NCBI GenBank assembly: GCA_038882975.1
Contig: JAVZNE010000001.1
Coordinates: 128,001 to 192,000 of the forward strand
Direction: 5' to 3'
DNA: 64,000 nucleotides
From: Candidatus Bathyarchaeia archaeon
Lineage (GTDB): Archaea; Thermoproteota; Bathyarchaeia; Bathyarchaeales; Bathycorpusculaceae
Shown: one piece after another, positions 1 through 64,000 of the stretch
How the letters are laid out: every line of letters begins with the position of its first letter
Position numbering within the stretch: position 1 is the first letter of the stretch
Program-made: the position numbers and the translations under genes
Notes under the pieces: generated by a model
Seen by the model: the letters and a program-made list of their open reading frames with translations, nothing else
What the model was told of the DNA's origin: nothing
Databases searched by the model: none

Positions 1-1
1 T

Positions 2-418
2 TTTGAAGGGGTTAATGTCTATAGGCTTTATGCAACATCAATACTAAAGCCATGCCTAGAGGAAAAGCATTTCCAATTATTCCTAACAAAAATTTCAAGA
101 CTTGAAAAATATAAATGGATTCTCCCAGCATCTCGCCAAGAGGCTGAAGAGCGAATCCGCCTCAACACCACAAATAATTCCACAAAAATATTTTTAAACG
201 GCAGACAGGTCACGTTCAAAACACGCGTTTATGAGTTGTCGGTTTTCCAGTCAGAAACTTTGCAAAATGAGGTTGTCCTAACGTTTGTTAATGAAATGGA
301 CACGTATCTTATGCCAATAATCAGCATTTTCTTAATTCCACCGCTCACGGTATGTCTATGGAAAACTGTTAAACTCAAAAAGAGAATGAAAAACGCATAT
401 GCTGTCTTCTACTTTTAG
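2..418 (+). CDS. Partial CDS (5'-truncated by window), C-terminal hydrophobic anchor plus basic tail
   Basis: The frame of ORF 236..418 is open from position 2; it ends in ..PIISIFLIPPLTVCLWKTVKLKKR.. Confidence 0.6.
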   Translation, partial: FEGVNVYRLYATSILKPCLEEKHFQLFLTKISRLEKYKWILPASRQEAEERIRLNTTNNSTKIFLNGRQVTFKTRVYELSVFQSETLQNEVVLTFVNEMDTYLMPIISIFLIPPLTVCLWKTVKLKKRMKNAYAVFYF

Positions 419-513
419 AAGCAATCCATAAGAGGGTACCTTGTTCCATTTTCAACATAATCCTTATAAATTTTCCAACTGAAGCGCGGGAATGGTGAAA
501 GCTGGTATCCCTT

Positions 514-1485
514 TTGGACGTTAGTATCGGCATATGCGCCTACAACGAAGAGGAAAACATCGGAGCCTTACTTGAAAACCTTTTAACAAAACAATCTCTA
601 CCTTGCAACTCAGAAATCATTGTTATATGTTCAGGATGTACCGATGAAACGCCAAATATTGTCGAAAAATTCGCAAGAGAAGATGAGCGGGTTAAGCTAA
701 TTCTGGAAAAGGAAAGAAGGGGAAAAGCACCCGCATTAAATCGAATACTCAGCCTTTATCGAGGGAAAATATTTGTCCATCTTGACGCTGACCACCTTCC
801 AGAACCAGGCGCCATCAACCTGTTATTAAAACATTTCCACAACCCTAAAGTTGGAGCCGTTTCTGGTTGTCAGATACCCGTTAAAGTTGATAGCTTCATG
901 GGACAAGTAAACGCCGTTATTTGGGGCTTACACAATGAAACCCAACGTTATTACCACCAAAAGGGTAAAGCACAACACTTGGGAGGAGTCCTATTTGCTA
1001 TTAGAAGAGGCATATGCGACAGAGTTCCAGAAGACATTGTGAATGACGACGCATACATGGGAATAGTATGCCAACAAAAAAATTACAGAATCATATTTGA
1101 GGAAAAAGCGATAGCCTTTTTCCGAGGACCCGAAACCATAATTGATTATATAAATCAAAGGAGAAGGGTCGTCTATGGACACTTAAGAGTAAAAAGGGAA
1201 ACAAAGGTCTCTCCAATGATTTTAGAAGCCAGCCCCTTAAGCGACAAAATTACTATATTTTCAAGATGGTTTAAAAGAAATTGGAGGGCCCTCCCCTACC
1301 TTATGGCAGCTTGCTTTCTAGAAGCTATTGTAAATATTATGGCGAGAATCGACCTTAAAAAAGGAAAGCCCCTTCATAAGGTGTGGAAAATAGCGGCAAC
1401 GACTAAAAAACGTGTACATGTGCCAGAAAATCAAAACGCGGTTCGAAAAACCAATAATTTAGGCGTTGTGTTTGCTGAAACTTAA
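514..1485 (+). CDS. Glycosyltransferase family 2
   Basis: SIGICAYNEEENI N-terminus, GKAPALN, DAD motif, NDD and QRRR motifs. Confidence 0.9.
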   Translation: MDVSIGICAYNEEENIGALLENLLTKQSLPCNSEIIVICSGCTDETPNIVEKFAREDERVKLILEKERRGKAPALNRILSLYRGKIFVHLDADHLPEPGAINLLLKHFHNPKVGAVSGCQIPVKVDSFMGQVNAVIWGLHNETQRYYHQKGKAQHLGGVLFAIRRGICDRVPEDIVNDDAYMGIVCQQKNYRIIFEEKAIAFFRGPETIIDYINQRRRVVYGHLRVKRETKVSPMILEASPLSDKITIFSRWFKRNWRALPYLMAACFLEAIVNIMARIDLKKGKPLHKVWKIAATTKKRVHVPENQNAVRKTNNLGVVFAET

Positions 1486-2292
1486 GGTTTTAAGGTTGCG
1501 AAAAGCTGTTTTAATAATGTATAGCAGGAAGCTCAGTATCTCGCTTTTTGTCAGTTTTGACTTTCCCTTCTTTCTGTTAGTAAACGTTATCGGAGTTTCA
1601 ACCACTCTGGCCTTGTTAATGCTCGCCTGCCGGAGGGTTTCAATTTGAATTTCATAGGTTTGACTGTGGAGATTTGGAAGAATTTTCTGGATGTACCCCC
1701 TAGAATAGCATCTAAAACCACTTGTGAAGTCGTTTATTGGCAAGGCTACAAGTTTTGCGGTTATTTTGTTAGCTATTTTACTGATCGCCAGTCTTGTTAA
1801 AGGCCAGCCCTCAACAGCTCCGCCGTCACAATATCTGCTTCCAACAACTATGTCGCAACCCTTCCTCGCTTGCTCTAGAAGCTTCGGTATCTCTTTTGGA
1901 TCATGGGAGTAGTCAGCGTCCATTGTTATAATGTATTTTGAGGGAGTTTTCTGGGATAAAACAAAATGGAAGCCGTGGGTTATTGCCGTTCCAAGTCCAG
2001 CTTTAAAGGGACGTGCCAGCAATGTTATATTTCCATATATTTTCTGCAGTTTTTGGACAATTTTTCCTGTCCCGTCGGGGCTTGAATCATCTATAACTAT
2101 TATCTTCGAGTTTATTCCCAAGTTTTCGATGGTGTGTATTAGGTTTTCAATGTTTTCGGCTTCACAGTATGTTGGTAGGAGGATGGTAACGGAAGAACCA
2201 TCATCTTCGCTCGTCTTACTCTCTTTCACTTTTTTGTCTCCTTTATAGATAACGTCTTTTGTTAGGCTTCTGTGGACGTTTGCCCTTGGCAA
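1459..2292 (-). CDS. Polyprenol-phosphate mannose synthase (DPM1-like GT2)
   Basis: LPTYCEAENI, IDDSSPDGT, MDADYSHDP, GSRY, DFTSGFR; true start may be slightly downstream. Confidence 0.9.
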   Translation of the reverse strand: MPRANVHRSLTKDVIYKGDKKVKESKTSEDDGSSVTILLPTYCEAENIENLIHTIENLGINSKIIVIDDSSPDGTGKIVQKLQKIYGNITLLARPFKAGLGTAITHGFHFVLSQKTPSKYIITMDADYSHDPKEIPKLLEQARKGCDIVVGSRYCDGGAVEGWPLTRLAISKIANKITAKLVALPINDFTSGFRCYSRGYIQKILPNLHSQTYEIQIETLRQASINKARVVETPITFTNRKKGKSKLTKSEILSFLLYIIKTAFRNLKTLSFSKHNA

Positions 2293-2408
2293 TTATTAAA
2301 AAGTTTTTAGCGGTTCGGAATCCGAATAAAAACCAGATTAAAATCCAATAAGTTTTTCTAATACACAACCACTCTAGTAGGTGATTTAAAATTTACAAGG
2401 ACAAGAAC

Positions 2409-3494
2409 ATGAATGAAACAAAGGAGCAAACAAACCAAGAAGAATTCGAAAAGCTAAAAGAAATTGTCTGCAAGCACTTTCAGATAGAGGAAGCCCTTAT
2501 AGAGCATAATATTCCCACTTTCTACATTAAACAGCCCCAAGAAACAAAGCAAGCTTTTCTAATTTTACTCAAAAGCTTAGAGTTAATGGGTCTAATAGCG
2601 TTTCTAAGGAGAGTTGATGGAAAACTTGTTTTAAGGATCATTGAAAAACAGCCTGTCAAACCAAGTAAGATACTTATTAATTTGGTTCTGTTTTTAGCAA
2701 CCATCGGAACAACTTTTGCAACAGGCTACATTTTATCATCAAATCTAGCCTCAATAGGTGGAAATATAGATCCAGTTTTCGGAGGAATTACATTTACAAC
2801 TGCTATATTGGCGATTCTCGGAGTGCATGAAATGGGGCATAAACTTATAGCAAACAAGAACGGAATAGAGGCAACACCCCCATACTTTATTCCGGGTCCG
2901 CCACCAATTGTTGGCGGGGGAATAGGAACTTTTGGCGCTGTTATAGTTCAAAAGTCTCTTCCACCTAATAGAGATGCCCTGTTTGATATAGGGGTCAGTG
3001 GACCGATCTCCGGCTTTATAGTTGCCACAATTGTTGCTGCTGTGGGTTTAACAATGTCCGTACCAGCTCAGCCCGTTGAAGAAGCAGCCGTCCTACCAGT
3101 TCCGTTGATTATGATTCTCGTTGGTGAGTTGCTCAGGCTTAGAGGATTAATCCCCACTCGTCCTCAAGGTCAAGTTTTATATTTTCATCCTGTAGGTTTT
3201 GCTGGTTGGGTTGGAATTGTCATTACAATGCTTAACCTTTTACCTGCAGCAATGCTCGATGGAGGCCATGTCGCTAGATCTATAGCTGGGGATAAAACCA
3301 GAGTCGTTCTAACGATACTGTCAATTGTTTTACTGCTGCTCAGTGATTTTTGGTTGATGGCATTATTTGTTCTCTTCTTAGCTATGCAAAGGCACCCTGG
3401 ACCGTTAGACGATGTTTCAAGCCTCTCTAAAGGGCGAAAAGTCGTGGCTGTTGTTTTAGTTTTAATTTTTGTTTTGTCTTTTCCTATTTTCTGA
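2409..3494 (+). CDS. Site-2 protease, peptidase M50 family
   Basis: HEMGH, NLLPAAMLDGGH, multiple TM segments. Confidence 0.92.
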   Translation: MNETKEQTNQEEFEKLKEIVCKHFQIEEALIEHNIPTFYIKQPQETKQAFLILLKSLELMGLIAFLRRVDGKLVLRIIEKQPVKPSKILINLVLFLATIGTTFATGYILSSNLASIGGNIDPVFGGITFTTAILAILGVHEMGHKLIANKNGIEATPPYFIPGPPPIVGGGIGTFGAVIVQKSLPPNRDALFDIGVSGPISGFIVATIVAAVGLTMSVPAQPVEEAAVLPVPLIMILVGELLRLRGLIPTRPQGQVLYFHPVGFAGWVGIVITMLNLLPAAMLDGGHVARSIAGDKTRVVLTILSIVLLLLSDFWLMALFVLFLAMQRHPGPLDDVSSLSKGRKVVAVVLVLIFVLSFPIF

Positions 3495-3581
3495 ATTTAA
3501 TAGCCTTTTGTAGTTGTGTTGAGCAGAAGAACAGAAATATTTAATAAATATTACTACTTCGGATGCTTATGAGAATTTATA

Positions 3582-3818
3582 GTGGGAAGATATGTGAAGG
3601 GAATTTCAATACTAATGGTTTTCTTTTTAATGTTCTTAGCTGCTTCGCTTTTAATCCCTTCACCCATATTTCCAGGAAACTTTATATGCACTTTAATTGG
3701 AAAAGCTGCTGAGGAATACCAGAAGTTTGTGAGCGCCATTTTCAACGGAATCTTTTACGGAGCAATTTTATGGCTTGTTTTTATTGCAGTGAGTCGAAAA
3801 TTTGAGAAAGAGAAGTAA
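3582..3818 (+). CDS. Small hypothetical membrane protein
   Basis: Two hydrophobic segments, basic C-terminus. Confidence 0.6.
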   Translation: MGRYVKGISILMVFFLMFLAASLLIPSPIFPGNFICTLIGKAAEEYQKFVSAIFNGIFYGAILWLVFIAVSRKFEKEK

Positions 3819-3830
3819 GCCCAGCGCCTT

Positions 3831-4082
3831 TTAGCTTTCAACGGGTTGTTGTAGGAAGCCCACTAGCCTTATAGTGCTTCCGCATTTGTTGCAGCGGAGA
3901 ATTAGCTCCGCCAGGTCGTCTCCTTTAACTTTTGTTTCAACAATCTGGTAGACTTCTTCAGTTTCGTCGTCCGGTGATATTATAACCCCGCATCTTGGGC
4001 ATGGGAATGCGCCGTCTCCATCAATTCTCGTCAAATCCACCGTGTACATTTCACTCTTTTTAACTGTGGCTTTTTTCATCAT
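3831..4082 (-). CDS. Small zinc-ribbon protein
   Basis: FPCPRCG and CNKCG knuckles; start probably at MMKKAT rather than the ORF-track start at 4142. Confidence 0.75.
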   Translation of the reverse strand: MMKKATVKKSEMYTVDLTRIDGDGAFPCPRCGVIISPDDETEEVYQIVETKVKGDDLAELILRCNKCGSTIRLVGFLQQPVES

Positions 4083-4183
4083 TTGATTACGCCTTCCTTT
4101 GACCTTGACGTTTTCCCAGTTTGCCCAGAATATAATTAACAATTATGAATCAAAAATCCATATTCTAACTAAACTTTAACAAT

Positions 4184-5164
4184 TTATGGGGAAGGTATCC
4201 CAGCAACTTTGGGAAATGGAACAGCGTCCCAGATATTTTCAAGACCGCAGATAAACCTTGTAAGCCTCTCAACACCTATTCCAAAACCCGCTGAGGGGGG
4301 AATGCCAACCATCAACATGTCCAAATACCACCCATAATCAGCGGGATTTTCACCGCTTTTCAGCATCCTCTCCAAAAGCTTGTCATATCGATGCTCTCTT
4401 TTCCCGCCTGAAATTGCCTCGCCGAAACCATCCGGATATAGTAGGTCAAAATCTTCTAAAACGCCATGTTCTTTTTCGCTTTCCATGTAGTAAAAGCTTC
4501 TAGCCGTGGCTGGAAAGTTTGTTATCCAAAAGGGCTCCCCGTGCATCCTTGATATAGCTTCCTCCGCCTCCCACGGAATTTCTTTGCCATACTCCACACT
4601 TATTCCAATACCCTTGAGAATTTCAAGAGCTTCTCTGTATGTGTATCTTTTGAATGGCAATTTTGGCACTTTCAGCATTTTTGCGCGTTCTCCAAGCTCT
4701 TCGCGGCACTTGTTTTTCACATGGGTTATCACGTGGTGGAGCATTCTTTCGCCTAGCTCCATCACATCTTCGCATTTGGCATAAGCAACTTCAAGGTCTA
4801 TTTGCCTAAACTCTGTTAGGTGGCGACGTGTCCCCAAAGTTTCTATAGGTTCTAGTCGTATGTTTGGCGATAATGCGAAAACTTTTGGCAAAGCCGTGAT
4901 AATCATTTGTTTGTATAGTATCATACTGCTCATAACTTTGAAAGGAAAACCATAATAGTCTATAGTGGCTTGCTTTGCCCCTCTAATGCCGGGATCTGTT
5001 GCAGGTCCAATGATGGGCGCCAAAATTTCGATAAAGCCCTCATTTTTTAGGAAAGCCCGGATTGATGATATTATTTCATCTTGAACTTTAAAGACGTTTG
5101 CCAGTCCATTATTTTTTAGTGTTATGTACCTTTTTTTTAGGCTTTCGAAGGGGTCGCTGCTCAT
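4184..5164 (-). CDS. asnA: Archaeal-type asparagine synthetase A (AsnRS/AspRS catalytic-core paralogue without anticodon domain)
   Basis: 326 aa class II aaRS core: SPNIRLE..RHLTEFRQIDLE, GEAISGGKRE, PPSAGFGIGVERL; no OB-fold N-terminus. Confidence 0.82.
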   Translation of the reverse strand: MSSDPFESLKKRYITLKNNGLANVFKVQDEIISSIRAFLKNEGFIEILAPIIGPATDPGIRGAKQATIDYYGFPFKVMSSMILYKQMIITALPKVFALSPNIRLEPIETLGTRRHLTEFRQIDLEVAYAKCEDVMELGERMLHHVITHVKNKCREELGERAKMLKVPKLPFKRYTYREALEILKGIGISVEYGKEIPWEAEEAISRMHGEPFWITNFPATARSFYYMESEKEHGVLEDFDLLYPDGFGEAISGGKREHRYDKLLERMLKSGENPADYGWYLDMLMVGIPPSAGFGIGVERLTRFICGLENIWDAVPFPKVAGIPSP

Positions 5165-5268
5165 GAGAGTGAGAGATAGCGATTGATGTTTTTAAATTTT
5201 TTATTGAAAATTCTGTATTTTTATTAAATGATAACCTTTTTATGCTTGAATTTATGTAATTTTTACAC

Positions 5269-5775
5269 ATGAGTCTAAAACTCAACGAAAAAGATTTGGC
5301 AATACTGGACTTGCTGCAGAAAAACTGTAAGATGACAGCGAAGGAAATAGCGAGAAAAATAAACTCGCCCATAACAACGGTTTTTGCAAAAATAAAGAGA
5401 ATGGAACAGCAAGGAATAATTAAAGAGTACAGAGCTATCCTAGACCATAAGAAGCTGGATTTTGGCGTGACAGCCTTCATTTTGGCATCCTTCTCCTATA
5501 GAACCAACAAGGAGGAGGAGACACCACTTTCCCAGCGGGCTATAGCTGAGCAAATATCAAAGTTTCCAGAGGTTCAAGAAGTCCACATAATATCCGGAGA
5601 CTGGGACATCCTCATCAAAGTTAAGGATAAAGATGTGGATTCTGTTGGAAGGTTTGTAATAGATAAACTGAGGACTGTGAAGGGGATAGAGAAAACATTA
5701 ACATGCATGGTGTTTGATACGCCAAAAGAGACAACAACCATACCAATACCATTGAAAGCTCTTAAAAAGCTGTGA
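5269..5775 (+). CDS. Lrp/AsnC family transcriptional regulator
   Basis: LNEKDLAILDLLQKN HTH, VHIISGDWDILIKV RAM domain. Confidence 0.93.
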   Translation: MSLKLNEKDLAILDLLQKNCKMTAKEIARKINSPITTVFAKIKRMEQQGIIKEYRAILDHKKLDFGVTAFILASFSYRTNKEEETPLSQRAIAEQISKFPEVQEVHIISGDWDILIKVKDKDVDSVGRFVIDKLRTVKGIEKTLTCMVFDTPKETTTIPIPLKALKKL

Positions 5776-5804
5776 CATCCGATTTATCAAAATGGGTGGT
5801 TAGC

Positions 5805-6194
5805 CTAACCTTTGTTCGAGGCTAAACCACTTGAATAGTAAAGCAGTGGCAGCGCAAGCAACATAACGTTTCTACCCTTTTCTGTGAGTGCATACTCTAC
5901 CCTTATGGGTGGACCGGTTTCCACAAGTCTTTTAATGTATCCGTTTTTCATTAGGTTTTTTAGCTTGTCCGAGAGGGTGCGAGAATTTATACCTAAAATT
6001 TTCTTTAACCCACTAAAGGAGACGTTGTTTTTAAAGAAGAGGGTGTAGAGCAGTTCAAGATTCCACTTCTGAGATAGGAGAGTGAAGCTTTCTTCCAGAC
6101 TTTTGATATCTTCTTTTAAATTGTCGAGGGTTACGTTTTGTTTCTCAAGTATATATTTCAGAGTTTTCTCTATCCCTTCCAAAGTGTGCCTCAT
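5805..6194 (-). CDS. HxlR-family winged-helix regulator
   Basis: KWNLELL, GINSRTLSDKLKNL, PIRVEYALTEKG. Confidence 0.88.
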   Translation of the reverse strand: MRHTLEGIEKTLKYILEKQNVTLDNLKEDIKSLEESFTLLSQKWNLELLYTLFFKNNVSFSGLKKILGINSRTLSDKLKNLMKNGYIKRLVETGPPIRVEYALTEKGRNVMLLALPLLYYSSGLASNKG

Positions 6195-6345
6195 CCGCGC
6201 CTCTACAAGACCGCGAAGCTCATCGCTTATTGTTATTTTGTTGTGATTTATTTGGCTACACCAAGTGTGAATAGGCTTACTTCAATATTTATAAAGGTTT
6301 ACTATTACAACAAGGTATAGAAACTACACCGTAGAGGTTTGTTAA

Positions 6346-7704
6346 ATGAAGTACGATGTTGTAGTTGTTGGTGCCGGAACAGCAGGGTGTTTAGCCGCAA
6401 AAACGGCTGCTCAAGCTGGCTTGAAGGTCTGTTTAGTTGAGCGGAAGGTTCAAAGGGAGATTGGCGAGAAGGTTTGTGGAGACGCCTTAGGAGAGCACCA
6501 TTTAAAGAGTGTTGAGTTGAAGCCTCCCCAACACGGTGAGTTGGAGAGGCAGATAGAAGGCGTTAAAATATATTCGCCGGACTTGGAGACTGTTTTTACT
6601 GTTAGGCATGAGGATTTTTCTGGTTATCTCCTGAATAGGCGCCTTTTTGGGCAGTGGCTTTTGAGAATGGCGCTGGATAATGGAGCGGATTTATTTGACT
6701 TGACTCAATGTTTAGAACCTATTATTGGTGGCGGCTGTGTAACTGGAGTTTTAGCTAAAAACATGAAGACTGGTGAGAAGATTCGTATTGAAGGAAAAAC
6801 CGTCGTGGATGCGAGCGGTTTTCTAGCTGTTGTTAGGAGGAAACTTCCAGAAGAAATGAAGATTGAGAGAGAAATTGCCAACGAGGATGTGGAGGCTTGT
6901 TATAGGGAGATTAGACAGCTTAAACAAGAGGTTGAGGACAAAAGTTACTGCGAAATCTACCTAAACCAGAACGTGACTCCTGGCGGCTACACATGGATTT
7001 TCTATAAGAGCAGCGCAAAAGTTAACGCTGGACTTGGAGTCTGCATGCGAAACAGGTTTCCAAATCCGAAAGGACAGTTTTACAAGCATGTCTTAATTAA
7101 TCCATTGTTCGATGGTTCACTGTTGCTTGACGGTGGGGCGTGGTACGACCCAACAAGGAGACCATTAGACAACATGGTTGGAAATGGCGTAATAATCACC
7201 GGAGACGCCGCGTGCCTCGTGAACCCCATACATGGAGGCGGAATAGGACCATCGATGATAAGTGGATATTTAGCTGGAAAAACCATAACTAAGGCTTTAG
7301 AGAAAGGCGACGTAAGCCAAGAAGCCTTATGGCAGTACAACGTCAAGTACATGGAAAGCTATGGGACAAAGCAAGCCGCACTAGACGTTTTTAGACTTTT
7401 GCTGTTAAAATGTAGCAATGAAGACCTAAACTATGGCATGAAATATAAGCTGTTGACCGAGGAGGATGTTTTAAAAGCTGGTTTAGGCGAGGACTTCCAC
7501 CTAAAAATAACTGAAACTGCAAAAAGGGTTTTCAGAGGCATAAAACGCATCCACTTTTTAAACAAGTTGAGGGTCACAGTTAACCTAATGAACAGGGTTA
7601 AGGCTCATTATAGGAATTATCCAAAAACGCCAAGAGACTTTGAGAAGTGGCAACTTAAAACTGAGGCGCTGTTTAAAGAGGCGAAGTCAAAGCTTATGGG
7701 ATAA
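6346..7704 (+). CDS. Digeranylgeranylglycerophospholipid (geranylgeranyl) reductase family
   Basis: GAGTAG FAD motif, KVCGDA, PGGYTWIF, GDAACLVNPIHGGGI. Confidence 0.88.
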   Translation: MKYDVVVVGAGTAGCLAAKTAAQAGLKVCLVERKVQREIGEKVCGDALGEHHLKSVELKPPQHGELERQIEGVKIYSPDLETVFTVRHEDFSGYLLNRRLFGQWLLRMALDNGADLFDLTQCLEPIIGGGCVTGVLAKNMKTGEKIRIEGKTVVDASGFLAVVRRKLPEEMKIEREIANEDVEACYREIRQLKQEVEDKSYCEIYLNQNVTPGGYTWIFYKSSAKVNAGLGVCMRNRFPNPKGQFYKHVLINPLFDGSLLLDGGAWYDPTRRPLDNMVGNGVIITGDAACLVNPIHGGGIGPSMISGYLAGKTITKALEKGDVSQEALWQYNVKYMESYGTKQAALDVFRLLLLKCSNEDLNYGMKYKLLTEEDVLKAGLGEDFHLKITETAKRVFRGIKRIHFLNKLRVTVNLMNRVKAHYRNYPKTPRDFEKWQLKTEALFKEAKSKLMG

Positions 7705-8387
7705 TGCGGCACATGCGGGTTGCAGTTCTAGCCACTGGCGGGAAAGATTCCACCCTTGCCCTTTACCGAGTTTTACGTTTGGGCTATGATGTAAAATGCT
7801 TGGTGAGCATGATTCCTCTTAGGGAGGACAGCTGGATGTTCCACTATCCAAACATTCATTTAATGGATCTGTTTGCGGAAGCCGTTGGAATTCCACTGGT
7901 TAAGGGTGAGACCTCTGGAGTGAAGGAGGTTGAAGTTGAGGATTTGAAGCGTTTGGTGGCAGAGCTTGACGTGGACGGAATTGTTTCCGGGGCTATAGCC
8001 TCAAACTATCAGAGGACGAGGATAGAGGAAATCTGCAAGCAGTTGGGGCTTAAGTGTCTGACACCTCTTTGGCGGGAAAATCCGATAAGCATCTTAAGGG
8101 AGATTCTGGACCTAAAATTTGAAGTTATAATAACTAGTGTTTGTGCATATGGCTTTTCAAAAGAGTGGCTTGGGAGAAAATTTGACGCAGAAACCGTTGA
8201 TGCTTTGATTGAGCTGAACGAGCGTTTTGGTGTTTCCCTTGTGGGTGAGGGGGGCGAATACGAAACACTGGTGCTTGACGCCCCATTTTTCAAGAGAAAG
8301 TTGAAAATTGTTGAGGCTGAAAGGGTTTGGAGGGGGCAGAGCGGCTATCTCCTCGTTAAAAGGGCTGTGCTTGAGGCTAAGCCCTAA
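7704..8387 (+). CDS. dph6: Diphthine--ammonia ligase (Dph6 family PP-loop ATPase)
   Basis: TGGKDS, GAIASNYQ, GEGGEYETLV. Confidence 0.85.
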   Translation: MRHMRVAVLATGGKDSTLALYRVLRLGYDVKCLVSMIPLREDSWMFHYPNIHLMDLFAEAVGIPLVKGETSGVKEVEVEDLKRLVAELDVDGIVSGAIASNYQRTRIEEICKQLGLKCLTPLWRENPISILREILDLKFEVIITSVCAYGFSKEWLGRKFDAETVDALIELNERFGVSLVGEGGEYETLVLDAPFFKRKLKIVEAERVWRGQSGYLLVKRAVLEAKP

Positions 8388-8435
8388 CAGCCTATTGGAA
8401 AAGTTTATTTTGTTGGTTGGGGGAATCATTGAGAG

Positions 8436-8477
8436 CCAGTGGCGGATGGGAATCCGCTGGGATGTAACCAGCTGGTT
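8436..8477 (+). promoter_or_regulatory. Structured 5' leader of rpl15e (candidate ribosomal-protein leader)
   Basis: Hairpin CCAG-tg-GCGGAT-ggga-ATCCGC-TGG and palindrome AACCAGCTGGTT, downstream of a TATA-like AAAAGTTTATT (~8399-8409). Confidence 0.45.
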
Positions 8478-8508
8478 GAACCATAAACAATAAGTGAGGT
8501 GAAAAGAA

Positions 8509-9084
8509 TTGGCGTATAAATACATTGCAGAGGCTTGGAAAAAGCCTGAAGAATCCTTCGTTAAAGAGTTAATGCGTAAGAGGCTAATAGAGTGGCGAAA
8601 AGAACCAGCAATAGTTCGTGTGGAAAAGCCAACACGTCTAGACAGAGCTAGGAAACTTGGCTATAAAGCGAAACAAGGCTTCATCATAGTCCGTGTCCGC
8701 GTTAGGCGAGGCGGACTGCGAAAACAGCGCCCCAGGTCCGGTAGAAGACCAAAAAGGATGGGTGTTAAAAAGTATAAGCCTGCGAAAAGCTTGAGGCTTA
8801 TAGCTGAGGAGCGGGCTGCCAGAAAGTTTCCAAACCTAGAAGTTTTAAACTCCTACTGGGTTGGCGAGGACGGACGCTTCAAATGGTTTGAAGTCATAAT
8901 GGTTGATCCGCATCACCCGGCTGTTAAGGCTTACAAGGATATAAACTGGATATGCCAAAAACAGCATAAGGGAAGAGTCTTTAGAGGCTTAACAAGCGCT
9001 GGCAAAAAAGTTAGAGGCTTAAGAAAGAAAGGACGGGGAGCAGAAAAAGCCAGACCAAGCCGCAAAGCGGCAACAGGAGACTAG
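8509..9084 (+). CDS. rpl15e: 50S ribosomal protein L15e
   Basis: [33 protein letters not shown]. Confidence 0.98.
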
Positions 9085-9090
9085 CCTACC

Positions 9091-9399
9091 ATGGCGGGGA
9101 TGAAGCCGCTTGTCTTCAAGAAGGGTGGAAAACAACGCTTAGGGAAAGGCTTCAGCCTCGGAGAACTAAAAGAGGTCAAATTAAGCCTAAAACAAGCCTT
9201 GAAGCTTGGCATTGCAGTTGACTCTCGAAGGAGAACAGTTCACGAGGATAACGTAAAATCTCTGAAGGAGTTTCTAGCAACTTCATTAAAGCCCAAGGCT
9301 AAGCCTAAGGCTGAGGCTAAAGTTGAGAAGGTTTCAAAGCCAGAAGCCGCTGAGAAGAAGGGAAAAGCTAAAAGCGTGAAGAAGAAGAGTAGCAAGTAG
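9091..9399 (+). CDS. rpl13e: 50S ribosomal protein L13e with Lys/Ala-rich tail
   Basis: RLGKGFSLGELK, GIAVDSRRRT. Confidence 0.9.
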   Translation: MAGMKPLVFKKGGKQRLGKGFSLGELKEVKLSLKQALKLGIAVDSRRRTVHEDNVKSLKEFLATSLKPKAKPKAEAKVEKVSKPEAAEKKGKAKSVKKKSSK

Positions 9400-9412
9400 C
9401 AGTGATGCCGTT

Positions 9413-9859
9413 TTGTCTTCTAAAGTTCCCGTATCCCATATTGACGTGAGGGTGTTTGCCCACGCAACAGAAGACGAAGAGAAAGTTTTATCAGCCGTAC
9501 GCAACACACTTCCGCCACAAGTTTCCGAAAACATTGCTTTTAAAAAGTCTAACTTAAGCGGGCATCATGGAAACCCAATAACCCTTTTCGAGGCTAAAAT
9601 TAAGGAAAAGGCGCATGTTATGGCTTTTCTTGAGAAGCTTGCTTTAGGCTTAAGCATTTTAGACAAGGAGATTTTGGGCGGCGAAATCGAACAGCACATT
9701 GAAAAGGGCTGCCTTTACATAAGGCTTGACAAGCAGGCGGCTTACCTAAACGAGTTTAAGCTCGGCACAACAGACCCGATACATTTCAAAATTCACTTCA
9801 AGAAATCTGATATGAGAGAGATTGCTGAAGTCTGCAGAAGCCTTGGGATAATTCCATGA
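9413..9859 (+). CDS. Predicted RNA-binding protein of the archaeal exosome/RNase P superoperon
   Basis: HATEDEEKV, GHHGNPI, YIRLDKQAA; position next to rpp30/pop5. Confidence 0.8.
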   Translation: MSSKVPVSHIDVRVFAHATEDEEKVLSAVRNTLPPQVSENIAFKKSNLSGHHGNPITLFEAKIKEKAHVMAFLEKLALGLSILDKEILGGEIEQHIEKGCLYIRLDKQAAYLNEFKLGTTDPIHFKIHFKKSDMREIAEVCRSLGIIP

Positions 9860-10599
9860 GGAGAATTTTTGCTGATCTACACTTACAGCCAAACCTAGGC
9901 GACGTGGAACAGACTAGGCGAATGATAGCTAAGGCTTCAGAGTTGGGCTACCGCCTAATAGCCATGCCAGTGCCACCCTCGCTAAGCCTTGCCGAAAAAT
10001 ACGTCCAACAGTTGAGAAGTATATGCCAAGAAAAAGCCATAGACTATGCTTCACGCCTAGATTTAAAGCCGAAAACACCAAAAGAACTTCTCCAACTTTT
10101 GAGGCAGTTCCGCCGAAAATACGAGATAATAGCCGTGATGTGCGAGTCTAAGGCTGTTGCGAGGCAAGCGGCAAAAGACCATAGAGTGGATCTCCTAAAC
10201 TTTCCATCCATAGACCCCCACAAAAGGTTTTTCGACAAGGCAGAAGCCGAACTAGCCTCCAACACTCAAGCCTCACTAGAGATTGACATAAAACCATTGC
10301 TCATTTTGAAAGGCCCAGCCAGAATAAGGCTTCTTTCAACTTTGCGAAGGGAAACGGCCATAGCAAAAGACTTTCAAGTGCCCATTGTGGTTTCAAGTGG
10401 CACGACAAGTGAGCTACTAATGCGGAAACCCCTCGAAATGGCAGCACTGGCAGCCCTTTTTGATTTAGACAAGCCGTCAGCCCTAGATGCCGCTTCAAAG
10501 AATCCTTTGGCGATTGTTAAGAGAAACCGCGAAAAGCTCAGCCCCCACTTTATTGCTCCTGGAATACGCCTAATCAGGATGGGGAAAGATTGCCAGTAA
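9856..10599 (+). CDS. rnp3: Ribonuclease P protein subunit Rpp30
   Basis: PHP-like fold start FADLHL, VPIVVSSG, context. Confidence 0.85.
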   Translation: MRRIFADLHLQPNLGDVEQTRRMIAKASELGYRLIAMPVPPSLSLAEKYVQQLRSICQEKAIDYASRLDLKPKTPKELLQLLRQFRRKYEIIAVMCESKAVARQAAKDHRVDLLNFPSIDPHKRFFDKAEAELASNTQASLEIDIKPLLILKGPARIRLLSTLRRETAIAKDFQVPIVVSSGTTSELLMRKPLEMAALAALFDLDKPSALDAASKNPLAIVKRNREKLSPHFIAPGIRLIRMGKDCQ

Positions 10600-10916
10600 A
10601 AGTGAGGCGCCGCTATCTAGCCCTAAAGATGGAATCTGCGGAAAAGTTTGAGTCGAGGGAGCTTCTTGACGCCTTATGGAACGCCATTTTAAGGTTGTAT
10701 GGAGAGTGTGGAGCAAGCAAAACAAGCTTAACATTAATTGATTATGATGAGGAAAAAGGAATTGCCATAATCCGCGTAGCCCATACGGAGCTTGAAAAGG
10801 TTAGAGCCGCCATAGCCACAATAACAGAAATTAACACCAAACCAGCAGTGGTTCATGTCTTAACCGCTTCCGGCACCTTAAGAGCCCTTCATAGAAAAGT
10901 TAGAGCCAGCCATTAG
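10590..10916 (+). CDS. rnp2: Ribonuclease P protein subunit Pop5/Rpp14
   Basis: RRRYLAL, LYGECG, SGTLRAL. Confidence 0.9.
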   Translation: MPVKVRRRYLALKMESAEKFESRELLDALWNAILRLYGECGASKTSLTLIDYDEEKGIAIIRVAHTELEKVRAAIATITEINTKPAVVHVLTASGTLRALHRKVRASH

Positions 10917-10956
10917 CAGCAATTGGTTTAAAAGGCTGAAAACATATTTTAAGCTT

Positions 10957-11020
10957 GGGGGATGATGACGCCGTCCCAGTCTGATGATGCAATATGAGGA
11001 GCTCATGACGGCCAGACCCC
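10957..11020 (+). ncRNA. C/D-box sRNA-like RNA
   Basis: GGGG...CCCC terminal stem; C box ATGATGA 10962-68; 12-nt spacer; D' CTGA 10981-84; C' ATGAGGA 10994-11000; 12-nt spacer; variant D box CAGA 11013-16; TATA-like TTTAAAA at 10927. Confidence 0.8.
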
Positions 11021-11042
11021 GCAAATCGTCAAAGCTGGAAAA

Positions 11043-11735
11043 CTAACGAAGAAGCCTAGCCATTTTCTCCCTTTTCCGCTTAAGCCCAAAAGCCAATGCC
11101 AAAATCATTCCTGCAACGAAGCCGCCTATATGCGCCCAATAAGCAATCTTGCTGCCGATTTCAAATAGGCCGTAAAGCCACTGCATGAGAAACCAGACGC
11201 CTAGAAAAATAACTGCTGGGATGGGCAGTATAAAGTAGGCAACCCATGTTAAAATTCGGGCTTTTGGAAACAGTATAAGGTAAGCTCCTAAAACTCCGGA
11301 AATCGCTCCAGAAGCACCAACAACTCCAGTGCTGAAATCAATGGTGCCATTGGTTAAGCCAAGACACAAGCTCAATATGTGAGTGAAGGCTGCTGCTAAG
11401 CCACAAAATATGTAGAATGCCAAATAGCCTATGTGTCCAAAAATGTCTTCAACGTTATCTCCGAAAATGTATAGAAAGAGCATGTTTCCAAGCAAGTGTA
11501 GCCAATCAGCGTGCATAAACATTGATGTCACTAAAGTGTAAAGCCTTTGTCCGTGGACAACTTTGCTGGGATACATGATAAAATCAGACCCGATTCTCTC
11601 TGCAACTGTAGGTGGAAAGTAAATTCCTAAGTCAGAAAGCCAATAAACCGCGAATATGACAATGTTCACAATTAACAGCATGCGGTTGACGTGGGGAGTG
11701 CTGAACGGACGGTTCAAATCCTTTAATGGAAGCAA
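11043..11735 (-). CDS. Rhomboid family intramembrane serine protease
   Basis: HLLGNM, GASGAISG, AHIGG. Confidence 0.95.
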   Translation of the reverse strand: MLPLKDLNRPFSTPHVNRMLLIVNIVIFAVYWLSDLGIYFPPTVAERIGSDFIMYPSKVVHGQRLYTLVTSMFMHADWLHLLGNMLFLYIFGDNVEDIFGHIGYLAFYIFCGLAAAFTHILSLCLGLTNGTIDFSTGVVGASGAISGVLGAYLILFPKARILTWVAYFILPIPAVIFLGVWFLMQWLYGLFEIGSKIAYWAHIGGFVAGMILALAFGLKRKREKMARLLR

Positions 11736-11815
11736 GGAACAGCCTCGCCAAACCCACTATGACTCATGGCAACGTTTAAAATTTACCGTCAAAATGTTGG
11801 CTAAGCAACACGTCA

Positions 11816-12196
11816 TTAGTAGGCTAGGCACTCAATCATTCTGCTACAAGTTAAACACTCATCTGGTATTGGCGTATTCTTTGGACGCTTCTTCAAATAA
11901 CCAAGAAAATGTTCACACTTTGCCCCTTCTGATTCGCTTTCCTCTTTTTTGTGTACAATAACTGTGGAGGTTTTTTCCTCTTCTTCCCTGCTTCTTTCAT
12001 GCCTCATGGCTTTTACTTCTCCAACTTTTGTTAGGCAACGCGGACAAGCATAATAGGTTCTGAAAGAACCGCCAGAAACAATTGTTGCCAAAATTGGTTT
12101 TTCAAAGTTTTCACCACAGCCATAACATGTCTGACCATTATACCTTGAAAGATAGTACCCGCCACTATACCTTGCTAATGATATGTTTTCAGACAT
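11816..12196 (-). CDS. Cys/His-rich double zinc-finger hypothetical protein
   Basis: CYGC..CPRC and C-terminal CEHFLGYL..PDECLTC..EC; start likely MSEN (12196). Confidence 0.7.
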   Translation of the reverse strand: MSENISLARYSGGYYLSRYNGQTCYGCGENFEKPILATIVSGGSFRTYYACPRCLTKVGEVKAMRHERSREEEEKTSTVIVHKKEESESEGAKCEHFLGYLKKRPKNTPIPDECLTCSRMIECLAY

Positions 12197-12275
12197 ACTT
12201 TGCAACCCATCAGTATGCAGAATATTAATATTTAATAAACCTTTTTGCACAAACGTACAACACAAAAACACATAG

Positions 12276-12350
12276 TGGGCCGGACCGGATTTGAACCGGT
12301 GACCTTCCGCACGTCAAGCGGATGTCCTAACCGAGCTAGACTACCGGCCC
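12276..12350 (-). tRNA. tRNA-Val(GAC)
   Basis: Reverse complement GGGCCGG...CCGGCCCA cloverleaf; anticodon arm TCCGC-TTGACGT-GCGGA; GGTTCAAATCC T-arm; no encoded CCA. Confidence 0.95.
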
Positions 12351-12452
12351 TCTTTTGCCCGGAAATAGTTTACTTGCATTTCCAATATATAGCTGATTCG
12401 TTTTTGGATAAAGATTTAAGATTTAAAAGTGTCTTAGAGGGTGGTGGCTGTT

Positions 12453-12540
12453 GCCGGGATGGCGGAGTGGATAACGCGCAGGCCTTGAGAGCCTGTGGCC
12501 CGTTTGGGCCGCGTGGGTTCGAATCCCACTCCCGGCGCCA
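12453..12540 (+). tRNA. tRNA-Ser(UGA)
   Basis: GCCGGGA/TCCCGGC acceptor stem, anticodon arm CAGGC-CTTGAGA-GCCTG, long variable arm, G73, encoded CCA. Confidence 0.95.
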
Positions 12541-12575
12541 AAACTGCCGTTTAAGGCGTTTTAGGGTGATTTATT

Positions 12576-12947
12576 ATGCATTGTTCTGATTGTGGTGAAT
12601 GCTGCCGTGAAACCGAAATGGAACTTTCAAGCGATGACGTAGAGCGTTTGGTGGATGCTGGTTATCGCCCAGAGGATTTTATGGTTGTACGTGATGATGT
12701 GCCACATCTCAGAAATGTTGATGGTTGTTGCTACTTTTACAGCCCAGCTAAAAGGAGGTGTCGAGTTTATAAGATAAGACCTTTGGGATGCCGTCTTTAT
12801 CCAGTTATTTATGTGGACGGTGTAGGCGTGACTTTGGATGAGTTATGTCCTATGAGGCATACAGTTTCCAAGAAAGAGTTTAAGCGGAAAGCGAGAATTC
12901 TCAAGAGGCTTTTGGAAAAGATTTATGGTGAACGTTTGTTCCGCTGA
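12576..12947 (+). CDS. YkgJ-family (CxxCxxCC) cysteine cluster protein
   Basis: CSDCGECC, CRVYKIRPLGCRLYP. Confidence 0.88.
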   Translation: MHCSDCGECCRETEMELSSDDVERLVDAGYRPEDFMVVRDDVPHLRNVDGCCYFYSPAKRRCRVYKIRPLGCRLYPVIYVDGVGVTLDELCPMRHTVSKKEFKRKARILKRLLEKIYGERLFR

Positions 12948-12950
12948 TGG

Positions 12951-13364
12951 CTAGGACTGTTTGAAGTCCCATCCAAACAATGCCAAGTCAAAGTCCGTTA
13001 TTAAGCCAACAAGTTTATTTTTAGCGTTTACAACAGGGATTCTCCTAAGATGTCTATTGTTCATTGTTTTGACAACGTCGAGGACAGTGTTATTGGGTTT
13101 ACATGTTACAAGGTCCCTTGTCATTATGTCTTCAACTTTTAGCTTTCTTACATCAGCCTGTGAATAAACAGCCTTTGTAATTATATCCCTGAAGGTTAGC
13201 AAGCCTTGTAAAATACCTTTCGAGTCGATGATGGGTAGGCATTCCACATCGCATTCAATCATCCTTTTCACGGCTTCTTCCACCGTGCTGCCAACGGAAA
13301 CCGTGATTAGGTTTCTTGTCATAATTTTGCTAACTTTCACTTTAAGTGCGGCTAAATCCTTCAT
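12951..13364 (-). CDS. CBS-pair domain protein
   Basis: Two CBS repeats (VSKIMTR..., VEDIMTR..., RRIPVV...LVGLIT). Confidence 0.93.
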   Translation of the reverse strand: MKDLAALKVKVSKIMTRNLITVSVGSTVEEAVKRMIECDVECLPIIDSKGILQGLLTFRDIITKAVYSQADVRKLKVEDIMTRDLVTCKPNNTVLDVVKTMNNRHLRRIPVVNAKNKLVGLITDFDLALFGWDFKQS

Positions 13365-13506
13365 TATAATCTAAACCCATCTAAAAGAACAAAAGGTGCT
13401 TAAAAACCTATTTATGCCAATGGAAGGCTGAGAGCAAAATTTCTCGTTCCGTCTCTCGAACGTCAATTTTAGCAGTCTGAAAATTGTAAAGTTTGATAGC
13501 CCCTCT

Positions 13507-15231
13507 CTAGTTTTTCGGTGAAACATCTGCCCAATATTTTTCGAACTGTTCCACGTATTTGTATCCGCTGTCGGGGAAAACAAGAACGTACACGCCTTTT
13601 TCTCCGGCAATTTTCTGGAAAGCGTGCACAATGGCTCCTGAGCTTAGCCCTATTAGGAGACCTTCCTTTCTCGCTATTTTTATTGCGCCTTCTATGGCTT
13701 CTGTCTGTTTCACTTCTACTACTTCGTCGAAATGTGCGTTGTGGAACCATTTCATGCCTGTTTCTATCCGCCTTATGCCGGGAATAACTTCGTTTTGGGC
13801 TGGTTGGACGCCAACAATTTTTACGTTGTGGCCGTATTTGGTTTTGAAGTAGTGGGATATGGCGCTCATATGCCCAGACGTCCCAAGTCCTCCAATTATG
13901 CATGTGGGCTTTAAGCCTAGGCTGTTCAATTGGTCGTCTATTTCTCTGGCTGTGTATTTTAGGTGGACTTTGAAGTTTGCGTCATTCTCGAACTGGTTTA
14001 GGTGGACAGCATTGTCGGCTTTTGCCTCTTTTTCTACGTGGCTTATCGCCTCAACGGTTAAGCCCACTGGAAGCCGCACAACCTCTGCTCCGAGAACTTT
14101 TAGGTAGATGTCGCTTGCCTTCTGTATGGTTTTCGGTATGAAAAGCCTTGTTCTCACGTCGAGCGTATTAGCTATGGATGTTAAGGCTATGCCAGTATTT
14201 GTGGATGTAGCCTCATACAAAGCAGTTTTAAGCTCTCCATTCTCCATAGCTTCTTTAATCATAGCCCAACCTATTCTGTCTTTTACACTGTTGCTGAAAG
14301 GGTTATAACACTCAAGCTTAGCCCAAACGCTGCAGGAGGTAGAGGAAAGGGAATTTAACTTTACAAGTGGGGTTGGCCAACCATCATAAAGCAGTTCTAG
14401 AGTGCTATTGTAAACTTTTAACACTTTGCGGCTTTGCCTCTTTTTAGTCAATAACTTTTCCAGCGGAACATTAATTTTGACCGGTTCTGCGAAAAGGGTG
14501 AAGCTTTTTGGCTGGAGCTTTGGACCCTTAACCCCAGCCTCAATAATTCTCTCCTTAGAAAAGTTTTCCATGTTTGGTGCTTTGATTTCTACATCCTTTA
14601 AGTTCACCGTAAAAGTGGGTGCCTTCTCTGCCGAAAGTAGGTCGAGTGCTTGGAAGGCTTCATAGCCATGCAATAAAACGCCCGTTCTCTTATCAATTAC
14701 TAGGGGGGCATCGATGACTTCTGTTTTAAGGAATTTAGTGTATGTTGATAGTACATCTGCAAGTTCAACATTCATGGCGGCTTTTATGCGTTTTATGGGC
14801 GTAAGTGTAAGTTCGCTTTTCAGCACTTCGATGGGGATGTCAACCTTCTTTTCAATTGACGATATATGCGATAGGGTTTCACTGTTTCTTATCATGTGGC
14901 ATGTTGATTTAGGCGGAAAACGCTTCCCAGATAAGGCTGCTTCTATCACGTCCCTTTTTGTTAAGTTGTAATTATTTCTCCATGTTTGAACCACTATGTT
15001 TGGCGAGTTGTAATCCACGTAGATTACTGGGATTCTTTTGCATCCGAGGCTTTTGAGGACGTTGAAGCGATGTTCGCCATCCAATATTATATTTGTTTTT
15101 TTGTCGACGACTATTGGATGTTTTAGGATTTTGTCTGCAGCTATTTGTCGTGTCAGTTCTTCGAGATGCTCGGGATCTGTCTCTTCGTGTTCGTGGAGCC
15201 TTTCCAGTTTTATTAGGTGTATTTCGGTCAT
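13507..15231 (-). CDS. Fusion: ParB/Srx (SerK-like) domain(s) + PLP cysteine synthase / O-phosphoserine sulfhydrylase
   Basis: N-term LHEHEE..HPIVVD..ILDGEHR, then a degenerate second copy; C-term PTPLVKL, YNPFSNSVKDR, EATSTNTG, GTSGH, IPGIRR, FPDSGYKY. Confidence 0.85.
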   Translation of the reverse strand: MTEIHLIKLERLHEHEETDPEHLEELTRQIAADKILKHPIVVDKKTNIILDGEHRFNVLKSLGCKRIPVIYVDYNSPNIVVQTWRNNYNLTKRDVIEAALSGKRFPPKSTCHMIRNSETLSHISSIEKKVDIPIEVLKSELTLTPIKRIKAAMNVELADVLSTYTKFLKTEVIDAPLVIDKRTGVLLHGYEAFQALDLLSAEKAPTFTVNLKDVEIKAPNMENFSKERIIEAGVKGPKLQPKSFTLFAEPVKINVPLEKLLTKKRQSRKVLKVYNSTLELLYDGWPTPLVKLNSLSSTSCSVWAKLECYNPFSNSVKDRIGWAMIKEAMENGELKTALYEATSTNTGIALTSIANTLDVRTRLFIPKTIQKASDIYLKVLGAEVVRLPVGLTVEAISHVEKEAKADNAVHLNQFENDANFKVHLKYTAREIDDQLNSLGLKPTCIIGGLGTSGHMSAISHYFKTKYGHNVKIVGVQPAQNEVIPGIRRIETGMKWFHNAHFDEVVEVKQTEAIEGAIKIARKEGLLIGLSSGAIVHAFQKIAGEKGVYVLVFPDSGYKYVEQFEKYWADVSPKN

Positions 15232-15267
15232 TTTAACACCGTTAAAAGGATTTTAACGCCGTTAAAA
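15231..15267. promoter_or_regulatory. Tandem palindromic operator TTTTAAC-N3-GTTAAAA x2
   Basis: TTTTAACaccGTTAAAA (15231-47) and TTTTAACgccGTTAAAA (15251-67), 20-bp period, between start codon and TATA-like element (15268-76). Confidence 0.75.
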
Positions 15268-15306
15268 ATATATAAACCTACCGCTAAAAATAACTAGGGA
15301 AAACCC

Positions 15307-15702
15307 TTGAAACCACCATGTGTAATCGTAGTGAAATATCTTCTTCCGGCAATAAGAGTGCTGGTAACAAAAGAGCTTATCGAAAAACACAACATGAGAA
15401 AAATAGAGGCTTCTGAAAAGATGGAGCTAACCCCAGCGGCTATAACCCAATATTTTAAAGGTGAAAGAGGAGCAACGCTCACAAACGAAATAGCTCAGTC
15501 CGAAGAGGCCATGAAAATGGTATCAAAGTTGGCTGAAACCCTCGCCAGAAAAGACGCAACACCAGAAAGCGTCATAGAGAAACTCTGCGAAATATGTGCC
15601 ACCATAAGATATGAAGGGGTTATCTGCAAACTTCATCAAGAAGACTTGCCAACCCTCAAAGAATGCAGGTGTGCCACATGCTATTCCTCGCCAGAAACCT
15701 AA
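15307..15702 (+). CDS. Archaeal HTH transcriptional regulator with C-terminal Cys/His cluster
   Basis: PPC..LPAIR, LTPAAITQYFKGERG, ICKLH..CRCATC. Confidence 0.8.
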   Translation: MKPPCVIVVKYLLPAIRVLVTKELIEKHNMRKIEASEKMELTPAAITQYFKGERGATLTNEIAQSEEAMKMVSKLAETLARKDATPESVIEKLCEICATIRYEGVICKLHQEDLPTLKECRCATCYSSPET

Positions 15703-15716
15703 ACTGAAGCTCTAAT

Positions 15717-15899
15717 TTACCGTTTTACTGTCACTACAGCCTTCATTTGCCTTCGCTCTTTCTCAACCTTGACGATTCTCACCCTTATTTTGCTTAAAAG
15801 CTCCTTTATCATTTTTCTGGCTTCTTCCCTTGTTTGATATTTTCCGCTGAGCTCAATCCATGGCAGTGTTTCGTCAATTTTTACCCATATGGCATACAA
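15717..15899 (-). CDS. Small hypothetical protein
   Basis: 60 aa, upstream GGTGA SD-like sequence. Confidence 0.55.
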   Translation of the reverse strand: MYAIWVKIDETLPWIELSGKYQTREEARKMIKELLSKIRVRIVKVEKERRQMKAVVTVKR

Positions 15900-16307
15900 T
15901 ATTTTTCACCGTTGCACTGCGAATTTAGAGGCTAGCTAATTAAAACAGTTATGAATTTTGGATATGGATTTTGTATTCGCGGAAAAATAATTAAGGGAGT
16001 TGCTCACATTTTTAGAGGTTTGGGAGCGATATAGAAGGTGGAGTTTAAGGGCACACTGGAAAAAGCCGCTTTGAAGGAGTGCCTATGGATGCAGAACGCC
16101 GGAGAAAGCCAAGAAGGCGAAAATGATGAAACTAGCCAACAGCACGCCAAAAGAACAAATCAGAAATCTTCAGTTGCACAGCCATGTCCATCAAAAATTC
16201 TACTTAAAGCAATACAACCATAAGCCAAAACGTTCTCATTCCACGACCGACTTTTGCCTTATTCCGCCCCTTTTCCACTGTTCGCGAGAGCTTTTGGAGG
16301 TTAGTTT

Positions 16308-17510
16308 ATGGTTTTGAAGGCTAAACCGCGATTCGCCGAAACCCTAAAGCAGTCAGTGATGGCTTACGCCTTTAATATTTTTGGGATAGCCGCCGGAACA
16401 ATAATCGCCTATTATTCTGAACTTTTTGCAGAAGCGCCATGGGCGGTTGTAATTTATCCACCAATCCTCAGCGCCCGTGGAGTTATAGGCGGCTTATTTT
16501 GTGGACGCCTAAGTACAGGCCTACACCTTGGAACTATTCAACCACGCCTTTTTAGAAACACTAAAAGTTTCTATCTACTATTCCAAGCAATTGTGATTAT
16601 GACTTTTGAAGCAAGCCTCATGATGAGCCTAATTGCAGCTCTTTTAAACGGCTTTGGAGAATCTTTGCGTTTGATAAACGTTTTTATGGCTACAATGGCT
16701 TTGGCGCTGATTGTTATTTCCCCACTGACGCTGACGGTTTCCTTCATCTCCTTCAAGCATGGACTTGACCCAGACATAATCTTATACCCGATAGAATCAA
16801 CAGTGGCAGACCTCCTCATAACATCAATTTATATTACAGTGCTAGGTCTTTTCCTCACTAACAGTTTTCTTTGGGGTTATGTCTTCACTTTTATAAGTTT
16901 AGCACTGCTGTTAACCTCCGCATTCTTCCTCGTTAAAAATGCGAAGGAGCCAGAATTCATTAAAACTTTAAAAGAATCCCTATTAACACTTGTTTTAGTC
17001 TCTTTTATAGTCAATGTTGCCGGAGCCACCTTAGGCAAGGTGGAAGAACTCATACGCGGGAAAAAGCTTAGCCAAGTCTACGTTGTTTATCCAGCGTTAA
17101 TTGACACTATAGGTGACGTGGGAGCTGTTGTAGGCTCAACAGCCACAACAAAACTTGCCCTTGGAACACTTAAAGCATCATTTTCCTCCATGAAAAGCCA
17201 TTTTATGGAGATTTCAGGCGCGTGGGCAGCATCATTAATAATGTATTTTGCCTATTCAGTCTTAGCCTTACTAATAACTGGCACATTTGCTCCAATAAGC
17301 CTTGCAGCTTTTACGTTTTTCCTTTTCACAGTCAACATTTTCGCCGCTTCCCTAATAATTTTGGTTTCCTATTCCGTTGCCATCCTAACCTATCAAAGAG
17401 GTTTAGACCCTGACAACTTTGAAATTCCAATAGAGAGTTCCCTCGCAGATAGCATAACAACAATTTCGCTTCTTGTGGCACTTGTCTTGTGGGCTGGAAT
17501 ATTAGCTTAA
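16308..17510 (+). CDS. MgtE/SLC41-type divalent cation transporter (two membrane repeats)
   Basis: GLDPDII..D and GLDPDNF..D motifs, ~10 TM segments. Confidence 0.88.
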   Translation: MVLKAKPRFAETLKQSVMAYAFNIFGIAAGTIIAYYSELFAEAPWAVVIYPPILSARGVIGGLFCGRLSTGLHLGTIQPRLFRNTKSFYLLFQAIVIMTFEASLMMSLIAALLNGFGESLRLINVFMATMALALIVISPLTLTVSFISFKHGLDPDIILYPIESTVADLLITSIYITVLGLFLTNSFLWGYVFTFISLALLLTSAFFLVKNAKEPEFIKTLKESLLTLVLVSFIVNVAGATLGKVEELIRGKKLSQVYVVYPALIDTIGDVGAVVGSTATTKLALGTLKASFSSMKSHFMEISGAWAASLIMYFAYSVLALLITGTFAPISLAAFTFFLFTVNIFAASLIILVSYSVAILTYQRGLDPDNFEIPIESSLADSITTISLLVALVLWAGILA

Positions 17511-17589
17511 ACATGCTCCAAAATAGCCTTTGGGATAAGAGTTAAAATATTTAGCTGCTAAATATTGTGGTCGGAGAGCCCAAAGCGCT

Positions 17590-18198
17590 ATGCCTCCCTT
17601 TGAAAAAATCGAGTATAAGCCCGTGACAGTGAGGGAAGTTCTCCGTGAAATGAAAAACCTCTCTGAACTAATGATTGACTTGGCTTATTCTGCTGCTCTC
17701 TTCAATGACAAAGACTTGGCTGAAGACGTTTTGGAACTGGAAAAACGCATAGACACGCTGGCTTACCATCTGGAAATGGTGACCATGGTGGCTGCAAGAG
17801 ACGCAAAAGACGCAGAAGCACTTGTCGGAGTTTCAAAAGTGGCTGCCGCTGCAGACAAAATTTCAGACGCCGCCGCAGACATAGCGGCGATAGTAACCCA
17901 AAATATAGGCGTGCACCCCATCGTGGGTGAAATTTTTGAAAGAGTTGAAGAACGTTTAGCAAAAGCCAAAGTGCACGAAGAATCGGTTTTAGTTGGAAAG
18001 GAGATAGGCGAGCTTGAACTAGCCCCTAGAATGGGAATAGACATAATCGCCATATTCAGAGAAAACGACTGGATAATAAACCCAAAAGAAAACGAGAAGG
18101 TTAAAGCTGGTGACATCCTCATAGCCCGCGGCACCCACGAAGGATTAAGAGAGCTTAAAGAAATCTGCGAAGGAAAACTTGACAAACTGGAGGACTAA
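17590..18198 (+). CDS. PhoU-like + TrkA-C (RCK_C) domain protein
   Basis: MKNLSELMIDLAYSA helical domain; GIDIIAIFR..GDILIARG. Confidence 0.85.
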   Translation: MPPFEKIEYKPVTVREVLREMKNLSELMIDLAYSAALFNDKDLAEDVLELEKRIDTLAYHLEMVTMVAARDAKDAEALVGVSKVAAAADKISDAAADIAAIVTQNIGVHPIVGEIFERVEERLAKAKVHEESVLVGKEIGELELAPRMGIDIIAIFRENDWIINPKENEKVKAGDILIARGTHEGLRELKEICEGKLDKLED

Positions 18199-18200
18199 TC

Positions 18201-18779
18201 ATGGCAGGGAAAAGCCAGAAGAAATTTGAGGAAATCGTCGCACGCTTTGTAGAGCTTAAAGACACATCCGAACTAATGATTGACCTGGCTTATTCATCGC
18301 TTCTTCTAAACAGCAAGGAGCTAGCCGAAGAAGTACAAAAACTCGAAGAATATGTGGACAAGCTACACACAGAATTTGAGCTACTAGTCTTGTCCAGCAA
18401 ATTCAAAAAAGAGGAAGCTAAAGGCTTTTTAGGGCTGATAAGGCTTGGCGTCGTCACAGAGAAGATAGCCGACGCGGCTGCACAAATAGCCGAGGTTGTT
18501 TTAAGAGGCATAGAACCCCACCCAGTGCTGGCACTAGCCATAGAAGAAGCTGAAGAGACAATAACATACGCGAAGGTAGCGGAAAACTCGCCCTTAGTAA
18601 ATAAGACTTTGCGAGAGGCTAAAATCCCAGAGGAAACAGGCATGTGGGTTCTAGCCATAAAGAGGGGAGACAAATGCATACGTCCAAAGCCAGAAACCCG
18701 AATCCAGGTGGGCGATATTCTAATTGCTTCGGGCTATGCTGAAGGCGAAGAGGATCTCAAAAAACTTGCAGTTCCATAA
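18201..18779 (+). CDS. PhoU-like + TrkA-C (RCK_C) domain protein, paralogue
   Basis: LKDTSELMIDLAYSS; GMWVLAIKRG..GDILIASG. Confidence 0.85.
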   Translation: MAGKSQKKFEEIVARFVELKDTSELMIDLAYSSLLLNSKELAEEVQKLEEYVDKLHTEFELLVLSSKFKKEEAKGFLGLIRLGVVTEKIADAAAQIAEVVLRGIEPHPVLALAIEEAEETITYAKVAENSPLVNKTLREAKIPEETGMWVLAIKRGDKCIRPKPETRIQVGDILIASGYAEGEEDLKKLAVP

Positions 18780-18873
18780 CATTATTTTGGAAAGGTTAGT
18801 TAGGATAAGTATTCTGGATTCATCAACACTATAAACTCGAAGTTCAATTCTAATTCTAAAGGAGGAATAGTCC

Positions 18874-19260
18874 ACGAAGAAGAGGGAAGATTCCACAGAA
18901 AACAAAAGCCACACATGCCCAAATCCCTTATGCGGGAAAAACTTCGTAAACCCAATAACGGTTGAAAACGTTGGAAACGGCGCTGTCTATGAGGCATGCC
19001 CCTACTGCCTAACAGAAATAACAGTTGAAAAACCAGTCCTCATATCCGCCACCGAGCAAAAAACTCTGAAAGAAGAAATCAGAGCTGAGGAAAAACCACT
19101 GGCGAAGAAAGAACATGCCATTCAGATTGTTCCAGAGAAAACTGAATGTAAACATTATTTTGGGTATTTGAGCCAGCGCTCATCAAAAGAGAGCGTTCCA
19201 GAAGAGTGTATTGTCTGCGAAAAAATAGTGCAGTGCATGCTAAAAACCGTAACAGGGTAG
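18874..19260 (+). CDS. Cys/His-rich zinc-finger protein missed by ORF track (no ATG/GTG/TTG before the first motif; possible ACG start)
   Basis: Open frame 18871-19260: ..TCPNPLCGKNF..ACPYCLTE..CKHYFGYL..PEECIVCEKIVQC; paralogue of 11816-12196; GGAGG at 18861-65. Confidence 0.7.
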   Translation, partial: TKKREDSTENKSHTCPNPLCGKNFVNPITVENVGNGAVYEACPYCLTEITVEKPVLISATEQKTLKEEIRAEEKPLAKKEHAIQIVPEKTECKHYFGYLSQRSSKESVPEECIVCEKIVQCMLKTVTG

Positions 19261-19335
19261 GTTGTTTGCCAATGATACACACACCTTCTTTTAAACATTC
19301 TAAACACCTTTAAAGATGAGTAGGAGACTCCATAA

Positions 19336-19707
19336 TTGTCAGCGGTTCTTCAGAAAAAGGCTCCAGGCGTCGTTACCCCAGCGGCACAGATGAAGAGGCT
19401 TAACGCCGAATCAGTCACAACCATCGCAACAAGCTTCCTCAAAAGGATAGGTCACAAGGGGGGCGTAAAGCCGAAAAGAGTTTCATTGGAAGAGGGAATA
19501 TACACCGTCGAGGTGGAAATGAAGAAGCTCACAGCCGTAATCCACGTGGACGCCGAAACTCAGGAGATAACATCATATGAGATTCAGCCAAAAGGCGAAG
19601 AGGGAGCCCTCACATCTTTCTCGCCAAAAATAATTCTGCTGATTTTCGTTATAGCTGCGGTAATTAACGTTGCTTTACACTTCGCATTTAAAATGTTGGG
19701 ATTGTAA
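19336..19707 (+). CDS. Hypothetical protein, PepSY-like beta domain with C-terminal TM helix
   Basis: YTVEV..VIHVDAETQEI pattern, hydrophobic C-terminus, SD upstream. Confidence 0.6.
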   Translation: MSAVLQKKAPGVVTPAAQMKRLNAESVTTIATSFLKRIGHKGGVKPKRVSLEEGIYTVEVEMKKLTAVIHVDAETQEITSYEIQPKGEEGALTSFSPKIILLIFVIAAVINVALHFAFKMLGL

Positions 19708-19711
19708 GGCA

Positions 19712-20077
19712 CTACTTTTTGGTTTTGCCCTTTCCCTTCTCCTCTTTCTTCTCTTCTGTTTCAGCAGCCTCTGTAGACTCTTTAGCAGCTTCCTCTTTCT
19801 TCTCCTCTTCTTCGATCTCGCTTGTTATCTCTTCTATGGGTTTTGGCGGAGGCGTCGTAGCCATCGTCCAGCCAATCCAGGCGCCAATACCCATTATGGC
19901 TATGAAGGCTATAAACACTGGAATTGCAATGAGCCAAAATCGAACATTGTCTGTCGTACCCCCTAAGCCTAAATTAACAATCCAATCTGGATAGAACAGC
20001 GTTATTACGTAGAATATTGCTATTATGAGGCATATGATGAATATTGCTCCCCCTATTGATTGATCTTTGCTTACCAT
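19712..20077 (-). CDS. Conserved archaeal small membrane protein with acidic tail
   Basis: SKDQSIG, WIGWTMATTPPPKPIEE. Confidence 0.75.
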   Translation of the reverse strand: MVSKDQSIGGAIFIICLIIAIFYVITLFYPDWIVNLGLGGTTDNVRFWLIAIPVFIAFIAIMGIGAWIGWTMATTPPPKPIEEITSEIEEEEKKEEAAKESTEAAETEEKKEEKGKGKTKK

Positions 20078-20155
20078 TTACATATCACCACACAAAGCCT
20101 TGTTTATTGTTTATTTTCCTTTTAAAGTTTACCATGTAATACGATATATAAGATG

Positions 20156-21412
20156 TTAAGTTGTGCCCATCTCCCATTCCGTCAAATACTTTTTCTGCTC
20201 CTCTGTCAGCTCATCTATTTTTACGCCGATTGCCTCAAGTTTAAGCCTCGCTACAGCTTCGTCTATTTCCCTCGGAACTGGATACACTTTAGGCCGCATC
20301 CTCTCGCCTTTAACAAGGTATTCGACGCTTAAGGCTTGATTTGCAAAGGACATATCCATAACTTCGGACGGATGTCCCTCAGCAGCCGCCAGGTTTACAA
20401 GTCTCCCTTCGGCTAGCAAATAAAGCCTCCTACCATCTTTTAACACGTATTCGCCAAGGTTTGGTCTAACAGCCCTTTTCGAGGCTGCCAGTTCTTCAAG
20501 GTCTTTTAGGCTTATTTCAACGTTGAAGTGGCCACTGTTGGCGAGGATGGCCCCATCCCGCATCTTCTCCATATGCTCTTTCCTAATGACGTTTATGTCG
20601 CCAGTTGTTGTTAGGAAAATGTCACCTATCTTGGCTGCCTCGCTTATGGGCATTACTCGGAAACCATCCATGACAGCTTCAAGAGCCCTTAAGGGGTTTA
20701 CTTCCGTCACTACGACGTTAGCGCCCATCCCTCTTGCCCGCATTGCTACACCTCTGCCACACCAACCATAGCCACAGACAACAAAGTTTTTACCAGCCAA
20801 GAGAATGTTTGTCGCTCTTAAAATGCCGTCTATTGTGCTTTGCCCAGTTCCATAACGGTTGTCGAACAAATATTTTGTGTAGGCGTCGTTAACCGCTATT
20901 ATCGCGTATTTTAGGGTTCCAGACCTTTCCATGGCCCTAAGCCTCAAAACGCCTGTTGTTGTCTCTTCAGTGCCTCCTTTAACATTTGGTAATGCGTCTG
21001 TTCTTTTGCTGTGGATTGTGCTTACTAAGTCTGCCCCGTCGTCCAATGTTATTAGGGGTTTTTGGTCTATGACCCTTTCAATGCACCAGTAGTATTCGTC
21101 TGTTGTTTGACCACGCCACGCGTAAACGTGAACACCCTTCTCCGCTAGTGCTGCCGCAACCTCATCTTGTGTTGAAAGCGGGTTAGAGCCGCAAAGAGCA
21201 ACTTTCGCGCCTCCAGCTAGGAAAACGTCAACCAGCACTGCTGTCTCCTTTGTTACGTGTAAGCATGCGCCGAGCACAACGCCTTTTAAGGGTTTTTCCT
21301 CGCTGAACCTTTTCCTAATCTGGTTTAGAACAGGCATGTGTCTTGAAGCCCATTCTATTTGCAGAACTCCTTTCGGTGCTAGGCTTTCATCCTTAACTTT
21401 AAAGTTTGCCAT
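20156..21412 (-). CDS. ahcY: Adenosylhomocysteinase
   Basis: [35 protein letters not shown]. Confidence 0.98.
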
Positions 21413-21447
21413 TAAATCGCCTTCCGCTATGCCATTTCCACCAACAA

Positions 21448-22833
21448 TTATTTAACGTTGCGCCTAAGCCTTTCCAAAAGGCTATTTTTGGCTTTCTCCA
21501 CCATTTCCATAACCTTCTCAATATTTAATGTTGTTAGGCGTCTGTTTTCCATCACTATTTTTCCGTTTATTATGACGGTTTCAACATCCGCCGATTTTGC
21601 AGTATAAACAAGATGGCTAAACTCATTATAGAGTGGGCATAGATGCGGCTTATCAAAGTTTATGATGGCTAAATCAGCCTTTTTCCCCACTTCTATTGAG
21701 CCTATCTCATTCTCCCAGCAAAGAGCCCTAGCCCCATCCAAAGTTGCCATTTTCAAAACTTGCTGGGCAGACATTACTGTCGGATTTCCGCTTACCCCTT
21801 TATGGAGTATGGCTGCCACCTTCATAACCTCAAACATGTCCGCAGCATTATTGGAACATGGACTGTCTGTGCCAAGCGAGACCGTTACGCCTTGTTCCAG
21901 CATTTTTGGAACGGGACTTATGCCTGAAGCAAGCTTAAGATTTGAAATTGGGTTGTGGGAGACCTTAACGCCTCTGGCTTTCATTAACGCCATATCATCG
22001 TTCGTTAGTGCCACACAGTGCGCTGCGATAACACGCTCGTCTAAAACGCCCAAAGAGTCCAAATACTCCATTATGCCGCCTTTAACATCAACATTGAAGG
22101 CTTTCCGTATCTTGTCAGCCTCGTCAAATGTTTCTGCCACATGAATGTGCCACATAATTGGCGCCTTTTCAGAACCATACTTCCCATCGAGTTCCTCGCG
22201 TAAAGCCTTCAGCTCCTTCATATATTCTGGGTCAACGGTGTAAGGCGCGTGGGGGTCAACACTTACGCGGATAAGCCCCCCAGCCTTATTATGCCAGTTT
22301 TTGGCTAAGTCTTCCAACGCTCTTCTATCCTCATCCTTCCTCCATGAAAAGCAAACATGCCCAACAACGCCTCTGACACCAGCATCTACAAAAGCTTTCG
22401 CCTCATTCTCCCCTGGCATGTAATGGTACATCGTGTTAACGGTTGTTGTACCGCCCATTATGGATTCTACAGCCGTCAGCAAGCTGCCAACATAAATGTC
22501 TTCAGCGGTCATCAACGCTTCTATGGGCCATATCCATTTTTCAAGCCACTCTTGAAGGGGTAAATCGTCGGCATAACCCCTCAAAAGGCTCATGGCTGCA
22601 TGTTGGTGAGTGTTTATAAGCCCTGGAATCACAACCTTTCCTTTGGCGTTTATCTTCTCATAGCCAATTGCATATTTACGAAGTATCGGCTCAGTTTTCC
22701 CAACATCAACTATTGTCCCGTTTTCTATAGCTATGGCACCGTCGCGAATTATTTCATCCCTTCGCATCGTGACTACGGTTCCGCTGTGGATTAGAATGTT
22801 CAATTTTAGTATCCCCTCCGCCTTTTTGAACAT
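21448..22833 (-). CDS. mtaD: 5'-methylthioadenosine/SAH deaminase (amidohydrolase)
   Basis: [24 protein letters not shown]; adjacent to ahcY. Confidence 0.82.
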
Positions 22834-23000
22834 GCAACTATTAGGAGGGTTATGCCAGCCGTGAAAAATATTGCCTCAAAAAACTCGTGATGAAGCATGT
22901 CAGCCAAGTCGAAAGGTCTCTGCCAGAAAATGATATGATGAATGATTAGCAAGAGCCCAACGGCGATTAAAAATGCACCTATGGCTTCTGTTTTATCCAT
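22806..23000 (-). CDS. Small His-rich membrane protein
   Basis: Two TM segments with IHH and LHHE. Confidence 0.6.
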   Translation of the reverse strand: MDKTEAIGAFLIAVGLLLIIHHIIFWQRPFDLADMLHHEFFEAIFFTAGITLLIVACSKRRRGY

Positions 23001-23151
23001 AAACCTTCACATTGCCAGTCCTAAACGTGTTTAGTTTTGCATTCTAAAGAACTTTTAAACTTTCTTGCTCCGCCACTCATGTCAAGCGTGTTTTCGCTAA
23101 ACTTATAATGCGTATCAGCCTCTATGTTCTGCTGGACAATGAGGGAAAGTT

Positions 23152-23742
23152 TTGCCAAACACACAAAAGTTTCGTGTAATAAAGCCTGAAATCCGCGTTT
23201 TAGGAGTTGACGATGGAATATTTAAACCCCACACAAAAGGCTTAGTGCCTGTTGTTGGCGTTGTTTTCCGTGGCGGATACTGGCTAGACGGGGTTATGCA
23301 CACAAAAGTTAGGGTTGACGGATTTGAAGCCACAAGAAAAATAGCATCCATGATAAAGGGTTCCCCCCACTATGAGCAGTTGAGAGTTATAATGCTTAAC
23401 GGCGTAACCATCGCGGGCTTCAATGTAGTAGACATTAAAAGGCTTAACGCGGACACTGAACTCCCGGTAATAGCCGTTACACGGGATAAACCAAACTTTG
23501 ACGAAATCTACGAAGCCCTAAAAAAGCTTCCAAAAAGCGAGGAGCGTTGGAAAGCCATACTTAACGCTGGCGAACTTTACGAAGTGCCTATACGGGGCGG
23601 GAAAGGCAAGATTTACATGCAAACAGCGGGTATTTCGGAAGAAGATGCGAGAAAAATTCTGCAGTTGACATCGACCCGGAGCTACATACCCGAGGCACTC
23701 CGCGTTGCACACTTGATTGCATCAGGGCTTAGCACGATATAG
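23152..23742 (+). CDS. DUF99 family protein (endonuclease V-like fold)
   Basis: RVLGVDDG, VDGFEAT, GFNVVD, PEALRVAH. Confidence 0.88.
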   Translation: MPNTQKFRVIKPEIRVLGVDDGIFKPHTKGLVPVVGVVFRGGYWLDGVMHTKVRVDGFEATRKIASMIKGSPHYEQLRVIMLNGVTIAGFNVVDIKRLNADTELPVIAVTRDKPNFDEIYEALKKLPKSEERWKAILNAGELYEVPIRGGKGKIYMQTAGISEEDARKILQLTSTRSYIPEALRVAHLIASGLSTI

Positions 23743-23822
23743 CACTAATCCTAATTGTCAAAAGAAAAAGTTTAAAAGACACCAAAGCATGGGAAAACAA
23801 ACGGAAACCGGAGTTCAAAACA

Positions 23823-24176
23823 ATGGAATTTTGCCCAAAATGCGGAACCCGCCTCGTGCCAAAGAAGGCAAAATCTGAGAAAAAGGAATCTCTTACGCTT
23901 GTCTGCCCAAAATGCGGCTACAAAAAGCGCATAGTAAGCGAAAAAGCCACACCAAAAGTTGCAAAAATCATCCAGCACAACCCACAACAACAAGTCGCCG
24001 TAATAAGCAAGGAAGAACAAAAACTCAGAACCCTCCCAACGGTCCGAATCGAATGCCCAAAATGCGGAAACAACACGGCTTATGTATGGCAAGTGCAAAC
24101 TCGCGGGGCGGATGAATCCTCAACCCAGTTCCTCCGCTGCACAAAATGTGGCTACACATTCAGAGAATATTCATAA
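23823..24176 (+). CDS. tfs: Transcription factor S (TFS)
   Basis: FCPKCG, CPKCG..QTRGADE..FLRCTKC. Confidence 0.93.
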   Translation: MEFCPKCGTRLVPKKAKSEKKESLTLVCPKCGYKKRIVSEKATPKVAKIIQHNPQQQVAVISKEEQKLRTLPTVRIECPKCGNNTAYVWQVQTRGADESSTQFLRCTKCGYTFREYS

Positions 24177-24202
24177 ACATTTTAGAAATTATATCAGCAA
24201 TT

Positions 24203-24382
24203 CTACCCCATAAATCGCCATGACACTTCCAAGCACTAGAAGCACAATCGCAATAGGAATTGATAGAACGCCAAGGTCTGGAAAACTATATAGTTTCAAA
24301 TACCAAATGACAATGCTCAATACTACCAAGATTACGCCAACAAGAGTGATGACAACTCCTTTTGGATTTTGGTGAAATCCAT
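24203..24382 (-). pseudogene. Frameshifted two-TM small membrane protein
   Basis: Frame NPKGVVITLVGVILVVLSIVIWY..IPIAIVLLVLGSVMAIYG* has no start; the ATG at 24382 joins it if one A is added to an A4 run. Confidence 0.45.
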
Positions 24383-24401
24383 ACTTATACTATTATTAAA
24401 T

Positions 24402-24896
24402 TTATTCAGATAGAAACTTGCTGTAAATGATAAGGTCCAAGCCGTGGAAGTGTTTTCTTAGAAAACCTTCGGGAACAAAACCCTTTTTAATGTAAAGTCT
24501 TATGGCTGGCAAAAGCCTCGTAGAAGTGTAAAGCCAAACCTTTTGAGCACCCCTAATTCTCGCCTCTTCAATAAACCTTTCAAGCAAGCTTTCTCCAACC
24601 TTTCTACCTCTATATTCCTTTCTCACACCCAAAAAGCCTAGAAGAGCTACGCCAGTGTGAACCCTCCCTTGCGCAATCCCTACGACCTCCCCATTTTCAT
24701 ATGCAACCAAAAAGATCATGCTTTTATCTTCCATCTGCTGCCTTAGCCTTTCCCTTGCCTCTGGTTTTAACAGCTCTTCTAGTTCGGAGTTCACAGCTAA
24801 GCTCGGCAGGTATTCATTCAGGCTTTTCCATACATCAATAAGACACCCCATTAACTTGTCAACGTCCTTGGTTGAGGCAGGCAAGACTTTAAGCAT
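24402..24896 (-). CDS. GNAT family N-acetyltransferase
   Basis: LGVRKEYRGRKVG, AIRLYIKKGF. Confidence 0.92.
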   Translation of the reverse strand: MLKVLPASTKDVDKLMGCLIDVWKSLNEYLPSLAVNSELEELLKPEARERLRQQMEDKSMIFLVAYENGEVVGIAQGRVHTGVALLGFLGVRKEYRGRKVGESLLERFIEEARIRGAQKVWLYTSTRLLPAIRLYIKKGFVPEGFLRKHFHGLDLIIYSKFLSE

Positions 24897-25012
24897 AATC
24901 TCACCTCAACACTCTAATGTTTAACATAAGATATTAATTTTAAACCACAAGGCTAAAGCGTGCAAATCTTTTATAGCTCTCAAGTCATATCCAAATTAAA
25001 AGGTGAAGTTGA

Positions 25013-25768
25013 GTGTTTAAGCTCAAGGTTTCAGACGCCAAGCTTCTAAGGGACATGGCAACAGCCATATCCATCCTCGTCGACGAAGCAACATTCCAAA
25101 TAACGCCGGAAGCCTTAAAGCTTAGGGCAATGGACCCATCCCGCGTCGCCATGGTAGACTTCGAGTGGCCAAAAACAGTTTTCGAAGAGTACGTCTGCAC
25201 AGAACCAACCAAGATGTGCATAAACATAGGCGAGCTGTTAAAACTTCTGAAAAGAGCGGGGAAGGACGAGGTTATTGAGCTAGCCCTTGATGAAAAAACG
25301 GGACGCTTGCAGGTAAAAATAACTGGGAAATATACGCGGAACTTTACAATGCCAACCCTTGAAGCATCAGAAGAAGAGGTACCGACACCAAAAATAACAT
25401 TTAATGTCAGAGCAAAGGCAACAACAGATGGCTTACGTCAAGCAGTGGAAGACGCCGAACTTGTAAGTGACCACGTCCGCATAGAGGCGGATAGCGAAAA
25501 ACTGGTTTTCCAAGCCGCAGGCGACCTCATGGGCGCCACAATAGAGCTGAGAAAAGGAAGCGACGCTCTACTAGACTTGGAAGCAAAAGAACCATCAAAG
25601 GCTACATTCAGCCTAAGCTACCTCTCAGAAATAATTAAGGCGGCGTCAGCCACATCAGACATAGCAACCCTAGAATTCTCAACAGACATGCCAATAAAAA
25701 TAGACTTTCAACAGGCAAAAGAGGGAAAACTAACCTTCTACCTGGCGCCAAGAATAGAAACAGCCTAA
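25013..25768 (+). CDS. pcn: DNA polymerase sliding clamp PCNA
   Basis: RAMDPSRVAM, FYLAPRIE. Confidence 0.97.
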   Translation: MFKLKVSDAKLLRDMATAISILVDEATFQITPEALKLRAMDPSRVAMVDFEWPKTVFEEYVCTEPTKMCINIGELLKLLKRAGKDEVIELALDEKTGRLQVKITGKYTRNFTMPTLEASEEEVPTPKITFNVRAKATTDGLRQAVEDAELVSDHVRIEADSEKLVFQAAGDLMGATIELRKGSDALLDLEAKEPSKATFSLSYLSEIIKAASATSDIATLEFSTDMPIKIDFQQAKEGKLTFYLAPRIETA

Positions 25769-25778
25769 CAGTGGAAAA

Positions 25779-26807
25779 ATGCAACTCGCAACGGTCAAGT
25801 TCACAAAGAATGACTTGGCTAAATATCCATTCCTAAAAGAGGCAGTGGAATACGTAAAAACCCTAGACCTAAAAATTGAAGATTTGGCTAGCCCAGAATT
25901 CACCCAAATTCTAGAACGCGCAAAAGAAAGAGTTGAAGAAGCAATCTTATATACCATAGTAACTAGGAAAACCAAAAACGAGGAAGTGGAAATCCTATCG
26001 TTCCCAACAGCAATAATGCTCGCAGCAGCCACCCAAAACCCATTCACAAAAAGAAGATACGCCCTAGCAGAAGCAAAACAAGCCTATAACAACATGAAAA
26101 ATGAACCTCCAGAAAAAATTTTGACGATAGCAAATAACTTCCAATGGAAAATTGCAGTAAACACAGACATGGAAAAGCCATACCAGTTTAAGCTCCATTT
26201 CACCGACTACCTTAAAAACACAACAAATTTGCGAGAAAAGAAATGGAAACTGGTAAACCGCATACTAAAAAATGGAAACGTCTACCTAACATTAAACGAA
26301 ACCGCAAGACTCCTAAGCGAAGAGATCAGAAAGCATATAGAAAAACGCTTGGAAATAAAGGATTTACCGGAACTCCCACAAAAAATAACGGAGATAGTTG
26401 AAAAAATTAAGAGTTTGACACTTGAAAAGGTTAGCAAAGCAGAAATAGAGGGCATCCCAAAAACCTTAAAGAAGGAAGCTTTTCCACCGTGCATAAAAGC
26501 GCTTTATGATGCCGCCTCAAAAGGACGCCACATATCCCACATAGGCAGATTCACCCTAACATCCTTCCTCGTGAACACAGGAATACCCGCCGAAAACATA
26601 ATCGAACTCTTCAGAAACTCCTCAGACTTCAACGAACGCCTAACCAGATACCAAGTAGAACACATAGCCGGCGAAAGAGGCTCAAGAACCAGATACAAAC
26701 CACCAAAATGCGAAACCCTCAAAACACATGGACTATGCACGGAACCAGACGAAACATGCGGAAAAGTAAGCCACCCCCTAACATACTACAAAAGAAAGGA
26801 GCATTAA
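25779..26807 (+). CDS. priL: DNA primase large subunit
   Basis: AKYPF, FPPCI, YQVEHIAG, PPKCETL..C..C Fe-S domain. Confidence 0.95.
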   Translation: MQLATVKFTKNDLAKYPFLKEAVEYVKTLDLKIEDLASPEFTQILERAKERVEEAILYTIVTRKTKNEEVEILSFPTAIMLAAATQNPFTKRRYALAEAKQAYNNMKNEPPEKILTIANNFQWKIAVNTDMEKPYQFKLHFTDYLKNTTNLREKKWKLVNRILKNGNVYLTLNETARLLSEEIRKHIEKRLEIKDLPELPQKITEIVEKIKSLTLEKVSKAEIEGIPKTLKKEAFPPCIKALYDAASKGRHISHIGRFTLTSFLVNTGIPAENIIELFRNSSDFNERLTRYQVEHIAGERGSRTRYKPPKCETLKTHGLCTEPDETCGKVSHPLTYYKRKEH

Positions 26808-26902
26808 TTTTGGTATCTTTCCCTTAACGCACGCTACAAAGCTTCTATAAGTCACCATCAACGATAAGACCCCGATAATTTTGATTTTTACCATAAAAAT
26901 CA

Positions 26903-28045
26903 TTAATTTACATAACTTCTCTTTACATTTTCCAGAACTTCTTTAAATATTTTTGCAGACGTATCCCAAGAAAATCTTGTCGCGTGCTCAAACGCATTCG
27001 CTGAAAGTTGTCTCCTCAATTCCGTATCTGCAATTATCCTTCGCATATTTTCCGCTAAAGCTCTTATATCACCAAATTTGTATTTTAATCCATTATACCC
27101 ATTTTTAACAACATCCTCTGGCACACCCTCGGTAGCAATTACTGGAGTGCCAAGCATATTTGCCTCAACAGACACTATGCTGAACCCTTCTACTGGAGAG
27201 GTCACAATTAATGCGATAGCACTCGATAGTAATTGCACCTTTTCTTCTTCACTTATGTCCAATCTTATAGAAACATGGTCTTGAAGCTTATAGTCTGCAA
27301 TTAATTTCTGTAGTTCTGCATAATATCTGTCCTCGCCTCTGCGACCAGCTATAATCAGAAAACAAGTTTCATCGTCATCCCTCAATTTTTTTAATGCCTC
27401 TATAGCGTGATGATAGGCCTTGTACTTTCTAATCTTTCCCAAAACCAGAAAGTATGGTTCTTTCCCTCTTGCAAATTCGCTTCGCACATTTTTTGAAGGT
27501 ACAGAAGTGACGGTGTTGGCCGCGGCTGGAACTATGTGGACTTTATATATCGGAAATCCAACTTCCAAAAACTCCTTCGCTCTTTCTCGCGAAGGAACAA
27601 TAATATTATGCTTTTTACGGGTTAGAGAAACATAGACTTTTTCTAGTAATAGGAGCGCTAGTGCTATTGGATAGGGAAACTGGTTAAAATAAATTAATTT
27701 TCCAAGTTGGTGCCACATTATAACAATAGGTTCTTTAACGTAAAGAAAGGCAAAGAATGGCCCAGCAGGTCCTTCCGCCTCCTCAATAACCACATCATAC
27801 CGCCCTATAAGTGACTTATAGTAGAACAAAAAATTTGAGAGTATTCTAAAGATTCCGCCACGTATTCTAATAATTTGTATGCCATGAAGTTTTTCATAAT
27901 TTTTACATCCTGAATATCTGCTACACAACATTGTCACTTTGTGTCCGCTTTGAGCTAGCCTTTTCGCTATTTCGAAATGATATACATCGCCACCTGCCCA
28001 CTTTGGGTGTGTAATATCTCTGCTTGTCATAAACAGTATTTTCAT
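26903..28045 (-). CDS. Glycosyltransferase family 4
   Basis: AGGD, LGKIRKYKA, EGFSIVSVEA. Confidence 0.92.
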   Translation of the reverse strand: MKILFMTSRDITHPKWAGGDVYHFEIAKRLAQSGHKVTMLCSRYSGCKNYEKLHGIQIIRIRGGIFRILSNFLFYYKSLIGRYDVVIEEAEGPAGPFFAFLYVKEPIVIMWHQLGKLIYFNQFPYPIALALLLLEKVYVSLTRKKHNIIVPSRERAKEFLEVGFPIYKVHIVPAAANTVTSVPSKNVRSEFARGKEPYFLVLGKIRKYKAYHHAIEALKKLRDDDETCFLIIAGRRGEDRYYAELQKLIADYKLQDHVSIRLDISEEEKVQLLSSAIALIVTSPVEGFSIVSVEANMLGTPVIATEGVPEDVVKNGYNGLKYKFGDIRALAENMRRIIADTELRRQLSANAFEHATRFSWDTSAKIFKEVLENVKRSYVN

Positions 28046-28334
28046 AGCTTCAAACCATTCACGACTAATGCTAATAATGTTTTAAATTTAAGTCTAACCT
28101 TTTTTCTTTCCCAAAAACCTCAACAATATCCCAAAAACACCACTATAAATCTCAATCTGTCGAAACAATCAATACACTAACCACAAACTAACGAAAATCA
28201 AAGTTTAAGAAGGCTTATGCAGTTAAAGCTTGCCTTGTGTCAAGAGCTAAAACCCATAACCTATTACTTTCAAGGATCTATGTTGATTTTTACGTTATTA
28301 TGCTATCTAAAACAAAAGCTAGCATTGGCCTATT

Positions 28335-30932
28335 TTATATCGGTATTTTCATTGCAGAATTACTGCATTTTGTGCATAAAGGGAAATTACTAAATTTTTG
28401 TAACCATAGTTTAATGGTTAATATAAGGATTATAAGTAGTAGCACCGAATAAAGTGCTCCAATTAAAGCGCTCATGATGTTTGACAAATAGGGGTCGCCA
28501 AAAGCAACCCTTTCCGCTCCACTTATAAATCGTAAATAATTCCTCCAGAACGCTACGTATATAAAGCCTGTGGCAATGCTTATAACTGCAAATGTCACTA
28601 AAAAATACTTTTCGTTTGAAAAAAGGTAAGCCATTAACAGAAGCCCAGCGATCCATATTACAAACTGATCAAATATTGTTGGAAAGGTCAATTGGAATAT
28701 GGCAACGGTACATAACATAAAAGTTCCAGTTATCATTTTTTCATGTAAACCTGCTAAATTCGCCTTGTTTACTCGATATAAGAAGATTGCAATTAAAATC
28801 AAAAAAGCAATTAATGTTCCACAAGGATAGAAAAATGGATGCAATTCATATCCCAATATTTCTAGCATAAACCTGAGAGTTAAGCCGTATCCCACAGAGG
28901 ATGGTATGATTGAACCGTATAAATAAAAGTTAAATTGTTTTCCATAAAAGGCTTCGCCGGGAATCCCTGATAAAAATCTTTCAAAGGACGTAATAAATAT
29001 TGGTGATTTCGGCTCAAAGACAAACGGCACTATCAAAATACAAAAGATACCCACAGCCAGCAGCAACGTTTTAAAAGCTGGAAAGAATCCATCACTTTTC
29101 TTTATTTTTGCCAAAAGAGGAACAAAGGTTGCGGCTCCCACAGGGTTGATTATTGCACAGAAACCTGAAAATATGCCTGCTTTAACTTTATCATACTTAA
29201 CAATCAAGTAATATGTGCTGAGAATAATTGTGAACACAAATATTGTGTCAAATTGACCTAGTATCGCAGAAATATAAATCGTTAATGGGTTAAGCATGTA
29301 TATGCTCAACAGTAAAGCTTGTTCTTTTGGCACATGTTTTTGCGATATTTTTTGTAAGTACAAGACTATTCCTAGATCGGCTAAGATGGATGGAATTTTA
29401 ACGAAAAATGATTCTAATGTATACGCGGAAGAAGCTAAGAATTGAAAATCTTGAAAGCCTGCTGCTCTTAAAAGGGCATATGGGAGGTAAGCGGCAATTT
29501 GTATGTAGACAAATCCAGGTAAACTGACCCATTGCGCTCCCAGTATGCCCGATCCATAATATAAAGCGCCTAATTGTGCAAATATTTGAAGATCGTATGG
29601 ATATGCGGTTATAGGTGCGAGAACCAGTCGGAAAGCTAAACCTGTAATCAAAATTCTAGTTATAGTCGTTTTATCGTTATTTAGTATGCCTTTTCTGTGC
29701 ATGAAAAATAAGGCTATAAGCAGGAATGTGGGAAGTATTCCAGCCATCATCAAAATGAATAATGTCGCTGCTAGAAGAACTTCTTCGCTTAAAGTGGGTA
29801 AAGTACATTCGTCGAATTGAATTTTAGAAAAAGTAAACTCAACTTTATGAAGTGTAACGCTTTTTATTTCGCTTCCATTAACAGGGACAAAAATTATTCC
29901 ATAATCCCCTTCTTCCATCAAGTAATGGAGCCCGTTTATCGGATCAAAATTTAAATCGAGAAACTTTAACTTCTTCCAGTCAATATATGTGCCTATTTGA
30001 TTTGAACGGCTTGTGTGGATGAAAAGGAAATCACTTCGTGAAGCAACCAATCCGTCTTTCTTTTTGTAAACTAAAAACACTGTGTATAATGCGTTTTTTG
30101 ACGCGTTAATTGAATATTTTACGTAGGCTCTTTGAAGATATGGATAGTTAACAATAGACCGTCTAAAATCGTCATTTTCCTTAATGACATAAGCTGCCGT
30201 CCCTTCCGAAAGGCAATAAGCTTTAACTTTCTGACTTAGATAATAAGGCAATTCTCTCATTACGCTTAACGAAGCTAGTCTAAACAAACAGCGACCTTCG
30301 ATTTCCGGTTTCAAAATGCCAAGAATTTTCACTTTAATTTCGATGGCGGAGAAGTTTTTATCAGCCAGTGCGCACTTTAAAAGCATCTCTTTTATATTAA
30401 GTGTTACTGAATGATTTATATGATCGTCAAAGCCCATGTCAACTTTGGATGAACAATTTACCCAAACATATTTATCATCAATCACAATATTGTGAGCTGG
30501 TTGCAATTCGTTTTCAAATATTGCATAGTTATTTAAAGTTCCTACCAATAGGTCGATTGATACGTCAGGGCTGCTGGAGATCAAGGCGTGGAGATAGGGA
30601 AATCTAGAAAAATTTAAGGAAAGTCCTTCTAAGGTAGCATTAAAGATATACCGCCTTGAATAATTAATAGGACAATCGATTAGCAGGGTTCCGTCAATGA
30701 TGTGACATTTTGCATCTTTCGGTTCAACATTCAATTGAGAGAGATTTATTGAAATAGCCTTGCTTAATGAAATTATGGTATTATTAACCATTAATGAGAA
30801 GATTCGTGTATCTTCGGCATCGATAAGTGTTGCAGTTTGATTTGCGAGTTTACCCTTACAGTATATTATGCAAACTCCATAAACTAATAAAGTAAGCAAC
30901 ATTGTCATGACACGTCGCTTCATAAACACCAC
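28335..30932 (-). CDS. Large membrane protein: extracellular N-domain + GT-C-like (PIG-M/GT87-like) polytopic domain
   Basis: RLVLAPITAYPYDL, KIPSILAD, LNPLTIYISAILGQFD motifs; >10 TM segments. Confidence 0.65.
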   Translation of the reverse strand: MVFMKRRVMTMLLTLLVYGVCIIYCKGKLANQTATLIDAEDTRIFSLMVNNTIISLSKAISINLSQLNVEPKDAKCHIIDGTLLIDCPINYSRRYIFNATLEGLSLNFSRFPYLHALISSSPDVSIDLLVGTLNNYAIFENELQPAHNIVIDDKYVWVNCSSKVDMGFDDHINHSVTLNIKEMLLKCALADKNFSAIEIKVKILGILKPEIEGRCLFRLASLSVMRELPYYLSQKVKAYCLSEGTAAYVIKENDDFRRSIVNYPYLQRAYVKYSINASKNALYTVFLVYKKKDGLVASRSDFLFIHTSRSNQIGTYIDWKKLKFLDLNFDPINGLHYLMEEGDYGIIFVPVNGSEIKSVTLHKVEFTFSKIQFDECTLPTLSEEVLLAATLFILMMAGILPTFLLIALFFMHRKGILNNDKTTITRILITGLAFRLVLAPITAYPYDLQIFAQLGALYYGSGILGAQWVSLPGFVYIQIAAYLPYALLRAAGFQDFQFLASSAYTLESFFVKIPSILADLGIVLYLQKISQKHVPKEQALLLSIYMLNPLTIYISAILGQFDTIFVFTIILSTYYLIVKYDKVKAGIFSGFCAIINPVGAATFVPLLAKIKKSDGFFPAFKTLLLAVGIFCILIVPFVFEPKSPIFITSFERFLSGIPGEAFYGKQFNFYLYGSIIPSSVGYGLTLRFMLEILGYELHPFFYPCGTLIAFLILIAIFLYRVNKANLAGLHEKMITGTFMLCTVAIFQLTFPTIFDQFVIWIAGLLLMAYLFSNEKYFLVTFAVISIATGFIYVAFWRNYLRFISGAERVAFGDPYLSNIMSALIGALYSVLLLIILILTIKLWLQKFSNFPLCTKCSNSAMKIPI

Positions 30933-31945
30933 ATAGCATTTAACCTGTACCTTTCAAAAATGTAAAAATTTAAGCATTTCGTACAGTAGCAGCTTAACCT
31001 TCGGTGAAGATAAATGATTATACAACCTATACATAAACTGTTAGCTGTCACAATTATGCTGGTTAAAAAGTCTAGAGATTTAAAAATTCCAAGCAACACT
31101 GTAAGTTTATATAGTACAGCGACATGATAAACGTAGAAAAATAACGCGTGCCTTCCCATAAACTCGAAAATCTGGGGCCCTATCCACTTACCAAATTTTG
31201 CAACTACCAAGAAAATAAGTGAGACCATTGAAAGGCTTAACAGGACAAAGCTTGTAGCCCCCTCAAAATACGAGATTTTAGGCGAGATAGTCAAAGTAAA
31301 AAGTAAGGCTGATACAAAAGTTGAAAGGCTAAAGCTTAAAATGGTCTTAGAATCCCGAGCGAGAATTTTATTAGCGAGAAACATTCCCGCCGAAAAATAT
31401 GGAAGCATCAGCAAATCGTGAATCCATAGAAAAAGGGACGGATAATCATGCCAACACAATAATTTGATACGTATTCTCGAAGAAGGAAGGAAACACTCCA
31501 AACACCTATCATGAACCAAAAGGTGTGCCTATAAAAATCAAAAGTAAAGTTAAGGATATCATTGCATAGAGCCCGATAGCCCCGATAACCTCCCTAAATT
31601 CTAAAAATAAAGTTATGTCAGCTACCCATATACAGATTATTAAGCTAAGAAAAATATAGGCGCCATACCTTCTAAATCCATATATTCATATTTTAAGTTT
31701 TGAATAACTACGTTCGAGTCTCTTTTTAAATGATAAATATAAGCTGACTCCAGAAACGGTCATAAAAATAGGCAACCAGTTAAAAAAATCAAAACCAAAA
31801 CCAAATGCATACCAATCTCTATTACTTAAGCCGTAGAGAATGAAATCTTTGCTAAAGAAGTCCCATGTTTGAAACCAAATCATCCAAAGAACAGCAATAC
31901 CCAGTACAATGTCAATGTCTCTAACACGTTTAGAACTCTTAATAT
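30920..31945 (-). pseudogene. Disrupted membrane acyltransferase (DUF1624/HGSNAT-like)
   Basis: KRVRDIDIVLGIAVLWM N-motif without canonical start, in-frame TGA at 31686, two frame changes near 31400-31520, C-terminal GRHALFFYVYH. Confidence 0.7.
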
Positions 31946-31954
31946 TCGTTCCTC

Positions 31955-32695
31955 CTAATATCCTTTCATTTTAATTTTGATGAGCTCGATAAGGCTTACA
32001 GCTGCAAGATACGGCAGGCGTATAAATTTCATAAATCTTGATTTTCTAACTTCGTAAACTTTTAGCGGAACCTCGCTTACAGTTAAGCACATTTTCCTTG
32101 CTTTTGCCAATATCCACACGTTGCACAAGTGTGCTCTGGTTCTAACATCAGATATAAGCGCTTGAACCTTTTGTGTATTATATCCATGATACCCCTCCAC
32201 ATCAGAATATCCCAACCTTAGAAACATTCTTGCAAGAAAATTATAATATTTATTAGCCAAGCGGTTCAAGAGAGGCCTTCCATCGACCCCGATATTTTTT
32301 GAACAAATAACTATATCGGAATACTTCAGGGCGTGAAAGCAACGTTCCAAAACGCTTAAGTCCACGTAATCGATCCCAAAAACTATACTGTATTTCCCTT
32401 TTGCAAGTTTCAATCCTTCAATAACAGCTGTGGAATAATCGGCTTGGTCAAGCTTGACCAATCTAATGAAACTAAATCGGCTTTGAAGGCGCCTAATAAT
32501 TTGAAAAGTTCTATCAGTACTTCCATTTTCAACAAATAAAACTTCAAATCTTTCAGTTAAGTTTTGTACATAATCCATCAGTTTCAGGGCTTGTCTCTCC
32601 AATATTTCTTCCTCGTTATGGACTGGAATGACTATGGATAATACGCATGGTTGTTTGTCAGCGACACGTTCAATGCTTGAGGCATTTTCAGTCAA
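31955..32695 (-). CDS. Glycosyltransferase family 2 (DPM/DPG synthase-like)
   Basis: IPVHNEE, VENGSTDRT. Confidence 0.85.
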   Translation of the reverse strand: MTENASSIERVADKQPCVLSIVIPVHNEEEILERQALKLMDYVQNLTERFEVLFVENGSTDRTFQIIRRLQSRFSFIRLVKLDQADYSTAVIEGLKLAKGKYSIVFGIDYVDLSVLERCFHALKYSDIVICSKNIGVDGRPLLNRLANKYYNFLARMFLRLGYSDVEGYHGYNTQKVQALISDVRTRAHLCNVWILAKARKMCLTVSEVPLKVYEVRKSRFMKFIRLPYLAAVSLIELIKIKMKGY

Positions 32696-32737
32696 CTATT
32701 CAAGTTCTCCCTATCAGAATAGTTTCACCAGCTTAAA

Positions 32738-33490
32738 TTAAGAACCACGAGTAAGCTTAAATGGTTTTATCCTAATAGATCTTAAGGACATGTCCACGGT
32801 TAATGGAGGGCCATTATACTCCTTTAATGTCATAGGCTGAACTTCTGGAGTTGTAATTTTTGCAAGTTCAAACATAGAAAGTTTCTCTTCTCCGCAAACA
32901 TGTAATATTCCAGTAAGACCTTCTTCAACAATATTTTTAATGGCTCGGGCCAAGTCATCAGCAAATAAATAGGTTCCAAATCTATCAACAAAAGCCTTTG
33001 GATATGGCCATTTTTCCCTCGCAACAAAATTTGTCCTTATTATTAACCACTTTTTAAGGTTTGAGTATTTAACAACAAATTCACCTAAAAGCTTAGTTAA
33101 AGAGTAAAAATTTTTGGGGTAGGGTATGTCCGTCTCAACATAGTCGCCTTTATCTCCATAAAATACACACGCCGTAGAGATATAGACAAAGTAACACTCT
33201 CGAACAAAACTTTCACAAGCCCTTACCAGATTTTCTGTACCTTCGACATTAATGCGCCAAGCAAGCAACTTATTTTCTTCACATTCCCTAATACCTGTCA
33301 AAGCTGCACAATGTATGAGCACCTCTGGCTTGTAATTTTTAATAAAATCAAAAACAGCCTCTTTATTGATAATATCAAGCTCTTCATGCCTGGGGGCAAA
33401 GGAATCTGGAAAGACCTTTAAAAGCTCTTTACCAAGCCTTCCTGTAGATCCTGTTATCATGACCCTAGGCGCCATATTTGCCTTAGCCAC
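32738..33490 (-). CDS. RmlD-like NAD(P)-dependent sugar-nucleotide reductase
   Basis: TGSTGRLG, YISTACVF, YSLTKLLGE. Confidence 0.85.
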   Translation of the reverse strand: MAKANMAPRVMITGSTGRLGKELLKVFPDSFAPRHEELDIINKEAVFDFIKNYKPEVLIHCAALTGIRECEENKLLAWRINVEGTENLVRACESFVRECYFVYISTACVFYGDKGDYVETDIPYPKNFYSLTKLLGEFVVKYSNLKKWLIIRTNFVAREKWPYPKAFVDRFGTYLFADDLARAIKNIVEEGLTGILHVCGEEKLSMFELAKITTPEVQPMTLKEYNGPPLTVDMSLRSIRIKPFKLTRGS

Positions 33491-34410
33491 CTCTCATTAT
33501 CAAAGATCGGATCCCTATAATCCTTAATTATGCCACTAGCATATGCTGCTTTTATCTCGTCAACTGCAAATTCCACCCGTTTAAAGTTTATATTGCCAAA
33601 AACTTCCTTGACGTAAGTAGAATCAACAGCATAATTTCTAGGGTCATTTTGTTCTTCAACTGTCACGATTTCACAATTTAGCTTTTTCTTCAAGCGTTCT
33701 GCTACTTCTATTATCTTATAATTATTTCCACCGATGTTATAGATGCCATTTATGTCCACGTTCAAAGCTTTAATAAAGTATTCTGTCACATCTTGCAAAT
33801 GCACGAAGGGTCTATACTGTTCTCCTCCGAAAACTGTTATTGTCTTTCCTTGAATAGCCTGCCCAATAAATTTATTGATAACTAAATCAAATCTCATGCG
33901 AGGAGAAAAGCCGAACAACGTTCCAAGTCTAAATATAACATACTTTTTACAAAGCCTTTCAATAGCTTTCTCTGAAAGTAGTTTTGAAAAAGCATACAAT
34001 GACAAAGGCGCCACCTTTGACTTCTCCGTGATCAATTGACCAGGTTGCGCGCCATAAACTGAGCAGGTAGAAGAAAAAATAAGTTTTACATTTCTTTTGC
34101 CACATAATTCAGCTAATTTTTTAGTTGCTAAATAGTTTACATCAATTGATAATTCCATATCCAAACTTGAAGCAGTATCTCCGATAATACCAGCTAAATG
34201 AACAACCGCCTCAACATCTTTTAAGGCACTTTGTAAAACTTTTTCATCTCTTATATCCCCTTTTATAAGCTCAAAAGAGTCACTTACATCTGTTATAAAA
34301 TTGCCATATAATATGGAATCAAGGACCCTTACTTCAAAACCTAATTTAATAAGTTTTTCAATTAGAATAGATCCTAAATAACCTAAACCCCCTGTGACAA
34401 GCACTTTCAT
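33457..34410 (-). CDS. NAD-dependent sugar epimerase/dehydratase (SDR)
   Basis: TGGLGYLG, SSTCSVYG, YAFSK, RMRFDLVIN. Confidence 0.9.
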   Translation of the reverse strand: MKVLVTGGLGYLGSILIEKLIKLGFEVRVLDSILYGNFITDVSDSFELIKGDIRDEKVLQSALKDVEAVVHLAGIIGDTASSLDMELSIDVNYLATKKLAELCGKRNVKLIFSSTCSVYGAQPGQLITEKSKVAPLSLYAFSKLLSEKAIERLCKKYVIFRLGTLFGFSPRMRFDLVINKFIGQAIQGKTITVFGGEQYRPFVHLQDVTEYFIKALNVDINGIYNIGGNNYKIIEVAERLKKKLNCEIVTVEEQNDPRNYAVDSTYVKEVFGNINFKRVEFAVDEIKAAYASGIIKDYRDPIFDNERWLRQIWRLGS

Positions 34411-34835
34411 CGAGGTTTAACCTCCCACAAGTCTCTTCCAAAGGTGAAAGGGTCAATTCTAACATCATCATTAATGGACTGCTCCAAACTTTTATTGGAC
34501 ATGCCTATTAAAATCGTGTCTTCTTCTAGAGACACCCAACCATGAAAATATCCAGGTGGTATTATTAATAAACATGGTCTCTTCGGGCTTAGTATATATG
34601 TTGAAATGCTCCCGTTTTCATCTATTACAACAAATTTGGCGGAGCCACTAATTACAAAATAACATTTCCACTCTTCATTATGCTTGTGGAACCCCCGTAT
34701 TGTTCCCTTGCTAAAATTTCCAACAACATAAACTCTTTTAAGCTCTGGGAACTCCCCTTCATAATTACCATATATTTGGTAGAGAAAACCTCTGTCATCT
34801 AAGTGGCATTCTACCTCGAGTTGTTTAGGCTTCAT
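34407..34835 (-). CDS. RmlC-like cupin (sugar-nucleotide 3,5-epimerase/isomerase)
   Basis: DDRG, IRGFHKH, IPPGYFHG. Confidence 0.85.
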   Translation of the reverse strand: MKPKQLEVECHLDDRGFLYQIYGNYEGEFPELKRVYVVGNFSKGTIRGFHKHNEEWKCYFVISGSAKFVVIDENGSISTYILSPKRPCLLIIPPGYFHGWVSLEEDTILIGMSNKSLEQSINDDVRIDPFTFGRDLWEVKPR

Positions 34836-34951
34836 ATGCTTAACCTTACAAATTAAGTCTCTTTATTTAATAGATGCACGTATAAACTTTACCCATTTCT
34901 AATCTTTGTTTCACTAAGTTCTAACTCGAAGTTTTAATTTGAACTTGAATG

Positions 34952-35953
34952 TTAACGTTTTATTTTGTTCCATAATACCATACTTCCAATAATTATCACA
35001 GGGTAGAAAATTATCCAAGTTATTGACATAATGGGGCCATAGAAATTGTGAAAAATCATCCAATTACCACGGTTCGCCGCTATCAGATAAATAAGGACGA
35101 CTCTTAGTATATTAATCAAATATGTTATCACTGCACCCACAACAAAGTAAATTATTTTTTGCCAGCGTAAGATGGCACTCTTCTTCAAAAAGAGCGTAAT
35201 TGTTAGGGTGTATATTATAAGACTTTCCACACCCGCGCAGGGCCAGGCAATGCCAAAACTAGCAAGAACCTTTGAGGGGCATGCTGGATCTAAGACGATT
35301 AATATTGGATAATAGCCATAACTGGCATTATAAATGGTGATTAGACGTGTAGGATACCCAAGCGTATTCAAAACGCCTTGAGCAAAATTTGCTGTTGGGA
35401 AGACTAGAGACTGAAATGGAGTAAAGCGACCAACAGGGTATAGCTGATCGGTTATGTATATCAGACCAGTGATTCCAAGAAAAATTATAGAGATGGAAAA
35501 TTCTTCCAGACGGGTTATTCCATAGGTGGATATTACTATAAGACATAGAAATATGGAAAAAACCAGATATTCCATTGAAAGAGGTAATAGACGAGCATGA
35601 AAAACTCCATTTCTCTCAGCCAGTGCCCTAATCGCCTCATTTAACCCGAAAAAGTTGGCGATTATAACATACACTGTGGGGAGCGAGATAAAAGTTACAA
35701 GAATAAACATTCTTTTCTTGTTAACTTGTGATAAAGAAAGTCTTTCATACCCGATAATAGTCTCTAAAAAGCAAATCCATAGGAAGAAAAAGTAGAAGAA
35801 TCTTCCCTGCCAATATCCCTCCCACGTGCCATAAAATGAATTAGAATAAAGAGAATGTAACACTAAAATAGGCGGTAAGAATGAAACGACGGGTAGAAAT
35901 TTTACGAAAATTTGGAAAACTTTGTGCAATGATAAGTTGAGCTTAACCTTCAT
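34952..35953 (-). CDS. Exosortase/archaeosortase family protein (thaumarchaeosortase-like)
   Basis: WQGR, WPCAGVES (Cys), NILRV (Arg), FHN (His), polytopic. Confidence 0.85.
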   Translation of the reverse strand: MKVKLNLSLHKVFQIFVKFLPVVSFLPPILVLHSLYSNSFYGTWEGYWQGRFFYFFFLWICFLETIIGYERLSLSQVNKKRMFILVTFISLPTVYVIIANFFGLNEAIRALAERNGVFHARLLPLSMEYLVFSIFLCLIVISTYGITRLEEFSISIIFLGITGLIYITDQLYPVGRFTPFQSLVFPTANFAQGVLNTLGYPTRLITIYNASYGYYPILIVLDPACPSKVLASFGIAWPCAGVESLIIYTLTITLFLKKSAILRWQKIIYFVVGAVITYLINILRVVLIYLIAANRGNWMIFHNFYGPIMSITWIIFYPVIIIGSMVLWNKIKR

Positions 35954-36053
35954 TGGCTTGGCTCCTAAAAAGATTAAAAGTGTAAATCTTTAAAAGCTTA
36001 TGCCAAAAAGCAATAAGACTGAAAGTAAAGCAATATTTATTAGAGGTGTTAAA

Positions 36054-36269
36054 ATGGAGATAAGGGAATATGGGAGAGTTTTTTGGATTTTAGGCTTTGT
36101 TATTTTCATTGCTGGTTTCCTCACCGGGATGTTAGCGATTGCCTTAATTCCGACAAAACCAGATGTTTTAACCTTGCAATTTGTAATTTTTGGATTCGGC
36201 TTTATTACTGGAATGACTGCAGTATCGCTGATCTATGTCGTGGTAAAGACGGTGAAAATACAAGATTAA
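36054..36269 (+). CDS. Small two-TM membrane protein
   Basis: GAGGTG SD upstream of ATG at 36054; two hydrophobic helices. Confidence 0.65.
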   Translation: MEIREYGRVFWILGFVIFIAGFLTGMLAIALIPTKPDVLTLQFVIFGFGFITGMTAVSLIYVVVKTVKIQD

Positions 36270-36309
36270 AACCCGAGAAGGTTTAAGAACAAGTGTGAGG
36301 TTTCATTAA

Positions 36310-37527
36310 ATGGATCTGAAATTGGCAAATTTTGTAAAGAAATTGTTTTATTCTTATTATGTGGCTGATTTCTCTGCACACAAAATGCCTTCAGAAATCA
36401 AGAAACGTGAGTTCGGTTTTGTTTCATTTGATGGTTCTATGATGCGTCACATGAGCTTTAATGCAACGGAAGAGTTAACGACCTTTATTAAGAATTTTGT
36501 CCCAAAAGACGCATATTTCTCGTGCGCTTACTACGAGAATCCGACAGAAGAGATGGACCGAAAAGATTGGTTGGGCGCCGACTTAATCTTTGACATTGAT
36601 GCTGATCATATTCCAACAACATGCGAAAAGATTCATGATAAGTGGACCTGCAAAAATTGTGGTTTTTCTGGAAAAGGAGTGACTCCTGAAAAATGCCCTT
36701 TGTGCGCTGGTGAAAAAATAGACGCGGAAACATGGCCGTGCGAAGTTTGCTTAAACTCTGCAAAGTCTGAAACAATAAAACTTCTTGATATGTTGCAGTC
36801 TGATTTCGGTTTCTCCAGAAATGAGATGCAAGTATTTTTCTCGGGACATCGCGGTTACCACGTTCACGTAGAATGTGAAGTTGTAAAATCCTTGGATTCC
36901 ACGGCAAGGAAAGAAATTGCTGATTACGTTTCAAGCATAGGTATAGAGGCGTCATTTCACCTTGTTGGAAAAAGCTCGAAGGGAAAAATCACCTATGGAA
37001 ACGGCCTACTTTTCAATTGTGGCTGGCCCAAAAGGTTGGCGGAGGGAATACAAACTTTCTTATCAGGTGCAAAAGAGGAAGATTTAAGGGAACTTGGTTT
37101 TAGGAAAAAAATCATTACTGCATTAATGGAGAAAAGTGATAAAATTTTAAAAAGCGATTTAAAAGGCGTTGGTCCAAAAACATGGGAAAAACTTGTTAAA
37201 CATGTTATAGCATCTCAGTCTGTAAAGATAGACACGGTGGTAACAACGGATATTCATAGGTTGATTAGGATACCGGAGACCTTAAACAGTAGAACGGGTT
37301 TCAAAAAAGCGGAAGTTCCGATATCCACAATCGATAAATTTGAACCGTTTAGAGACGCAATCGCTTTTAGAAAGGGTAGCGTAAAGGTTAGGGTGTCTGA
37401 CGCACCAGAGTTTAGAATAAACGATGAAACTTTTGGGCCTTATAGGGATAGGAAAATTGAATTACCTGTTGCAGCAGCTTTGCTCTTAGTTTGCCGTGGC
37501 AGGGCAGAGGTTTTGAATGGTGTATGA
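36310..37527 (+). CDS. priS: DNA primase small subunit
   Basis: KREFGF, ADLIFDIDAD, FSGHRGYH, VTTDIHRLIR. Confidence 0.95.
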   Translation: MDLKLANFVKKLFYSYYVADFSAHKMPSEIKKREFGFVSFDGSMMRHMSFNATEELTTFIKNFVPKDAYFSCAYYENPTEEMDRKDWLGADLIFDIDADHIPTTCEKIHDKWTCKNCGFSGKGVTPEKCPLCAGEKIDAETWPCEVCLNSAKSETIKLLDMLQSDFGFSRNEMQVFFSGHRGYHVHVECEVVKSLDSTARKEIADYVSSIGIEASFHLVGKSSKGKITYGNGLLFNCGWPKRLAEGIQTFLSGAKEEDLRELGFRKKIITALMEKSDKILKSDLKGVGPKTWEKLVKHVIASQSVKIDTVVTTDIHRLIRIPETLNSRTGFKKAEVPISTIDKFEPFRDAIAFRKGSVKVRVSDAPEFRINDETFGPYRDRKIELPVAAALLLVCRGRAEVLNGV

Positions 37528-38068
37528 AGAACTTTTAAAATTTTGGAAAAAAGAAAATGACAGCGGTGAACTGGAGAGTCTTCCTTCTGATTTTTACTTT
37601 CAAATTGCAGAATATATGAAGAGGTTAAAGGAAGAGGAACGAATGATTGACAGAAAAACGCTCAAAGCAAACCTTTTGAAAATTGAAATGAAAAACGTCG
37701 AACATATGGTACGTCAACTTGCGAAAAAAAGGTATAAAAAGATTGTTCAGCTCTTAACAAAGGACCAAAAAATTCCATTTGACTTGCTGACAACTCACGA
37801 GAGAAATATGTTCGCCGAGAAAAATTTATCGTTTGCTGACGCTTTCAAAAATTTTCTTAACAATCTAATGAGGGGCTCCCTGACCGAAAATGTTGTTGAG
37901 ACTCCCAGAAAAATGGTTGTGGTACGCTTTCTTAAAGAGGTCCCAGCAATTGTTGGCACGGACATGAAAATTTATGGCCCTTTTAAGTGTGAGGATATAG
38001 CATCATTACCTTTTGAAAATGTTAAGATTTTAATCAAACAAAAGCTTGCTGAAAAAATAGACTTTTAG
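37517..38068 (+). CDS. GINS subunit Gins51/Psf1-like
   Basis: Helical A domain then VRFLKEVPAIVGTDMKIYGPF B domain; follows priS. Confidence 0.85.
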   Translation: MVYEELLKFWKKENDSGELESLPSDFYFQIAEYMKRLKEEERMIDRKTLKANLLKIEMKNVEHMVRQLAKKRYKKIVQLLTKDQKIPFDLLTTHERNMFAEKNLSFADAFKNFLNNLMRGSLTENVVETPRKMVVVRFLKEVPAIVGTDMKIYGPFKCEDIASLPFENVKILIKQKLAEKIDF

Positions 38069-38127
38069 AATCTTGTGAAAAAGTTTAAGAGTAAGCTGTT
38101 TTCTTTTATGCGAATCGATGTGATCGA

Positions 38128-38403
38128 ATGAATGTTCCTAAAGAAATTAGAACATATTGCCCTCGATGTAAGGCGCATCAAATCCACACGGTTTCGCTTT
38201 ATAAGGCTGGTAAGCGTAGGGCCTTAGCCAAGGGTGAGCGCCACCATGAGCGCGAAAAGAAGGGTTATGGTGGGCAGAAGTATCCTTTACAGAGGAAGTT
38301 TGCTAAAACTACTAAGAAGCAGACTTTGAAGTTGAAGTGTAAGGTTTGTGGTTATACGAGGCATAAAGAGGGGGTAAGGTTAAGGAAGCTGGTTATAGCC
38401 TAA
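38128..38403 (+). CDS. rpl44e: 50S ribosomal protein L44e
   Basis: TYCPRCKAH, GYGGQKYP, KTTKK. Confidence 0.97.
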   Translation: MNVPKEIRTYCPRCKAHQIHTVSLYKAGKRRALAKGERHHEREKKGYGGQKYPLQRKFAKTTKKQTLKLKCKVCGYTRHKEGVRLRKLVIA

Positions 38404-38427
38404 AATGATAAGTTGAGGGTAAAGGTT

Positions 38428-38625
38428 ATGGCTGAGTGGGAGAAGCTTATTCCAAGGCCTAAGAGCACTTTTGTTAGGGTTAAATGTTTAAAATGTGGTA
38501 ATGAGCAGATAATTTTCAGCCATGCCGTGAATAAGGTTACGTGTAATGTTTGCGGTGCTGAGTTGGCTGAGCCTTCTGGTGGCAAGGCAGCCATTAAGGG
38601 TGAAGTAGTGGCTGTTTTTGAGTGA
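38428..38625 (+). CDS. rps27e: 30S ribosomal protein S27e
   Basis: [24 protein letters not shown]. Confidence 0.97.
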
Positions 38626-38637
38626 GATGGTGTCGGA

Positions 38638-39426
38638 ATGGCTTTGAGGAGGCAGGAGTGGCCTGAAGTTGGCGACTTGGTTATAGCTACTGTTGAAACC
38701 GTCACTGATTATGGGGCTTATGTTAGGCTAGACGAGTTTGATAAGAAGGGTCTTCTGCACATTTCAGAGGTTGCCTCTTCGTGGATTAGGAATATAAGGG
38801 ATTTTGTTCGGGAAGGACAGAAGGTTGTTTTGAAGGTTTTGCGGGTTGACGCGGAAAAAGGTCACATAGACCTATCCCTCAGAAGGGTCACGAAAAGAGA
38901 GAAAATTGAGAAGATGCTTTCATGGAAAAAGGAGCGGAAGGCTGAGGCTCTTCTGAGAAGTGTTGCCGAGAAAGCCGGCTTGCCCGTAGAGGAAGCCTAC
39001 GAGAAAGCTGGAGCGCTTATCGAGAAGGAGTATGGCTTGTACGAGGGCTTTGAAAAAGCCGCAAAAGAAGGTGTGGAAGTTTTAACGAAAATAGGTGTTC
39101 CAAAGGAATTGGCTGAAGTTTTTGTTGAAGTTGCAAAGGAAAGAATTCGCTTGCCCACTGTTAAGATTAAAGGGATTGTCGAGCTCCGCTGCTTAAAGCC
39201 CAACGGAGTGGAAATAATCAAGGAAGCTTTTTTGAACGCAAAGAAAACCGAGAAAACCCGAGGCGTGAACATTCGTTTTTATGTTGTGGCGGCGCCAAAA
39301 TATTGCATTGAGGTTTTAGCTGACAATTATAAGTATGCGGAGGCTGTTCTGCAAAGGGTTGCAGAAAACATCGTCTCAAACGTTATTAAGGCTGGCGGGC
39401 AAGGAGTTTATAGAAGGGAGAAATAG
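38638..39426 (+). CDS. eif2a: Translation initiation factor aIF2 alpha
   Basis: S1 domain HISEV, KGHIDLSLRRV, APKY. Confidence 0.96.
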   Translation: MALRRQEWPEVGDLVIATVETVTDYGAYVRLDEFDKKGLLHISEVASSWIRNIRDFVREGQKVVLKVLRVDAEKGHIDLSLRRVTKREKIEKMLSWKKERKAEALLRSVAEKAGLPVEEAYEKAGALIEKEYGLYEGFEKAAKEGVEVLTKIGVPKELAEVFVEVAKERIRLPTVKIKGIVELRCLKPNGVEIIKEAFLNAKKTEKTRGVNIRFYVVAAPKYCIEVLADNYKYAEAVLQRVAENIVSNVIKAGGQGVYRREK

Positions 39427-39427
39427 G

Positions 39428-39595
39428 GTGGCTTGGCTGCTAAGGAAATGTGAAAAATGCGGAAAGTATACTTTAAAAAGAGACCAGTGCCCCTACTGTG
39501 GTGGACCAGTGCGAGTCCCCCATCCACCTAAGTTTTCGCCGGATGATAAATACCTCAAATATAGAATGGCTTTGAAGAGGGAGGCTGACAGCTAA
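39428..39595 (+). CDS. nop10: H/ACA RNP protein Nop10
   Basis: RKCEKCGKYTL, HPPKFSPDDKY; GTG start at 39428. Confidence 0.93.
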   Translation: MAWLLRKCEKCGKYTLKRDQCPYCGGPVRVPHPPKFSPDDKYLKYRMALKREADS

Positions 39596-39596
39596 A

Positions 39597-40367
39597 ATGA
39601 GAGAGACTATGATTAAGGAGTTAACAAAAGCCGAACTTAAAGACCCAATATTAATTGAGGGTCTTCCGGGACTGGGGCTTGTTGGAAAAATTGCTACTCG
39701 CTACCTCATTAAACAGTTGAAGGCGCAAAAACTTGCATATCTTTATTCGCCACATTTTCCCTACTTCGTGCTTGTGAGTAAAAAAGGAAGTGTTAGACTT
39801 CTTCGGGGAACTTTTTATTTTTGGAAAAACGATAACGGGAAAAATGACTTAGTTCTTTTCACCGGGGACAGCCAGGCCCAAACTATTGAGGGGCAATATG
39901 AAATTTCAAACAGCATACTCGACTTCGCCCAGAAACATGGCGTTAAGCTTGTCATAACAATAGGCGGCTATAGGGTAGAAACGGACAAACCAAAGGTTGT
40001 AGCAGCCGCTACAAGCCAAACCCTTCTTAATAGGGCTTTGCAGGCAAACGCCGTGATAAGTCCTATGGGAAGCCCAATAGTCGGTACGGCTGGACTAATT
40101 CTCGGCTTGGCGCCCTTCAGAAGGATTGAAGCCTTATGCCTCCTAGGCGAAACACGAGGATATCTACCAGATCCAAAGGCAGCTAAAAGTGTTTTAGAAG
40201 TTTTGCTGAAAATTTTGGGGATCAACGTTGACTTGGCTGGTTTAGACGCTGAAATTACCAAAGCTGAGAGCATGGTGGCAAGGCTGCGGAAGATCGAGGA
40301 GAAAAGGATGTTACAAGCTGAGGAAATGCGAAGAGAGGAAGACAAAAAGATTACATACATTTCCTAG
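39597..40367 (+). CDS. PAC2-family proteasome assembly chaperone
   Basis: EGLPGLGLVGK, LLGET..PDPKAA; conserved position after nop10. Confidence 0.9.
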   Translation: MRETMIKELTKAELKDPILIEGLPGLGLVGKIATRYLIKQLKAQKLAYLYSPHFPYFVLVSKKGSVRLLRGTFYFWKNDNGKNDLVLFTGDSQAQTIEGQYEISNSILDFAQKHGVKLVITIGGYRVETDKPKVVAAATSQTLLNRALQANAVISPMGSPIVGTAGLILGLAPFRRIEALCLLGETRGYLPDPKAAKSVLEVLLKILGINVDLAGLDAEITKAESMVARLRKIEEKRMLQAEEMRREEDKKITYIS

Positions 40368-40371
40368 CTTT

Positions 40372-41460
40372 TTAGAAGAGTTCCTTCTCGATTATTTTGA
40401 CAATTTGTTCGGCGGCGTCGCCTCTTCCAAAAGGTGATTCTCTAGGCAGTTCCTTTCGATTTTCTAAAGCATCTTCTATGGCTTTCAATATGTTTTGCTT
40501 TTTTATACCTACAACTTTCGCGAATCCAGCTTCAACAGCCTCCGGCCTCTCGGTTGATATACGTAAAACCAAAACTGGTTTTCTTATCGGCGGAGCTGTA
40601 GCTTCTTCTTGTATTCCACCAGAATCAGTAAGGATAATCTCACATTTTTTCATTAATACTAAAAAGTCGAAATAGCCAACTGGTGGAAGAATTTGGAGGT
40701 TATTGGACTTTCTTATTCGAACATAAAGCTTATTCTGTTTCAGCCTCTTTTTTGTTCGCGGATGAACTGGATAAACAACCGGGATGGGAGCCTCCATAAA
40801 AGCTTCTATAAAATTCTTGAGAACCACTGGGTCATCAACGTTTTCCGCTCTATGCGCTGTCGCTAACGCAAATTTTTCGTAACGCACCTCGCTTAATATC
40901 TTTGATTTCTTTTCTGCTATTGGCATATGCTGGATTACAGCGTCTATAACCGTATTACCTGTGACGTATATCCTCCCCCAGACAGATTCTCTTTTGAGGT
41001 TATTTTCAGCGGTTTCCGTGGGAGCAAATAAATAGGCGGATATGTGGTCTGTTAATCTTCTGTTGTGTTCCTCCGGCATACGCAAGTCAAAGCTCCTCAA
41101 CCCGGCTTCCACGTGTCCAACAGGTATCCCAAGTTTGTTCGCGGCTAAAGCCGTTGCGAGAACCCCATTTGTGTCACCCTCAACTAGGACTAATTTTGGT
41201 TTTGCCTTTCTAAGCATGTACTCCATATTAGCAATTATACGTGCGATCTGTTTCGCTTGAGAGTATGCCTTAACTTTGTAGGTATAGGATGGTTTGGGAA
41301 GCCCCAACTCTTCAATGAACTTTTGAGACATCTCATAATCATAATGTTGGCCACAATGAACTAAAGTAAACTGAATTTGATTCTTTCCCAATGCTCTGAC
41401 CAAAGGCGCCATTTTTATAATTTCAGGTCTCGTACCAACAACAACCATTAAATTGCTCAT
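40372..41460 (-). CDS. wecB: UDP-N-acetylglucosamine 2-epimerase (non-hydrolysing)
   Basis: GTRPEIIK, HVEAGLRS, TDSGGIQEE. Confidence 0.96.
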   Translation of the reverse strand: MSNLMVVVGTRPEIIKMAPLVRALGKNQIQFTLVHCGQHYDYEMSQKFIEELGLPKPSYTYKVKAYSQAKQIARIIANMEYMLRKAKPKLVLVEGDTNGVLATALAANKLGIPVGHVEAGLRSFDLRMPEEHNRRLTDHISAYLFAPTETAENNLKRESVWGRIYVTGNTVIDAVIQHMPIAEKKSKILSEVRYEKFALATAHRAENVDDPVVLKNFIEAFMEAPIPVVYPVHPRTKKRLKQNKLYVRIRKSNNLQILPPVGYFDFLVLMKKCEIILTDSGGIQEEATAPPIRKPVLVLRISTERPEAVEAGFAKVVGIKKQNILKAIEDALENRKELPRESPFGRGDAAEQIVKIIEKELF

Positions 41461-41758
41461 GGCTTTTCCATCTTTAGCATAGTTGACTTATTTTGCTTTA
41501 AACCTTTTAGAAGCTTTTAATTAAAATTCTAGTCTGTTAAGCCGCAGTTTCTTTGATAATGTTCCGTTTGTGGAGCTTACATTTATTAGCGCTTCTAATT
41601 GATGATGAGCGCTAATAAGACTTAATATCAATACGTTCGCGGAGTCAAAAATTTTGATTTGAATCTCTGAATTGCGTTGGTTTCTGCTACGTACAAATCG
41701 TATTACTTTTCTTTTCCATTTTAAATGCCTTAGCAAAACTAGTCTTGGAGATGAATGT

Positions 41759-42334
41759 ATGCGTCTGTTAAGGAATATCAGAGGACTAAGCGTTGTAGTA
41801 ACAACCTTAATAATCCTAGTGGTTTCGGTGCTCCTTGCAACCATTGTGACGTTTTACGCCATAAATGTTGTGACAACCCGTGTTCAAGAGGAGTCTCTTC
41901 ACCTTAGCAAACAGCACGTCTGGTATAATACAAGTGGTGGTTGGGCTGAGGCAGCCTTGGTTATAATAAATACTGGTGGAAGAGACGTGGTAATCGACAA
42001 AATATCAGTTAGAGGGCAAGAATGCCGATGGTCCAACGTTTACTATTGGAGAACAGACAGCGTCACAGTCTCAGCAGACTTGAATGTGACGAAAGTTAAG
42101 CCGAGCGAAATGACCGACACTATGTGGAGAGAGATATTCGGATATCTAGGTGGTAGTGAAACTTTCCAGTCAGCCTCAAACGATTTGACGTTGAAGTCAG
42201 GATGGACTATAGTCATATACATAGAGAACCCTGACAGCATATCTTCAAAAGATGTTGGTCAAACAGTGGGTATAACGGTTTTCACGGCAAATGCGCAATA
42301 CTACGTTGAAGCCAACGTTGAGGCTGCAGAATAG
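41759..42334 (+). CDS. Type IV pilin/archaellin-like protein with class III signal peptide
   Basis: MRLLRNIRG|LSVVVTTLIILVVSVLLA; INTGGRDVVIDKI. Confidence 0.8.
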   Translation: MRLLRNIRGLSVVVTTLIILVVSVLLATIVTFYAINVVTTRVQEESLHLSKQHVWYNTSGGWAEAALVIINTGGRDVVIDKISVRGQECRWSNVYYWRTDSVTVSADLNVTKVKPSEMTDTMWREIFGYLGGSETFQSASNDLTLKSGWTIVIYIENPDSISSKDVGQTVGITVFTANAQYYVEANVEAAE

Positions 42335-42373
42335 CATTGCAAAATTGCCCTTTTTCCTTTAATAAGGGCTTGT

Positions 42374-44407
42374 TCAAGTCTTTTTCAAATAGCCTTCCCT
42401 AGGTTCGTATATAGTTCCTTCTCGCAGGAGTTGATTGATTAGGCGTTCAGCCTCGATTCTTGGAATCTTGTATTCTGTTTCAAGCCTGTTGATTAAGGCG
42501 TTTTTGTCAACCATTCCTATTTCTTTCTCCATTTCCGTCAGCACTGAAAGTAGCATTTGTAGCTTGTCTCTGAGGCTTTTGGGTTTTCCAGTCATTATGA
42601 GGTCTATGTCAAATTTGTATGAGGATAGGTCTATTCCAACCTCTTCCAGAGACTTTTTCATTATGTTTATGGCTGCTTCGGCGTCTTCTGCCAAAACTTC
42701 CGTTCTTAGGGCGGCTCTAGCTCTGGCTTCAGCTAGGCGTATAAGCGATTCCAATTGTCTGGCGGTTATCGCAATTGGGGAGCCCTCCGATTCACTTGCT
42801 GAACGCATAGCCAGATAGAAATCCCTTAAACGCTGCAGTGCCTCGCCAGTTAGGACTGGTTTTATCGTCTTTGCATAGCTTACGTATTTTCGCAAAAGTT
42901 CTAGAGATATGGGTGATTCCACGGGGCTTAAGCCTTTACGGTGAATTTCGAGGATGTGCTCCGACATCCTACCGTCTATTTCCTTGTTGGGAACATCCCT
43001 TAACACAAATATTAGGTCAAACCTTGAGAGGATGGTTACTGGAAGTGAAATGTTCTCCGCAATTGTTCGGCGGGATTCATATCTGCCCAAAGCAGGGTTG
43101 GCAGCCGCTAATATAGCTGTTCGCGCGTTAAGAGTTGCCACTATGCCGCCCTTCGCCACAGAAACCGTGTGCTGTTCCATGGCTTCATGGATTGCAACTC
43201 GGTCTTCCGGGCGCATCTTGTCTATCTCGTCTATACAAGCTATTCCCTTATCCGCAAGCACAAGGGCTCCGGCCTCAAGGCTCATTCCACCGCCCTTTTC
43301 GCGTATAACCGCTGCAGTCAAGCCAGCCGCGGTTGTCCCCCTACCAGAAGTGTAAAGTCCTCTAGGTGCAACCCGAGCCACATACTGCAATAGCTGGGAT
43401 TTGGCTGTTCCAGGGTCACCAACCAAAAGAATGTTCAATTCTCCCCTTATTGATATATCTGGAAGCGCCTTAGGAACGCCTCCAAAAAGCAGATACATAA
43501 TCGCCTCTTTGACGTGCTCGTAGCCGTAAATCGAAGGCGCAATAGAGTTTATTATTTTTCTGTGTATCCACGGATCCTTTGCAAGTTCAAGAATCTGCCT
43601 CTCCTCTTCCGGCGATGGAAGTGTTGCTTCAGGTTCTTTGCCTAAAACCTCGATGGAGTTTGTATCTAGGTGTAAGACGAAGGTGCGGAGTTTTCCAACC
43701 TTGGGCATGGTTGGGGCTGCAGCACGAACTATGCCAACGATTGAAACATGGTCGCCTGGTCTAGCCACATCTACAATCTCGCTTCCAACAAGCTTAACAT
43801 GTAATGTGCGTGGAAGCTGTCCCGGCGGGAGATCTTCTGGGCGTTCTTGTATGCGGAGGTCTTGTGAATCTATGAAGGTTGATTCTTCTTGAACGAAGTC
43901 GAAGGGTCCTTTTCGTCTACATGAAGGGTCAGCGCATGCAAAAGGTGCCTTAAGAAACGGGCCTGTTTGATCCACATATGTTATGTTTCCGCATCCTCTG
44001 CATTTGAAGGCGGCCCGCATCACCATTGGGCGGACTGGTGTTGAACGAACAACTATACCTTCAATCATCACCAGCTTTCCAATGTGGGCTGCGCCAAGTT
44101 TCCGCAGAGGCGTTGGCTCCAGAAGCCTAACAACTCGAACAGTTACCTTTTGTTTTTCTGCGTATTCTGGAGCCTCTATGGCTAGCTGGTTTTGGGCAGC
44201 ATTATCCGCGTGCTTTAAGTATTCATCTGGTTTCTCCAGAAGCTTATCCGCAAGTCTATGGTCGAAGGTGAGGATGTCTTCAAACTCAACTACGAGCGAT
44301 GTTTTCCCAGAAACAGCCAGCTGCGAAATCCGTTGACGATATTTCTCCGTTTTAAAAAGCTCTAGAAATCGTTCCTGCGGGTCTATTACTTCCAGCTCTT
44401 CAGTCAT
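42374..44407 (-). CDS. mcm: Replicative helicase MCM (no intein)
   Basis: GDPGTAKS, CIDEIDKM, SRFD, Zn-finger. Confidence 0.98.
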   Translation of the reverse strand: MTEELEVIDPQERFLELFKTEKYRQRISQLAVSGKTSLVVEFEDILTFDHRLADKLLEKPDEYLKHADNAAQNQLAIEAPEYAEKQKVTVRVVRLLEPTPLRKLGAAHIGKLVMIEGIVVRSTPVRPMVMRAAFKCRGCGNITYVDQTGPFLKAPFACADPSCRRKGPFDFVQEESTFIDSQDLRIQERPEDLPPGQLPRTLHVKLVGSEIVDVARPGDHVSIVGIVRAAAPTMPKVGKLRTFVLHLDTNSIEVLGKEPEATLPSPEEERQILELAKDPWIHRKIINSIAPSIYGYEHVKEAIMYLLFGGVPKALPDISIRGELNILLVGDPGTAKSQLLQYVARVAPRGLYTSGRGTTAAGLTAAVIREKGGGMSLEAGALVLADKGIACIDEIDKMRPEDRVAIHEAMEQHTVSVAKGGIVATLNARTAILAAANPALGRYESRRTIAENISLPVTILSRFDLIFVLRDVPNKEIDGRMSEHILEIHRKGLSPVESPISLELLRKYVSYAKTIKPVLTGEALQRLRDFYLAMRSASESEGSPIAITARQLESLIRLAEARARAALRTEVLAEDAEAAINIMKKSLEEVGIDLSSYKFDIDLIMTGKPKSLRDKLQMLLSVLTEMEKEIGMVDKNALINRLETEYKIPRIEAERLINQLLREGTIYEPREGYLKKT

Positions 44408-45006
44408 TTCTCCTTCTCCACGCCTCCTTCACTTTCGCTTTCAAGCATTTGAGCCTTCCACCTATTAATAAGCCTATAAATCTGCTCGTAAAGAATTCTC
44501 TCTTCTGCCATAAGGTTCCTTAAAACATGCTCGGTTTGGGCTGGGGCAGAAGCCAAGGAAACAATTTTCTTTAATCTTAAGTTTAAAATGTCCAGCGCCA
44601 ACTGTTTCGCCTTCTCATATTCCCGCATTTTCTCAGGATGCCTAACAGCCTCCTCTCTTAACCCATCAAGGTATCTGCGGAGTTTCGGATAAAAATCCTT
44701 GGGAAGTTCAGAAATTTGCCCAGCTGTTTGGACACGCTCCTTCCAATGAATCTTGTAAAGCTTGGTTGAGTCAAGCAGTTCCTCGCTTCTAAAGCGAACA
44801 ACACCAAACTTTTCAAGCTCTCTGGCAACCCAATACATAACCTCATACTCGTTTCCCTCCTCGAAGGGACCGACAATTAATCCTGCCAGCCTAATTTCCG
44901 GGCAGTTGCGGTTGGCAATAACCTTAACCGGCGAGTTCTCAAACATGAAGTCTAGGGCTTTAATTTTCCCGGAAATGCCCACCTGCAAAGCACTTTCTCC
45001 TTTCAA
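44404..45006 (-). CDS. GINS subunit Gins23/Psf2-like
   Basis: B-domain then A-domain order (WVARELEK..LPKDFY); immediately upstream of mcm. Confidence 0.82.
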   Translation of the reverse strand: MKGESALQVGISGKIKALDFMFENSPVKVIANRNCPEIRLAGLIVGPFEEGNEYEVMYWVARELEKFGVVRFRSEELLDSTKLYKIHWKERVQTAGQISELPKDFYPKLRRYLDGLREEAVRHPEKMREYEKAKQLALDILNLRLKKIVSLASAPAQTEHVLRNLMAEERILYEQIYRLINRWKAQMLESESEGGVEKEK

Positions 45007-45100
45007 CAGACTCTACTACTCTCTTTGGGCGGAGATATAAAAAGTGTAGTCTAGAAAATATGATTGGAGAGTTTAGAATTTTTAGAGTTTCATGGATTTG

Positions 45101-46351
45101 TTAAGGCCACAAGCCCAAAGTCTTTATTGCCTCAGCCACCCGTCCTACTCCCAACATTAGGGCGGCTGTTCGCATGGGTTCCTTCGCATCTTTTGAGGTT
45201 TTGTAGACGTCGTTAAATGCCTTCACCATTTTTCTTTCAAGCTTCTGGTTCACTTCCTCTAAAGTCCAGTGCTCCCTTGTTAAGTTTTGAACCCATTCAA
45301 AGTAGCTTACTGTGACGCCGCCGGAGTTTGCTAATATGTCTGGAATTAAGAACACATCCTTTTCATTGAGCACTTTGTCGGCTTCTGGGGTTGTGGGTCC
45401 GTTGGCTCCCTCGGCTATTATTTTTGCTTTTATGTTGTTGGCGTTTGCTTTTGTAATCTGATTCTCTAATGCAGCGGGCACCAAAATGTCACATTCCAAC
45501 TGCAGCAACTCCTCATTAGTTATGTTCTTGCACCCTTCAAAGTTTAGGACGGAACCTGTTTTCGCCTTATGCTCGTAAACCTTGTAGGGGTTTAATCCTT
45601 CCTTGCAATAGATTCCTCCGCTGGAGTCGCTTACACCTATTATTTTGCATCCCCAATCGTAGGCTATTTTTGCGGCGTTCCATCCCACGCTGCCAAACCC
45701 TTGAACCACAAATCTTGCATCTTTCATTTTTAAACCGAGGATTTTTGCAGCTTCTCTTGCGCAAAACATAACACCAAGAGATGTAGCTTCAGCCCTTCCT
45801 TCAGAACCTCCAACACTTAAAGGTTTTCCAGTAACACATTCTGGGACACTGTAGCCTTTAAATTGGCTGTAAGTGTCCATTATCCAAGCCATTGTTTGGG
45901 CGTCTGTGTAAACGTCCGGCGCCGGCACGTCACGATATGGTCCAATTAGGTCTAAAATTAGGCTTATGTATCGCCTTGTTAGCCTTTCAAGTTCGCCTTT
46001 GGACATTTCCTTTGGGTTACAGCAAACTCCTCCTTTAGCTCCTCCATATGGAATATCAACGACAGCGCATTTCCAAGTCATCCACATGGCAAGGGCGGTA
46101 ACTTCGTCCAAGGTTACGTTTGGGTGGTATCTTATGCCGCCTTTAAAAGGTCCCCTCGCATCGTTGTGCTGAACACGACAGCCTAGGAACGTTTTGATTG
46201 TGCCATCATCCATCCTAATGTTAACAGAAACCATAAGCGTTCTTTTTGGATATTTTAGCATCTCATGCAGTCCGGGGTCAAGCTCAAGTTTTTCTGCGGC
46301 TATTCTTAACTGCTCCAGTGCAGTATCTAGAGCTGAGTAACTCTTTTCCAT
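45101..46351 (-). CDS. gdhA: Glutamate dehydrogenase (Glu/Leu/Phe/Val dehydrogenase family)
   Basis: [43 protein letters not shown]. Confidence 0.95.
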   Translation of the reverse strand: MEKSYSALDTALEQLRIAAEKLELDPGLHEMLKYPKRTLMVSVNIRMDDGTIKTFLGCRVQHNDARGPFKGGIRYHPNVTLDEVTALAMWMTWKCAVVDIPYGGAKGGVCCNPKEMSKGELERLTRRYISLILDLIGPYRDVPAPDVYTDAQTMAWIMDTYSQFKGYSVPECVTGKPLSVGGSEGRAEATSLGVMFCAREAAKILGLKMKDARFVVQGFGSVGWNAAKIAYDWGCKIIGVSDSSGGIYCKEGLNPYKVYEHKAKTGSVLNFEGCKNITNEELLQLECDILVPAALENQITKANANNIKAKIIAEGANGPTTPEADKVLNEKDVFLIPDILANSGGVTVSYFEWVQNLTREHWTLEEVNQKLERKMVKAFNDVYKTSKDAKEPMRTAALMLGVGRVAEAIKTLGLWP

Positions 46352-46430
46352 AAGTGTTTACCTCCAAACCTATTATTTTGGGAAGCCTTAAAAGGTTGGC
46401 TGTTAAGCTGGAAGAAAAAGAAGGGAGGGG

Positions 46431-48038
46431 CTAGTCTAAAATTCTTTCTATGGCGTCTGCTTCTGCCTCGTGGGCTAATGGTATACCGGTTACTTTAGCT
46501 GCAAGCTCCGAGAGACTCATTAGGTCGTTTCTGTTGATTAGGTCTAGTCGCCATTTTCTTGCGCCAGCCAATAGCTGCTTTAGCCCAACACCTATGCGGT
46601 CCGTCAAGTAAGTGTATAGGGCTACAGCTTCCCACGGGATTTCCTTGAAACGTTCTCCATACTTTGCCTTTAGCTCTGGAACAGCTATGAAGAACTTCTC
46701 TGGAGTCGCACCAAACTTGTCGGCAAAAGCCTTTGGAAGTTTTCCCTCTTCAGCCAACTGTTTAAAGTAGCTTGCCTTCATCACAGCAGTGAGCGGGGAA
46801 CGGCCCATCAAAACAGCTTTTACGAATGGTCCATCTCCGAAGTTGCTCATGGCTATTGCCTTGAAAATTTGAGTTTCGTTTATGAATCCTCCAGCCATAA
46901 TAATGTCTGGCACGTAGCGGCCTTTCTTCTTCAATATTTGGGCGCACTTAAGCACTATGGCTTCTAGATAAACTGTTGGAATGCCCATCTCATCCATCAT
47001 TGGGACAGGGCTCATGCCTGTGCCGCCACCAGCCCCATCAAAGTATACAGCATCAATCTTTGCCTCAGAAGCTATTTTCAAGGTGTACGCCACTGCTGAT
47101 GGCCTGTAAGCGCCTGTTTTCAAGGTTACATGTTTTGCCCCCTGTTTCCTCAGCCATTCTATGTCCTCTATGACGTTTTTCTCTCCTGGTATGCCAACTC
47201 TGCTGTGCCTTTCAAAGGATTTGAATACGCCGTCTTTGAAGGCTTGCTGTACTGCTGGATCTTCTGGGTCTGGGATTACTATATAGCCCCTTTTCTTTAG
47301 CATTATAGCCCTTTCAAGGTCTCTTACGCGAACTTCGCCTCCTATGGCTTTTGCACCTTGTCCCCACTTTCTCTCTATAACATTGACCTCCAGCTTTGAT
47401 ATGGCGTAAACGTCTACGCCAAGCCTCTGATCTTCAACATTAGTTTGGACGGCTATTTCGCCGTATTCTCCATCCCAGAATTTTCTGAATAGGTCAACTC
47501 TGCGCTTTAGCTCCTTTGAGTAGGTTACTTTGCCGTTTGTAAATTGAGCTTCCGGATCCATGCCGCAGACGTTTTCTCCCACAATTATCATGGCGCCTGA
47601 AAGGGCTGTGCCTATGGCTAAGCCTTCCCAGTTTAGCCTCGCAACATCTGTGGAGCCAAAGGCACCACAGAGTATGGGAACTCTAAGCGGTATGCCGCCA
47701 ACTTTGGTTTCTATGTTCACGTTTGGGAAAAGCGCCAAATCCGGGTCTTCCTTTATTCCATGAGCCTCGAAGAGGCTTGCTTGTATATTGAAATGGGACC
47801 AGTCTAGGCCGAAGTCTTTTAGAGCTCCTGCGGTGCTGAAACCGAATTGTACGGGTTCTGGATAGAGGGCTTCCCTACCTCTGAATGCTGACAAGCCTAT
47901 TTCACACATTATTGGGCAGTCGCGGATGCATATGGGACACATGCCACTTGTGGGACTTGTGTCTTTGACGCGAGTTGTTGTTCCAGTTGTCGATTTCCCG
48001 TTGAGATAGGAGCTATTTCTGAAAACGCGTTCCGTCAT
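46431..48038 (-). CDS. FMN-binding glutamate synthase family protein (stand-alone)
   Basis: N-term CPICIRDCPIMCE, GENVCG, KWGQGAK, DGAGGGTGMSP. Confidence 0.85.
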   Translation of the reverse strand: MTERVFRNSSYLNGKSTTGTTTRVKDTSPTSGMCPICIRDCPIMCEIGLSAFRGREALYPEPVQFGFSTAGALKDFGLDWSHFNIQASLFEAHGIKEDPDLALFPNVNIETKVGGIPLRVPILCGAFGSTDVARLNWEGLAIGTALSGAMIIVGENVCGMDPEAQFTNGKVTYSKELKRRVDLFRKFWDGEYGEIAVQTNVEDQRLGVDVYAISKLEVNVIERKWGQGAKAIGGEVRVRDLERAIMLKKRGYIVIPDPEDPAVQQAFKDGVFKSFERHSRVGIPGEKNVIEDIEWLRKQGAKHVTLKTGAYRPSAVAYTLKIASEAKIDAVYFDGAGGGTGMSPVPMMDEMGIPTVYLEAIVLKCAQILKKKGRYVPDIIMAGGFINETQIFKAIAMSNFGDGPFVKAVLMGRSPLTAVMKASYFKQLAEEGKLPKAFADKFGATPEKFFIAVPELKAKYGERFKEIPWEAVALYTYLTDRIGVGLKQLLAGARKWRLDLINRNDLMSLSELAAKVTGIPLAHEAEADAIERILD

Positions 48039-48124
48039 ACATTTTTCACCTTTACGTTTGTAAACTGTGTGGAAGGTTTAAAATTCCATTCGCATTTAAA
48101 GGTTATCCTAAAAGTAACAAAAAA

Positions 48125-48141
48125 TGAACATTCTTGTACAT
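48125..48141. promoter_or_regulatory. Two TGWACAT boxes upstream of the glutamate synthase promoter
   Basis: TGAACAT 48125, TGTACAT 48135 (10-bp spacing). Confidence 0.6.
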
Positions 48142-48148
48142 TAGAAGG

Positions 48149-48901
48149 CTAGTGAATCTCTATATTCAACCCATCGACTATGTACTCTCGTCTTGTGTAG
48201 GTTTGGGGATTATATCTTCCACCAGCCTTCTTAATCCATAAGAAGTTCTTATTCTCCTGTCGAGTGAGGTCTATAACCACCTGTGTCATGTGCTCTATTA
48301 AAGCGCAGAACTCTTTGGGATGAGCATTTTTAGCCATAGTCCAGTAGGCGAGAGTTTGATAAGCATATAGCGCCGGGCAAACGTGTCCAAAGAAGGCTTT
48401 AACAGCATCCCTTCCCCAGTTGTGCTCCATTATCGATAAACTGTTAAAAATAAGTCTTGTACCAGGAGTAACAAATTCCCTTTCAATTCTTCCGAAGAAG
48501 TGGTGAAAACGGTCCGGATCCTTTGAGCTTGGAACTTTTCTAATCCAGCTTGGGGCTTTATCATAAAAATCGCTAAATATTAACTCGCCTTGCCCCGCAG
48601 CTTCTGAAAAACAATCTAAAACCAGTAGTTTCTTTTCCCAACCCTCCGGCAAAGTTTTGGTTAAGGGCTCTAATTGAAGCATAATTGCTTGAGGGGGATA
48701 AATAAATTCCAAATATATGACTTGGTTTCCTTCAATTATGCCCTGCCGCATAAAAGAGTATAAGAATTCCCTCGCAAATGTTCCAGATTCAACCTCCCAT
48801 AAAACATTTTCACCTAATAGCAATCCGCCGCCTAGGAGTTTGTCAAGTCCTTTAACCCCTGTTGAGTAGAAAACTTGCTTTTCGTTAGGGTTATTGGACA
48901 A
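48149..48901 (-). CDS. KaiC/RAD55-like RecA-fold protein with degenerate Walker motifs
   Basis: STGVKGLDKLLGGG; P-loop VESGTFARE (no Lys); Walker B LIFNS. Confidence 0.75.
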   Translation of the reverse strand: MSNNPNEKQVFYSTGVKGLDKLLGGGLLLGENVLWEVESGTFAREFLYSFMRQGIIEGNQVIYLEFIYPPQAIMLQLEPLTKTLPEGWEKKLLVLDCFSEAAGQGELIFSDFYDKAPSWIRKVPSSKDPDRFHHFFGRIEREFVTPGTRLIFNSLSIMEHNWGRDAVKAFFGHVCPALYAYQTLAYWTMAKNAHPKEFCALIEHMTQVVIDLTRQENKNFLWIKKAGGRYNPQTYTRREYIVDGLNIEIH

Positions 48902-48972
48902 TGAAATGCACCGAGGTAAGGTTCACAAGCATCATTAAAAATGTTGCGTCGTCATTTCAGATGTATTAATGG

Positions 48973-49019
48973 TGTACATTTGTGTACATTATGAACATAA
49001 TATTTCTATAGTTGAACAT
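48973..49019. promoter_or_regulatory. Four TGWACAT boxes in the divergent kaiC-like/gdh2 promoter
   Basis: Boxes at 48973, 48983, 48992, 49013. Confidence 0.7.
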
Positions 49020-49057
49020 AAGTCATATTAAGGCTCTAGAATGGGAAGAGGTGGAAA

Positions 49058-50842
49058 ATGAAAATGTTAAACTCTGTGGAGCTTTCCGCAAGAGAGTTGG
49101 GAATGCTTAAGCTGATGGTGGACTTCTTCGCTGAAAAACCTGAGCTGACCGCAAAAATAGAAAGCTACACAACAGCCCACTATGCCCTTCTAACAACGTA
49201 CTCAGAAAACTTTGGAATACCAATCGAAGACTCCCTGAAAGTTTTCGAGGAGCTCCAAAAGAAAATCACGGAAGCTGAATATGTCCATGTTAAGGCACCA
49301 GAGCCCATAAGGAAGCTTCTACCCTTGACTACTGAGGAGTTGAACATGCTGCGAATTCTTGTGGACTATTTCTCTGAAAATCCAAAAATGGCGTCTGCGG
49401 GTTCGATGTTTTCAAGGAAGGAAGACGCCGTTGCCGAAACCTACATGTGGTTTTATGGAAGTAAGGAAGGAAACGGCGAAGTGGCAAGACAAATTCTAAC
49501 AAATCTCGTCGAGAAGCTTCAAACAGCTGTATTTGTAAAAATAGATACTTTGGCGCCCTTAGCTGTTACGCCAAACCCTTACGAAGCCGCCCTTAAGCAG
49601 TTGGACATCGCAGCTGAAAAACTGAAACTTGACCCTGGCATTCATGAAATTTTGAAGCGCCCCATGCGCACCTTAATAGTTAATATTCCAGTGGTTATGG
49701 ATGATGGGAGCATTCAAGTTTTTACGGGTTACCGTGTACAATATAACGATGCATTAGGTCCAACTAAGGGCGGCATAAGATACCACCCAGAGCTAACACT
49801 AAATGAAGTCACGGCACTGGCGGCATGGATGACGTGGAAAACGGCAGTTGTAGGGCTGCCACTAGGAGGAGCCAAAGGCGGAATCAGATGCAATCCCAAA
49901 GAAATGTCCAAAGCTGAATTGGAGCGCCTAACAAGGGGATATGTGCGGGCTATTGCGAAATTTATAGGTCCAAACATTGATGTGCCGGCGCCGGACGTTT
50001 ACACAGACGCCCAAACAATGGCTTGGATAATGGATGAATACAGCGAAATCGTTGGATACCCAGCCTTCGGGGTTGTAACAGGCAAACCTGTAGGCGTTGG
50101 TGGTTCCCGTGGAAGGAGCGAAGCAACTTCAAGAGGCTTAATGTACACGGTGATAGAGGCAGCCAAATACTTAGGGATAAACCTCAAGGGTGCAACTGTA
50201 GCTGTGCAAGGCTATGGAAATGTTGGATACCATGCGGCACGCCTACTGCATGAGGTTGGATGCAAAATCATAGCAGTTTCAGACTCAAAAGGCGGAATAT
50301 ACAACCTCAACGGGCTAGACCCAGAAAAAGTGTTGGAACACAAAAACAGAACAGGCTCGGTGGTTGACTACCCCGAAAGCACATTCATAACAAACGAACA
50401 ACTGTTGGAGCTAGAATGTGACATTCTTGTGCCCGCTGCATTAGAGAACCAGATAACAAAAGCAAACGCCAACAACATAAAAGCAAAAATAATAGCCGAG
50501 GGAGCCAACGGACCCACAACCCCAGAAGCCGACGAAATTCTATTCAAAAAAGGAGTATTTGTAATACCGGACATTCTGGCGAATTCTGGCGGCGTTATTG
50601 TAAGCTACTTTGAACAAGTGCAGAACCAGATGAACTATTATTGGACCGAGGAGGAAGTGCGGAACAAACTGAAAGAAACAATAACTAAGGCTTTCTACGA
50701 TGTCTTAGAACTTTCCAAACAGTATAATGTGAATATGCGCGTAGCCGCCTACATGTTGGCTGTCAAAAGAGTTGCCGACGCCCTCACGGCAAGAAAGGGA
50801 ACAAGACTCGCACCCATTGAATCTTTGCTAGCACGCAGATAG
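49058..50842 (+). CDS. Glutamate dehydrogenase with ~170-aa duplicated N-terminal extension
   Basis: Full GDH core from [10 protein letters not shown] ([20 protein letters not shown]); extension of two ~80-aa repeats. Confidence 0.9.
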
Positions 50843-50860
50843 CTCCCTCCTTTTTCTATG

Positions 50861-50894
50861 TGTTCACATGTACATTTTCAGAAAACGTGAACAT
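50861..50894. promoter_or_regulatory. Three TGWACA boxes upstream of the putative regulator
   Basis: TGTTCA 50861, TGTACAT 50869, TGAACAT 50888. Confidence 0.65.
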
Positions 50895-50939
50895 GTTTAA
50901 AAGCAGCCTTTAAAATAAGTAAACACGACGTGAAGCCTT

Positions 50940-52895
50940 ATGTCTGTTCACCTCCACACAACAATAACAAAAAAGGCAAATGACATACTTGAAGAATTGG
51001 CAAAGACTTATGGCACAAAAAGCCGCGTCCTCGAAAAAGCCCTAGAAACCCTGCTTAGAGTGGATAAAGTTGGCTCATGTGACGACTGCGCCATAAAGGC
51101 TAAAGTAAACGAGCAAACCAAGCTAAGAGAAGCCCTTGACCTAGCCTCAATAAGCAGAAGAAACCTAGACAGCCTTCTAGAAATAGCCATAGGAAATAAA
51201 ACAATTGAGGATTTTATAAAGGAACAAAAAGCAGAAGCAAAAAACACCATAGAAATCCTCAAAAGCTCCATCAGCTGGAAGCCCCCATCAAACTTTAAAG
51301 AATTCCTTATAGTCCTGGAGGAAATTAGAAATCTCACAAACATGTATGAAATACCATCCTACAGCGAAATCGACAATATAGCAATTTTAAGACCAAAAGT
51401 TTTCAAGCGTTTGCCGATAATAGTCGCCTTTCATGTTGCCACAATATTGGAAGGAATAGGGGTCTACTTCGATGTCCGCGTCATGGGCGAGGACATAGCC
51501 ATAAAAATGGTGAGGCCAGAAGTTTACCCCTTAAGGAAGAAAGAATTCGGAGAATTCCTCGAAGAACGAATTGAAAAGGAATTAGCAAATGTTACTCCAG
51601 GATTTTTCAAAAACACTCTTATGCTTGTTGGACCAGCCTTCATGAGCTGGGCAGAAAAACATCTAGAAGAGCCAATATCAGATTTGGGCAATCTTTTAGA
51701 GGATGCCAGAACCGTTTTAGGAGTAGACGAGTTTCCAAAGGAGCCAAGGGATTTTGTAAAGGCCCTATTATCCGCGTTTGTAAAAATGAACTGGTTTAGA
51801 CAGGCAAAGGTTTTAATTGAGAAGGATGAAAACGTCTTGGAGCTTGTTTTCCAAGCTGCATCAGCTTCAATAACGCGAATGTCTGTTGCAGCCTTATCAG
51901 TTATGTTAGCGACTCGAGGGTGGAAAACGCTAAACTATTCAACAGAACACGCAACAGTCAACATGACAATTCAATATGTGGGTGCGGAAGACCAAAGTCT
52001 TCAAGATCAGCTGGCCGAGTTAAGCCTTTTCCAAGTTATAGGCAAACAATTTTTGGATGTTATTCCTGTCCCACGCGACCTTTTCAACTCTTTCGCTTTA
52101 AAAGTCTATGAAAGTGACAAGCGAAAATTTGAGGAGATATATCGTGCAACTGGGACACGCATATCTAATGCTATCCGCATGTTAGCAAGAAATGACCCTG
52201 AAAAAATTAGAAGACTTGCAAAAAACTTCATCCTTAAAAATATTAATGTAACCCAGCCAGATGCTGAGGTTCGCTTCGTGGATGATGAGCACTTTACCAT
52301 AATTTTCAAGCGTATAGACCCTCTCGTAATGAACAGCCAAAGAGTTCTAATAGAATCCATGTTCAAAGAATTGGGTTACGAGGTAACGACAACAGCTTTC
52401 CAAAATCTCTTAAGCTTCAAACTAAAACTTTTGGAAAAGCCGATACTTGCGCCGCTGCCACGGAAAAAACTAATGCAAACATTAATTGAAGGTATGTCAT
52501 GCAACTCTGTAGAGGAGGCATTTGCCATAGAAAAAGAGCAGCTTGATGAACTATTTCCAGAGGACTACCCATGGACAATAAGGGAAGTTGGCGAAAGAAT
52601 CACAGATATGTACAGAGAACTCGGAGTAGAAATTGAAATAGAATATTTTGAGGGGGGTTTCACCCTCAAATACAAAAGCTGCCCATATTACAAACTTGTA
52701 AAAACGGGACAAAAAACGTGGCTTTGCAGCCTCCGCAAAAAAACAATCGAATATATAATCTCACGGGTAAGCCACGGGAAAAAGGGCAAGATAAAAATCA
52801 TAAAGTCCCTACTACAAAACGAGCATCCATGTGAATACGCAATATTTTTAACAGGATTTCTTGAAAGGGAAGAGAAAGCCGAAGCCCAAGAATAG
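50940..52895 (+). CDS. Putative regulator: N-terminal ribbon-helix-helix-like + repeated V4R/MetOD1-like domains
   Basis: VHLHTTITKKANDILEELAKTYGTKSRVLEKAL; CDDC; C-term FTLKYKSCPY..WLC..KSLLQNEHPCEY. Confidence 0.55.
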   Translation: MSVHLHTTITKKANDILEELAKTYGTKSRVLEKALETLLRVDKVGSCDDCAIKAKVNEQTKLREALDLASISRRNLDSLLEIAIGNKTIEDFIKEQKAEAKNTIEILKSSISWKPPSNFKEFLIVLEEIRNLTNMYEIPSYSEIDNIAILRPKVFKRLPIIVAFHVATILEGIGVYFDVRVMGEDIAIKMVRPEVYPLRKKEFGEFLEERIEKELANVTPGFFKNTLMLVGPAFMSWAEKHLEEPISDLGNLLEDARTVLGVDEFPKEPRDFVKALLSAFVKMNWFRQAKVLIEKDENVLELVFQAASASITRMSVAALSVMLATRGWKTLNYSTEHATVNMTIQYVGAEDQSLQDQLAELSLFQVIGKQFLDVIPVPRDLFNSFALKVYESDKRKFEEIYRATGTRISNAIRMLARNDPEKIRRLAKNFILKNINVTQPDAEVRFVDDEHFTIIFKRIDPLVMNSQRVLIESMFKELGYEVTTTAFQNLLSFKLKLLEKPILAPLPRKKLMQTLIEGMSCNSVEEAFAIEKEQLDELFPEDYPWTIREVGERITDMYRELGVEIEIEYFEGGFTLKYKSCPYYKLVKTGQKTWLCSLRKKTIEYIISRVSHGKKGKIKIIKSLLQNEHPCEYAIFLTGFLEREEKAEAQE

Positions 52896-52965
52896 CCTTT
52901 TTAGAAAGCTAAACAAGTATTTATTAACTGTTCCTTTATTATGAAAAGGGTAGGAGGCTTTCCAA

Positions 52966-53943
52966 TTGAGTTTTGAGATGTGGGCTGAAAAGTACAGACC
53001 AAAAACATTGGACGAGATGGTGAACCAGAAGGAGATAGTGGAACGCCTTAAAAGCTTCGTTAAAGCCAAAAACGTGCCCCACTGCATTTTCGCCGGACCG
53101 CCCGGCACTGGTAAGACTACGGCGGCTCTTTGTTTGGCAAGAGACCTTTACGGCGAATCCTACCGCGAATATATTATGGAGTTGAACGCCAGCGACGAGA
53201 GGGGCATAGATGTTGTACGGGAAACCGTTAAAACCTTTGCGAGAGTGCGCTCCATCGGTGAGGTTCCATTTAAGATAATGATTTTGGATGAGGCGGATAA
53301 CATGACTGCAGATGCTCAGCAAGCTTTGAGGCGGACTATGGAGCGCTATACGGAAACATGCCGATTCATATTGTGCGCCAATTATAGCGGGAAAATAATA
53401 GAGCCCATACAGTCGCGTTGTGCACCCTTCCGCTTTACATACTTGCCACGCGAGGAACATGATAAGTATTTGCGGTACATAGCAGAAAACGAGGGCGTAA
53501 AACTTCTAAATGATGGGCTGGACGCCATCTACGAGGTTTGTGGCGGAGACCTACGAAGGGCAATAAACACTTTGCAAGCAGCCGCTTCGCTTGGCAAACC
53601 TATAGACGCAAAAATTGTTTATTCAATTGCTGGAAGAGCCAACCCAGCAGACGTGCAGAAAATGATTGAAACAGCCATGAGGGGCGACTTCCTTGAGGCG
53701 CGAAAACAGCTCCGAGAAATGATTCAGAAATATGGAGTGGCTGGAAGCGACATAATCCGCCAAATCCACACAGAAATTTTCAGGGCAGACATTCCAGAAC
53801 CATGGAAAATAAAATTGGCAGACATTGTTGGAGAAATCGATTATAGGCTTGTTGAGGGCGCGGATGAAGAGGTCCAATTAAGCGCACTGCTAGCCAGACT
53901 CGTGGAGGCAGCCTATGAAATTAGGGGCTCAAGAAAGGTGTAA
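52966..53943 (+). CDS. rfcS: Replication factor C small subunit
   Basis: WAEKYRP, GPPGTGKT, LNASDERG, QSRC. Confidence 0.97.
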   Translation: MSFEMWAEKYRPKTLDEMVNQKEIVERLKSFVKAKNVPHCIFAGPPGTGKTTAALCLARDLYGESYREYIMELNASDERGIDVVRETVKTFARVRSIGEVPFKIMILDEADNMTADAQQALRRTMERYTETCRFILCANYSGKIIEPIQSRCAPFRFTYLPREEHDKYLRYIAENEGVKLLNDGLDAIYEVCGGDLRRAINTLQAAASLGKPIDAKIVYSIAGRANPADVQKMIETAMRGDFLEARKQLREMIQKYGVAGSDIIRQIHTEIFRADIPEPWKIKLADIVGEIDYRLVEGADEEVQLSALLARLVEAAYEIRGSRKV

Positions 53944-53946
53944 AAT

Positions 53947-55215
53947 GTGTATCAGCCTTGGACCGTTAAGTATAAGCCAAAAAGCTTGAGAGAGGTTGTT
54001 GGAAATCGGGAAGCCATACAAAAGTTTGTTGAATGGGTAAAATCATGGGATAAGGGAATCCCGAAAAAGAGGGCAGCCTTCCTTTATGGTCCGCCAGGTG
54101 TTGGGAAAACTGTTACTGTGGAGGCTTTGGCAAACGATTTTAGAATGGAGTTGGTGGAGAAAAATGCCAGCGACTATAGAACAGAAGAGGCCGTTAAACG
54201 CTTTGCTGGACTTGCATCCCAATATGGCTCATTATTCGGCACGAGAAGGATAATACTATTCGATGAGTTGGACGGTTTAACTGGAACAGCGGACAAGGGC
54301 GGAGTTAAAGCCATAACAGACATAATAAAAACGGCTCAATGTCCAATAGTGCTTATCGCCAACAACGCTTTTGACCCACGGTTTACTAACCTACGCAACT
54401 ACTGCCTCCTAATAGAGTTTAAAAAGCCCCCAACAACCGAAGTTCAAAAACATTTGAAGGCTATATGCCAAAAAGAAGGTATAGACGCGGAGGAAAACGC
54501 CTTAAAGTTTATAGCTCAACGCTCAGAGGGCGACATCCGCTCCGCTGTAACAGACCTCCAAGCTTTGGCGCAGGGCAAGAAACGTCTAAAATATGAGGAT
54601 GTTGCGTGGCTGGGCTTCAGAGACCGTCAAGAGACAATATTCACAGTTTTGAGAATGATTTTGTATGGAAAAACATGCGAAGGAGCTAAACGCGCAGTGA
54701 ACATGGCGGACGTGGACATCGACATGCTCTTTGAATGGATATACGAGAATGTTCCAGCCCATCTAACAGACCCCCACGACTTGGCAACCGCTATGGATGC
54801 CCTTTCAATGGCTGACGTTTACCGTGGAAGAATAAGAAGCACACAAGACTGGAGTTTCATACGCTACGTAATCGACTTCATGACAGCCGGTGTAGCCATG
54901 GCAAGAGTAAACACAAAAACTTCCGGTTGGACTCCATTTCGTTTCCCAGAACGGATACAAGCATTATCTAGGTCTAAGGAGGAACGGGCAATGCAGTTAG
55001 AGATAGGCAGAAAAATTAAGCGCAGATGCCACATATCAGCCATAAGAGCCTTGAAAGAAGTTTTGCCATATCTGCGGATAATCTTTAAAAACAGTGTGGA
55101 GATGGCTGCTGGAATCGCAATGTGGCTTGACCTAAACCGGGAGATGGTTGAGTATTTAGCTGAAAGCAAGGAAAAGGCTGAAGCAATAAACAAGTTTCTG
55201 AGTCAACGCACTTAG
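53947..55215 (+). CDS. rfcL: Replication factor C large subunit
   Basis: WTVKYKP, GPPGVGKT, NASDYR, WIYEN. Confidence 0.95.
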   Translation: MYQPWTVKYKPKSLREVVGNREAIQKFVEWVKSWDKGIPKKRAAFLYGPPGVGKTVTVEALANDFRMELVEKNASDYRTEEAVKRFAGLASQYGSLFGTRRIILFDELDGLTGTADKGGVKAITDIIKTAQCPIVLIANNAFDPRFTNLRNYCLLIEFKKPPTTEVQKHLKAICQKEGIDAEENALKFIAQRSEGDIRSAVTDLQALAQGKKRLKYEDVAWLGFRDRQETIFTVLRMILYGKTCEGAKRAVNMADVDIDMLFEWIYENVPAHLTDPHDLATAMDALSMADVYRGRIRSTQDWSFIRYVIDFMTAGVAMARVNTKTSGWTPFRFPERIQALSRSKEERAMQLEIGRKIKRRCHISAIRALKEVLPYLRIIFKNSVEMAAGIAMWLDLNREMVEYLAESKEKAEAINKFLSQRT

Positions 55216-55550
55216 TGGATTTTGCTTCCCTCAGCGATGTCCTTCTCTGGTTGCAAGGCTACCACGTTGCCCTTATCGTCCTCAGCCGCCAAAATCATGC
55301 ATTGAGATTCCACGCCCATGAACTTTCTCCGCTGCAGGTTTAGGATGAAAGCGTATTTCTTGCCCACAAGGTCGGATGGCTTATACCATTGGAGAAGACC
55401 AGCAACAGCTTGACGTTTTTCCGTACCAAAGTCCACAATCATCCTTATGAGGTTCCGTGAACCCGGAATTTGGTTTGCCTCCAAAACTTTTCCAACACGC
55501 ATGTCAAGTTTTTGAAACTCTTCAAATGTTATTTCCGTCATAGGCATCAC
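55212..55550 (-). CDS. tRNA-binding OB-fold protein (Trbp111/CsaA/MetRS C-terminal-like)
   Basis: ITFEEFQKLDMRVG, GVESQCMILAA. Confidence 0.9.
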   Translation of the reverse strand: MMPMTEITFEEFQKLDMRVGKVLEANQIPGSRNLIRMIVDFGTEKRQAVAGLLQWYKPSDLVGKKYAFILNLQRRKFMGVESQCMILAAEDDKGNVVALQPEKDIAEGSKIH

Positions 55551-55573
55551 CTCAAATTCGTTTAAATCCCGTT

Positions 55574-56293
55574 TTAAGTTTTGCGCGAAGTCCTCCTCTT
55601 CTTTATCCTTTCAACGGTTTTTGCCACACCTTCCCATCCTTCGGCAGCCTTCGAATGGATTATTTCGAAGGCTTCCTTCGAAGTTAGTCCAGGCAATTCT
55701 TCGCCAACAGCCTTTCTAACCAAATAGGCCGCAGCATTTAAGACCTCGCCGTTTAGCCGTGAATCCATCAAATCCGCTAAGTGGCAAATTAAGGCCTCGA
55801 TGGTATGCGGTCTGATGGGGCCATATTCTCCGTGGTGGGCGGAAACCACATGTATAAGCTCCAGTGGGAAACCTCTTCGAACAAGTTCTGATATGACGAT
55901 GGACAAGTGGTCCATGTAGTCGGCCAAACCAGTTGTGCCATAACTCCCATTCTCGTTCACGGTGTAGGTTACTGGTTTGAAGATGTCGTGGAGCAGCATG
56001 CCAGCAACAACAAGGTCGCGGTTCACCTTCCCATGATAAACCTTCTCAACGGAATTGCACAAAGCCAAAGCCAGATTTGTTGCAGAGATAATGTGCTCTA
56101 TATAGCCGCCCGGATAACAGTGATGGTGAGACAAGCCGGCTGGCGCAACATCTAACGGTAAACCGGAATAGACCTTACCATCAACCTCAAAAACTGGATT
56201 CTCAAGAAGTTCAACAACCTTTTTACGAAGTTCTTTGTCGCGAATTTTCTCCGTTAAAGCCCTTATTTTTGGATGAAGCAAACTTTCACCCAT
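55574..56293 (-). CDS. HD-domain hydrolase (YhaM-like catalytic domain)
   Basis: PA..HHHCYPGG..EH, LLHDIFK, SAHHG, HLAD. Confidence 0.85.
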   Translation of the reverse strand: MGESLLHPKIRALTEKIRDKELRKKVVELLENPVFEVDGKVYSGLPLDVAPAGLSHHHCYPGGYIEHIISATNLALALCNSVEKVYHGKVNRDLVVAGMLLHDIFKPVTYTVNENGSYGTTGLADYMDHLSIVISELVRRGFPLELIHVVSAHHGEYGPIRPHTIEALICHLADLMDSRLNGEVLNAAAYLVRKAVGEELPGLTSKEAFEIIHSKAAEGWEGVAKTVERIKKRRTSRKT

Positions 56294-56337
56294 CCGCTGT
56301 CACTTAATGCCATTCACTATTTACATTTTCAAGGATA

Positions 56338-57027
56338 TTACACTTTACAACCAATTGGGCGTTTAGGGCGAATTTTGTTTCGCTCCGCAGTCGCTACATC
56401 ATGTGCCATTCTTAATGGTTCTGGAACACCACTGTAACACGTGCAGTGCCTAACAATTTCTATGGCTGTTTTAAGTGAAACCATGTGCCCAACACTAACA
56501 TAAAGAATCTTCCCAACCGAAGTCTTTAACGCAACCCCAACAATTTCGCCCTCATGCCAAAGATAAGCGAAATCTCTATCATTGAAAGGCTCAACTTCAC
56601 CGACAAGTCTGCTCTTTGCAACGCCTATCGTAGGTTTGCCTAAAACTACTCCTAGGTGGCTTGCAAAGCCGCATCGATATGGATGCGCATAACCTTGCCC
56701 ATCAACCAAGAAAACATCTGGCTGAATTTTCAACTTTCTAATGCACATAAGTGTGGGAGGTAACTCCCTAAATGAAAGAAGTGTTGGAACATACGGAAAC
56801 GTAACTTTACAAACGGCTGTTTGAGCCTCAACAAGGCCCAAACTATCATAGTCTAGAACGGCAACGGCGCTTGTAGCTAAGCTTCCAGCGTAGGCAACAT
56901 CTACGCCTGCCACATAGCGGATTTCTTTCGGCAGTCTATCCTCAAAAATAATATGCTTTGAAAGTTGAAGCTGCGTCTTGCGTGCCTTTTCAAAAGAAAA
57001 GTGGCACTTCAAATCGGATAAGCCCAT
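56338..57027 (-). CDS. nfi: Endonuclease V
   Basis: AGVDVAY, FPYVPTLLSFRE, VDGQGYAHP, PTIGVAK. Confidence 0.95.
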   Translation of the reverse strand: MGLSDLKCHFSFEKARKTQLQLSKHIIFEDRLPKEIRYVAGVDVAYAGSLATSAVAVLDYDSLGLVEAQTAVCKVTFPYVPTLLSFRELPPTLMCIRKLKIQPDVFLVDGQGYAHPYRCGFASHLGVVLGKPTIGVAKSRLVGEVEPFNDRDFAYLWHEGEIVGVALKTSVGKILYVSVGHMVSLKTAIEIVRHCTCYSGVPEPLRMAHDVATAERNKIRPKRPIGCKV

Positions 57028-57696
57028 TTATCTTCCTTTTTCAAGAGCCTCAAAACGTTTCTCCAGCTTTTCAAAACGCTTCATGTACTTTTCGAGGGAC
57101 TGCCTCCGCACCTCGTGGGTTACGTCGCCCCTCGTGGTTTCAATAATTTTCCTCGCAACATCGCATTTTCTTCGAAGCCCCGGAACCAGCATATAGGCTT
57201 CATCCATAGCCATAAGCTCCGTATAAATCTCATCCATCATTTTTAGGCATTGCTCGCTTTTCTTAGCGTCACCCTCCCGTAGAGCATCCAAGGCTAGGCG
57301 TCTATACTCGCCTATAACATCTGCAAGCCCGAGAACATAGTCTATGGAAGGCACATGAATCTCTGCTGGTGTTATAAAACGCTCCTCTTCGATCAGTGTG
57401 AGAAATATGTTTGCCTCAGCATACTCTTGAAGGGCAATATCATATAAGCCTCTGTGAATTATGTCTGGATGCTCTTTTGCAATTGCATTAAGCCTAGAAA
57501 TTATTTCCTTGGCTTTTTCAAGAAGCCGCCTTGCCTCTTTGAGCCTTTTCTGGTGGATAAAAAGAATTGTTTGCTTAGAGATGCTGGTCAACTTTCTCAT
57601 GTCAACTTGGGCTTTATCTCGAATATTTTCCTTGCCCTTAAGTTCTTTTCTAATTTGCTTTAAAACGGTTTTCAAAGAGACCATACGCTCTAACAC
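57028..57696 (-). CDS. Translin/TRAX family protein
   Basis: QEYAEA, YVLGLADVIGEYRR, LRRKCD. Confidence 0.88.
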   Translation of the reverse strand: MLERMVSLKTVLKQIRKELKGKENIRDKAQVDMRKLTSISKQTILFIHQKRLKEARRLLEKAKEIISRLNAIAKEHPDIIHRGLYDIALQEYAEANIFLTLIEEERFITPAEIHVPSIDYVLGLADVIGEYRRLALDALREGDAKKSEQCLKMMDEIYTELMAMDEAYMLVPGLRRKCDVARKIIETTRGDVTHEVRRQSLEKYMKRFEKLEKRFEALEKGR

Positions 57697-57793
57697 TTCT
57701 ATTTTAGCGTTCTTATAAATATAGGGAAACCACTATTTTATCGTTGCCAAAATAATTGGAAGGTGGCGGCAAATTTTGAGCATTTTTGAGATT

Positions 57794-57997
57794 CTAACTG
57801 CTTTGCGGCTGTTTTTCCTGTTCTTGCCAGCGCTCGATGAGTAATTTGTCGTCTCCGATCTTAAAGCTTACTTTTACAAATATGGAGTCTGAGCCTTTGA
57901 AGGGGAACATGCTGTCTTCAGCTAAGTCCTTTGGCAAGTATATCAGGAATTTGCCGTCCTTCCTTCTGAATAATCTGCCTTTTCCTTCATTAACCAT
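57794..57997 (-). CDS. Small AbrB-like (swapped-hairpin) protein
   Basis: KFLIYLPKDLAEDSMFPF; GAGGTG SD upstream of ATG at 57997. Confidence 0.6.
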   Translation of the reverse strand: MVNEGKGRLFRRKDGKFLIYLPKDLAEDSMFPFKGSDSIFVKVSFKIGDDKLLIERWQEQEKQPQSS

Positions 57998-58087
57998 GGG
58001 TTGCACCTCGATGAAAGCGATTTTGAACACCAATGAATAAAAAGCGAGTTATTTAACCTTTACTCCGTGCCATAAATACATAAAGCC

Positions 58088-59047
58088 TTAACCAGATGAA
58101 AATCTTATGGGCTTTTCGAGTCTGCTCAACAATACTACACGGCTTTCTTCTGATTCATCTATAACCCTATAGCTCGTGGCGTTTGCAATTTGTAAGGCAA
58201 ATTCGCGTATTTCTTTGTGACTTGGCATACCTTCATAGCCCAATCGCAATCTTGAAAAACCAACATGCATGTAGGCTTTAGGCTCAACGTATGTGGGGTT
58301 AGCCTTCTCTATAAGCTTAGCATATTCCTCAACATTCCCCATGTTTAGACCGCGCACAGCAGTTATGCGGATCACTGTTGGACAGTTAAAACTTTTTAGA
58401 AGCTCTAATGTTTCGTTAAGCCTCACCCAAGCATCTGCGGCTATGGGACGACAAACTTTCCGATGAATTTCCTTGTTTGGAGCGCATACGGAAATGTAAA
58501 GCTGGGTTGGCTCATGGCTTAGTTTAGCCAGAGCAGATGGGACAGTGCCGTTTGACACCAGAAAAGTGGTGAAACCCCTTTCGTGAAAGGCATATATAAG
58601 TTCGCCTATAGGCTCATAGAGGGTTGGCTCTCCAGTTAAGCTTATCGCCGCGTGCCTCGGTCTTAGGGCTTCCTTAAACTTTTGAGGATCTGCCTTCGGA
58701 TTTCCCTTATACCCGCTTAAGATTTTAAGCTGCGCTTCTATGCTCCCCTCTACAATTTCTTCTGGGGGATCCCATTTTGGCAGTTTAGTCTCTTCCCATG
58801 TGATTTGGAGGTCTCCGCTCTGGGCCCTCCAGCAGAAGAGGCATCTCTGCGTGCAATAGAAAAGCGATGGTGTCATCTGAATGCACTGGTGGGATTTTAT
58901 TCCGTAAAACTTCTGCTTGTAACATGGTCTATTGTGGATGAGGCTTTCATAAAGCCATCTGCACCTTTTGACAGCCGAATGTCTTCCGACAATGTGGTAT
59001 TTATGTTTCTTCAACGCTTTAACAAGAGCTTCTGGAACGAGACTCAT
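58088..59047 (-). CDS. taw1: 4-demethylwyosine synthase (radical SAM) Taw1/TYW1
   Basis: CYKQKFYGI, CTQRCLFCWR, ISLTGEPT, EPKAYM. Confidence 0.96.
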   Translation of the reverse strand: MSLVPEALVKALKKHKYHIVGRHSAVKRCRWLYESLIHNRPCYKQKFYGIKSHQCIQMTPSLFYCTQRCLFCWRAQSGDLQITWEETKLPKWDPPEEIVEGSIEAQLKILSGYKGNPKADPQKFKEALRPRHAAISLTGEPTLYEPIGELIYAFHERGFTTFLVSNGTVPSALAKLSHEPTQLYISVCAPNKEIHRKVCRPIAADAWVRLNETLELLKSFNCPTVIRITAVRGLNMGNVEEYAKLIEKANPTYVEPKAYMHVGFSRLRLGYEGMPSHKEIREFALQIANATSYRVIDESEESRVVLLSRLEKPIRFSSG

Positions 59048-59114
59048 TATGACGCCACTAAAGGCTTTTCCATTCGTCTAAAATCTTAAACAAGTTTTAT
59101 AAAAAGTGTCCTTT

Positions 59115-60314
59115 TCACTGCATAAAACAATATTTAATGCTTTGGAATACTGAGCACAATTTTGCTACTTCACCCTTGATTATCTCTGGATCTTCTCCAT
59201 CCAAAACTGCCCTTTTAATAAGCTCGGCTATTTTTGCCATCTCCTCCTCCCTCATTCCACGCCTTGTAACCTCGCATGTTCCAAGCCTTATGACGCAGTC
59301 TACAATTATGTTTGCCCGCTGAAGTTTTTCGGCTATCTCCCTGCCCCGCACATAATTCCCAAAGTCCAAGATAACTTGGTGAGACTGGGTAAAGCCTAGA
59401 TGCGAGCATTTAACTGGAAAACCATAGTCGTGCAGGTTTTTGGCTAAAGCCTTCGCGTTGCGGATGACTTGCTCCGCATATTCCTTGCCAAACTCCTTCA
59501 TTTCTGCAAGTGCCAAAGTTAATGCTGCAATGCGGTTCCAATGGGCGTTATCCACAAACCTAGGGTAAATCTTAGCTTTCAAGGCTTCGCCATGCTCTTT
59601 ATCGGCAAGAATTATGCCGCCTTGCGGTCCGAAAAAGGACTTATGCGTAGAGCCAAAAAGGGCATGTGCGCCCTCCCTTAACGGGTCTTGAAATTGTTTT
59701 CCAGCGATAAGTCCCAAAACATGGGAACCATCGAAACCCACACGCGCACCAAATTCTCGGGCAATGCTTGCTAACTCTTTAACGGGATGAGGAAAGGTTA
59801 TTAGGCTTGCTCCAAAAATTATGAGTTTAGGCTTTATACGTCTAATAGTTTCTTCGGCTTTTCCAACATCGATTTTCATGTCATCTTTAACAAAGGGAAA
59901 TGGAACCGGCTTTAAACCCAAAAACCCAGCTAATCCGTCATGCCACAATCCAGGATAGCCGCCATCTTCTGGAGAGACACTCACGAGCACATCACCTGGC
60001 TTAGAGAAACAAGCTACAAAAATCATGTCGGCAACATGTCCAGAAAGCGGACGCAAATCAGCAGTTTCGGCTCCAAAAACGTCTTTTGCTAGTTCCTCGC
60101 CAAACTGCTCAATCTCGTCCATAAATTTCGTGCCCATGTAAAAGCGGTCTCTGGCAGTATAGCGGTTTCCAAGCTCGGAGCTAAGGAGACTGCGCACAGC
60201 AGGGCTCATAACATTCTCTGATGGAATAAGGTTTAGGCATTCTTTTCCACGCCAATTTTCATGCCTTTCAACAAGAGCTAATATCTCACTAATCATCGAG
60301 GGGAGCCCCCGCAT
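59115..60314 (-). CDS. Serine hydroxymethyltransferase-like PLP enzyme (divergent)
   Basis: LIPSEN, DGSHVLGL, STHKSFFGPQGG, IRLGT; several canonical motifs altered. Confidence 0.8.
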   Translation of the reverse strand: MRGLPSMISEILALVERHENWRGKECLNLIPSENVMSPAVRSLLSSELGNRYTARDRFYMGTKFMDEIEQFGEELAKDVFGAETADLRPLSGHVADMIFVACFSKPGDVLVSVSPEDGGYPGLWHDGLAGFLGLKPVPFPFVKDDMKIDVGKAEETIRRIKPKLIIFGASLITFPHPVKELASIAREFGARVGFDGSHVLGLIAGKQFQDPLREGAHALFGSTHKSFFGPQGGIILADKEHGEALKAKIYPRFVDNAHWNRIAALTLALAEMKEFGKEYAEQVIRNAKALAKNLHDYGFPVKCSHLGFTQSHQVILDFGNYVRGREIAEKLQRANIIVDCVIRLGTCEVTRRGMREEEMAKIAELIKRAVLDGEDPEIIKGEVAKLCSVFQSIKYCFMQ

Positions 60315-60419
60315 ACGCTATCCTTTTTGGCAATAACTGTTTAAATGGCTTACCTACAAAGGTAAAGTTTAAAATGTTCCCTTTATAGTAAATGTTTCAC
60401 ATCACCAATAACTTTAGGA

Positions 60420-62537
60420 GTGTTGGAGAGTAGCAGCTTGAAAAGGAAGACCGCTATAATTGCGCTGATAATTCTATTAACCTTAACAATTTTCGCACAG
60501 ATAATTTCTCCACGTGTAAGTGCTGTTGACGTAAAAATTACTTCTATCACACCTTCAACTCAACGGGGGAAAGTTGGAGACAAAGTTTACGTTATTGGAA
60601 CGATAAATAGCACAGACGGCCCATATCAAATATGGTTTGACAACATTCTTATAAAAAGTGAAAATGCCTCAGGAAATAATGTAAACTGTTCATTTATTGT
60701 ACCCCCGCTTCTGCCTAAAAACTACACATTAATTTTACGCGATGTTGTGAAAAACTTAAATGCAACATCATGGTTCATTGTGGAGACAAACTACGTTCTC
60801 AACATAGTAAATAAACCGGATTATCCAAAACAGCTACAGCAAAAGGAAAAAGTCAACATTTCAATAGGCATAACTGGAGGGAATGCAAGCACCATTTACA
60901 GCGTAAACGTTACAGTTAAAACTCCTGCCAACAAAACATACTCAAAAGAAGTACAACTTCTAACAAAGGATGATGGAACAGGAAACGCAACAGTAGTATA
61001 CCCTTTTGAAAACGCCCAAGACTCCAATACGAATTATACGGGAACCTATACGGTTACGGCTAATTTTAGCGGAATTTTGGTTTCTGACACGTTCATTGTA
61101 GGATTAACAGATAGCGCAGAATATCATAGACTCCAAAACGTGGATATTAAGGCGGCATACGCGCCTTATGAAAACGTTACGCTAACAATAATGGGAAAGG
61201 GCGCATATCATTCCATAAATCTAACGGCGGACAATGAAGGCATAGTTCATTATACTGGGTGGTCTGTCCCTCAAAATGCCACCATAGGATCATATCAAGT
61301 TAGCATAAAATCTATGTCAAATATAACGAGGAAAACGCCTCCGGACGTCCAAAACTTCACGGTTCCTGGCTTTAAAATTGAAATTTGTACGCGTAACCTC
61401 GCCAGTGAAGTTGTTTCAAATGTTACCTTAAGAACGTATGATTTGTGGGCGAATAAGACCTATAGTGATGTGGTAAGCAACAGAACTGGTTTTGCAATTT
61501 TAACACTGGAAGTTGGCGAATACAACTTTACTGTGTATTATAGAGGAGTTAAAGTCAATCAAACTTCAGTTTTTATAAACCAAGAGAGAACATTTAACAT
61601 CACGTGTCAGCTTACAAACCTTAGAGTAAGGGTAGTGAGCGCACAAAATATGGCAATAACTATCCCCTTTGTAAATGTAACTCTATCCTGCAGCTTTACT
61701 AGAGATTTAGATGGAAAAATGGATAAATACGTTAATTTTACCCTAACCGACATTACAGGGACAGCATGGTTCCACTCACTTTTGCCAAATGTAAACCACA
61801 TAATTGTTGCCTCGCGATACGGAAGAAACTTTAACCAAACAATTTACAAAGTGGAGCAGTATGCGTGGAATGTCCTAAACGTAACTTGCCCCGTATTTCC
61901 AATGCACGTAAACGTTTTCGACGGTGAGGGTAACCCTATAGAAGGTGCCACTGTTGAAGCATTCGATTTAGAGGTTGGTGCACAATATAGCAACCGCACA
62001 AACCGCAACGGAAACGCGGTCCTCAACTGCATTTTCGGAAAATACAATGTTAAGATCTATTTCAACAGAATATTATTGAATAAAACAAAAATGCCAGTTG
62101 TATTATTTGGCGAAAACGTCACATCGCCATTTTACTGCATCCTTTACAATCTACCAATTCACGTTAAAGTGGTTGACTATTTTGGGCAGCCAATTCAAAA
62201 TGCGAACGTAACCCTAGAAAGGAATGGTGTCAAAATAAATTCAAGCATCACTGGAGCAGGCGGTGTAGCCACTTTTAGGGAAATTGGCGGAACATTAACA
62301 ATAAAAGTCTATTTGACGAACCAAAACTTGCCGGAAGCTACGCTTACAGCTTATATTGGCGAGAAAAGGGACCATTCAAATCCAGTCGTGGTTAAACTGG
62401 GGAATTATGTTGTTCTAGCAGGCTTTTTGGTTGATACAGCCCAGTTTGCCATGATCATCTTAATCCTAGCTACGATGGTGCTGGTTGCAATAATAGAGAT
62501 TGCGAGAAGACGGTTTAAAGGCAAAGTTTCAAGTTAG
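60420..62537 (+). CDS. Cell-surface glycoprotein with beta-sandwich (carboxypeptidase-regulatory-like) repeats
   Basis: Signal peptide, many N-x-S/T sequons, DGEGNPIEGATV and DYFGQPIQNANV repeats, C-terminal TM + RRRFK. Confidence 0.75.
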   Translation: MLESSSLKRKTAIIALIILLTLTIFAQIISPRVSAVDVKITSITPSTQRGKVGDKVYVIGTINSTDGPYQIWFDNILIKSENASGNNVNCSFIVPPLLPKNYTLILRDVVKNLNATSWFIVETNYVLNIVNKPDYPKQLQQKEKVNISIGITGGNASTIYSVNVTVKTPANKTYSKEVQLLTKDDGTGNATVVYPFENAQDSNTNYTGTYTVTANFSGILVSDTFIVGLTDSAEYHRLQNVDIKAAYAPYENVTLTIMGKGAYHSINLTADNEGIVHYTGWSVPQNATIGSYQVSIKSMSNITRKTPPDVQNFTVPGFKIEICTRNLASEVVSNVTLRTYDLWANKTYSDVVSNRTGFAILTLEVGEYNFTVYYRGVKVNQTSVFINQERTFNITCQLTNLRVRVVSAQNMAITIPFVNVTLSCSFTRDLDGKMDKYVNFTLTDITGTAWFHSLLPNVNHIIVASRYGRNFNQTIYKVEQYAWNVLNVTCPVFPMHVNVFDGEGNPIEGATVEAFDLEVGAQYSNRTNRNGNAVLNCIFGKYNVKIYFNRILLNKTKMPVVLFGENVTSPFYCILYNLPIHVKVVDYFGQPIQNANVTLERNGVKINSSITGAGGVATFREIGGTLTIKVYLTNQNLPEATLTAYIGEKRDHSNPVVVKLGNYVVLAGFLVDTAQFAMIILILATMVLVAIIEIARRRFKGKVSS

Positions 62538-62652
62538 AGTTTGAATATTGAGTTTTATGGGAAAAACTTTATATCAAAATGTTGTGGAACATATTACAAG
62601 AAGAAGCTTTGGAAACTGAAATTTTAGAATAATTGGAAAGGTTGTATACACA

Positions 62653-62940
62653 TTGGCGCAGGTAAAGATGTGTTCTCCCACATGCGAACTCTTCAAATGT
62701 GGCAAAAACGCTGCTGTTTACCGCCGAAATGGAGTTTGGTGCCGCTGGACAGAGGATATGTGCAACGTGGCAAATTGTTCCTATGCACTTTGCACAAAAA
62801 GAAGACTCCTCCCACGGGGGATATGCGGAGAAACCGTTAAGAGAAAAACAACCGAAAAACAGCCAGAAGAGGTTGTTGGACCAACAATAAAGCTCCGAGG
62901 AAGAGCCCTACGTAAAATAGGAGAAAGAGAACTATTCTAA
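62653..62940 (+). CDS. Cys-rich conserved hypothetical protein
   Basis: CSPTCELFKC..C..C..C..C..C; TTG start after SD-like sequence. Confidence 0.7.
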   Translation: MAQVKMCSPTCELFKCGKNAAVYRRNGVWCRWTEDMCNVANCSYALCTKRRLLPRGICGETVKRKTTEKQPEEVVGPTIKLRGRALRKIGERELF

Positions 62941-63001
62941 ACTAAACCATGTGATCTTAAGCTTTCAAGTAACTGTGCTTTAAGAATGAGCCTACCGGAT
63001 A

Positions 63002-63169
63002 CTATTTTGCTTGGACCCGCTTAACAACGGGCGGCCTTATTTTTTTTAAAACTCTGTAGCCGCATACGGTGCATTTTATTTCTCCGCCGCGAAGCTCAAG
63101 CTCCTCTGTAGAAACCTTTGCCCCACACCTCAGGCACTCGTAAACTATTCCTGTTGTTATTTTCTCCAT
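63002..63169 (-). CDS. rpo12: DNA-directed RNA polymerase subunit P (Rpo12)
   Basis: 55 aa, below ORF-track cutoff: YECLRCG..IKCTVCGYRVLKKIRPPVVK. Confidence 0.93.
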   Translation of the reverse strand: MEKITTGIVYECLRCGAKVSTEELELRGGEIKCTVCGYRVLKKIRPPVVKRVQAK

Positions 63170-63247
63170 GATGGCCACTCTCTCATTATAGAGGGGTTTT
63201 TGCTTTTAAGTATTTCCAATACAACTAATATCGTAGTGAGGTTATCA

Positions 63248-64000
63248 ATGAAAAAGCGCTTAAAGACGCTCTTGTTGGAAATTCTTCCACCAGAGGAATT
63301 ATCCAACATCTACAATTCCTACGATATTGTTGGGGACATAGCCATCATACGCTTGACTGAAAAATCCGCGAAATATAGCCAAATAATTGCTGAAACCATC
63401 ATGAAAGTTCATAAGAACATTAAAACCGTCTTAGCGCAGACAAGCCCTGTTCACGGGGATTATAGACTTAGGAAACTGGAGCATATAGCCGGAGAAAAAA
63501 GAACAACAACCATCCATAAAGAGTCTGGATGCCTCTTTTCAGTGGACATTAACAAGTGCTATTTTTCTCCCAGACTCTTCTACGAGAGGATGCGGATTGC
63601 TAAACTTGTTAGGGATGGAGAAAACGTCGTGAACATGTTTGCTGGGGTAGGGTGCTTCTCGCTGGTGATTGCCAAACACTCAAACGCCGCAAAAATCTAC
63701 TCAATAGACGTTAACCCAACAGCCATTCGGTATATGAAGGAGAACGTTAAGCTGAACAGAGCCTTTGGCAGAGTTATCCCAATAGAGGGAGACGCTAAAG
63801 AGATTATCCAAAAAATGCTGCATAACGTAGCCGATAGAGTGTTAATGCCACTGCCAGAAAAAGCCTTGGAATATCTACCCTACGCCCTCTTAGCTCTAAA
63901 AGAGGGCGGCGGTTGGATACACTACTACGATTTTGAACATGCTGGTAAAGGGGAAAACGCCATTGAAAAAACTAAATTGAAAGTTGCACAAAAACTTGAA
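63248..64000 (+). CDS. trm5: tRNA (guanine37-N1) methyltransferase Trm5 family (3'-truncated by window)
   Basis: SYDIVGDIA, YFSPRL..ER, MFAGVG, DVNP, ADRVLMPLP. Confidence 0.9.
   Translation, partial: MKKRLKTLLLEILPPEELSNIYNSYDIVGDIAIIRLTEKSAKYSQIIAETIMKVHKNIKTVLAQTSPVHGDYRLRKLEHIAGEKRTTTIHKESGCLFSVDINKCYFSPRLFYERMRIAKLVRDGENVVNMFAGVGCFSLVIAKHSNAAKIYSIDVNPTAIRYMKENVKLNRAFGRVIPIEGDAKEIIQKMLHNVADRVLMPLPEKALEYLPYALLALKEGGGWIHYYDFEHAGKGENAIEKTKLKVAQKLE

Follow-up and report, generated by a model that had tools for sequence, protein, structure and literature searches.

A bathyarchaeal fusion protein with a putative SerK-like serine kinase domain, a degenerate copy of that domain, and an O-phosphoserine sulfhydrylase-type domain

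Domain architecture of the fusion protein

A single gene in the 64,000-nucleotide stretch of Candidatus Bathyarchaeia DNA analyzed here (the window) encodes a domain related to the free-serine kinases SerK and SbnI, a second copy of that domain (Mid), and a PLP domain related to the Aeropyrum pernix O-phosphoserine sulfhydrylase (ApOPSS). We consider it probable, at roughly 60%, that the polypeptide is a bifunctional enzyme converting serine to O-phosphoserine and then to cysteine. The initial annotation had proposed this reading, and the computational tests described below support it, with the activity itself predicted from sequence. The homologies, residue conservation, duplication, fusion, and gene-neighbor pattern on which it draws are direct observations.

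The open reading frame (ORF) of 574 residues is intact from its ATG start to its TAG stop. The motifs claimed in the initial annotation for a ParB/Srx N-terminal domain (HEHEE, PIVVD, DGEHR, and PPKST) and for a fused PLP domain (NPFSNSVKDR and IPGIRR) were all located within it (Table 1), and the alignment it had suggested with TK0378, SbnI, and ApOPSS yielded counterparts for Glu16, Asp51, Lys317, and Arg487. The matches of the domains and of the internal repeat, given below, lie far outside what chance would produce. The three-domain architecture is not an assembly artifact, because about 100 clusters (90% identity) span 95% or more of the query and 37 of 80 sampled loci share the same architecture. 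The structure model of the whole protein had a pTM of 0.81, and that of the N and Mid domains together (residues 1-272) had a pTM of 0.87, with pLDDT block means of 81-97 for residues 1-260 across the two models. These values argue for a compact assembly. Residues ~311-420 of the PLP domain were modeled at pLDDT 56-68.

Table 1. Features of the fusion gene and its immediate neighbors in the window
Feature	Residues	Position in window	Strand	Basis or remark
Whole gene, three domains and TAG	574 aa	13507..15231	(-)	Full-length relatives exist
"Mini-SerK" ParB/Srx-fold domain, putative free-serine kinase	1-140	14812..15231	(-)	PDB phmmer, profile, Foldseek
"Mid," degenerate kinase-domain duplicate (predicted pseudokinase)	141-272	14416..14811	(-)	hhalign, residue replacement
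Fold-type II PLP domain, putative A. pernix O-phosphoserine sulfhydrylase type	273-574	13510..14415	(-)	PDB 1wkv, Foldseek, Pfam
HEHEE	13-17	15181-15195	(-)	
His15-Glu16	15-16	15184..15189	(-)	Glu16 aligned to SerK Glu30 and SbnI Glu20
PIVVD	39-43		(-)	
DGEHR	Asp51-Gly-Glu-His-Arg55	15067..15081	(-)	Phosphate-binding Box II of the ParB fold, GxxR type
PPKSTCH	Pro106-His112	14896..14916	(-)	Aligned to SPKTTRH, SerK ~218-224
PLVID..LHGYEAF	176-193		(-)	Mid
GPKLQPKSF	236-244		(-)	Mid
NPFSNSVKDR	310-319		(-)	PLP domain
Lys317	317	14281..14283	(-)	Aligned to ApOPSS Lys127, PLP Schiff-base lysine
ATSTNTG	Ala341-Gly347	14191..14211	(-)	Aligned to ApOPSS ATSSNFG; invariant in alignment A1
VIPGIRRIETGM	482-493		(-)	PLP domain
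Arg487	487	13771..13773	(-)	Aligned to ApOPSS Arg297, phosphoserine phosphate recognition
HTH protein, Cys-rich tail	131 aa	15307..15702	(+)	Divergent from fusion gene
CBS-pair protein	137 aa	12951..13364	(-)	Downstream, same strand; Pfam CBS 3e-30

The N-terminal domain is related to SerK and SbnI

In a phmmer search of the PDB with the N domain, SbnI was the best single-sequence match (E 3.2e-10), and SerK was matched at 1.3e-8. A profile of the mini-kinase family ranked SerK first in the PDB (4.5e-23), then SbnI (1.5e-15) and, as the next match, a ParB protein (1.4e-5). Foldseek searches with the model of the N and Mid domains gave five SerK structures, the Pyrococcus furiosus homologue 1vk1, and three SbnI entries at ranks 1-9, the best being SerK at 4.9e-10; pLDDT block means for residues 1-140 were 84-96. 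By profile and Foldseek comparison alike, the ParB/Srx-type fold of the N domain has SerK and SbnI as its nearest relatives, with other ParB proteins more distant. Pfam ParB_N matched residues 3-78 at E 1.5e-5, with a score of 25.4 bits just below the gathering cut-off of 26.3. This weak match, and the naming of short relatives in databases (for example, "ParB-like chromosome segregation protein Spo0J"), could be cited for a metabolic enzyme joined to a ParB-type protein of DNA binding or partition, or to a nuclease. We regard such a role as extremely improbable, as the ParB_N match stays below its gathering score, Pfam shows no HTH domain, a dimerization domain is absent as well, TIGR00180 scored 28.5 versus 58.45 bits, and the kinases are far closer relatives.

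The full-length two-part architecture of SerK and SbnI (~240-255 aa) was not found in the N domain, which scores below the NCBIfam equivalog levels: the SerK model NF053625 gave E 1.2e-16 and 60.6 bits against a cut-off of 380, with profile positions 15-101 of 244 as the only part matched, and the SbnI model NF033589 gave E 2.7e-14 and 53.1 bits against 350. In the profile alignment, SerK residues ~118-202 (~85 residues, about a third of the protein) have no counterpart in the N domain, and the second aligned stretch corresponds to SerK 203-234.

Glu16 occupies the position of SerK Glu30 and SbnI Glu20, and Asp51 that of SbnI Asp58. Four SerK entries in the PDB (5x0e, 5x0g, 5x0j, and 5x0k) carry mutations of Glu30, with E30Q and E30A named in the titles. 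The kinase activity of SbnI requires Glu20 and Asp58, according to a passage in PMC9641203 that cites Verstraete 2018. The roles given here to N-domain residues draw on the PDB titles and this one second-hand passage. Glu16 was kept in 34 of 35 fused domains, 14 of 15 domains encoded next to a sulfhydrylase of the OPSS type, and 118 of 126 standalone domains; the corresponding ranges for the catalytic-type Glu and Asp were 34-35/35, 14-15/15, and 118-123/126. Asp51, Gly52, His54, Arg55, and His112 were present in all 35 fused domains and Lys108 in 34 of them. Position 111 is Arg or Lys in most relatives and Cys in the window protein and 7 of the 35 fused domains. Together, the comparisons support an assignment of the N domain as a shortened SerK/SbnI relative and putative free-serine kinase.

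The Mid domain is a duplicate of the kinase domain

Profile-profile comparison of the N and Mid domains with hhalign gave a probability of 99.7% and an E-value of 1.1e-25 over 128 columns, and BLASTP of residues 1-140 against 141-275 aligned 75 residues at 31% identity (E 3e-11). In the structure models, the secondary-structure elements of Mid follow the order of those in the N domain. The positions of His15, Glu16, His54, Arg55, and His112 are mostly taken by A, M/V, E, A/V, and V/L/I, respectively, in 59 Mid domains. Judged by these replacements and alignments, Mid is a true but catalytically degenerate copy of the kinase domain, and the degenerate second ParB/Srx copy noted at the outset is thereby borne out.

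The comparison of the two copies bears on whether the N domain could be a regulatory module that senses nucleotides, binding NTPs as ParB does, and so gates the sulfhydrylase but has no kinase activity, with phosphoserine supplied by the SerA/SerC route. The missing SerK segment would fit such a sensor, and the sister Mid domain is an instance of the fold persisting without its catalytic residues. However, the Glu and Asp aligned to residues that SbnI (and, for the Glu, SerK) needs for catalysis are kept in almost every fused N domain and lost in Mid of the same protein, as would be expected if selection maintained catalysis in the N copy. In addition, the E-values for the kinases are better than those for any switch-type ParB by some 10 orders of magnitude or more. 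We therefore consider a mere sensor unlikely and prefer a catalytic N domain.

The PLP domain resembles the A. pernix O-phosphoserine sulfhydrylase

The best PDB match of the PLP domain was ApOPSS (1wkv, 208 bits, E 1.7e-60), followed by a cysteine synthase at 122 bits (E 2e-34). In Foldseek, the ApOPSS entry 6l0p was found at 4.4e-28 with a target-normalized TM-score (TMt) of 0.82, compared with 9.6e-22 for O-acetylserine sulfhydrylases. In both sequence and Foldseek comparison, ApOPSS is thus the nearer relative of the domain. Pfam PALP covered residues 283-553 (E 6e-49, 167 bits against a cut-off of 35). Among the NCBIfam models, the cut-off was not reached for CysK/CysM (TIGR01136 cysKM, 188.3 versus 344.15 bits) or for the SbnA type (TIGR03945, 121.2 versus 349.95 bits); the models for CapA cysteate synthase and cystathionine beta-synthase gave 104 and 144 bits.

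Lys317 is invariant in alignment A1, and the ApOPSS mutant entry 3vsc, whose title names K127A, differs exactly at this column. The ATSTNTG stretch (ATSSNFG in ApOPSS) is presumably the substrate-binding loop of cysteine synthases. Arg487, within IPGIRR, is likewise invariant in A1 and was found in each of the 78 locus ORFs long enough to include it. Its counterpart Arg297 is involved in phosphoserine recognition in ApOPSS, according to Makino 2016, in agreement with the earlier proposal that the arginine of IPGIRR recognizes the phosphate. The alignments support a PLP domain of the ApOPSS type that would use phosphoserine.

ApOPSS (CysO; 1WKV, 3VSC, 6L0P) is ~42% identical to the PLP domain (122 of 289 aligned residues, counted by hand). 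Foldseek alignments of ApOPSS to the window protein extend over 436-443 columns with TMt 0.80-0.82 over 382-383 residues. Because nearly the whole ApOPSS chain is aligned, its extra N-terminal domain probably superposes on Mid in these models. ApOPSS lacks a kinase, and its N-terminal domain is short (~80 residues), whereas the window protein has both the kinase domain and Mid. The profile of Mid does match relatives with a short N domain (98.2%, E 4.8e-14); the short-N-domain profile (A7) gave no match at E <= 1 to the ApOPSS N terminus, so that the proposed homology of this domain is drawn from just two sources, the length of the Foldseek alignment and the short-N relatives.

Mini-kinase and OPSS-type genes are linked in several lineages

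The survey of the fusion suggested in the initial annotation was carried out on 80 species-level representative loci with 6-kb flanks. The fusion occurs in 37 of the 80, chiefly in Bathyarchaeia (33 of the 37 bear titles beginning with Bathyarchae). The remaining 43 comprise 3 loci with a ThiS fusion, 22 with Mid plus PLP domain, and 18 others. None of these 43 loci has a fused kinase, but 15 of them have a standalone mini-kinase gene in the 6-kb flank of the OPSS-type gene. Twelve of the 15 directly adjoin the sulfhydrylase gene: eight are directly upstream on the same strand, with spacings from a 4-29-nt overlap to an 86-nt gap, and four are divergent at a distance of 57-83 nt. Outside Bathyarchaeia, the adjacent-gene form was found in Thermofilaceae, Pyrodictiaceae, Acidilobaceae, Wolframiiraptor, and other Nitrososphaerota. 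In the N-domain tree, the mini-kinases neighboring OPSS genes occupy three or more branches; this tree and the second one were quick IQ-TREE runs with midpoint rooting, used for clustering only and not for the order of events. The fusion and the standalone mini-kinases flanking OPSS-type genes at 15 loci form a Rosetta-stone pattern, and the gene neighborhood gives independent support for a coupling of kinase and sulfhydrylase. Two cases connect the family with serine metabolism, which also favors the proposed reading: at one fusion locus (L063), a SerB-SerA fusion and a class-V aminotransferase adjoin the fusion gene, and one mini-kinase (P0166) is fused to a SerA-like dehydrogenase. A further candidate, a 269-aa protein (P0121) that could have been a natural N-plus-Mid form without PLP domain, is probably a fragment, because it and the L018 fusion have near-identical N domains, with branch lengths of 0.0078 and 0 in a tree of residues 15-150 only.

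The mini-kinase family is large and unannotated, with 732 representatives at E <= 1e-10, and two members (P0226 and P0228) are fused to nucleotidyltransferases with NTP_transferase or cytidylyltransferase-like domains. Because of these two fusions, other small alcohols may serve as phosphorylation substrates within the family. Both the size of the family and the nucleotidyltransferase fusions could also be cited for a non-serine substrate in the window protein itself, or for a fusion that is a neutral accident without metabolic coupling. That is very unlikely in our view, since the link between kinase and OPSS recurs as fusion, same-strand adjacent, and divergent genes in several lineages, and every PLP-partner ORF that reaches the position has the phosphate-recognizing Arg.

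The sulfur donor

In three relatives with ~67% identity, an N-terminal ThiS/MoaD domain (TIGR01687, 64.1 bits; cut-off 49.5) takes the place of the kinase. ThiF genes occur in the flanks of 2 of the 3 ThiS-fusion and 5 of the 22 Mid-plus-PLP loci, and cysteine desulfurase genes in 2 of 3 and 7 of 22; neither was found in the flanks of the 37 fusion loci. A JAB gene is present at L040 and a ThiS gene at L045. In the fusion-locus flanks, a ThiS-like ORF and a JAB gene were each seen once in 37. A scan of the window that covered 62 ORFs of 100 aa or more and 19 small ORFs gave no gene for ThiS, ThiF, JAB, or cysteine desulfurase.

These relatives raise the question of whether the kinase makes phosphoserine for a PLP domain that, instead of forming free cysteine from sulfide, uses a protein thiocarboxylate of the ThiS/SAMP type, in a CysM/CysO-like manner, or another nucleophile such as glutamate (the one used by SbnA), sulfite, or homocysteine. 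The MoaD/ThiS-bearing relatives and the sulfur-transfer genes around them and around the Mid-plus-PLP genes would be in line with this, as would the precedent of SbnI and SbnA, in which, going by the NCBIfam names, a serine kinase feeds a PLP enzyme that does not make cysteine. ThiF and cysteine desulfurase genes are nevertheless missing from the fusion-locus flanks, none of the sulfur-transfer genes was found among the window ORFs scanned, and the PLP domain scores lower with SbnA (121 bits), CapA (104), and cystathionine beta-synthase (144) than with cysKM (188) or ApOPSS (208); moreover, the thiocarboxylate variant would still give cysteine. We regard this reading as unlikely, and cysteine remains our preferred product. 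Sulfide as the donor is uncertain, because close PLP relatives swap the kinase for ThiS/MoaD and lie beside ThiF, JAB, and cysteine desulfurase genes; either sulfide or a protein thiocarboxylate may serve.

The CysM-CysO-Mec-MoeZ system of Mycobacterium tuberculosis is a thiocarboxylate-dependent cysteine synthesis in which CysM is phosphoserine-dependent. CysM has the same fold as the window PLP domain, and its entries 3DKI and 3FGP were among the Foldseek matches. A gene set like that for CysM, CysO, Mec, and MoeZ is found around some Mid-plus-PLP or ThiS-fusion relatives, but not among the scanned ORFs of the window or at the fusion loci.

Proposed pathway

In the proposed first step, residues 1-140 would phosphorylate free L-serine to O-phospho-L-serine, with Glu16 as the base and the Asp51-Gly-x-His-Arg55 loop gripping the phosphates of the nucleotide, which could be ATP, ADP, or CTP. 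In the second step, the PLP domain would bind phosphoserine through Arg487, form an aminoacrylate on the Lys317-bound PLP, and add sulfur to give L-cysteine. Mid would pack on both the kinase and the PLP domains as a fixed scaffold and pseudo-dimer partner, and the phosphoserine intermediate would probably be passed on without release. For this pathway we infer that the short form is active as a kinase and acts on serine, and likewise which nucleotide it uses, that sulfide is the donor, and that the intermediate is channeled.

More tentatively, and at most as a possibility, the protein could represent, in fused form, a modular "cysteine synthasome" of archaea. Mid would then be an adaptor, built into an entire clade of phosphoserine sulfhydrylases, that recruits a substrate-delivery module, either a live mini-kinase (fused or as a neighboring protein) or a sulfur carrier of the ThiS/SAMP type, and the unexplained N-terminal domain of ApOPSS would be an eroded remnant of this adaptor. 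The hundreds of unannotated archaeal and bacterial "ParB N-terminal domain" proteins of 120-190 aa would represent the smallest known small-molecule kinases, with free serine as the ancestral substrate of the mini-SerK family.

The ADP-dependent SerK of Thermococcus kodakarensis (TK0378; PDB 5X0B) has the ParB/Srx core, the HE motif, DGxHR, and a C-terminal PKT-x-H in common with the window domain. SerK is a separate 242-aa protein that includes the ~85 extra residues, whereas in the window protein the domain is joined to the enzyme that would consume its product and, unlike SerK, is followed by a dead duplicate. As described in Makino 2016, phosphoserine from SerK feeds a cysteine synthase in a serine-phosphoserine-cysteine route, and clear SerK homologues were reported in Thermococcales and Desulfurococcales only. 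In Staphylococcus (PDB 5UJE, 6NR6), the serine kinase SbnI supplies phosphoserine to the fold-type II PLP enzyme SbnA, similar to the coupling proposed for the fusion protein. However, SbnI (~254 aa) doubles as a transcription regulator and lacks the PPK(T/S) motif of the window domain in the alignment, and the product of SbnA is a diaminopropionate precursor, not cysteine.

If the proposed reading is correct, the route from serine through phosphoserine to cysteine reaches Bathyarchaeia as a fusion and the lineages with the adjacent-gene form as separate genes. It would also provide a functional lead for the large family of short ParB-like proteins and a natural single-polypeptide system for the handover of a labile intermediate from a kinase to a PLP enzyme, and the database names "pyridoxal-phosphate dependent enzyme" and "Spo0J" would be corrected. 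Literature searches, partly at the level of abstracts, returned no published description of a SerK-OPSS fusion. In a PNAS 2025 survey of the ParB fold, the six spreadsheets contain no PALP, PF00291, pyridoxal, or SerK, and the main text contains no PALP, pyridoxal, PLP, sulfhydrylase, or Bathyarchae, with "cysteine" in the references only; the fusion may be drawn in the SI Appendix.

Genes flanking the fusion

The 131-aa HTH protein encoded divergently from the fusion gene has a weak lambda-repressor-like HTH match (E 0.007). Homologues lie within 6 kb at 35 of the 37 fusion loci, compared with 1 of 3 ThiS-fusion, 9 of 22 Mid-plus-PLP, and 4 of 18 other loci, and the protein is likely a dedicated regulator of the fusion gene. 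A 131-aa ORF at L020 was rejected as a homologue of this regulator; it lies on the wrong strand and is 13% identical. The association with the downstream CBS-pair protein is weak, a homologue being present at only 8 of the 37 fusion loci. A 60-aa ORF at 15717-15899 is similar to a sequence at L027 alone (43%), and the other small upstream ORFs are unrelated.

Domain organization and proposed pathway

All motifs quoted in the initial annotation were found in the translation of the fusion gene. Pfam placed a PALP domain at residues 283–553 (E 6e-49) and gave a subthreshold ParB_N match at residues 3–78 (E 1.5e-5, 25.4 versus a cut-off of 26.3 bits). The top NCBIfam models were cysteine synthases for the C-terminal part and two free-serine kinases, SerK (E 1.2e-16) and SbnI (E 2.7e-14), for the N-terminal part, with all matches of both parts well under the curated cut-offs. 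The best-supported reading of the sequence is a one-polypeptide pathway, in which the N domain (residues 1–140) would phosphorylate serine and the phosphoserine would then undergo PLP-dependent sulfhydrylation in the same polypeptide (PLP domain, residues 273–574), with the Mid domain (residues 141–272) as a fixed scaffold. The analysis shows the homologies, the residue conservation, the duplication and the pattern of fusions and neighbors. We infer that the short kinase is active and uses serine, and likewise which nucleotide and sulfur donor serve the reaction and whether the intermediate is channelled. According to PMC12704722, the nucleotide follows no predictive rule, and one SerK-like protein bound CTP.

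Full-text literature searches returned no paper describing a fusion of the SerK–O-phosphoserine sulfhydrylase (OPSS) type. It is unmentioned in the consulted portions of Makino 2016, the 2025 ParB-fold survey (preprint and PNAS), GapMind 2026, Mukai 2017 and PMC9641203. The terms PALP, PF00291, pyridoxal and SerK are absent from the six spreadsheets of the 2025 survey.

The kinase domain and its duplicate

As a single sequence, the N domain matched SbnI (E 3.2e-10) and SerK (E 1.3e-8) best in the PDB; other ParB proteins followed at E values of at least 0.06. When residues 1–275 were searched against 1.84 billion representatives, 1680 matches reached E ≤ 1e-3, and 732 of these reached E ≤ 1e-10. 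Among the matches listed, 126 of the 148 proteins P0122–P0269 have fewer than 200 aa and align to residues ~3–138. A profile built from 39 such short domains (A3) was run against the PDB and matched SerK at E 4.5e-23 and SbnI at 1.5e-15, the following ParB protein being at 1.4e-5. Because the SerK match fell into two stretches (profile 5–104 to SerK 14–117, profile 95–126 to SerK 203–234), the N domain corresponds to a SerK without residues ~118–202, a "mini-SerK." Three proteins of 234–281 aa from the same search (P0172, P0169 and P0230) contain the insert.

Glu16 of the fusion protein aligns with SerK Glu30, and PDB structures of the SerK mutants E30Q and E30A contain phosphoserine and AMP. 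Glu16 and Asp51 align with SbnI residues 20 and 58, which are needed for kinase activity according to PMC9641203, citing Verstraete 2018. His15, Glu16, Asp51, Gly52, His54, Arg55, Lys92, Lys108 and His112 are near-universal in the domains compared, of which 35 are fused, 15 are OPSS-adjacent and 126 stand alone. With these kinases as closest PDB relatives and the SbnI residues aligned, the initial assignment of an N-terminal ParB/Srx domain of the SerK/SbnI type held.

The second, degenerate ParB/Srx copy described there was likewise recovered as a duplicate, by BLASTP (31% identity between the N and Mid halves, E 3e-11) and by profile–profile comparison (99.7%, E 1.1e-25, 128 columns). In 59 Mid domains, the equivalents of His15, Glu16, His54, Arg55 and His112 are mostly Ala, Met/Val, Glu, Ala/Val and Val/Leu/Ile. 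Framework positions are kept in most of them (Pro39 in 56, Gly52 in 58, Pro68 in 59), and so is the PPKS stretch (Pro106 in 45, Pro107 in 38, Lys108 in 37, Ser109 in 45). Mid is a catalytically dead duplicate, yet under selection.

The PLP domain and structure models

The best PDB sequence match of the PLP domain was the Aeropyrum pernix OPSS (ApOPSS; 1wkv, "Protein CysO") at E 1.7e-60 and 208 bits, versus E 2e-34 and 122 bits for the runner-up cysteine synthase. Identity to ApOPSS is ~42%, a hand count having found 122 of the 289 aligned query residues to be identical. In the alignment, Lys317 shares a column with ApOPSS Lys127, the residue altered in the K127A entry 3vsc, and Arg487, within IPGIRR, shares one with Arg297, which is involved in phosphoserine recognition according to Makino et al. 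(2016). This alignment and that report agree with the earlier proposal of an ApOPSS-type domain whose IPGIRR arginine recognizes phosphoserine. The arginine is kept in 78 of 78 locus ORFs long enough to include it; locus L054 has the variant IPGVRR, and the L044 ORF ends before the position. The lysine pattern was matched by 78 of 79 ORFs, the exception (L077) reading SIKNR.

The whole-protein model had a mean pLDDT of 82.9 and a pTM of 0.81, with block means of 84–96 for residues 1–260 and just 56–68 for residues ~311–420. N and Mid modelled alone reached 92.0 and 0.87, and their strand/helix order is identical. Foldseek searches with this two-domain model returned five SerK entries and the P. 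furiosus homologue 1vk1 on top (4.9e-10 to 9.4e-9), then three SbnI entries (9.3e-8 to 3.9e-7), followed by Noc/ParB (~4e-4) and sulfiredoxin (4e-3). TM-scores were low (0.28–0.36) because the two-domain arrangements differ. For the whole model, ApOPSS was the top match (4.4e-28; 436–443 columns; target-normalized TM-score 0.80–0.82 over 382–383 target residues), compared with ~290–320 columns for ordinary cysteine synthases. The alignment length fits Mid plus PLP (434 residues) and suggests superposition of Mid with the N-terminal domain of ApOPSS.

Distribution and gene neighborhoods

The first 100 matches listed among 5.8 billion clustered proteins are 552–608 aa long, with at least 95% query coverage and 61–100% identity; their names go no further than "pyridoxal-phosphate dependent enzyme" or a generic cysteine synthase/OPSS/CBS label. 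A one-genome-per-species survey yielded 111 stretches encoding a relative, of which 80 loci were retained and sorted by HMM into four architectures: N+Mid+PLP (37 loci, 34 whole and 3 truncated by contig ends), ThiS/MoaD+Mid+PLP (3; L020, L066 and L074), Mid+PLP (22), and forms whose extra domain is short or undetectable (18, of which 8 had weak matches to the first half of Mid). The 37 fusion loci are titled Bathyarchae* (33), "uncultured Sulfolobales archaeon" (3) and "uncultured archaeon" (1). Compared with the Mid and mini-kinase profiles, the short-N domains gave matches of 98.2% (E 4.8e-14) and 97.4% (E 1.5e-11), respectively.

A quick tree of the PLP domain places every one of the 34 whole fusions in a single 41-row clade (SH-aLRT 92). 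The three ThiS forms are nested in this clade, itself part of a 60-row group (SH-aLRT 99) made up of all rows with Mid and two contig-cut rows. The tree serves solely as evidence for exchange of the N-terminal module on a common Mid+PLP chassis.

Five proteins (P0111, P0113, P0114, P0118 and P0120) and the three ThiS loci carry a MoaD/ThiS (SAMP-like) domain, terminating in GG or GS, and a linker in the kinase's place ahead of Mid+PLP. Thiocarboxylation of the fused carrier would need cleavage after Gly-Gly. Threonine synthase and cysteine desulfurase genes flank L066 and L074, and ThiF also flanks L066. Mini-kinases are also fused to a SerA-like 2-hydroxyacid dehydrogenase (P0166) and to NTP_transferase and cytidylyltransferase-like domains (P0226, P0228), a hint that several pathways draw phosphorylated small molecules from this family. 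The short family extends beyond archaea, because a standalone 149-aa mini-kinase 58% identical to the N domain (P0278) is labelled [Eubacterium] cellulosolvens and ESM Atlas neighbors form clusters of 126–142 aa whose members are both bacterial and archaeal.

A standalone mini-kinase gene lay within the 6-kb flank in 15 of 43 loci without a fused kinase: directly upstream on the same strand in eight (L062, L064, L065, L067, L068, L076, L077, L079; 4–29 nt overlap to 86 nt gap), divergent at 57–83 nt in four (L048, L049, L052, L053), and more distant in three (L050, L051, L061). Their titles are Thermofilaceae, Desulfurococcales, Acidilobaceae, Pyrodictiaceae, Wolframiiraptor, Nitrososphaeria and one "Woesearchaeota" bin. 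In a quick N-domain tree, these mini-kinases were spread over three or more distinct groups, and the fused domains formed a single group. Directly downstream of the fusion gene in one locus (L063:7821-10642) are a class-V aminotransferase and a 560-aa SerB–SerA (phosphoserine phosphatase–phosphoglycerate dehydrogenase) fusion (SerB 181.7 versus a 144.15-bit cut-off; PGDH model E 9.8e-110). Sulfur-carrier genes mark the kinase-less forms: for N+Mid+PLP, ThiS/MoaD+Mid+PLP, Mid+PLP and short/none, ThiF was flanking in 0/37, 2/3, 5/22 and 2/18 loci, and cysteine desulfurase in 0/37, 2/3, 7/22 and 5/18.

Genomic surroundings

The window is a housekeeping region with ribosomal proteins, RNase P subunits and replication genes. 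Scans of 62 large and 19 small ORFs across its 64 kb gave no ThiS, ThiF, JAB, SerA/B/C or CysE.

Features of the window around the fusion gene
Feature	Position	Strand	Remarks
eL15 ribosomal-protein leader	8442–8487	+	Rfam RF03144, 39.6 vs 33.7 bits; precedes L15e gene
ORFs	11816–12271, 12245–12589		may be spurious (partial tRNA overlap)
tRNA-Val(GAC)	12275–12350	−	~1 kb downstream of fusion gene
tRNA-Ser(TGA)	12453–12540	+	~1 kb downstream of fusion gene
Fusion gene	13507–15231	−	single unbroken 574-codon ORF, stop TAG
131-aa protein	15307–15702	+	XRE/lambda-repressor-like HTH, C-terminal Cys cluster; divergent from fusion gene, 75 nt off
60-aa ORF	15717–15899	−	convergent with HTH gene
S-adenosylhomocysteine hydrolase beside amidohydrolase	20156–22833	−	methionine cycle
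Low-G+C stretch	28000–36000		probable surface-glycan island
416-aa dehydrogenase paralogue	45101–46351		ordinary form
594-aa glutamate/leucine-type dehydrogenase	49058–50842	+	catalytic domains from residue ~202
SHMT	59115–60314		

The 131-aa HTH protein gave no Pfam or NCBIfam family match. A homologue lies within 6 kb of 35 of the 37 fusion genes, and shorter forms of ~112 aa come after Mid+PLP genes; the protein may be a regulator that responds to sulfur or cysteine. The 60-aa ORF is 43% identical to one in the same place in locus L027 and was not recovered in three other compared loci. The methionine-cycle genes are ~5 kb away from the cysteine gene. The 200-aa N-terminal extension of the 594-aa dehydrogenase had no Pfam match. 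The low-G+C stretch (0.35–0.37 versus 0.41–0.47 in most other 2-kb blocks) encodes glycosyltransferases, dTDP-sugar enzymes, an exosortase-like protein, and 865-aa and 199-aa ORFs without Pfam matches.

Follow-up and report, generated by a model that had tools for sequence, protein, structure and literature searches.

Conserved TGWACAT boxes at a glutamate-metabolism locus of Bathyarchaeia point to a local gene switch

All positions given here refer to a 64,000-nt window, i.e. the whole stretch of DNA that was analysed, of contig JAVZNE010000001.1 (assembly GCA_038882975.1, Candidatus Bathyarchaeia archaeon). Five clustered orfs are present in it, as a preliminary description of this DNA had reported: gdh1 (45101–46351, − strand; 416 aa), encoding a glutamate dehydrogenase (GDH) of ordinary length; GltSL (name used here; 46431–48038, −; 535 aa), an FMN-binding glutamate-synthase-family protein; KaiCL (name used here; 48149–48901, −; 250 aa, TTG start), which is KaiC/RecA-like; an extended gdh2 (49058–50842, +; 594 aa), encoding a glutamate dehydrogenase with an N-terminal extension, for which orthologues suggest a start at 49064 rather than 49058; and R651 (name used here; 50940–52895, +; 651 aa), a candidate regulator. 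Gene names were taken from Pfam and NCBIfam scans, which both agree with the names given. Domain scans of the 64 window ORFs found no GlnA, Amt, PII (GlnB/K) or NrpR domain, bearing out the earlier remark that NrpR and PII are absent from the window.

In gdh1 both Pfam Glu/Leu/Phe/Val dehydrogenase domains score above threshold (E 6e-84, ELFV_dehydrog, and 8e-58), as do the dehydrogenase domains of gdh2 (E 3e-87 and 3e-59). GdhA_Arch, the best NCBIfam match of gdh1, reaches 567 bits there and 632 bits in gdh2 (GDH core, residues 172–579), in both cases below the equivalog cut-off of 750, so that the substrate assignment is putative. GltSL carries an N-terminal Cys cluster and matches PF01645 (42.6 bits; cut-off 20.4) over profile positions 188–296 of 369 only (109 positions); its relatives are named ‘glutamate synthase-related’ or ‘FMN-binding glutamate synthase family protein’ in the source databases. 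It gave no NCBIfam match and no solved relative, and no amidotransferase or GXGXG partner was found in the domain scans of window ORFs. KaiCL matches PAXNEB (40.6 bits; cut-off 28) and, below the cut-off of 26.6, KaiC (PF06745, 23.9 bits), and KaiC chains of the PDB match its residues 4–104 (E 1e-4). In the KaiC alignment it reads GTFAR where the KaiC P-loop has GTGKT; the Walker A P-loop GxxxxGK[ST] is lost, with GK[ST] in 0/52 orthologues, and the gene is degenerate, as had been claimed.

The N-terminal extension of gdh2 (~170 aa; 49064–49570) is modelled as two similar helical units, each made of a strand, four helices and a strand (pLDDT 81.7). It is fused to GDH in all 120 matches listed (of 258) and is acidic in 41/41 orthologues (net charge −3 to −13, pI 4.5–5.6). 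It has no Pfam match and no significant fold match (best E 0.16, probability 0.35).

R651 comprises an RHH-like N-terminus (residues 1–42), an invariant CxxC (47–50), alpha-beta-beta units without known family (110–500) and a MetOD1/V4R-like stretch with three Cys (552–635). A word-based search reached ~485 relatives, with 42 representatives at the 50% identity level. Model and alignment together give an N-terminal strand-helix-helix pattern with a conserved Gly turn: the model has coil at residues 1–10 and helices at 11–24 and 27–40, the strand of an RHH fold not being seen because it forms only in the dimer. Residues 4–8 (H-L-H-T-T) are nearly unchanged (H-[LIF]-H-T-T in 59/60 N-termini), neither G25 (37/37 members) nor E32 varies, even among relatives with 17–25% identity, and the N-terminus is basic (median pI 9.2). 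No sequence search gave a significant RHH match for the window R651, and sub-threshold matches to the RHH clan occur in just 4 or 5 of 37 relatives: RHH_1 in one (E 0.002, 18.4 bits; cut-off 20.5), RHH_3 in two (best E 0.056), ParD in one and RepB-RCR_reg in one. CopG (2cpg, 1b01) aligns in register over its full length (profile positions 1–41, E 0.5) when alignment A1 is used; it is missing from the matches listed for the broader alignment A3, the top one of which, non-significant, is a helix-hairpin-helix stretch of DNA ligase (E 0.058). Atlas matches for R651 (scores up to 0.86) serve as leads only.

For the C-terminal domain, MetOD1 (PF18546) scores 17.4 bits in the window R651 (E 0.0046), below the cut-off of 23.8, and is matched by 24/37 family members at E up to 0.1 (best E 3e-5). 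Three homologues bear a precomputed PF18546 label, and Cys 581, 596 and 631 lie within the matched stretch and recur in the family consensus. At family level the alignments support a predicted MetOD1/V4R-like domain. The ‘RHH-V4R regulator’ of the preliminary description keeps its V4R-like C-terminus, but its assignment as a ribbon-helix-helix (RHH) protein is weakly supported, with no Pfam RHH hit. The full-length model is weak (pLDDT 70, pTM 0.37) and its best fold matches, to H-NOX and TRAPP Bet3-like chains, have E 0.006 or worse: H-NOX chains match with E 0.013–0.1 (probability 0.9–1.0, ~140 columns, target TM 0.33–0.38) and Bet3-like chains with E 0.05–0.08, none reaching E 0.001. Two distant relatives that share residues 5–190 have receiver domains at their C-terminal ends (E 1e-17 and 5e-23), indicating that the N-terminal module serves there as the other half of response regulators.

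The nine TG(A/T)ACA boxes previously noted in the three intergenic regions were all confirmed at their positions, and eight of them read TGWACAT on the + strand. C1 (48125–48131) and C2 (48135–48141) lie in the GltSL promoter and read ATGTWCA on the GltSL gene strand. The KaiCL–gdh2 intergenic region contains A1–A4, starting at 48973, 48983, 48992 and 49013 (7 nt each, + strand; span 48973–49019), and the gdh2–R651 intergenic region an inverted TGTTCA (50861–50866, − strand) followed, in the R651 promoter, by B1 (50869–50875) and B2 (50888–50894), both on the + strand. Spacings are 10 (C), 10, 9 and 21 (A), and 8 and 19 (50861 box to B1 to B2). TGWACA is not enriched over the whole window (60 matches, 58.7 expected), and TGWACAT is mildly so (27, 15.1 expected; 2/100 shuffles reach 27). 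With intergenic space defined by our own ORF call, 9/11 intergenic strand-hits fall in the three regions (363 of 8,992 intergenic nt), the remaining two lying in the last 1.46 kb of the window, a part without assigned genes. With sites counted once, 8/26 TGWACAT are found within these 363 nt (0.57% of the window; binomial P 1.5e-12). The three regions gave no Rfam match at E up to 1, and their predicted RNA folding is ordinary (z-scores −0.3 to −0.7).

Comparison with 63 related loci, covering only ~8 kb each side of R651 per relative, revealed 16.7 sites per kb in the three regions (310 in 18.5 kb), compared with 0.46 per kb elsewhere (393 in 863 kb). Across the 63 loci the three regions are thereby 36-fold denser in boxes. 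Box columns carry 1.85, 1.31 and 1.83 bits, compared with 0.82, 0.72 and 0.84 bits in the other intergenic columns (from 53, 55 and 40 distinct sequences, respectively), so that the boxes, about twice as informative as the remaining intergenic DNA, stand out by conservation. In a pooled matrix of 402 site instances T, G, A, C and A are near-invariant. Relatives keep 8/9 boxes at the same places, the inverted TGTTCA at 50861 being kept in close relatives only, and groups of at least two boxes are almost absent from these loci outside the boxed promoters. The boxes also stay with GltSL when the gene is relocated (locus L046) or inverted (L039). Judged by this sequence comparison, the boxes are a real conserved cis-element common to the three intergenic regions, and the original observation emerges strengthened.

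TATA-like elements were named by eye and by conservation. The putative GltSL element, TTTAAAT (48094–48100, −), has near-invariant columns in 40 sequences; C1 and C2 lie ~24–34 nt upstream of it, and their 10-bp spacing has 37 occurrences among 39 distinct sequences. The putative KaiCL element (48935–48942, −) is a conserved block in 53 sequences, at a distance from the boxes that differs by lineage. The gdh2 element, TTTCTATA (49003–49010, +), is bracketed by A1–A4, whose 10-9-21 spacings were seen 52, 47 and 47 times among 52 distinct sequences; the order box, N3-6, TATA, N1-3, TGAACA is kept in 44/52. In the R651 promoter, B2 abuts TTTAAAA (50896–50902, +), where a BRE would lie. This box–TATA arrangement was found in 51/54 distinct sequences, and the B1–B2 spacing, 19 in the window, is 20 or 21 in 52 cases among the 54. 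Upstream of gdh1 there is a separate TATA-like element after an oligo-T run, with one TGWACA in 32 sequences, and gdh1 is probably a neighbour outside the box set. With this box-free promoter the switch first envisaged, between a glutamate synthase plus GDH1 unit and GDH2, is not borne out; the contrast we infer instead is between GltSL (perhaps also KaiCL) and GDH2 plus R651.

Extended gdh2 is directly upstream of R651 in 54/54 loci with room, and KaiCL is divergent and adjacent in 50/50. GltSL is in place in 35/44 loci and gdh1 in 31/44. As far as gene order in these relatives tells, the conserved core of the cluster is the triad KaiCL, extended gdh2 and R651, and GltSL and gdh1 are movable members; the five-gene cluster proposed earlier is conserved, but only the triad is constant. 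No further DNA-binding gene is conserved in the cluster within the ~8-kb flanks of the related loci.

These features point to a local gene switch at the boxed glutamate genes that is so far undescribed. We lean towards reading the TGWACAT boxes as operators of a local factor at four promoters, most likely R651; that R651 is the protein binding them is an inference, and nitrogen sensing by the system is a guess. R651 would act as a one-component regulator on four co-ordinated promoters, those of GltSL, KaiCL, gdh2 and the factor's own gene. Its small, basic strand-helix-helix N-terminus would bind one pseudo-palindromic box per dimer, with neighbouring dimers, 9–10 or ~20 bp apart, on one helix face. 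Detection of a ligand or partner would fall to the other 600 residues, of which the MetOD1/V4R-like Cys domain at the C-terminus is part. Signs of regulation are read solely from box position relative to the TATA-like elements. At the gdh2 and R651 promoters, where boxes flank or abut the element, bound protein would block TBP/TFB, giving repression and negative autoregulation; the autoregulation already suggested for R651 fits its own promoter, with two conserved boxes, one abutting the TATA-like element. At GltSL and KaiCL a box pair in opposite orientation lies well upstream of the element, the usual archaeal activator position. Because neither the boxes nor the putative DNA-reading strand varies, no covariation links one to the other.

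The boxes could instead be operators of a factor encoded elsewhere, R651 being merely a target (working with GDH2 and KaiCL, for instance, as a sensor, a scaffold or an enzyme-like partner). The DNA-binding fold of R651 is without any significant match, ~600 of its 651 residues are without assigned function, and further box sites may lie beyond the flanks covered in relatives. Against this reading, which we regard as rather unlikely, stand the complete synteny of R651 with the boxed genes, the joining of its N-terminal module to receiver domains in relatives, the absence of any other DNA-binding gene conserved in the cluster, and the fact that local regulators commonly adjoin their targets and carry their own sites. 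A second possibility is that the GDH2 extension itself binds DNA, its two tandem units being winged-helix-like and sitting on direct-repeat boxes 10 bp apart, which would make GDH2 an enzyme-regulator. The two units are similar in the model, the top fold matches are winged-helix proteins (DtxR, MntR, IdeR, ZitR, RPC62, ScpB) and the extension, confined to this GDH paralogue in the matches listed, is always beside boxes; however, those fold matches fall short of significance, Pfam offers no match, and consistent acidity is unusual for a DNA-binding domain, so that we hold this very unlikely. That the boxes reflect chance, low-complexity promoter DNA or structured RNA, with no protein bound, as the unenriched bare hexamer and the A+T-richness of archaeal promoters might suggest, is most improbable given their clustering in the window, their density in relatives, box columns far better conserved than adjacent A+T-rich columns, and the lack of Rfam matches or unusual folding in the three regions.

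The triad could form a protein-level sensing device, a chain that we consider, taken whole, speculative and improbable. The acidic, GDH-specific extension of GDH2 would dock onto R651, P-loop-less KaiCL would be the adaptor, and how far R651 occupies the boxes would depend on the catalytic state of GDH2 (glutamate, 2-oxoglutarate, NAD(P)H), the cell alternating between the GltSL route and GDH2. A metal or redox signal could also enter at the dimer interface, through the invariant CxxC that directly follows the DNA-binding unit. If true, archaea would here have assembled, from unrelated components, an equivalent of the bacterial circuits that place a transcription factor under the control of a nitrogen enzyme.

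Most of the Bathyarchaeia, an abundant group of archaea, are uncultured, and a literature search found nothing in print on their gene regulation for glutamate functions. The locus presents a complete, compact unit in which eight conserved boxes are arranged in a fixed geometry over four promoters; it supplies a candidate factor of an uncharacterised family, and adds two odd partners, a GDH with an N-terminal domain of its own and a KaiC that has become inactive. Box binding by R651, if true, would provide a first function for its family and one for the N-terminal module, which in other archaea is joined to receiver domains, and would amount to archaeal control of glutamate metabolism without NrpR or PII. 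For in vitro tests of the whole system recombinant proteins would do, with no need to culture the organism.

Small RHH repressors (CopG, MetJ, Arc, omega) have a strand-helix-helix N-terminus and bind tandem short (pseudo)palindromic boxes on one DNA face, which often overlap the repressor's own promoter. R651 resembles them in its putative strand-helix-helix N-terminus and tandem boxes, without a significant family match; they have 45–100 aa and R651 has 651, with a box period of 9–10 or ~20 bp. In NikR and PutA an N-terminal RHH is fused to a sensor or enzyme body and neighbouring metabolic genes are controlled. The putative layout of R651 is of this kind, but its body matches neither, the only named part being MetOD1/V4R-like.

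CdrS of Halobacteria is reportedly a small archaeal RHH transcription factor acting on cell-division genes, with a palindromic box close to the TATA box. aCcr1 of Sulfolobales is described as an RHH factor that represses by binding near the TATA box, where its 9-bp palindromic box occurs once or twice (PMC9976878). With its short palindromic boxes beside the TATA box, aCcr1 provides a precedent for R651 as an archaeal RHH factor. Both proteins, as these accounts portray them, are small, single-domain and concerned with cell-division genes, whereas R651 has large extra domains and boxes at metabolic genes. Unlike theirs, the boxes at two of the four promoters of the R651 locus are far upstream of the TATA-like element.

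MetOD1 and V4R domains are described as sharing a cluster of three conserved Cys, with MetOD1 found behind receiver domains in methanogens (PMC5847659). The C-terminal 85–100 residues of R651 match MetOD1 below threshold and have three Cys, as in MetOD1/V4R domains so described. In R651, however, the MetOD1-like domain occurs in Bathyarchaeia and follows a 500-aa module of unassigned family, not receiver domains.

Archaeal nitrogen control by NrpR and PII has targets that concern glutamate and ammonia metabolism. The putative target genes of the R651 locus are similar, but R651 is unrelated in sequence to either. In Bacillus subtilis the glutamate dehydrogenase RocG is said to contact GltC. 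The GltC–RocG system, according to the cited account, places glutamate synthase genes under a dedicated local factor (PMC6794564). GltC is bacterial and belongs to the LysR family, R651 is archaeal and of another factor family, and contact between GDH2 and R651 is hypothetical; as in the GltC–RocG system, a glutamate dehydrogenase and a glutamate-synthase-type gene would be joined in one circuit.

The 45101–52895 stretch contains five ORFs in the window ORF call, all present as in the preliminary description. On the reverse strand lie gdh1 (45101–46351; 416 aa), an ordinary glutamate dehydrogenase gene by domain scans, GltSL (46431–48038; 535 aa), a glutamate-synthase-family gene matching part of the glutamate synthase FMN domain, and the KaiC/RecA-like gene KaiCL (48149–48901; 250 aa). 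On the forward strand are gdh2 (49058–50842; 594 aa), encoding a second, extended glutamate dehydrogenase with its catalytic core from residue 172, and R651 (50940–52895), encoding a 651-aa candidate regulator whose sole domain match, to MetOD1, is sub-threshold. GltSL and R651 have no NCBIfam match. For gdh2 the longest ORF begins at 49058 (M-K-M-L-N); in most orthologues the only possible start is the equivalent of 49064 (M-L-N-S). The cluster is flanked by MCM-GINS to the left (42374–45006) and two RFC subunits to the right (52966–55215), and the window outside it carries housekeeping and replication genes, the latter abundant (PCNA, both primase subunits, Gins51, MCM, GINS, RFC). In related loci from other genomes the MCM-GINS flank is kept, and usually the RFC small and large subunits too, even after inversions, which have shifted MCM-GINS to the other end of the cluster in L021, L046, L057 and L058.

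All nine TGWACA boxes described for the three intergenic regions of the cluster were found, upstream of GltSL (48125, 48135), between KaiCL and gdh2 (48973, 48983, 48992, 49013) and between gdh2 and R651 (50861, 50869, 50888), eight of them reading TGWACAT on the + strand as reported. Over the whole window the hexamer is not enriched (60 observed vs 58.7 expected) and the heptamer only mildly so (27 observed vs 15.1 expected; 2 of 100 shuffles reach 27). The signal of the boxes is their clustering: 9 of 11 intergenic strand-hits fall within the three regions, which make up 363 of the 8,992 intergenic nt defined by our own greedy ORF call (63 ORFs), and when sites are counted once, these regions, 0.57% of the window, hold 8 of 26 (binomial P 1.5e-12). 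Elsewhere in the window, an Lrp/AsnC-type regulator gene (5269–5775) adjoins an AsnA-like class II synthetase-fold gene (4184–5164), another small amino-acid regulatory pair with no connection to the boxes.

Scanning with an R651 alignment, one genome per species, yielded 63 loci (61 labelled Bathyarchaeia, Bathyarchaeota or Bathyarchaeales, one Promethearchaeota and one Thorarchaeota) with R651 51% to 95% identical to the window protein, covered for ~8 kb either side of R651. Across these loci, heptamer density is 16.7 per kb within the three regions (310 occurrences in 18.5 kb) and 0.46 per kb outside them (393 in 863 kb). Among distinct aligned sequences, box columns carry more information than other intergenic columns between KaiCL and gdh2 (53 sequences; 1.85 vs 0.82 bits), between gdh2 and R651 (55; 1.31 vs 0.72 bits) and upstream of GltSL (40; 1.83 vs 0.84 bits). 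Eight of the nine boxes are conserved in relatives; the ninth (inverted, 50861) is retained in close relatives only. A pooled matrix of 402 site instances is near-invariant at T-G-(A/T)-A-C-A, giving as box core either TGTACA, which is palindrome-like, or TGAACA, which departs from it by one base; the next base is T in 81%, and the preceding base shows a weak preference (A 46%, G 28%). Arrays of at least two boxes are almost absent from the loci outside the three regions, with few exceptions inside ORFs. These pairs (L056, 209–238; L034, 17172–17204; others in gdh2 or R651 coding sequence) were taken as chance occurrences.

Box spacing, counted with TGGACA also admitted as a box, is rigid. The 10-9-21 arrangement between KaiCL and gdh2 recurs with 52, 47 and 47 occurrences among 52 distinct sequences, a spacing of 20 or 21 between gdh2 and R651 has 52 occurrences among 54 sequences (19 in the window), and a spacing of 10 upstream of GltSL has 37 among 39. 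Every region also has a near-invariant A+T block in the aligned relatives, and these blocks are read as putative TATA boxes of gdh2 (TTTCTATA, 49003–49010), R651 (TTTAAAA, 50896–50902), GltSL (TTTAAAT, 48100–48094) and KaiCL (48942–48935). Three of the four boxes before gdh2 are immediately upstream of its TATA-like block and the fourth is 2 nt downstream, an arrangement kept in 44 of 52 sequences; before R651, the proximal box ends 1 nt ahead of the block in 51 of 54. GltSL has two boxes 18–30 nt upstream of its block, oriented opposite to the gene (37/39 sequences), and the first two boxes of the KaiCL-gdh2 region are likewise upstream of and opposite in sense to KaiCL, with a spacer of variable length. 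Where GltSL has been relocated downstream of R651 (L046) or inverted (L039), both boxes travel along with unchanged orientation relative to the gene. A near-palindrome between the GltSL TATA-like element and ribosome-binding site (48056–48065, reverse strand), GTTTACAAAC in the window and TTTGCAAA in most relatives, is also conserved, and may represent either another operator or a 5′-leader element.

Among loci with room, all 54 place the extended gdh2 immediately before R651 and all 50 have KaiCL divergent, whereas GltSL and gdh1 occupy their window-like positions in 35 and 31 of 44 loci, respectively. In the spacer before gdh1 (46352–46430), the GltSL stop is followed by an oligo-T run, and gdh1 has a conserved TATA-like element of its own ~40 nt before it; TGWACA occurs once among 32 distinct spacer sequences. 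From these synteny counts and the box-poor spacer, the constant core is the triad KaiCL, gdh2 and R651, and the boxed set comprises GltSL, gdh2, R651 and, less surely, KaiCL, unlike the suggested pairing of glutamate synthase with GDH1; gdh1 is probably a separate transcription unit. The KaiC-like gene is degenerate as described: it aligns to KaiC over residues 4–104, and the P-loop GK[TS] is replaced, a change shared by every one of 52 orthologues.

The same triad and boxes are present in L061 and L062, the loci with the Promethearchaeota and Thorarchaeota labels. In a quick tree of 59 sequences their R651 nests within Bathyarchaeia beside L059 and L060, which suggests gene transfer or mis-binning. 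Within the window, an amidohydrolase ORF (21448–22833, reverse strand) adjoining an S-adenosylhomocysteine hydrolase gene carries an inverted box pair (22796–22833, 30 bp apart) at its 5′ end, a possible fifth target; by a rough estimate ~0.17 such pairs are expected by chance outside the cluster. Were the true start the ATG near 22767, a TATA-like CTAAAAT would stand immediately before the proximal box, an arrangement close to that of gdh2.

A word-based search gave 485 relatives of R651; the 120 listed are all 633–659 aa with at least 73% identity, and any names they carry are 'hypothetical protein'. Among 1.84 billion cluster representatives there were 42 matches, including one full-length cluster plus fragments, 493–519-aa proteins (21–26% identity) that cover residues 1–500 without the C-terminal domain, and two 530-aa proteins that share residues 5–190 and end in receiver domains. 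Residues 1–10 are modelled as unstructured and followed by helices 11–24 and 27–40; residues 4–8 are nearly constant in all 60 orthologues, G25 and E32 are invariant in 37 of 37 aligned family members, and the first 45 residues are basic. The earlier assignment of this end to the ribbon-helix-helix (RHH) class holds as far as the modelled pattern, which resembles that of an RHH unit, but the sequence evidence is weak: a domain scan of the window protein gave no RHH hit, and hits among the 37 family members were weak (RHH_1 in one, RHH_3 in two, ParD in one, RepB-RCR_reg in one). CopG aligned over its whole length to the N-terminus with one profile (E 0.5); with a broader profile it was not listed, the top non-significant hit being a helix-hairpin-helix stretch of DNA ligase. 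Homodimer prediction for residues 1–70 (alignment A4) scored 0.37, against a mark of 0.42 and 0.00 for controls, a result neutral on dimerisation. Immediately after the putative DNA-binding unit is an S-C-x-x-C motif (residues 47–50; 51078–51089). It does not vary within the 651-aa family or the 493–519-aa relatives of ~20–25% identity, and is missing from some receiver-domain relatives; a dimer, with two such motifs, could bind a metal or an Fe-S cluster.

The proposed V4R-like C-terminus is upheld across the family, 24 of 37 members matching MetOD1 (best E 3e-5), but the window protein stays below threshold. The matched stretch contains three Cys, a feature described for MetOD1 and V4R in the MetOD1-defining paper (PMC5847659). 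The middle 400 residues are modelled as repeated helix-strand-strand units, with H-NOX and Bet3-like chains as the best relevant fold matches (E 0.01–0.08). With hhalign finding no significant internal repeat among four R651 segments (best probability 33%), 'tandem V4R units' is no more than an impression from the model. Searches of PDB sequences gave no hit with R651 alone (E up to 10) or with two distant relatives (E up to 1), and an Atlas language-model search gave leads only (scores 0.86 or less). One lead, the Pfam 38.1 family AF_0136_C (scores 0.81 or less), is carried by 10–14% of apparent R651 clusters and 99% of a 485-aa Methanobacteriota cluster; it was not reported for R651 by our Pfam scan, and a literature search found no paper on it.

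R651 is put forward as the binder because of its synteny, its own boxed promoter, the N-terminal pattern and its receiver-domain relatives. As a one-component regulator binding one box per dimer, it would repress gdh2 and its own gene, where boxes flank or abut the TATA-like element, and might act as an activator of GltSL and KaiCL through the upstream box pairs, a scheme to which we give slightly better than even chances. The signs of regulation are assigned solely from where the boxes lie, on the model of archaeal factors such as aCcr1, for which boxes adjacent to the TATA box are repressive (PMC9976878). The boxes might instead be bound by a factor encoded elsewhere in the genome, which would fit the lack of a clear RHH hit but has R651's complete synteny with the boxed genes against it, and which we regard as rather unlikely. 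Binding by the GDH2 extension is improbable: this region, fused to GDH only (120 of 120 among the matches listed, of 258), is modelled confidently as two similar units (pLDDT 81.7), and a fold search gave no significant match, its weak top hits being winged-helix proteins, but the extension has an acidic composition in every one of 41 orthologues, which speaks for a protein-contact rather than a DNA-contact role. That the boxes are not protein sites at all is scarcely credible, as an Rfam search of the three regions gave no family match and RNA folding nothing unusual, so that they are taken as predicted protein-binding operators, an assignment close to shown.

The full-text literature searched (subscription-only papers and closed supplements lay outside the search) yielded no account of the boxes, of the extended GDH or of the R651 family. 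The usual archaeal nitrogen regulators are not nearby, with no GlnA, Amt, PII or NrpR domain among the 64 window ORFs scanned, in line with the earlier statement that NrpR and PII are missing from the window. Circuits linking a glutamate dehydrogenase to the regulation of glutamate synthase genes exist, and the circuit proposed here is similar in logic. As a local transcription factor acting at short operators in tandem, the proposed regulator would be of the same kind as the small RHH repressors and, among archaeal factors, aCcr1 and CdrS; R651 differs from them in size and make-up and belongs to an unnamed family, and compared with known systems this locus has two unusual partner proteins, KaiCL and the extended GDH2.

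Follow-up and report, generated by a model that had tools for sequence, protein, structure and literature searches.

What does a long, conserved protein annotated only as hypothetical do when its gene lies directly behind that of a glutamate dehydrogenase (GDH)? Next to nothing is known of gene regulation in Bathyarchaeia and Asgard archaea, which abound in sediments and have not been cultivated, and the question arises here from a stretch of 64,000 nucleotides of a Candidatus Bathyarchaeia genome (the window). An original prediction, made from the letters alone, had read the protein as a multi-input one-component sensor-regulator with a ribbon-helix-helix (RHH)-like N-terminus, a CxxC motif and tandem V4R/MetOD1-like modules. 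We report that the protein appears to be a DNA-binding switch not described before; it carries four modules of the small-molecule-sensor type and most likely controls the neighbouring glutamate-metabolism genes via conserved short DNA boxes. At a probability of roughly 60%, we take it to be a one-component transcription factor, an autoregulated repressor of glutamate metabolism.

The reading frame is a real gene rather than a chance one. Matches at E≤1e-3 number 492 database proteins, of which the top 120 have lengths of 633–659 residues and identities of 73–96%. Relatives are encoded in 91 stretches of GTDB species genomes, 80 of which were retained as loci, and the family also occurs in Hermod-, Prometh- and Thorarchaeota MAGs. 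In two quick trees the Asgard copies group as a single clade (SH-aLRT 100) nested among the Bathyarchaeia rows; since monophyly of Bathyarchaeia is not rejected by an AU test (p 0.067), we claim no direction of transfer. More distantly, two relatives (P0153, P0160) retain the N-terminus with module A and have a REC domain at their C-terminal end, which points to a signalling-protein architecture. Asgard relatives of about 500 residues, among them paralogue pairs in Helarchaeota, lack module D and keep the remaining parts; the taxonomy of the ten distant relatives is that of their few named members. NCBIfam gave no match to the protein, and literature searches on MetOD1, KaiC-like/V4R, RHH/GDH and Bathyarchaeota GDH regulators returned no description of it or of its regulon. 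Queries of PDB sequences with the protein itself, with profiles of the family and of its N-terminus, and with two distant relatives brought up no RHH, V4R or H-NOX entry. For residues 52–350 the ESM Atlas yielded only unnamed archaeal clusters, at a score of 0.80 that corresponds to chance level, and for residues 1–58 no usable match. One of these chance-level clusters has 10% of its members labelled PF27313 (AF_0136_C), a family outside the Pfam copy used; a literature search on AF0136 brought up unrelated accession numbers only.

Table. Positions in the window of the genes, candidate operators and protein parts discussed in the text.
Feature	Positions	Strand	Description
Second, ordinary GDH	45101–46351	-	Putative further regulon member in Bathyarchaeia
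GltB-like gene (glutamate-synthase domain)	46431–48038	-	Putative further regulon member in Bathyarchaeia
GltB-like promoter box pair	48125–48140	.	TGAACA-N4-TGTACA (minus strand TGTACA-N4-TGTTCA), upstream of TATA box
KaiC/RadA-like protein, inactivated (iKaiC)	48149–48901	-	Without Walker A; divergent from GDH; third trio member
Divergent iKaiC-like/N-extended GDH promoter	48973–49018	.	TGTACA 48973, TGTACA 48983, TGAACA 48992, TGAACA 49013
Glutamate dehydrogenase, N-extended	49058–50842	+	Immediately upstream of the target in 58/59 loci
Own promoter boxes	50861–50903	.	TGTTCA 50861–50866, TGTACA 50869–50874, TGAACA 50888–50893
Target ORF	50940–52895	+	651 aa, ATG-initiated; annotated "hypothetical protein", conserved in Bathyarchaeia and in some Asgard archaea
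RHH-like N-terminus, residues 1–45	50940–51074	+	Strand / helix A / G-T-K-S turn / helix B
Invariant C47-x-x-C50	51078–51089	+	Directly after helix B
Module A, residues 89–192	51204–51515	+	Helices-ββ-α-ββ; common to distant relatives ending in a REC domain
Module B, residues 196–346	51525–51977	+	Helices-ββ-α-ββ; lowest conservation among the modules (36% identical to Asgard)
Module C, residues 350–502	51987–52445	+	Four helices and a 4-stranded sheet; Bet3/TRAPPC3-H-NOX-BcsD (V4R-class) fold
Module D, residues 505–645	52452–52874	+	MetOD1-like; invariant C581, C596, H629, C631

Three genes keep together across the family's loci. An inactivated KaiC-like gene, the divergent N-extended GDH and the target gene downstream of it form a conserved trio in 58 of the 59 loci with at least 2.7 kb of upstream sequence; locus L069 has the same trio genes, rearranged, and the GDH lies upstream of the target gene in all 10 Asgard loci. 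Both partners are unusual: the N-terminal extension of the GDH, about 172 residues long, consists of two repeats of about 80 residues, and a Walker A motif is found in 0 of 34 iKaiC rows. The original prediction had noted V4R/MetOD1 domains as frequent companions of archaeal KaiC-like ATPases. KaiC-like domains are linked to HalOD1 and REC, not to MetOD1, in the passages of PMC5847659 consulted; at the present loci an inactivated KaiC-like gene is all the same a conserved neighbour. No DNA-binding family is seen in the other trio members. The GDH extension was considered as an alternative DNA binder and rejected: it matches nothing consistently in Pfam or PDB and does not resemble the modules of the target.

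The two intergenic regions of the trio share a set of short boxes. TGTACA and TGAACA flank the TATA boxes of both trio promoters at spacings of about 10 bp and 21 bp, giving the operator consensus TGTwCA-N4-TGTACA-N3-TGnACA-TATA-TGAACA. Within the target's own promoter, which lies downstream of a T-rich stretch behind the GDH stop codon, the last box abuts a TATA-like TTTAAAAG at 50896–50903, and in the divergent promoter a TATA-like TTTCTATA (48992 and 49013 being the TGAACA boxes to either side) occupies 49003–49010. At least two boxes occur in both intergenic regions in 60/60 loci, at densities of 28/kb and 19/kb compared with 1.0/kb elsewhere; for TGTACA alone the figures are 13.7 and 9.6/kb against 0.19/kb. 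Across 38 non-redundant promoters the boxes are conserved and the spacers are not. The GltB-like promoter likewise carries at least two boxes in 39 of 41 loci. Three or more boxes within 60 nt are found in the window in the two intergenic regions only (shuffle mean 0.05), and all 150 adjacent box pairs detected in 937 kb fall in trio or GltB-like promoters; of these, 147 occupy the expected zones and the other 3 relocated copies.

Part of this conservation is shared ancestry, the loci being related, and the TGAACA beside the TATA box may in part simply be the BRE. That the target protein binds the boxes, and not an unlinked factor, we infer from their linkage. With these provisos, the trio linkage and the presence of TGTACA/TGAACA boxes at the trio and GltB-like/GDH promoters are new here, and the boxes at the target gene together with its conserved neighbours give the sensor-regulator idea strong independent support. 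A search of Rfam over 47900–53100 returned snoR35 only, at a chance-level E of 0.27, so we see no riboswitch in the intergenic regions. A GTTCAC...GTGAAC inverted repeat, present in the window, was also considered as the conserved unit and set aside: it recurs in 1 of 69 other upstream regions, and it is the hexamer boxes that are conserved instead.

Could the protein read such boxes? The AlphaFold model shows the layout foreseen in the original prediction, a strand-helix-helix followed by CxxC and a series of alpha/beta modules, and the strings that the prediction quoted are all present in the translated ORF: VHLHTTIT (residues 3–10), KKANDILEELAKTY (11–24), GTKSRVLEKALETL (25–38) and C47-D-D-C50 at the N-terminus, ILEGIGVYFDVRV (169–181), MLATRGWKTL (322–331), MFKELGYEVTT (474–484) and MYRELGVEIEIEY (557–569) in the modules, and the Cys motifs SCPY (580–583), WLC (594–596) and HPCEY (629–633). 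Within about 45 residues lies an RHH-type pattern of short strand, helix A, G-x-[S/T/N]-type turn and helix B, in the order VHLHTTIT, KKANDILEELAKTY, G25-T-K-S and RVLEKALETLLRV; DSSP on the model assigns coil to residues 1–10 and helix to 11–24 and 27–43. Residues 1–45 are also the most conserved part of the protein, with 80% identity between Bathyarchaeia and Asgard members compared with 36–59% in the other domains, and H4, H6, T7, T8, G25 and K27 are invariant.

Profile searches are less clear. RHH_3 scores E 0.21 and 12 bits on the target N-terminus (Pfam cut-off 21.6) and matches 11 of 42 members, best at E 0.01 and none reaching the cut-off; the other 31 have no RHH_3 match even at E≤10. 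PSK_trans_fac matches 5 of the 42, weakly and below cut-off. The divergent member P0163 matches RHH_1 at E 0.0021 (18.4 bits, cut-off 20.5) and RepB-RCR_reg at E 0.014, and a second divergent member, P0160, matches ParD at E 0.049. PDB sequence searches with P0001, A1, A5 and P0163 found no RHH protein at E≤10, and among the best 60 of the 228 PDB matches of P0160 there are REC-domain proteins only. The predicted RHH N-terminus thus stands as a sequence pattern, with strand-helix-helix in the model, but no RHH profile is significant, and we regard the N-terminus as consistent with an RHH domain. The cysteines that follow it, C47 and C50, are kept in 78/78 full-length family rows, and CxxC in 5/5 distant 500-aa relatives; they may form a metal or redox site.

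Behind the N-terminus and CxxC, the AlphaFold model shows four helices-ββ-α-ββ modules. The strings described as helix-then-beta proved to be, by DSSP, the helix between strands 2 and 3 in modules A–C, and in module D the helix that precedes strand 1. Modelled alone, module C reaches pLDDT 87.2 and pTM 0.79, with helices at 30–43, 45–67, 71–89 and 112–128 and strands at 94–99, 102–106, 131–138 and 141–148 of the model, and thus has the layout of the V4R/TRAPPC3(Bet3)/H-NOX class (about four helices and a four-stranded antiparallel sheet); the order of elements is the same in modules A, B and D of the full model. Foldseek aligns module C with TRAPP Bet3/Trs31/Trs33, H-NOX and BcsD (E 2e-4 to 7e-3, probability 0.94–1.0), at TM 0.29–0.55 and rmsd 5–15 Å. 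The top E-values belong to 7u05_F (2e-4), 3tf8_B (4.7e-4) and 8poc_A (8.2e-4), and 3kxc_C and 2c0j_B align at TMt 0.50 and rmsd 5.0–5.2; the matches listed for module C include no V4R chain (PoxR/MopR). According to PMC10933270, TRAPPC3, V4R (PoxR), H-NOX and CeSD have one common ligand-binding fold with a Cys-Zn tether, and V4R/TRAPPC3 domains dimerise via their N-terminal helices. Neither Pfam V4R (PF02830) nor HNOB (PF07700) matches the target at E≤1 or any of 62 members at E≤0.01.

Module D is placed by family. MetOD1 (PF18546) scores 17.4 bits on the target (cut-off 23.8, E 0.0046; residues 552–635 on positions 58–141 of 142) and, among 62 members, finds 55 at E≤0.01, the strongest at 3e-5; a precomputed PF18546 label is attached to 3 of the 120 listed database matches and to 2 of 74 shorter ones. 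Module D has three conserved Cys that may correspond to the cluster of three highly conserved Cys described for MetOD1 (PMC5847659): C581 and C596 occur in 78/78 full-length rows, and H629 and C631 in 77/78, the remaining row having a gap. This Cys3His cluster probably holds a structural Zn, and C521 is variable (33 C, 43 A, 2 S). A stand-alone C-terminal domain was not found among the 74 shorter matches, all of them fragments of the same family and at least 56% identical.

The MetOD1-like end of the original prediction is thereby supported. Its tandem V4R-like modules are supported for module C, which alone falls into the Bet3/H-NOX/BcsD fold class at the TM-scores given above, but there is no Pfam V4R match and the sequences are not demonstrable repeats. 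We do not claim the modules as repeats of one domain, since in hhalign comparisons B and C alone give a signal, and a weak one (E 1.6e-3, probability 6.5% global and 13% local) and the other pairs among A–D give short or out-of-register matches at E≥0.008. Overall, the assignment of the four modules to the V4R/H-NOX/Bet3 type is partly shown, C being placed by predicted fold, D by family and A and B by topology; on that basis the protein would present V4R/Bet3-class modules in a tandem four-module array.

We propose that residues ~1–45 form a ribbon-helix-helix that would dimerise and read the palindromic TGTACA as well as the variant TGAACA. By occupying the BRE/TATA/start region the protein would keep TBP/TFB out, leading to repression and autorepression. 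The remaining ~600 residues, as four V4R/H-NOX/Bet3-type modules, may bind at least one metabolite that signals the state of glutamate, 2-oxoglutarate or nitrogen supply, or mediate oligomerisation, or both, and would thereby tune the occupancy of the boxes. The multi-input sensing of the original prediction, the ligand and the sign of regulation are proposals, repression being read from the position of the boxes. A more speculative possibility, which we hold only tentatively, is that the protein acts as the master regulator for glutamate and nitrogen metabolism in these Bathyarchaeia and in some Asgard archaea. It would then be the functional equivalent of NrpR, assembled from wholly different parts, in which the RHH would sit on TGTACA arrays, four V4R-class pockets would integrate several metabolites (e.g., 2-oxoglutarate, glutamate and a redox or metal signal via CxxC and Cys3His), and docking onto the GDH N-extension and iKaiC would create one complex controlling both enzyme activity and transcription. 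The outcome is a testable regulon, with a candidate regulator, an operator consensus and targets central to amino-acid and nitrogen metabolism, and it places the unusual GDH, with its duplicated N-terminal extension, in a functional context. Should the regulator be confirmed, GDH expression in environmental transcriptomes of Bathyarchaeia and Asgard archaea would become interpretable mechanistically.

NikR, MetJ and PutA are regulators in which an RHH domain is joined to, or governed by, a ligand-binding part. As we propose for the target, they place an N-terminal RHH-type end before sensor or enzymatic domains in one chain; MetJ also acts on repeated short operator boxes (met-boxes), and PutA, too, is a large RHH protein of several domains, which autoregulates a locus for amino-acid catabolism. 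Their other domains differ, NikR having an ACT-like metal domain and PutA dehydrogenase domains where the target has CxxC and four putative V4R/H-NOX-class modules, and the target, unlike true RHH members, has no significant sequence match to the RHH families. NrpR, the euryarchaeal nitrogen repressor, is an HTH protein. It is similar in outline to what we propose for the target, namely an archaeal repressor of nitrogen/glutamate genes with promoter-overlapping operators and a metabolite response, but it has another operator, and no sequence or fold relation between the two is known. TRAPPC3/Bet3-like and V4R proteins of Asgard archaea (Thor-TRAPPC3) recall module C, whose best Foldseek matches are Bet3-family, H-NOX and BcsD; proteins of that type are single-domain homodimers, whereas modules A–C lack a Cys-Zn site and the structural similarity stays within the TM range above. 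XylR, DmpR, MopR and PoxR combine a V4R-class ligand pocket, Cys-bound Zn and transcription control within one polypeptide (PMC5847659; PMC10933270). The target would resemble them in joining a V4R-class part to transcription control in the same chain, but they have one V4R, an AAA+ domain and a C-terminal HTH and act on sigma-54 in bacteria, whereas the target combines four modules with an RHH-like end at the N-terminus, lacks AAA+, goes with archaeal TATA-type promoters and has no Pfam V4R match. MetOD1 response regulators of methanogens (e.g., MA2445) share with the target family a C-terminus of ~140 residues that matches PF18546 in 55 of 62 members and has three Cys; the target's own score lies below the gathering cut-off. 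MetOD1 is described (PMC5847659; 10.1101/2024.10.04.616672) as occurring with REC or PAS in Methanobacteria and Methanomicrobia and as being of unknown function; against this form, which stands alone or after REC/PAS in methanogens, the target, from Bathyarchaeia and Asgard archaea, carries it as the last of several domains behind an RHH-like N-terminus, and the present locus is a first functional context for the domain.

The protein might instead not bind DNA at all and serve as a scaffold or allosteric partner of the N-extended GDH and iKaiC through Bet3/V4R-type dimerisation, an unlinked factor reading the boxes. The strict linkage of the trio fits such a role, as do the Foldseek matches to Bet3-family proteins and BcsD, which are protein-protein assembly modules, the N-terminal-helix dimerisation described in PMC10933270, the unexplained and apparently non-catalytic parts of both partners (the duplicated GDH extension and the missing Walker A of iKaiC) and an RHH without statistical confirmation. 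We nevertheless consider this unlikely: conservation peaks in the 45 residues with the RHH pattern, the REC-fused relatives retain exactly that N-terminus, and the target's own promoter carries boxes in every one of the 60 loci, as is typical for autoregulated factors. Scaffolding and DNA binding are, moreover, compatible with each other.

Two further readings appear improbable to us, the second especially so. Module D could be an enzyme, e.g., a C–S bond hydrolase like ATC hydrolase, and the main role of the protein catalytic. MetOD1 and ATC hydrolase have three Cys in common, for which related activity is suggested in PMC5847659, and Cys3 plus His is invariant in the target family, but the same paper equally connects these residues with a Zn site that is non-catalytic, the one in the V4R sensors PoxR and MopR, no enzyme family in Pfam or NCBIfam matches the target, and the ~500-aa relatives dispense with module D while keeping the rest. 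Alternatively, the N-terminus could be a helix-hairpin-helix (HhH)-like non-specific DNA binder working with the adjacent replication factor C (RFC) genes in DNA replication or repair. Its best specific PDB profile match is indeed an HhH-region segment of NAD-dependent DNA ligase (E 0.0036 with A5, 0.036 with A1), and the genes for the small and large RFC subunits lie 70 nt downstream of the target in the window. That match, however, covers 29 helical residues and omits the invariant strand H4–T8, and the RFC small-subunit gene lies within 600 nt downstream in 32/60 loci and in 0/10 Asgard loci, against a GDH linkage of 58/59. The boxes, finally, favour sequence-specific recognition.

The 651-aa protein is encoded by a single ORF with an ATG start, and every motif quoted in the original prediction is found where it was placed in the translation; the observation is confirmed. 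Among 7,993 candidates scored, 492 proteins match it at E≤1e-3; the best 120 of these are 633-659 aa long, 73-96% identical to it and, where the source is named, annotated as 'hypothetical protein' of Bathyarchaeia. In a library of 50%-identity representatives only 42 proteins match at the same threshold: one full-length cluster representative, several ~500-aa relatives (21-26% identity) and, for the remainder, fragments. A survey of one genome per GTDB species yielded 91 encoding stretches, 80 of which were kept as loci, mostly from Bathyarchaeia; ten full-length copies, about 50% identical, are from MAGs whose titles name Hermodarchaeota, Promethearchaeota or Thorarchaeota. Judged by its conservation, this is a real, conserved gene, and its neighbours in the window are archaeal (among them MCM, GINS, two glutamate dehydrogenases (GDH), GltB-like, KaiC-like, RFC small and large subunits, endonuclease V and a TYW1-like radical-SAM enzyme).

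The 5' end of the gene is contained in 71 loci, 59 of them with at least 2.7 kb of upstream sequence. All but one of them (58 of 59) have, immediately upstream and in the same orientation, a GDH bearing the same N-terminal extension, and past this GDH a divergently oriented KaiC-like gene; in the remaining locus, L069, all three genes are present but rearranged. In contrast, only 32 of 60 loci, and none of the 10 from Asgard, have RFC-S in the 600 nt that follow the gene, so we take the trio to be the conserved unit and the replication genes to be incidental neighbours. The Walker A motif GxxGxGK[ST] is absent from the KaiC-like protein in 34/34 orthologue rows; by its sequence, this trio member is an 'inactivated KaiC' (iKaiC), permanently linked to GDH and the 651-aa protein. 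Internally duplicated (hhalign probability 97.6%, E 4e-12), the GDH extension is conserved across both Bathyarchaeia and Asgard and shows no similarity to the modules of the 651-aa protein and no Pfam or PDB family match. In five loci (L013, L019, L020, L023, L035) RFC-S stands ~3 kb past the gene instead of ~0.1 kb, implying a ~3-kb insertion between them. The window is rich in replication genes.

Positions of genes, promoter elements and protein units (window nucleotides unless residues are indicated)
Feature	Position	Strand	Remarks
651-aa protein	50940-52895	+	
KaiC/RadA-like protein (iKaiC)	48149-48901	-	best Pfam match PAXNEB (Elp4-like), E 2.3e-10; KaiC match below cut-off
GDH with N-extension	49058-50842	+	extension 49058-49573, ~172 aa, two ~80-aa repeats
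Second, ordinary GDH	45101-46351	-	
GltB-like protein, 535 aa	46431-48038	-	glutamate-synthase central domain E 5.7e-11; N-terminal CxxCxxxCxxxC cluster
Boxes, promoter of 651-aa protein	TGTTCA 50861, TGTACA 50869, TGAACA 50888		last box abuts TATA-like TTTAAAAG
Boxes, divergent iKaiC-GDH region	TGTACA 48973, TGTACA 48983, TGAACA 48992, TGAACA 49013		TATA-like TTTCTATA 49003-49010
Third site, TGT[AT]CA-N4-TGTTCA	48125-48140		~20-25 nt upstream of GltB-like TATA box
Primase small subunit, Gins51	36310-38068		
MCM, GINS-like	42374-45006		
RFC small and large subunits	52966-55215		
Low-GC stretch	28335-35953		GC 0.35-0.37 vs ~0.43
tRNA-Val(GAC), tRNA-Ser(TGA)	12275-12540		divergent, ~100 nt apart
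79-aa ORF	57794-58033	-	between translin-like and TYW1-like genes
N-terminus, AlphaFold2 model	residues 1-43		coil 1-10, helices 11-24 and 27-43
Units A, B, C, D, AlphaFold2 model	residues 89-190, 232-346, 379-497, 508-638		

Both trio promoters carry arrays of hexamer boxes (TGTACA, TGAACA and variants), and these two intergenic regions are the only places across the 64-kb window with at least three boxes within 60 nt (shuffle mean 0.05, maximum 1). In the promoter of the 651-aa protein, the boxes lie between the ATG and the T-rich run trailing the GDH stop codon. Each intergenic region holds at least two boxes in all 60 loci that have both, where box density is 28.0/kb and 19.1/kb in the two regions vs 1.01/kb in the remaining 719 kb, and that of the palindrome TGTACA alone is 13.7 and 9.6/kb vs 0.19/kb. 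The consensus of 38 promoters, each <85% identical to the others, reads TGTaCA-N4-TGTACAT-N-ATGnACATAA-NgTTTCTATA-N-TTGAACAT, the boxes and the TATA element carrying much information and the spacers little. In Asgard, the protein's own promoters have three TGTACA boxes ~21 bp apart, sandwiching a ATTAATAAA element. The GltB-like promoter is also equipped: of 41 loci, 39 have two or more boxes there and 40 have one or more. Adjacent box pairs with N3-4 spacing number 150 over all 71 loci (937 kb), of which 147 fall within the three promoter zones expected to hold them; the remaining three belong to relocated GltB-like promoters (L034, L050) and the rearranged L069 cluster. Across the surveyed loci, the box array proves common to the trio promoters and specific to them. 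A GTTCAC...GTGAAC inverted repeat, noticed before the boxes, shows no conservation of its own.

The N-terminus had been predicted to be RHH-like. Residues 1-45 follow the pattern of an RHH monomer (alternating strand VHLHTTIT, helix A, a G25-T-K-S turn, helix B), and the secondary structure of the AlphaFold2 model agrees with it. This strand-helix-helix pattern stands, but statistical support for an RHH domain is weak: RHH_3 matches the 58-residue N-terminus at E 0.21, PDB profile searches with the N-terminus returned no RHH protein, and the protein is not demonstrably in any Pfam RHH family. Among the N-termini of 42 members, 11 match RHH_3 (best E 0.01) and 5 match PSK_trans_fac, a family of RHH type, but Spo0A_C, too, has 10 matches; of the distant relatives, P0163 matches RHH_1 (E 0.0021) and RepB-RCR_reg (0.014), and P0160 matches ParD (E 0.049). 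Bathyarchaeia and Asgard sequences are 80% identical over residues 1-45 vs 36-59% over the rest of the domains, and the putative ribbon has four invariant residues, H4, H6, T7 and T8. Two of the distant relatives, P0153 and P0160, have the N-terminus and module A in common with the 651-aa protein and carry a bona fide receiver (REC) domain at their end (Pfam E 1e-17 and 5e-23, respectively; PDB REC matches down to 2.7e-16). This conservation and the REC-ended relatives indirectly favour the N-terminus as a DNA-binding output domain.

The full-length model (30-row alignment, mean pLDDT 72.6, pTM 0.40) places C47-x-x-C50 in a low-confidence stretch after the N-terminal helices, followed by four successive units (modules A-D) of one common order: several helices, a beta-hairpin, a single helix and a second hairpin. 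Profile-profile comparison did not demonstrate the modules as sequence repeats, B vs C alone aligning in register (E 1.6e-3, probability 6.5-13%). Foldseek with the whole model found nothing in the PDB at E≤0.001; its specific matches, all weaker than this, are H-NOX domains and TRAPP Bet3-family subunits. Because this search leaves the matching query part unstated, module C was modelled alone (residues 350-502, 47-row alignment), with confidence (pLDDT 87.2, pTM 0.79). It matches TRAPP Bet3/Trs31/Trs33 chains, H-NOX proteins, BcsD and a few de novo designed proteins at E 2e-4 to 7e-3 and probability 0.94 to 1.0, with TM-scores of just 0.29-0.55 and rmsd of 5-15 Å. Given these matches and the ligand-binding fold common to TRAPPC3 (Bet3), V4R (PoxR), H-NOX and CeSD (PMC10933270), module C as modelled appears to belong to the V4R/Bet3/H-NOX class, at modest structural similarity; its predicted topology is common to modules A and B. 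The protein is not demonstrably a Pfam V4R member. V4R is described as a small-molecule-binding domain frequently fused to transcription or signalling domains (PMC2253512), and in this fold class a Cys-bound Zn is reported to tie sheet to helix (PMC10933270).

Only module D gives a sequence signal at the level of a family. Pfam MetOD1 (PF18546) aligns its positions 58-141 of 142 with residues 552-635 at E 0.0046 and 17.4 bits (gathering cut-off 23.8), and matches 55 of 62 family members scanned singly at E≤0.01 (best E 3e-5), making the last module a borderline MetOD1 member. PMC5847659 relates MetOD1 to the HNOB, V4R and ATC-hydrolase domains and notes its three conserved Cys; in an M. acetivorans preprint its function is 'yet unknown' (10.1101/2024.10.04.616672). 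All 78 full-length rows (68 Bathyarchaeia, window included, and 10 Asgard) have C581 and C596; H629 and C631 are found in 77 of them, the other having a gap. This Cys3His site would most simply hold a structural Zn, as described for PoxR (PMC10933270). C47 and C50 are likewise invariant in the 78 rows and kept in 5/5 distant ~500-aa relatives. The original interpretation is partly supported, by the V4R-class fold predicted for module C and the MetOD1-like cysteine module D, but not as regards a statistically significant RHH domain or Pfam V4R membership; the conserved trio and box arrays sharpen it considerably.

Taken as a whole, the data make it fairly probable (about 0.6) that the protein is a one-component regulator of glutamate metabolism acting through the boxes. 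Its N-terminus would dimerise into a ribbon-helix-helix, each dimer reading one hexamer, as a six-base palindrome fits the two-fold symmetry of such a ribbon; the 10- or 21-bp box spacing would then set neighbouring dimers on one DNA face. Boxes abutting or flanking TATA elements, once occupied, would exclude TBP and TFB and thereby repress GDH, the KaiC-like gene and the regulator itself; for the two boxes ahead of the GltB-like TATA element, another mode of action is conceivable. The four modules may serve effector binding and/or oligomerisation, and the nature of the target genes suggests an effector reporting glutamate, 2-oxoglutarate or nitrogen status.

The main alternative, that the protein acts as a partner to GDH and the KaiC-like protein without binding DNA, would sit well with the linkage of the three genes and the PDB searches of the N-terminus; we consider it unlikely, given the promoter-specific boxes and the REC-ended relatives. 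Two minor alternatives are an enzymatic MetOD1 module, for which the three Cys that MetOD1 shares with ATC hydrolase speak (PMC5847659) and against which the ~500-aa relatives lacking module D stand, and an HhH-like N-terminus with a replication-linked role. The latter could draw on the best specific PDB match of the N-terminal profile, a helical stretch of 29 residues in NAD-dependent DNA ligase (E 0.0036), and would have to accommodate the inconstant RFC-S linkage.

NikR, MetJ and PutA are RHH regulators with appended sensor parts, which the proposed one-component regulator resembles in function, as it does the V4R-sensor regulators MopR and PoxR; by role it resembles NrpR. A full-text search of the literature (main texts) found no description of this architecture, box motif or regulon, and the analysis adds a defined candidate operator and regulon for a one-component regulator.

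In quick trees the full-length copies from Asgard are a single clade (SH-aLRT 100) nested among Bathyarchaeia rows, but Bathyarchaeia as a clade of its own survives an AU test (p 0.067); transfer between phyla is possible. Ten Asgard MAGs (L057-L059, L061-L065, L067, L077) hold the whole trio with box arrays. Among 27 rows of ~500-aa relatives, which lack module D, five bear Helarchaeota and Promethearchaeota names and one further row the bacterial label Deferrimicrobium. The locus tags of P0242 and P0248 (named Helarchaeota) directly follow one another, which, with P0230/P0231 and P0234/P0235 (the latter two pairs from equal-sized contigs only), suggests adjacent paralogue pairs; such pairing of relatives without the MetOD1-like module hints at heteromeric pairs.

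Elsewhere in the window, the low-GC stretch resembles a surface-glycan island, with genes for glycosyltransferases, dTDP-sugar epimerase/reductase-type enzymes and an exosortase/archaeosortase-like membrane protein, besides one 865-aa and one 199-aa ORF with no Pfam match. The 79-aa ORF has, by eye only, a small AbrB/SpoVT-type look.
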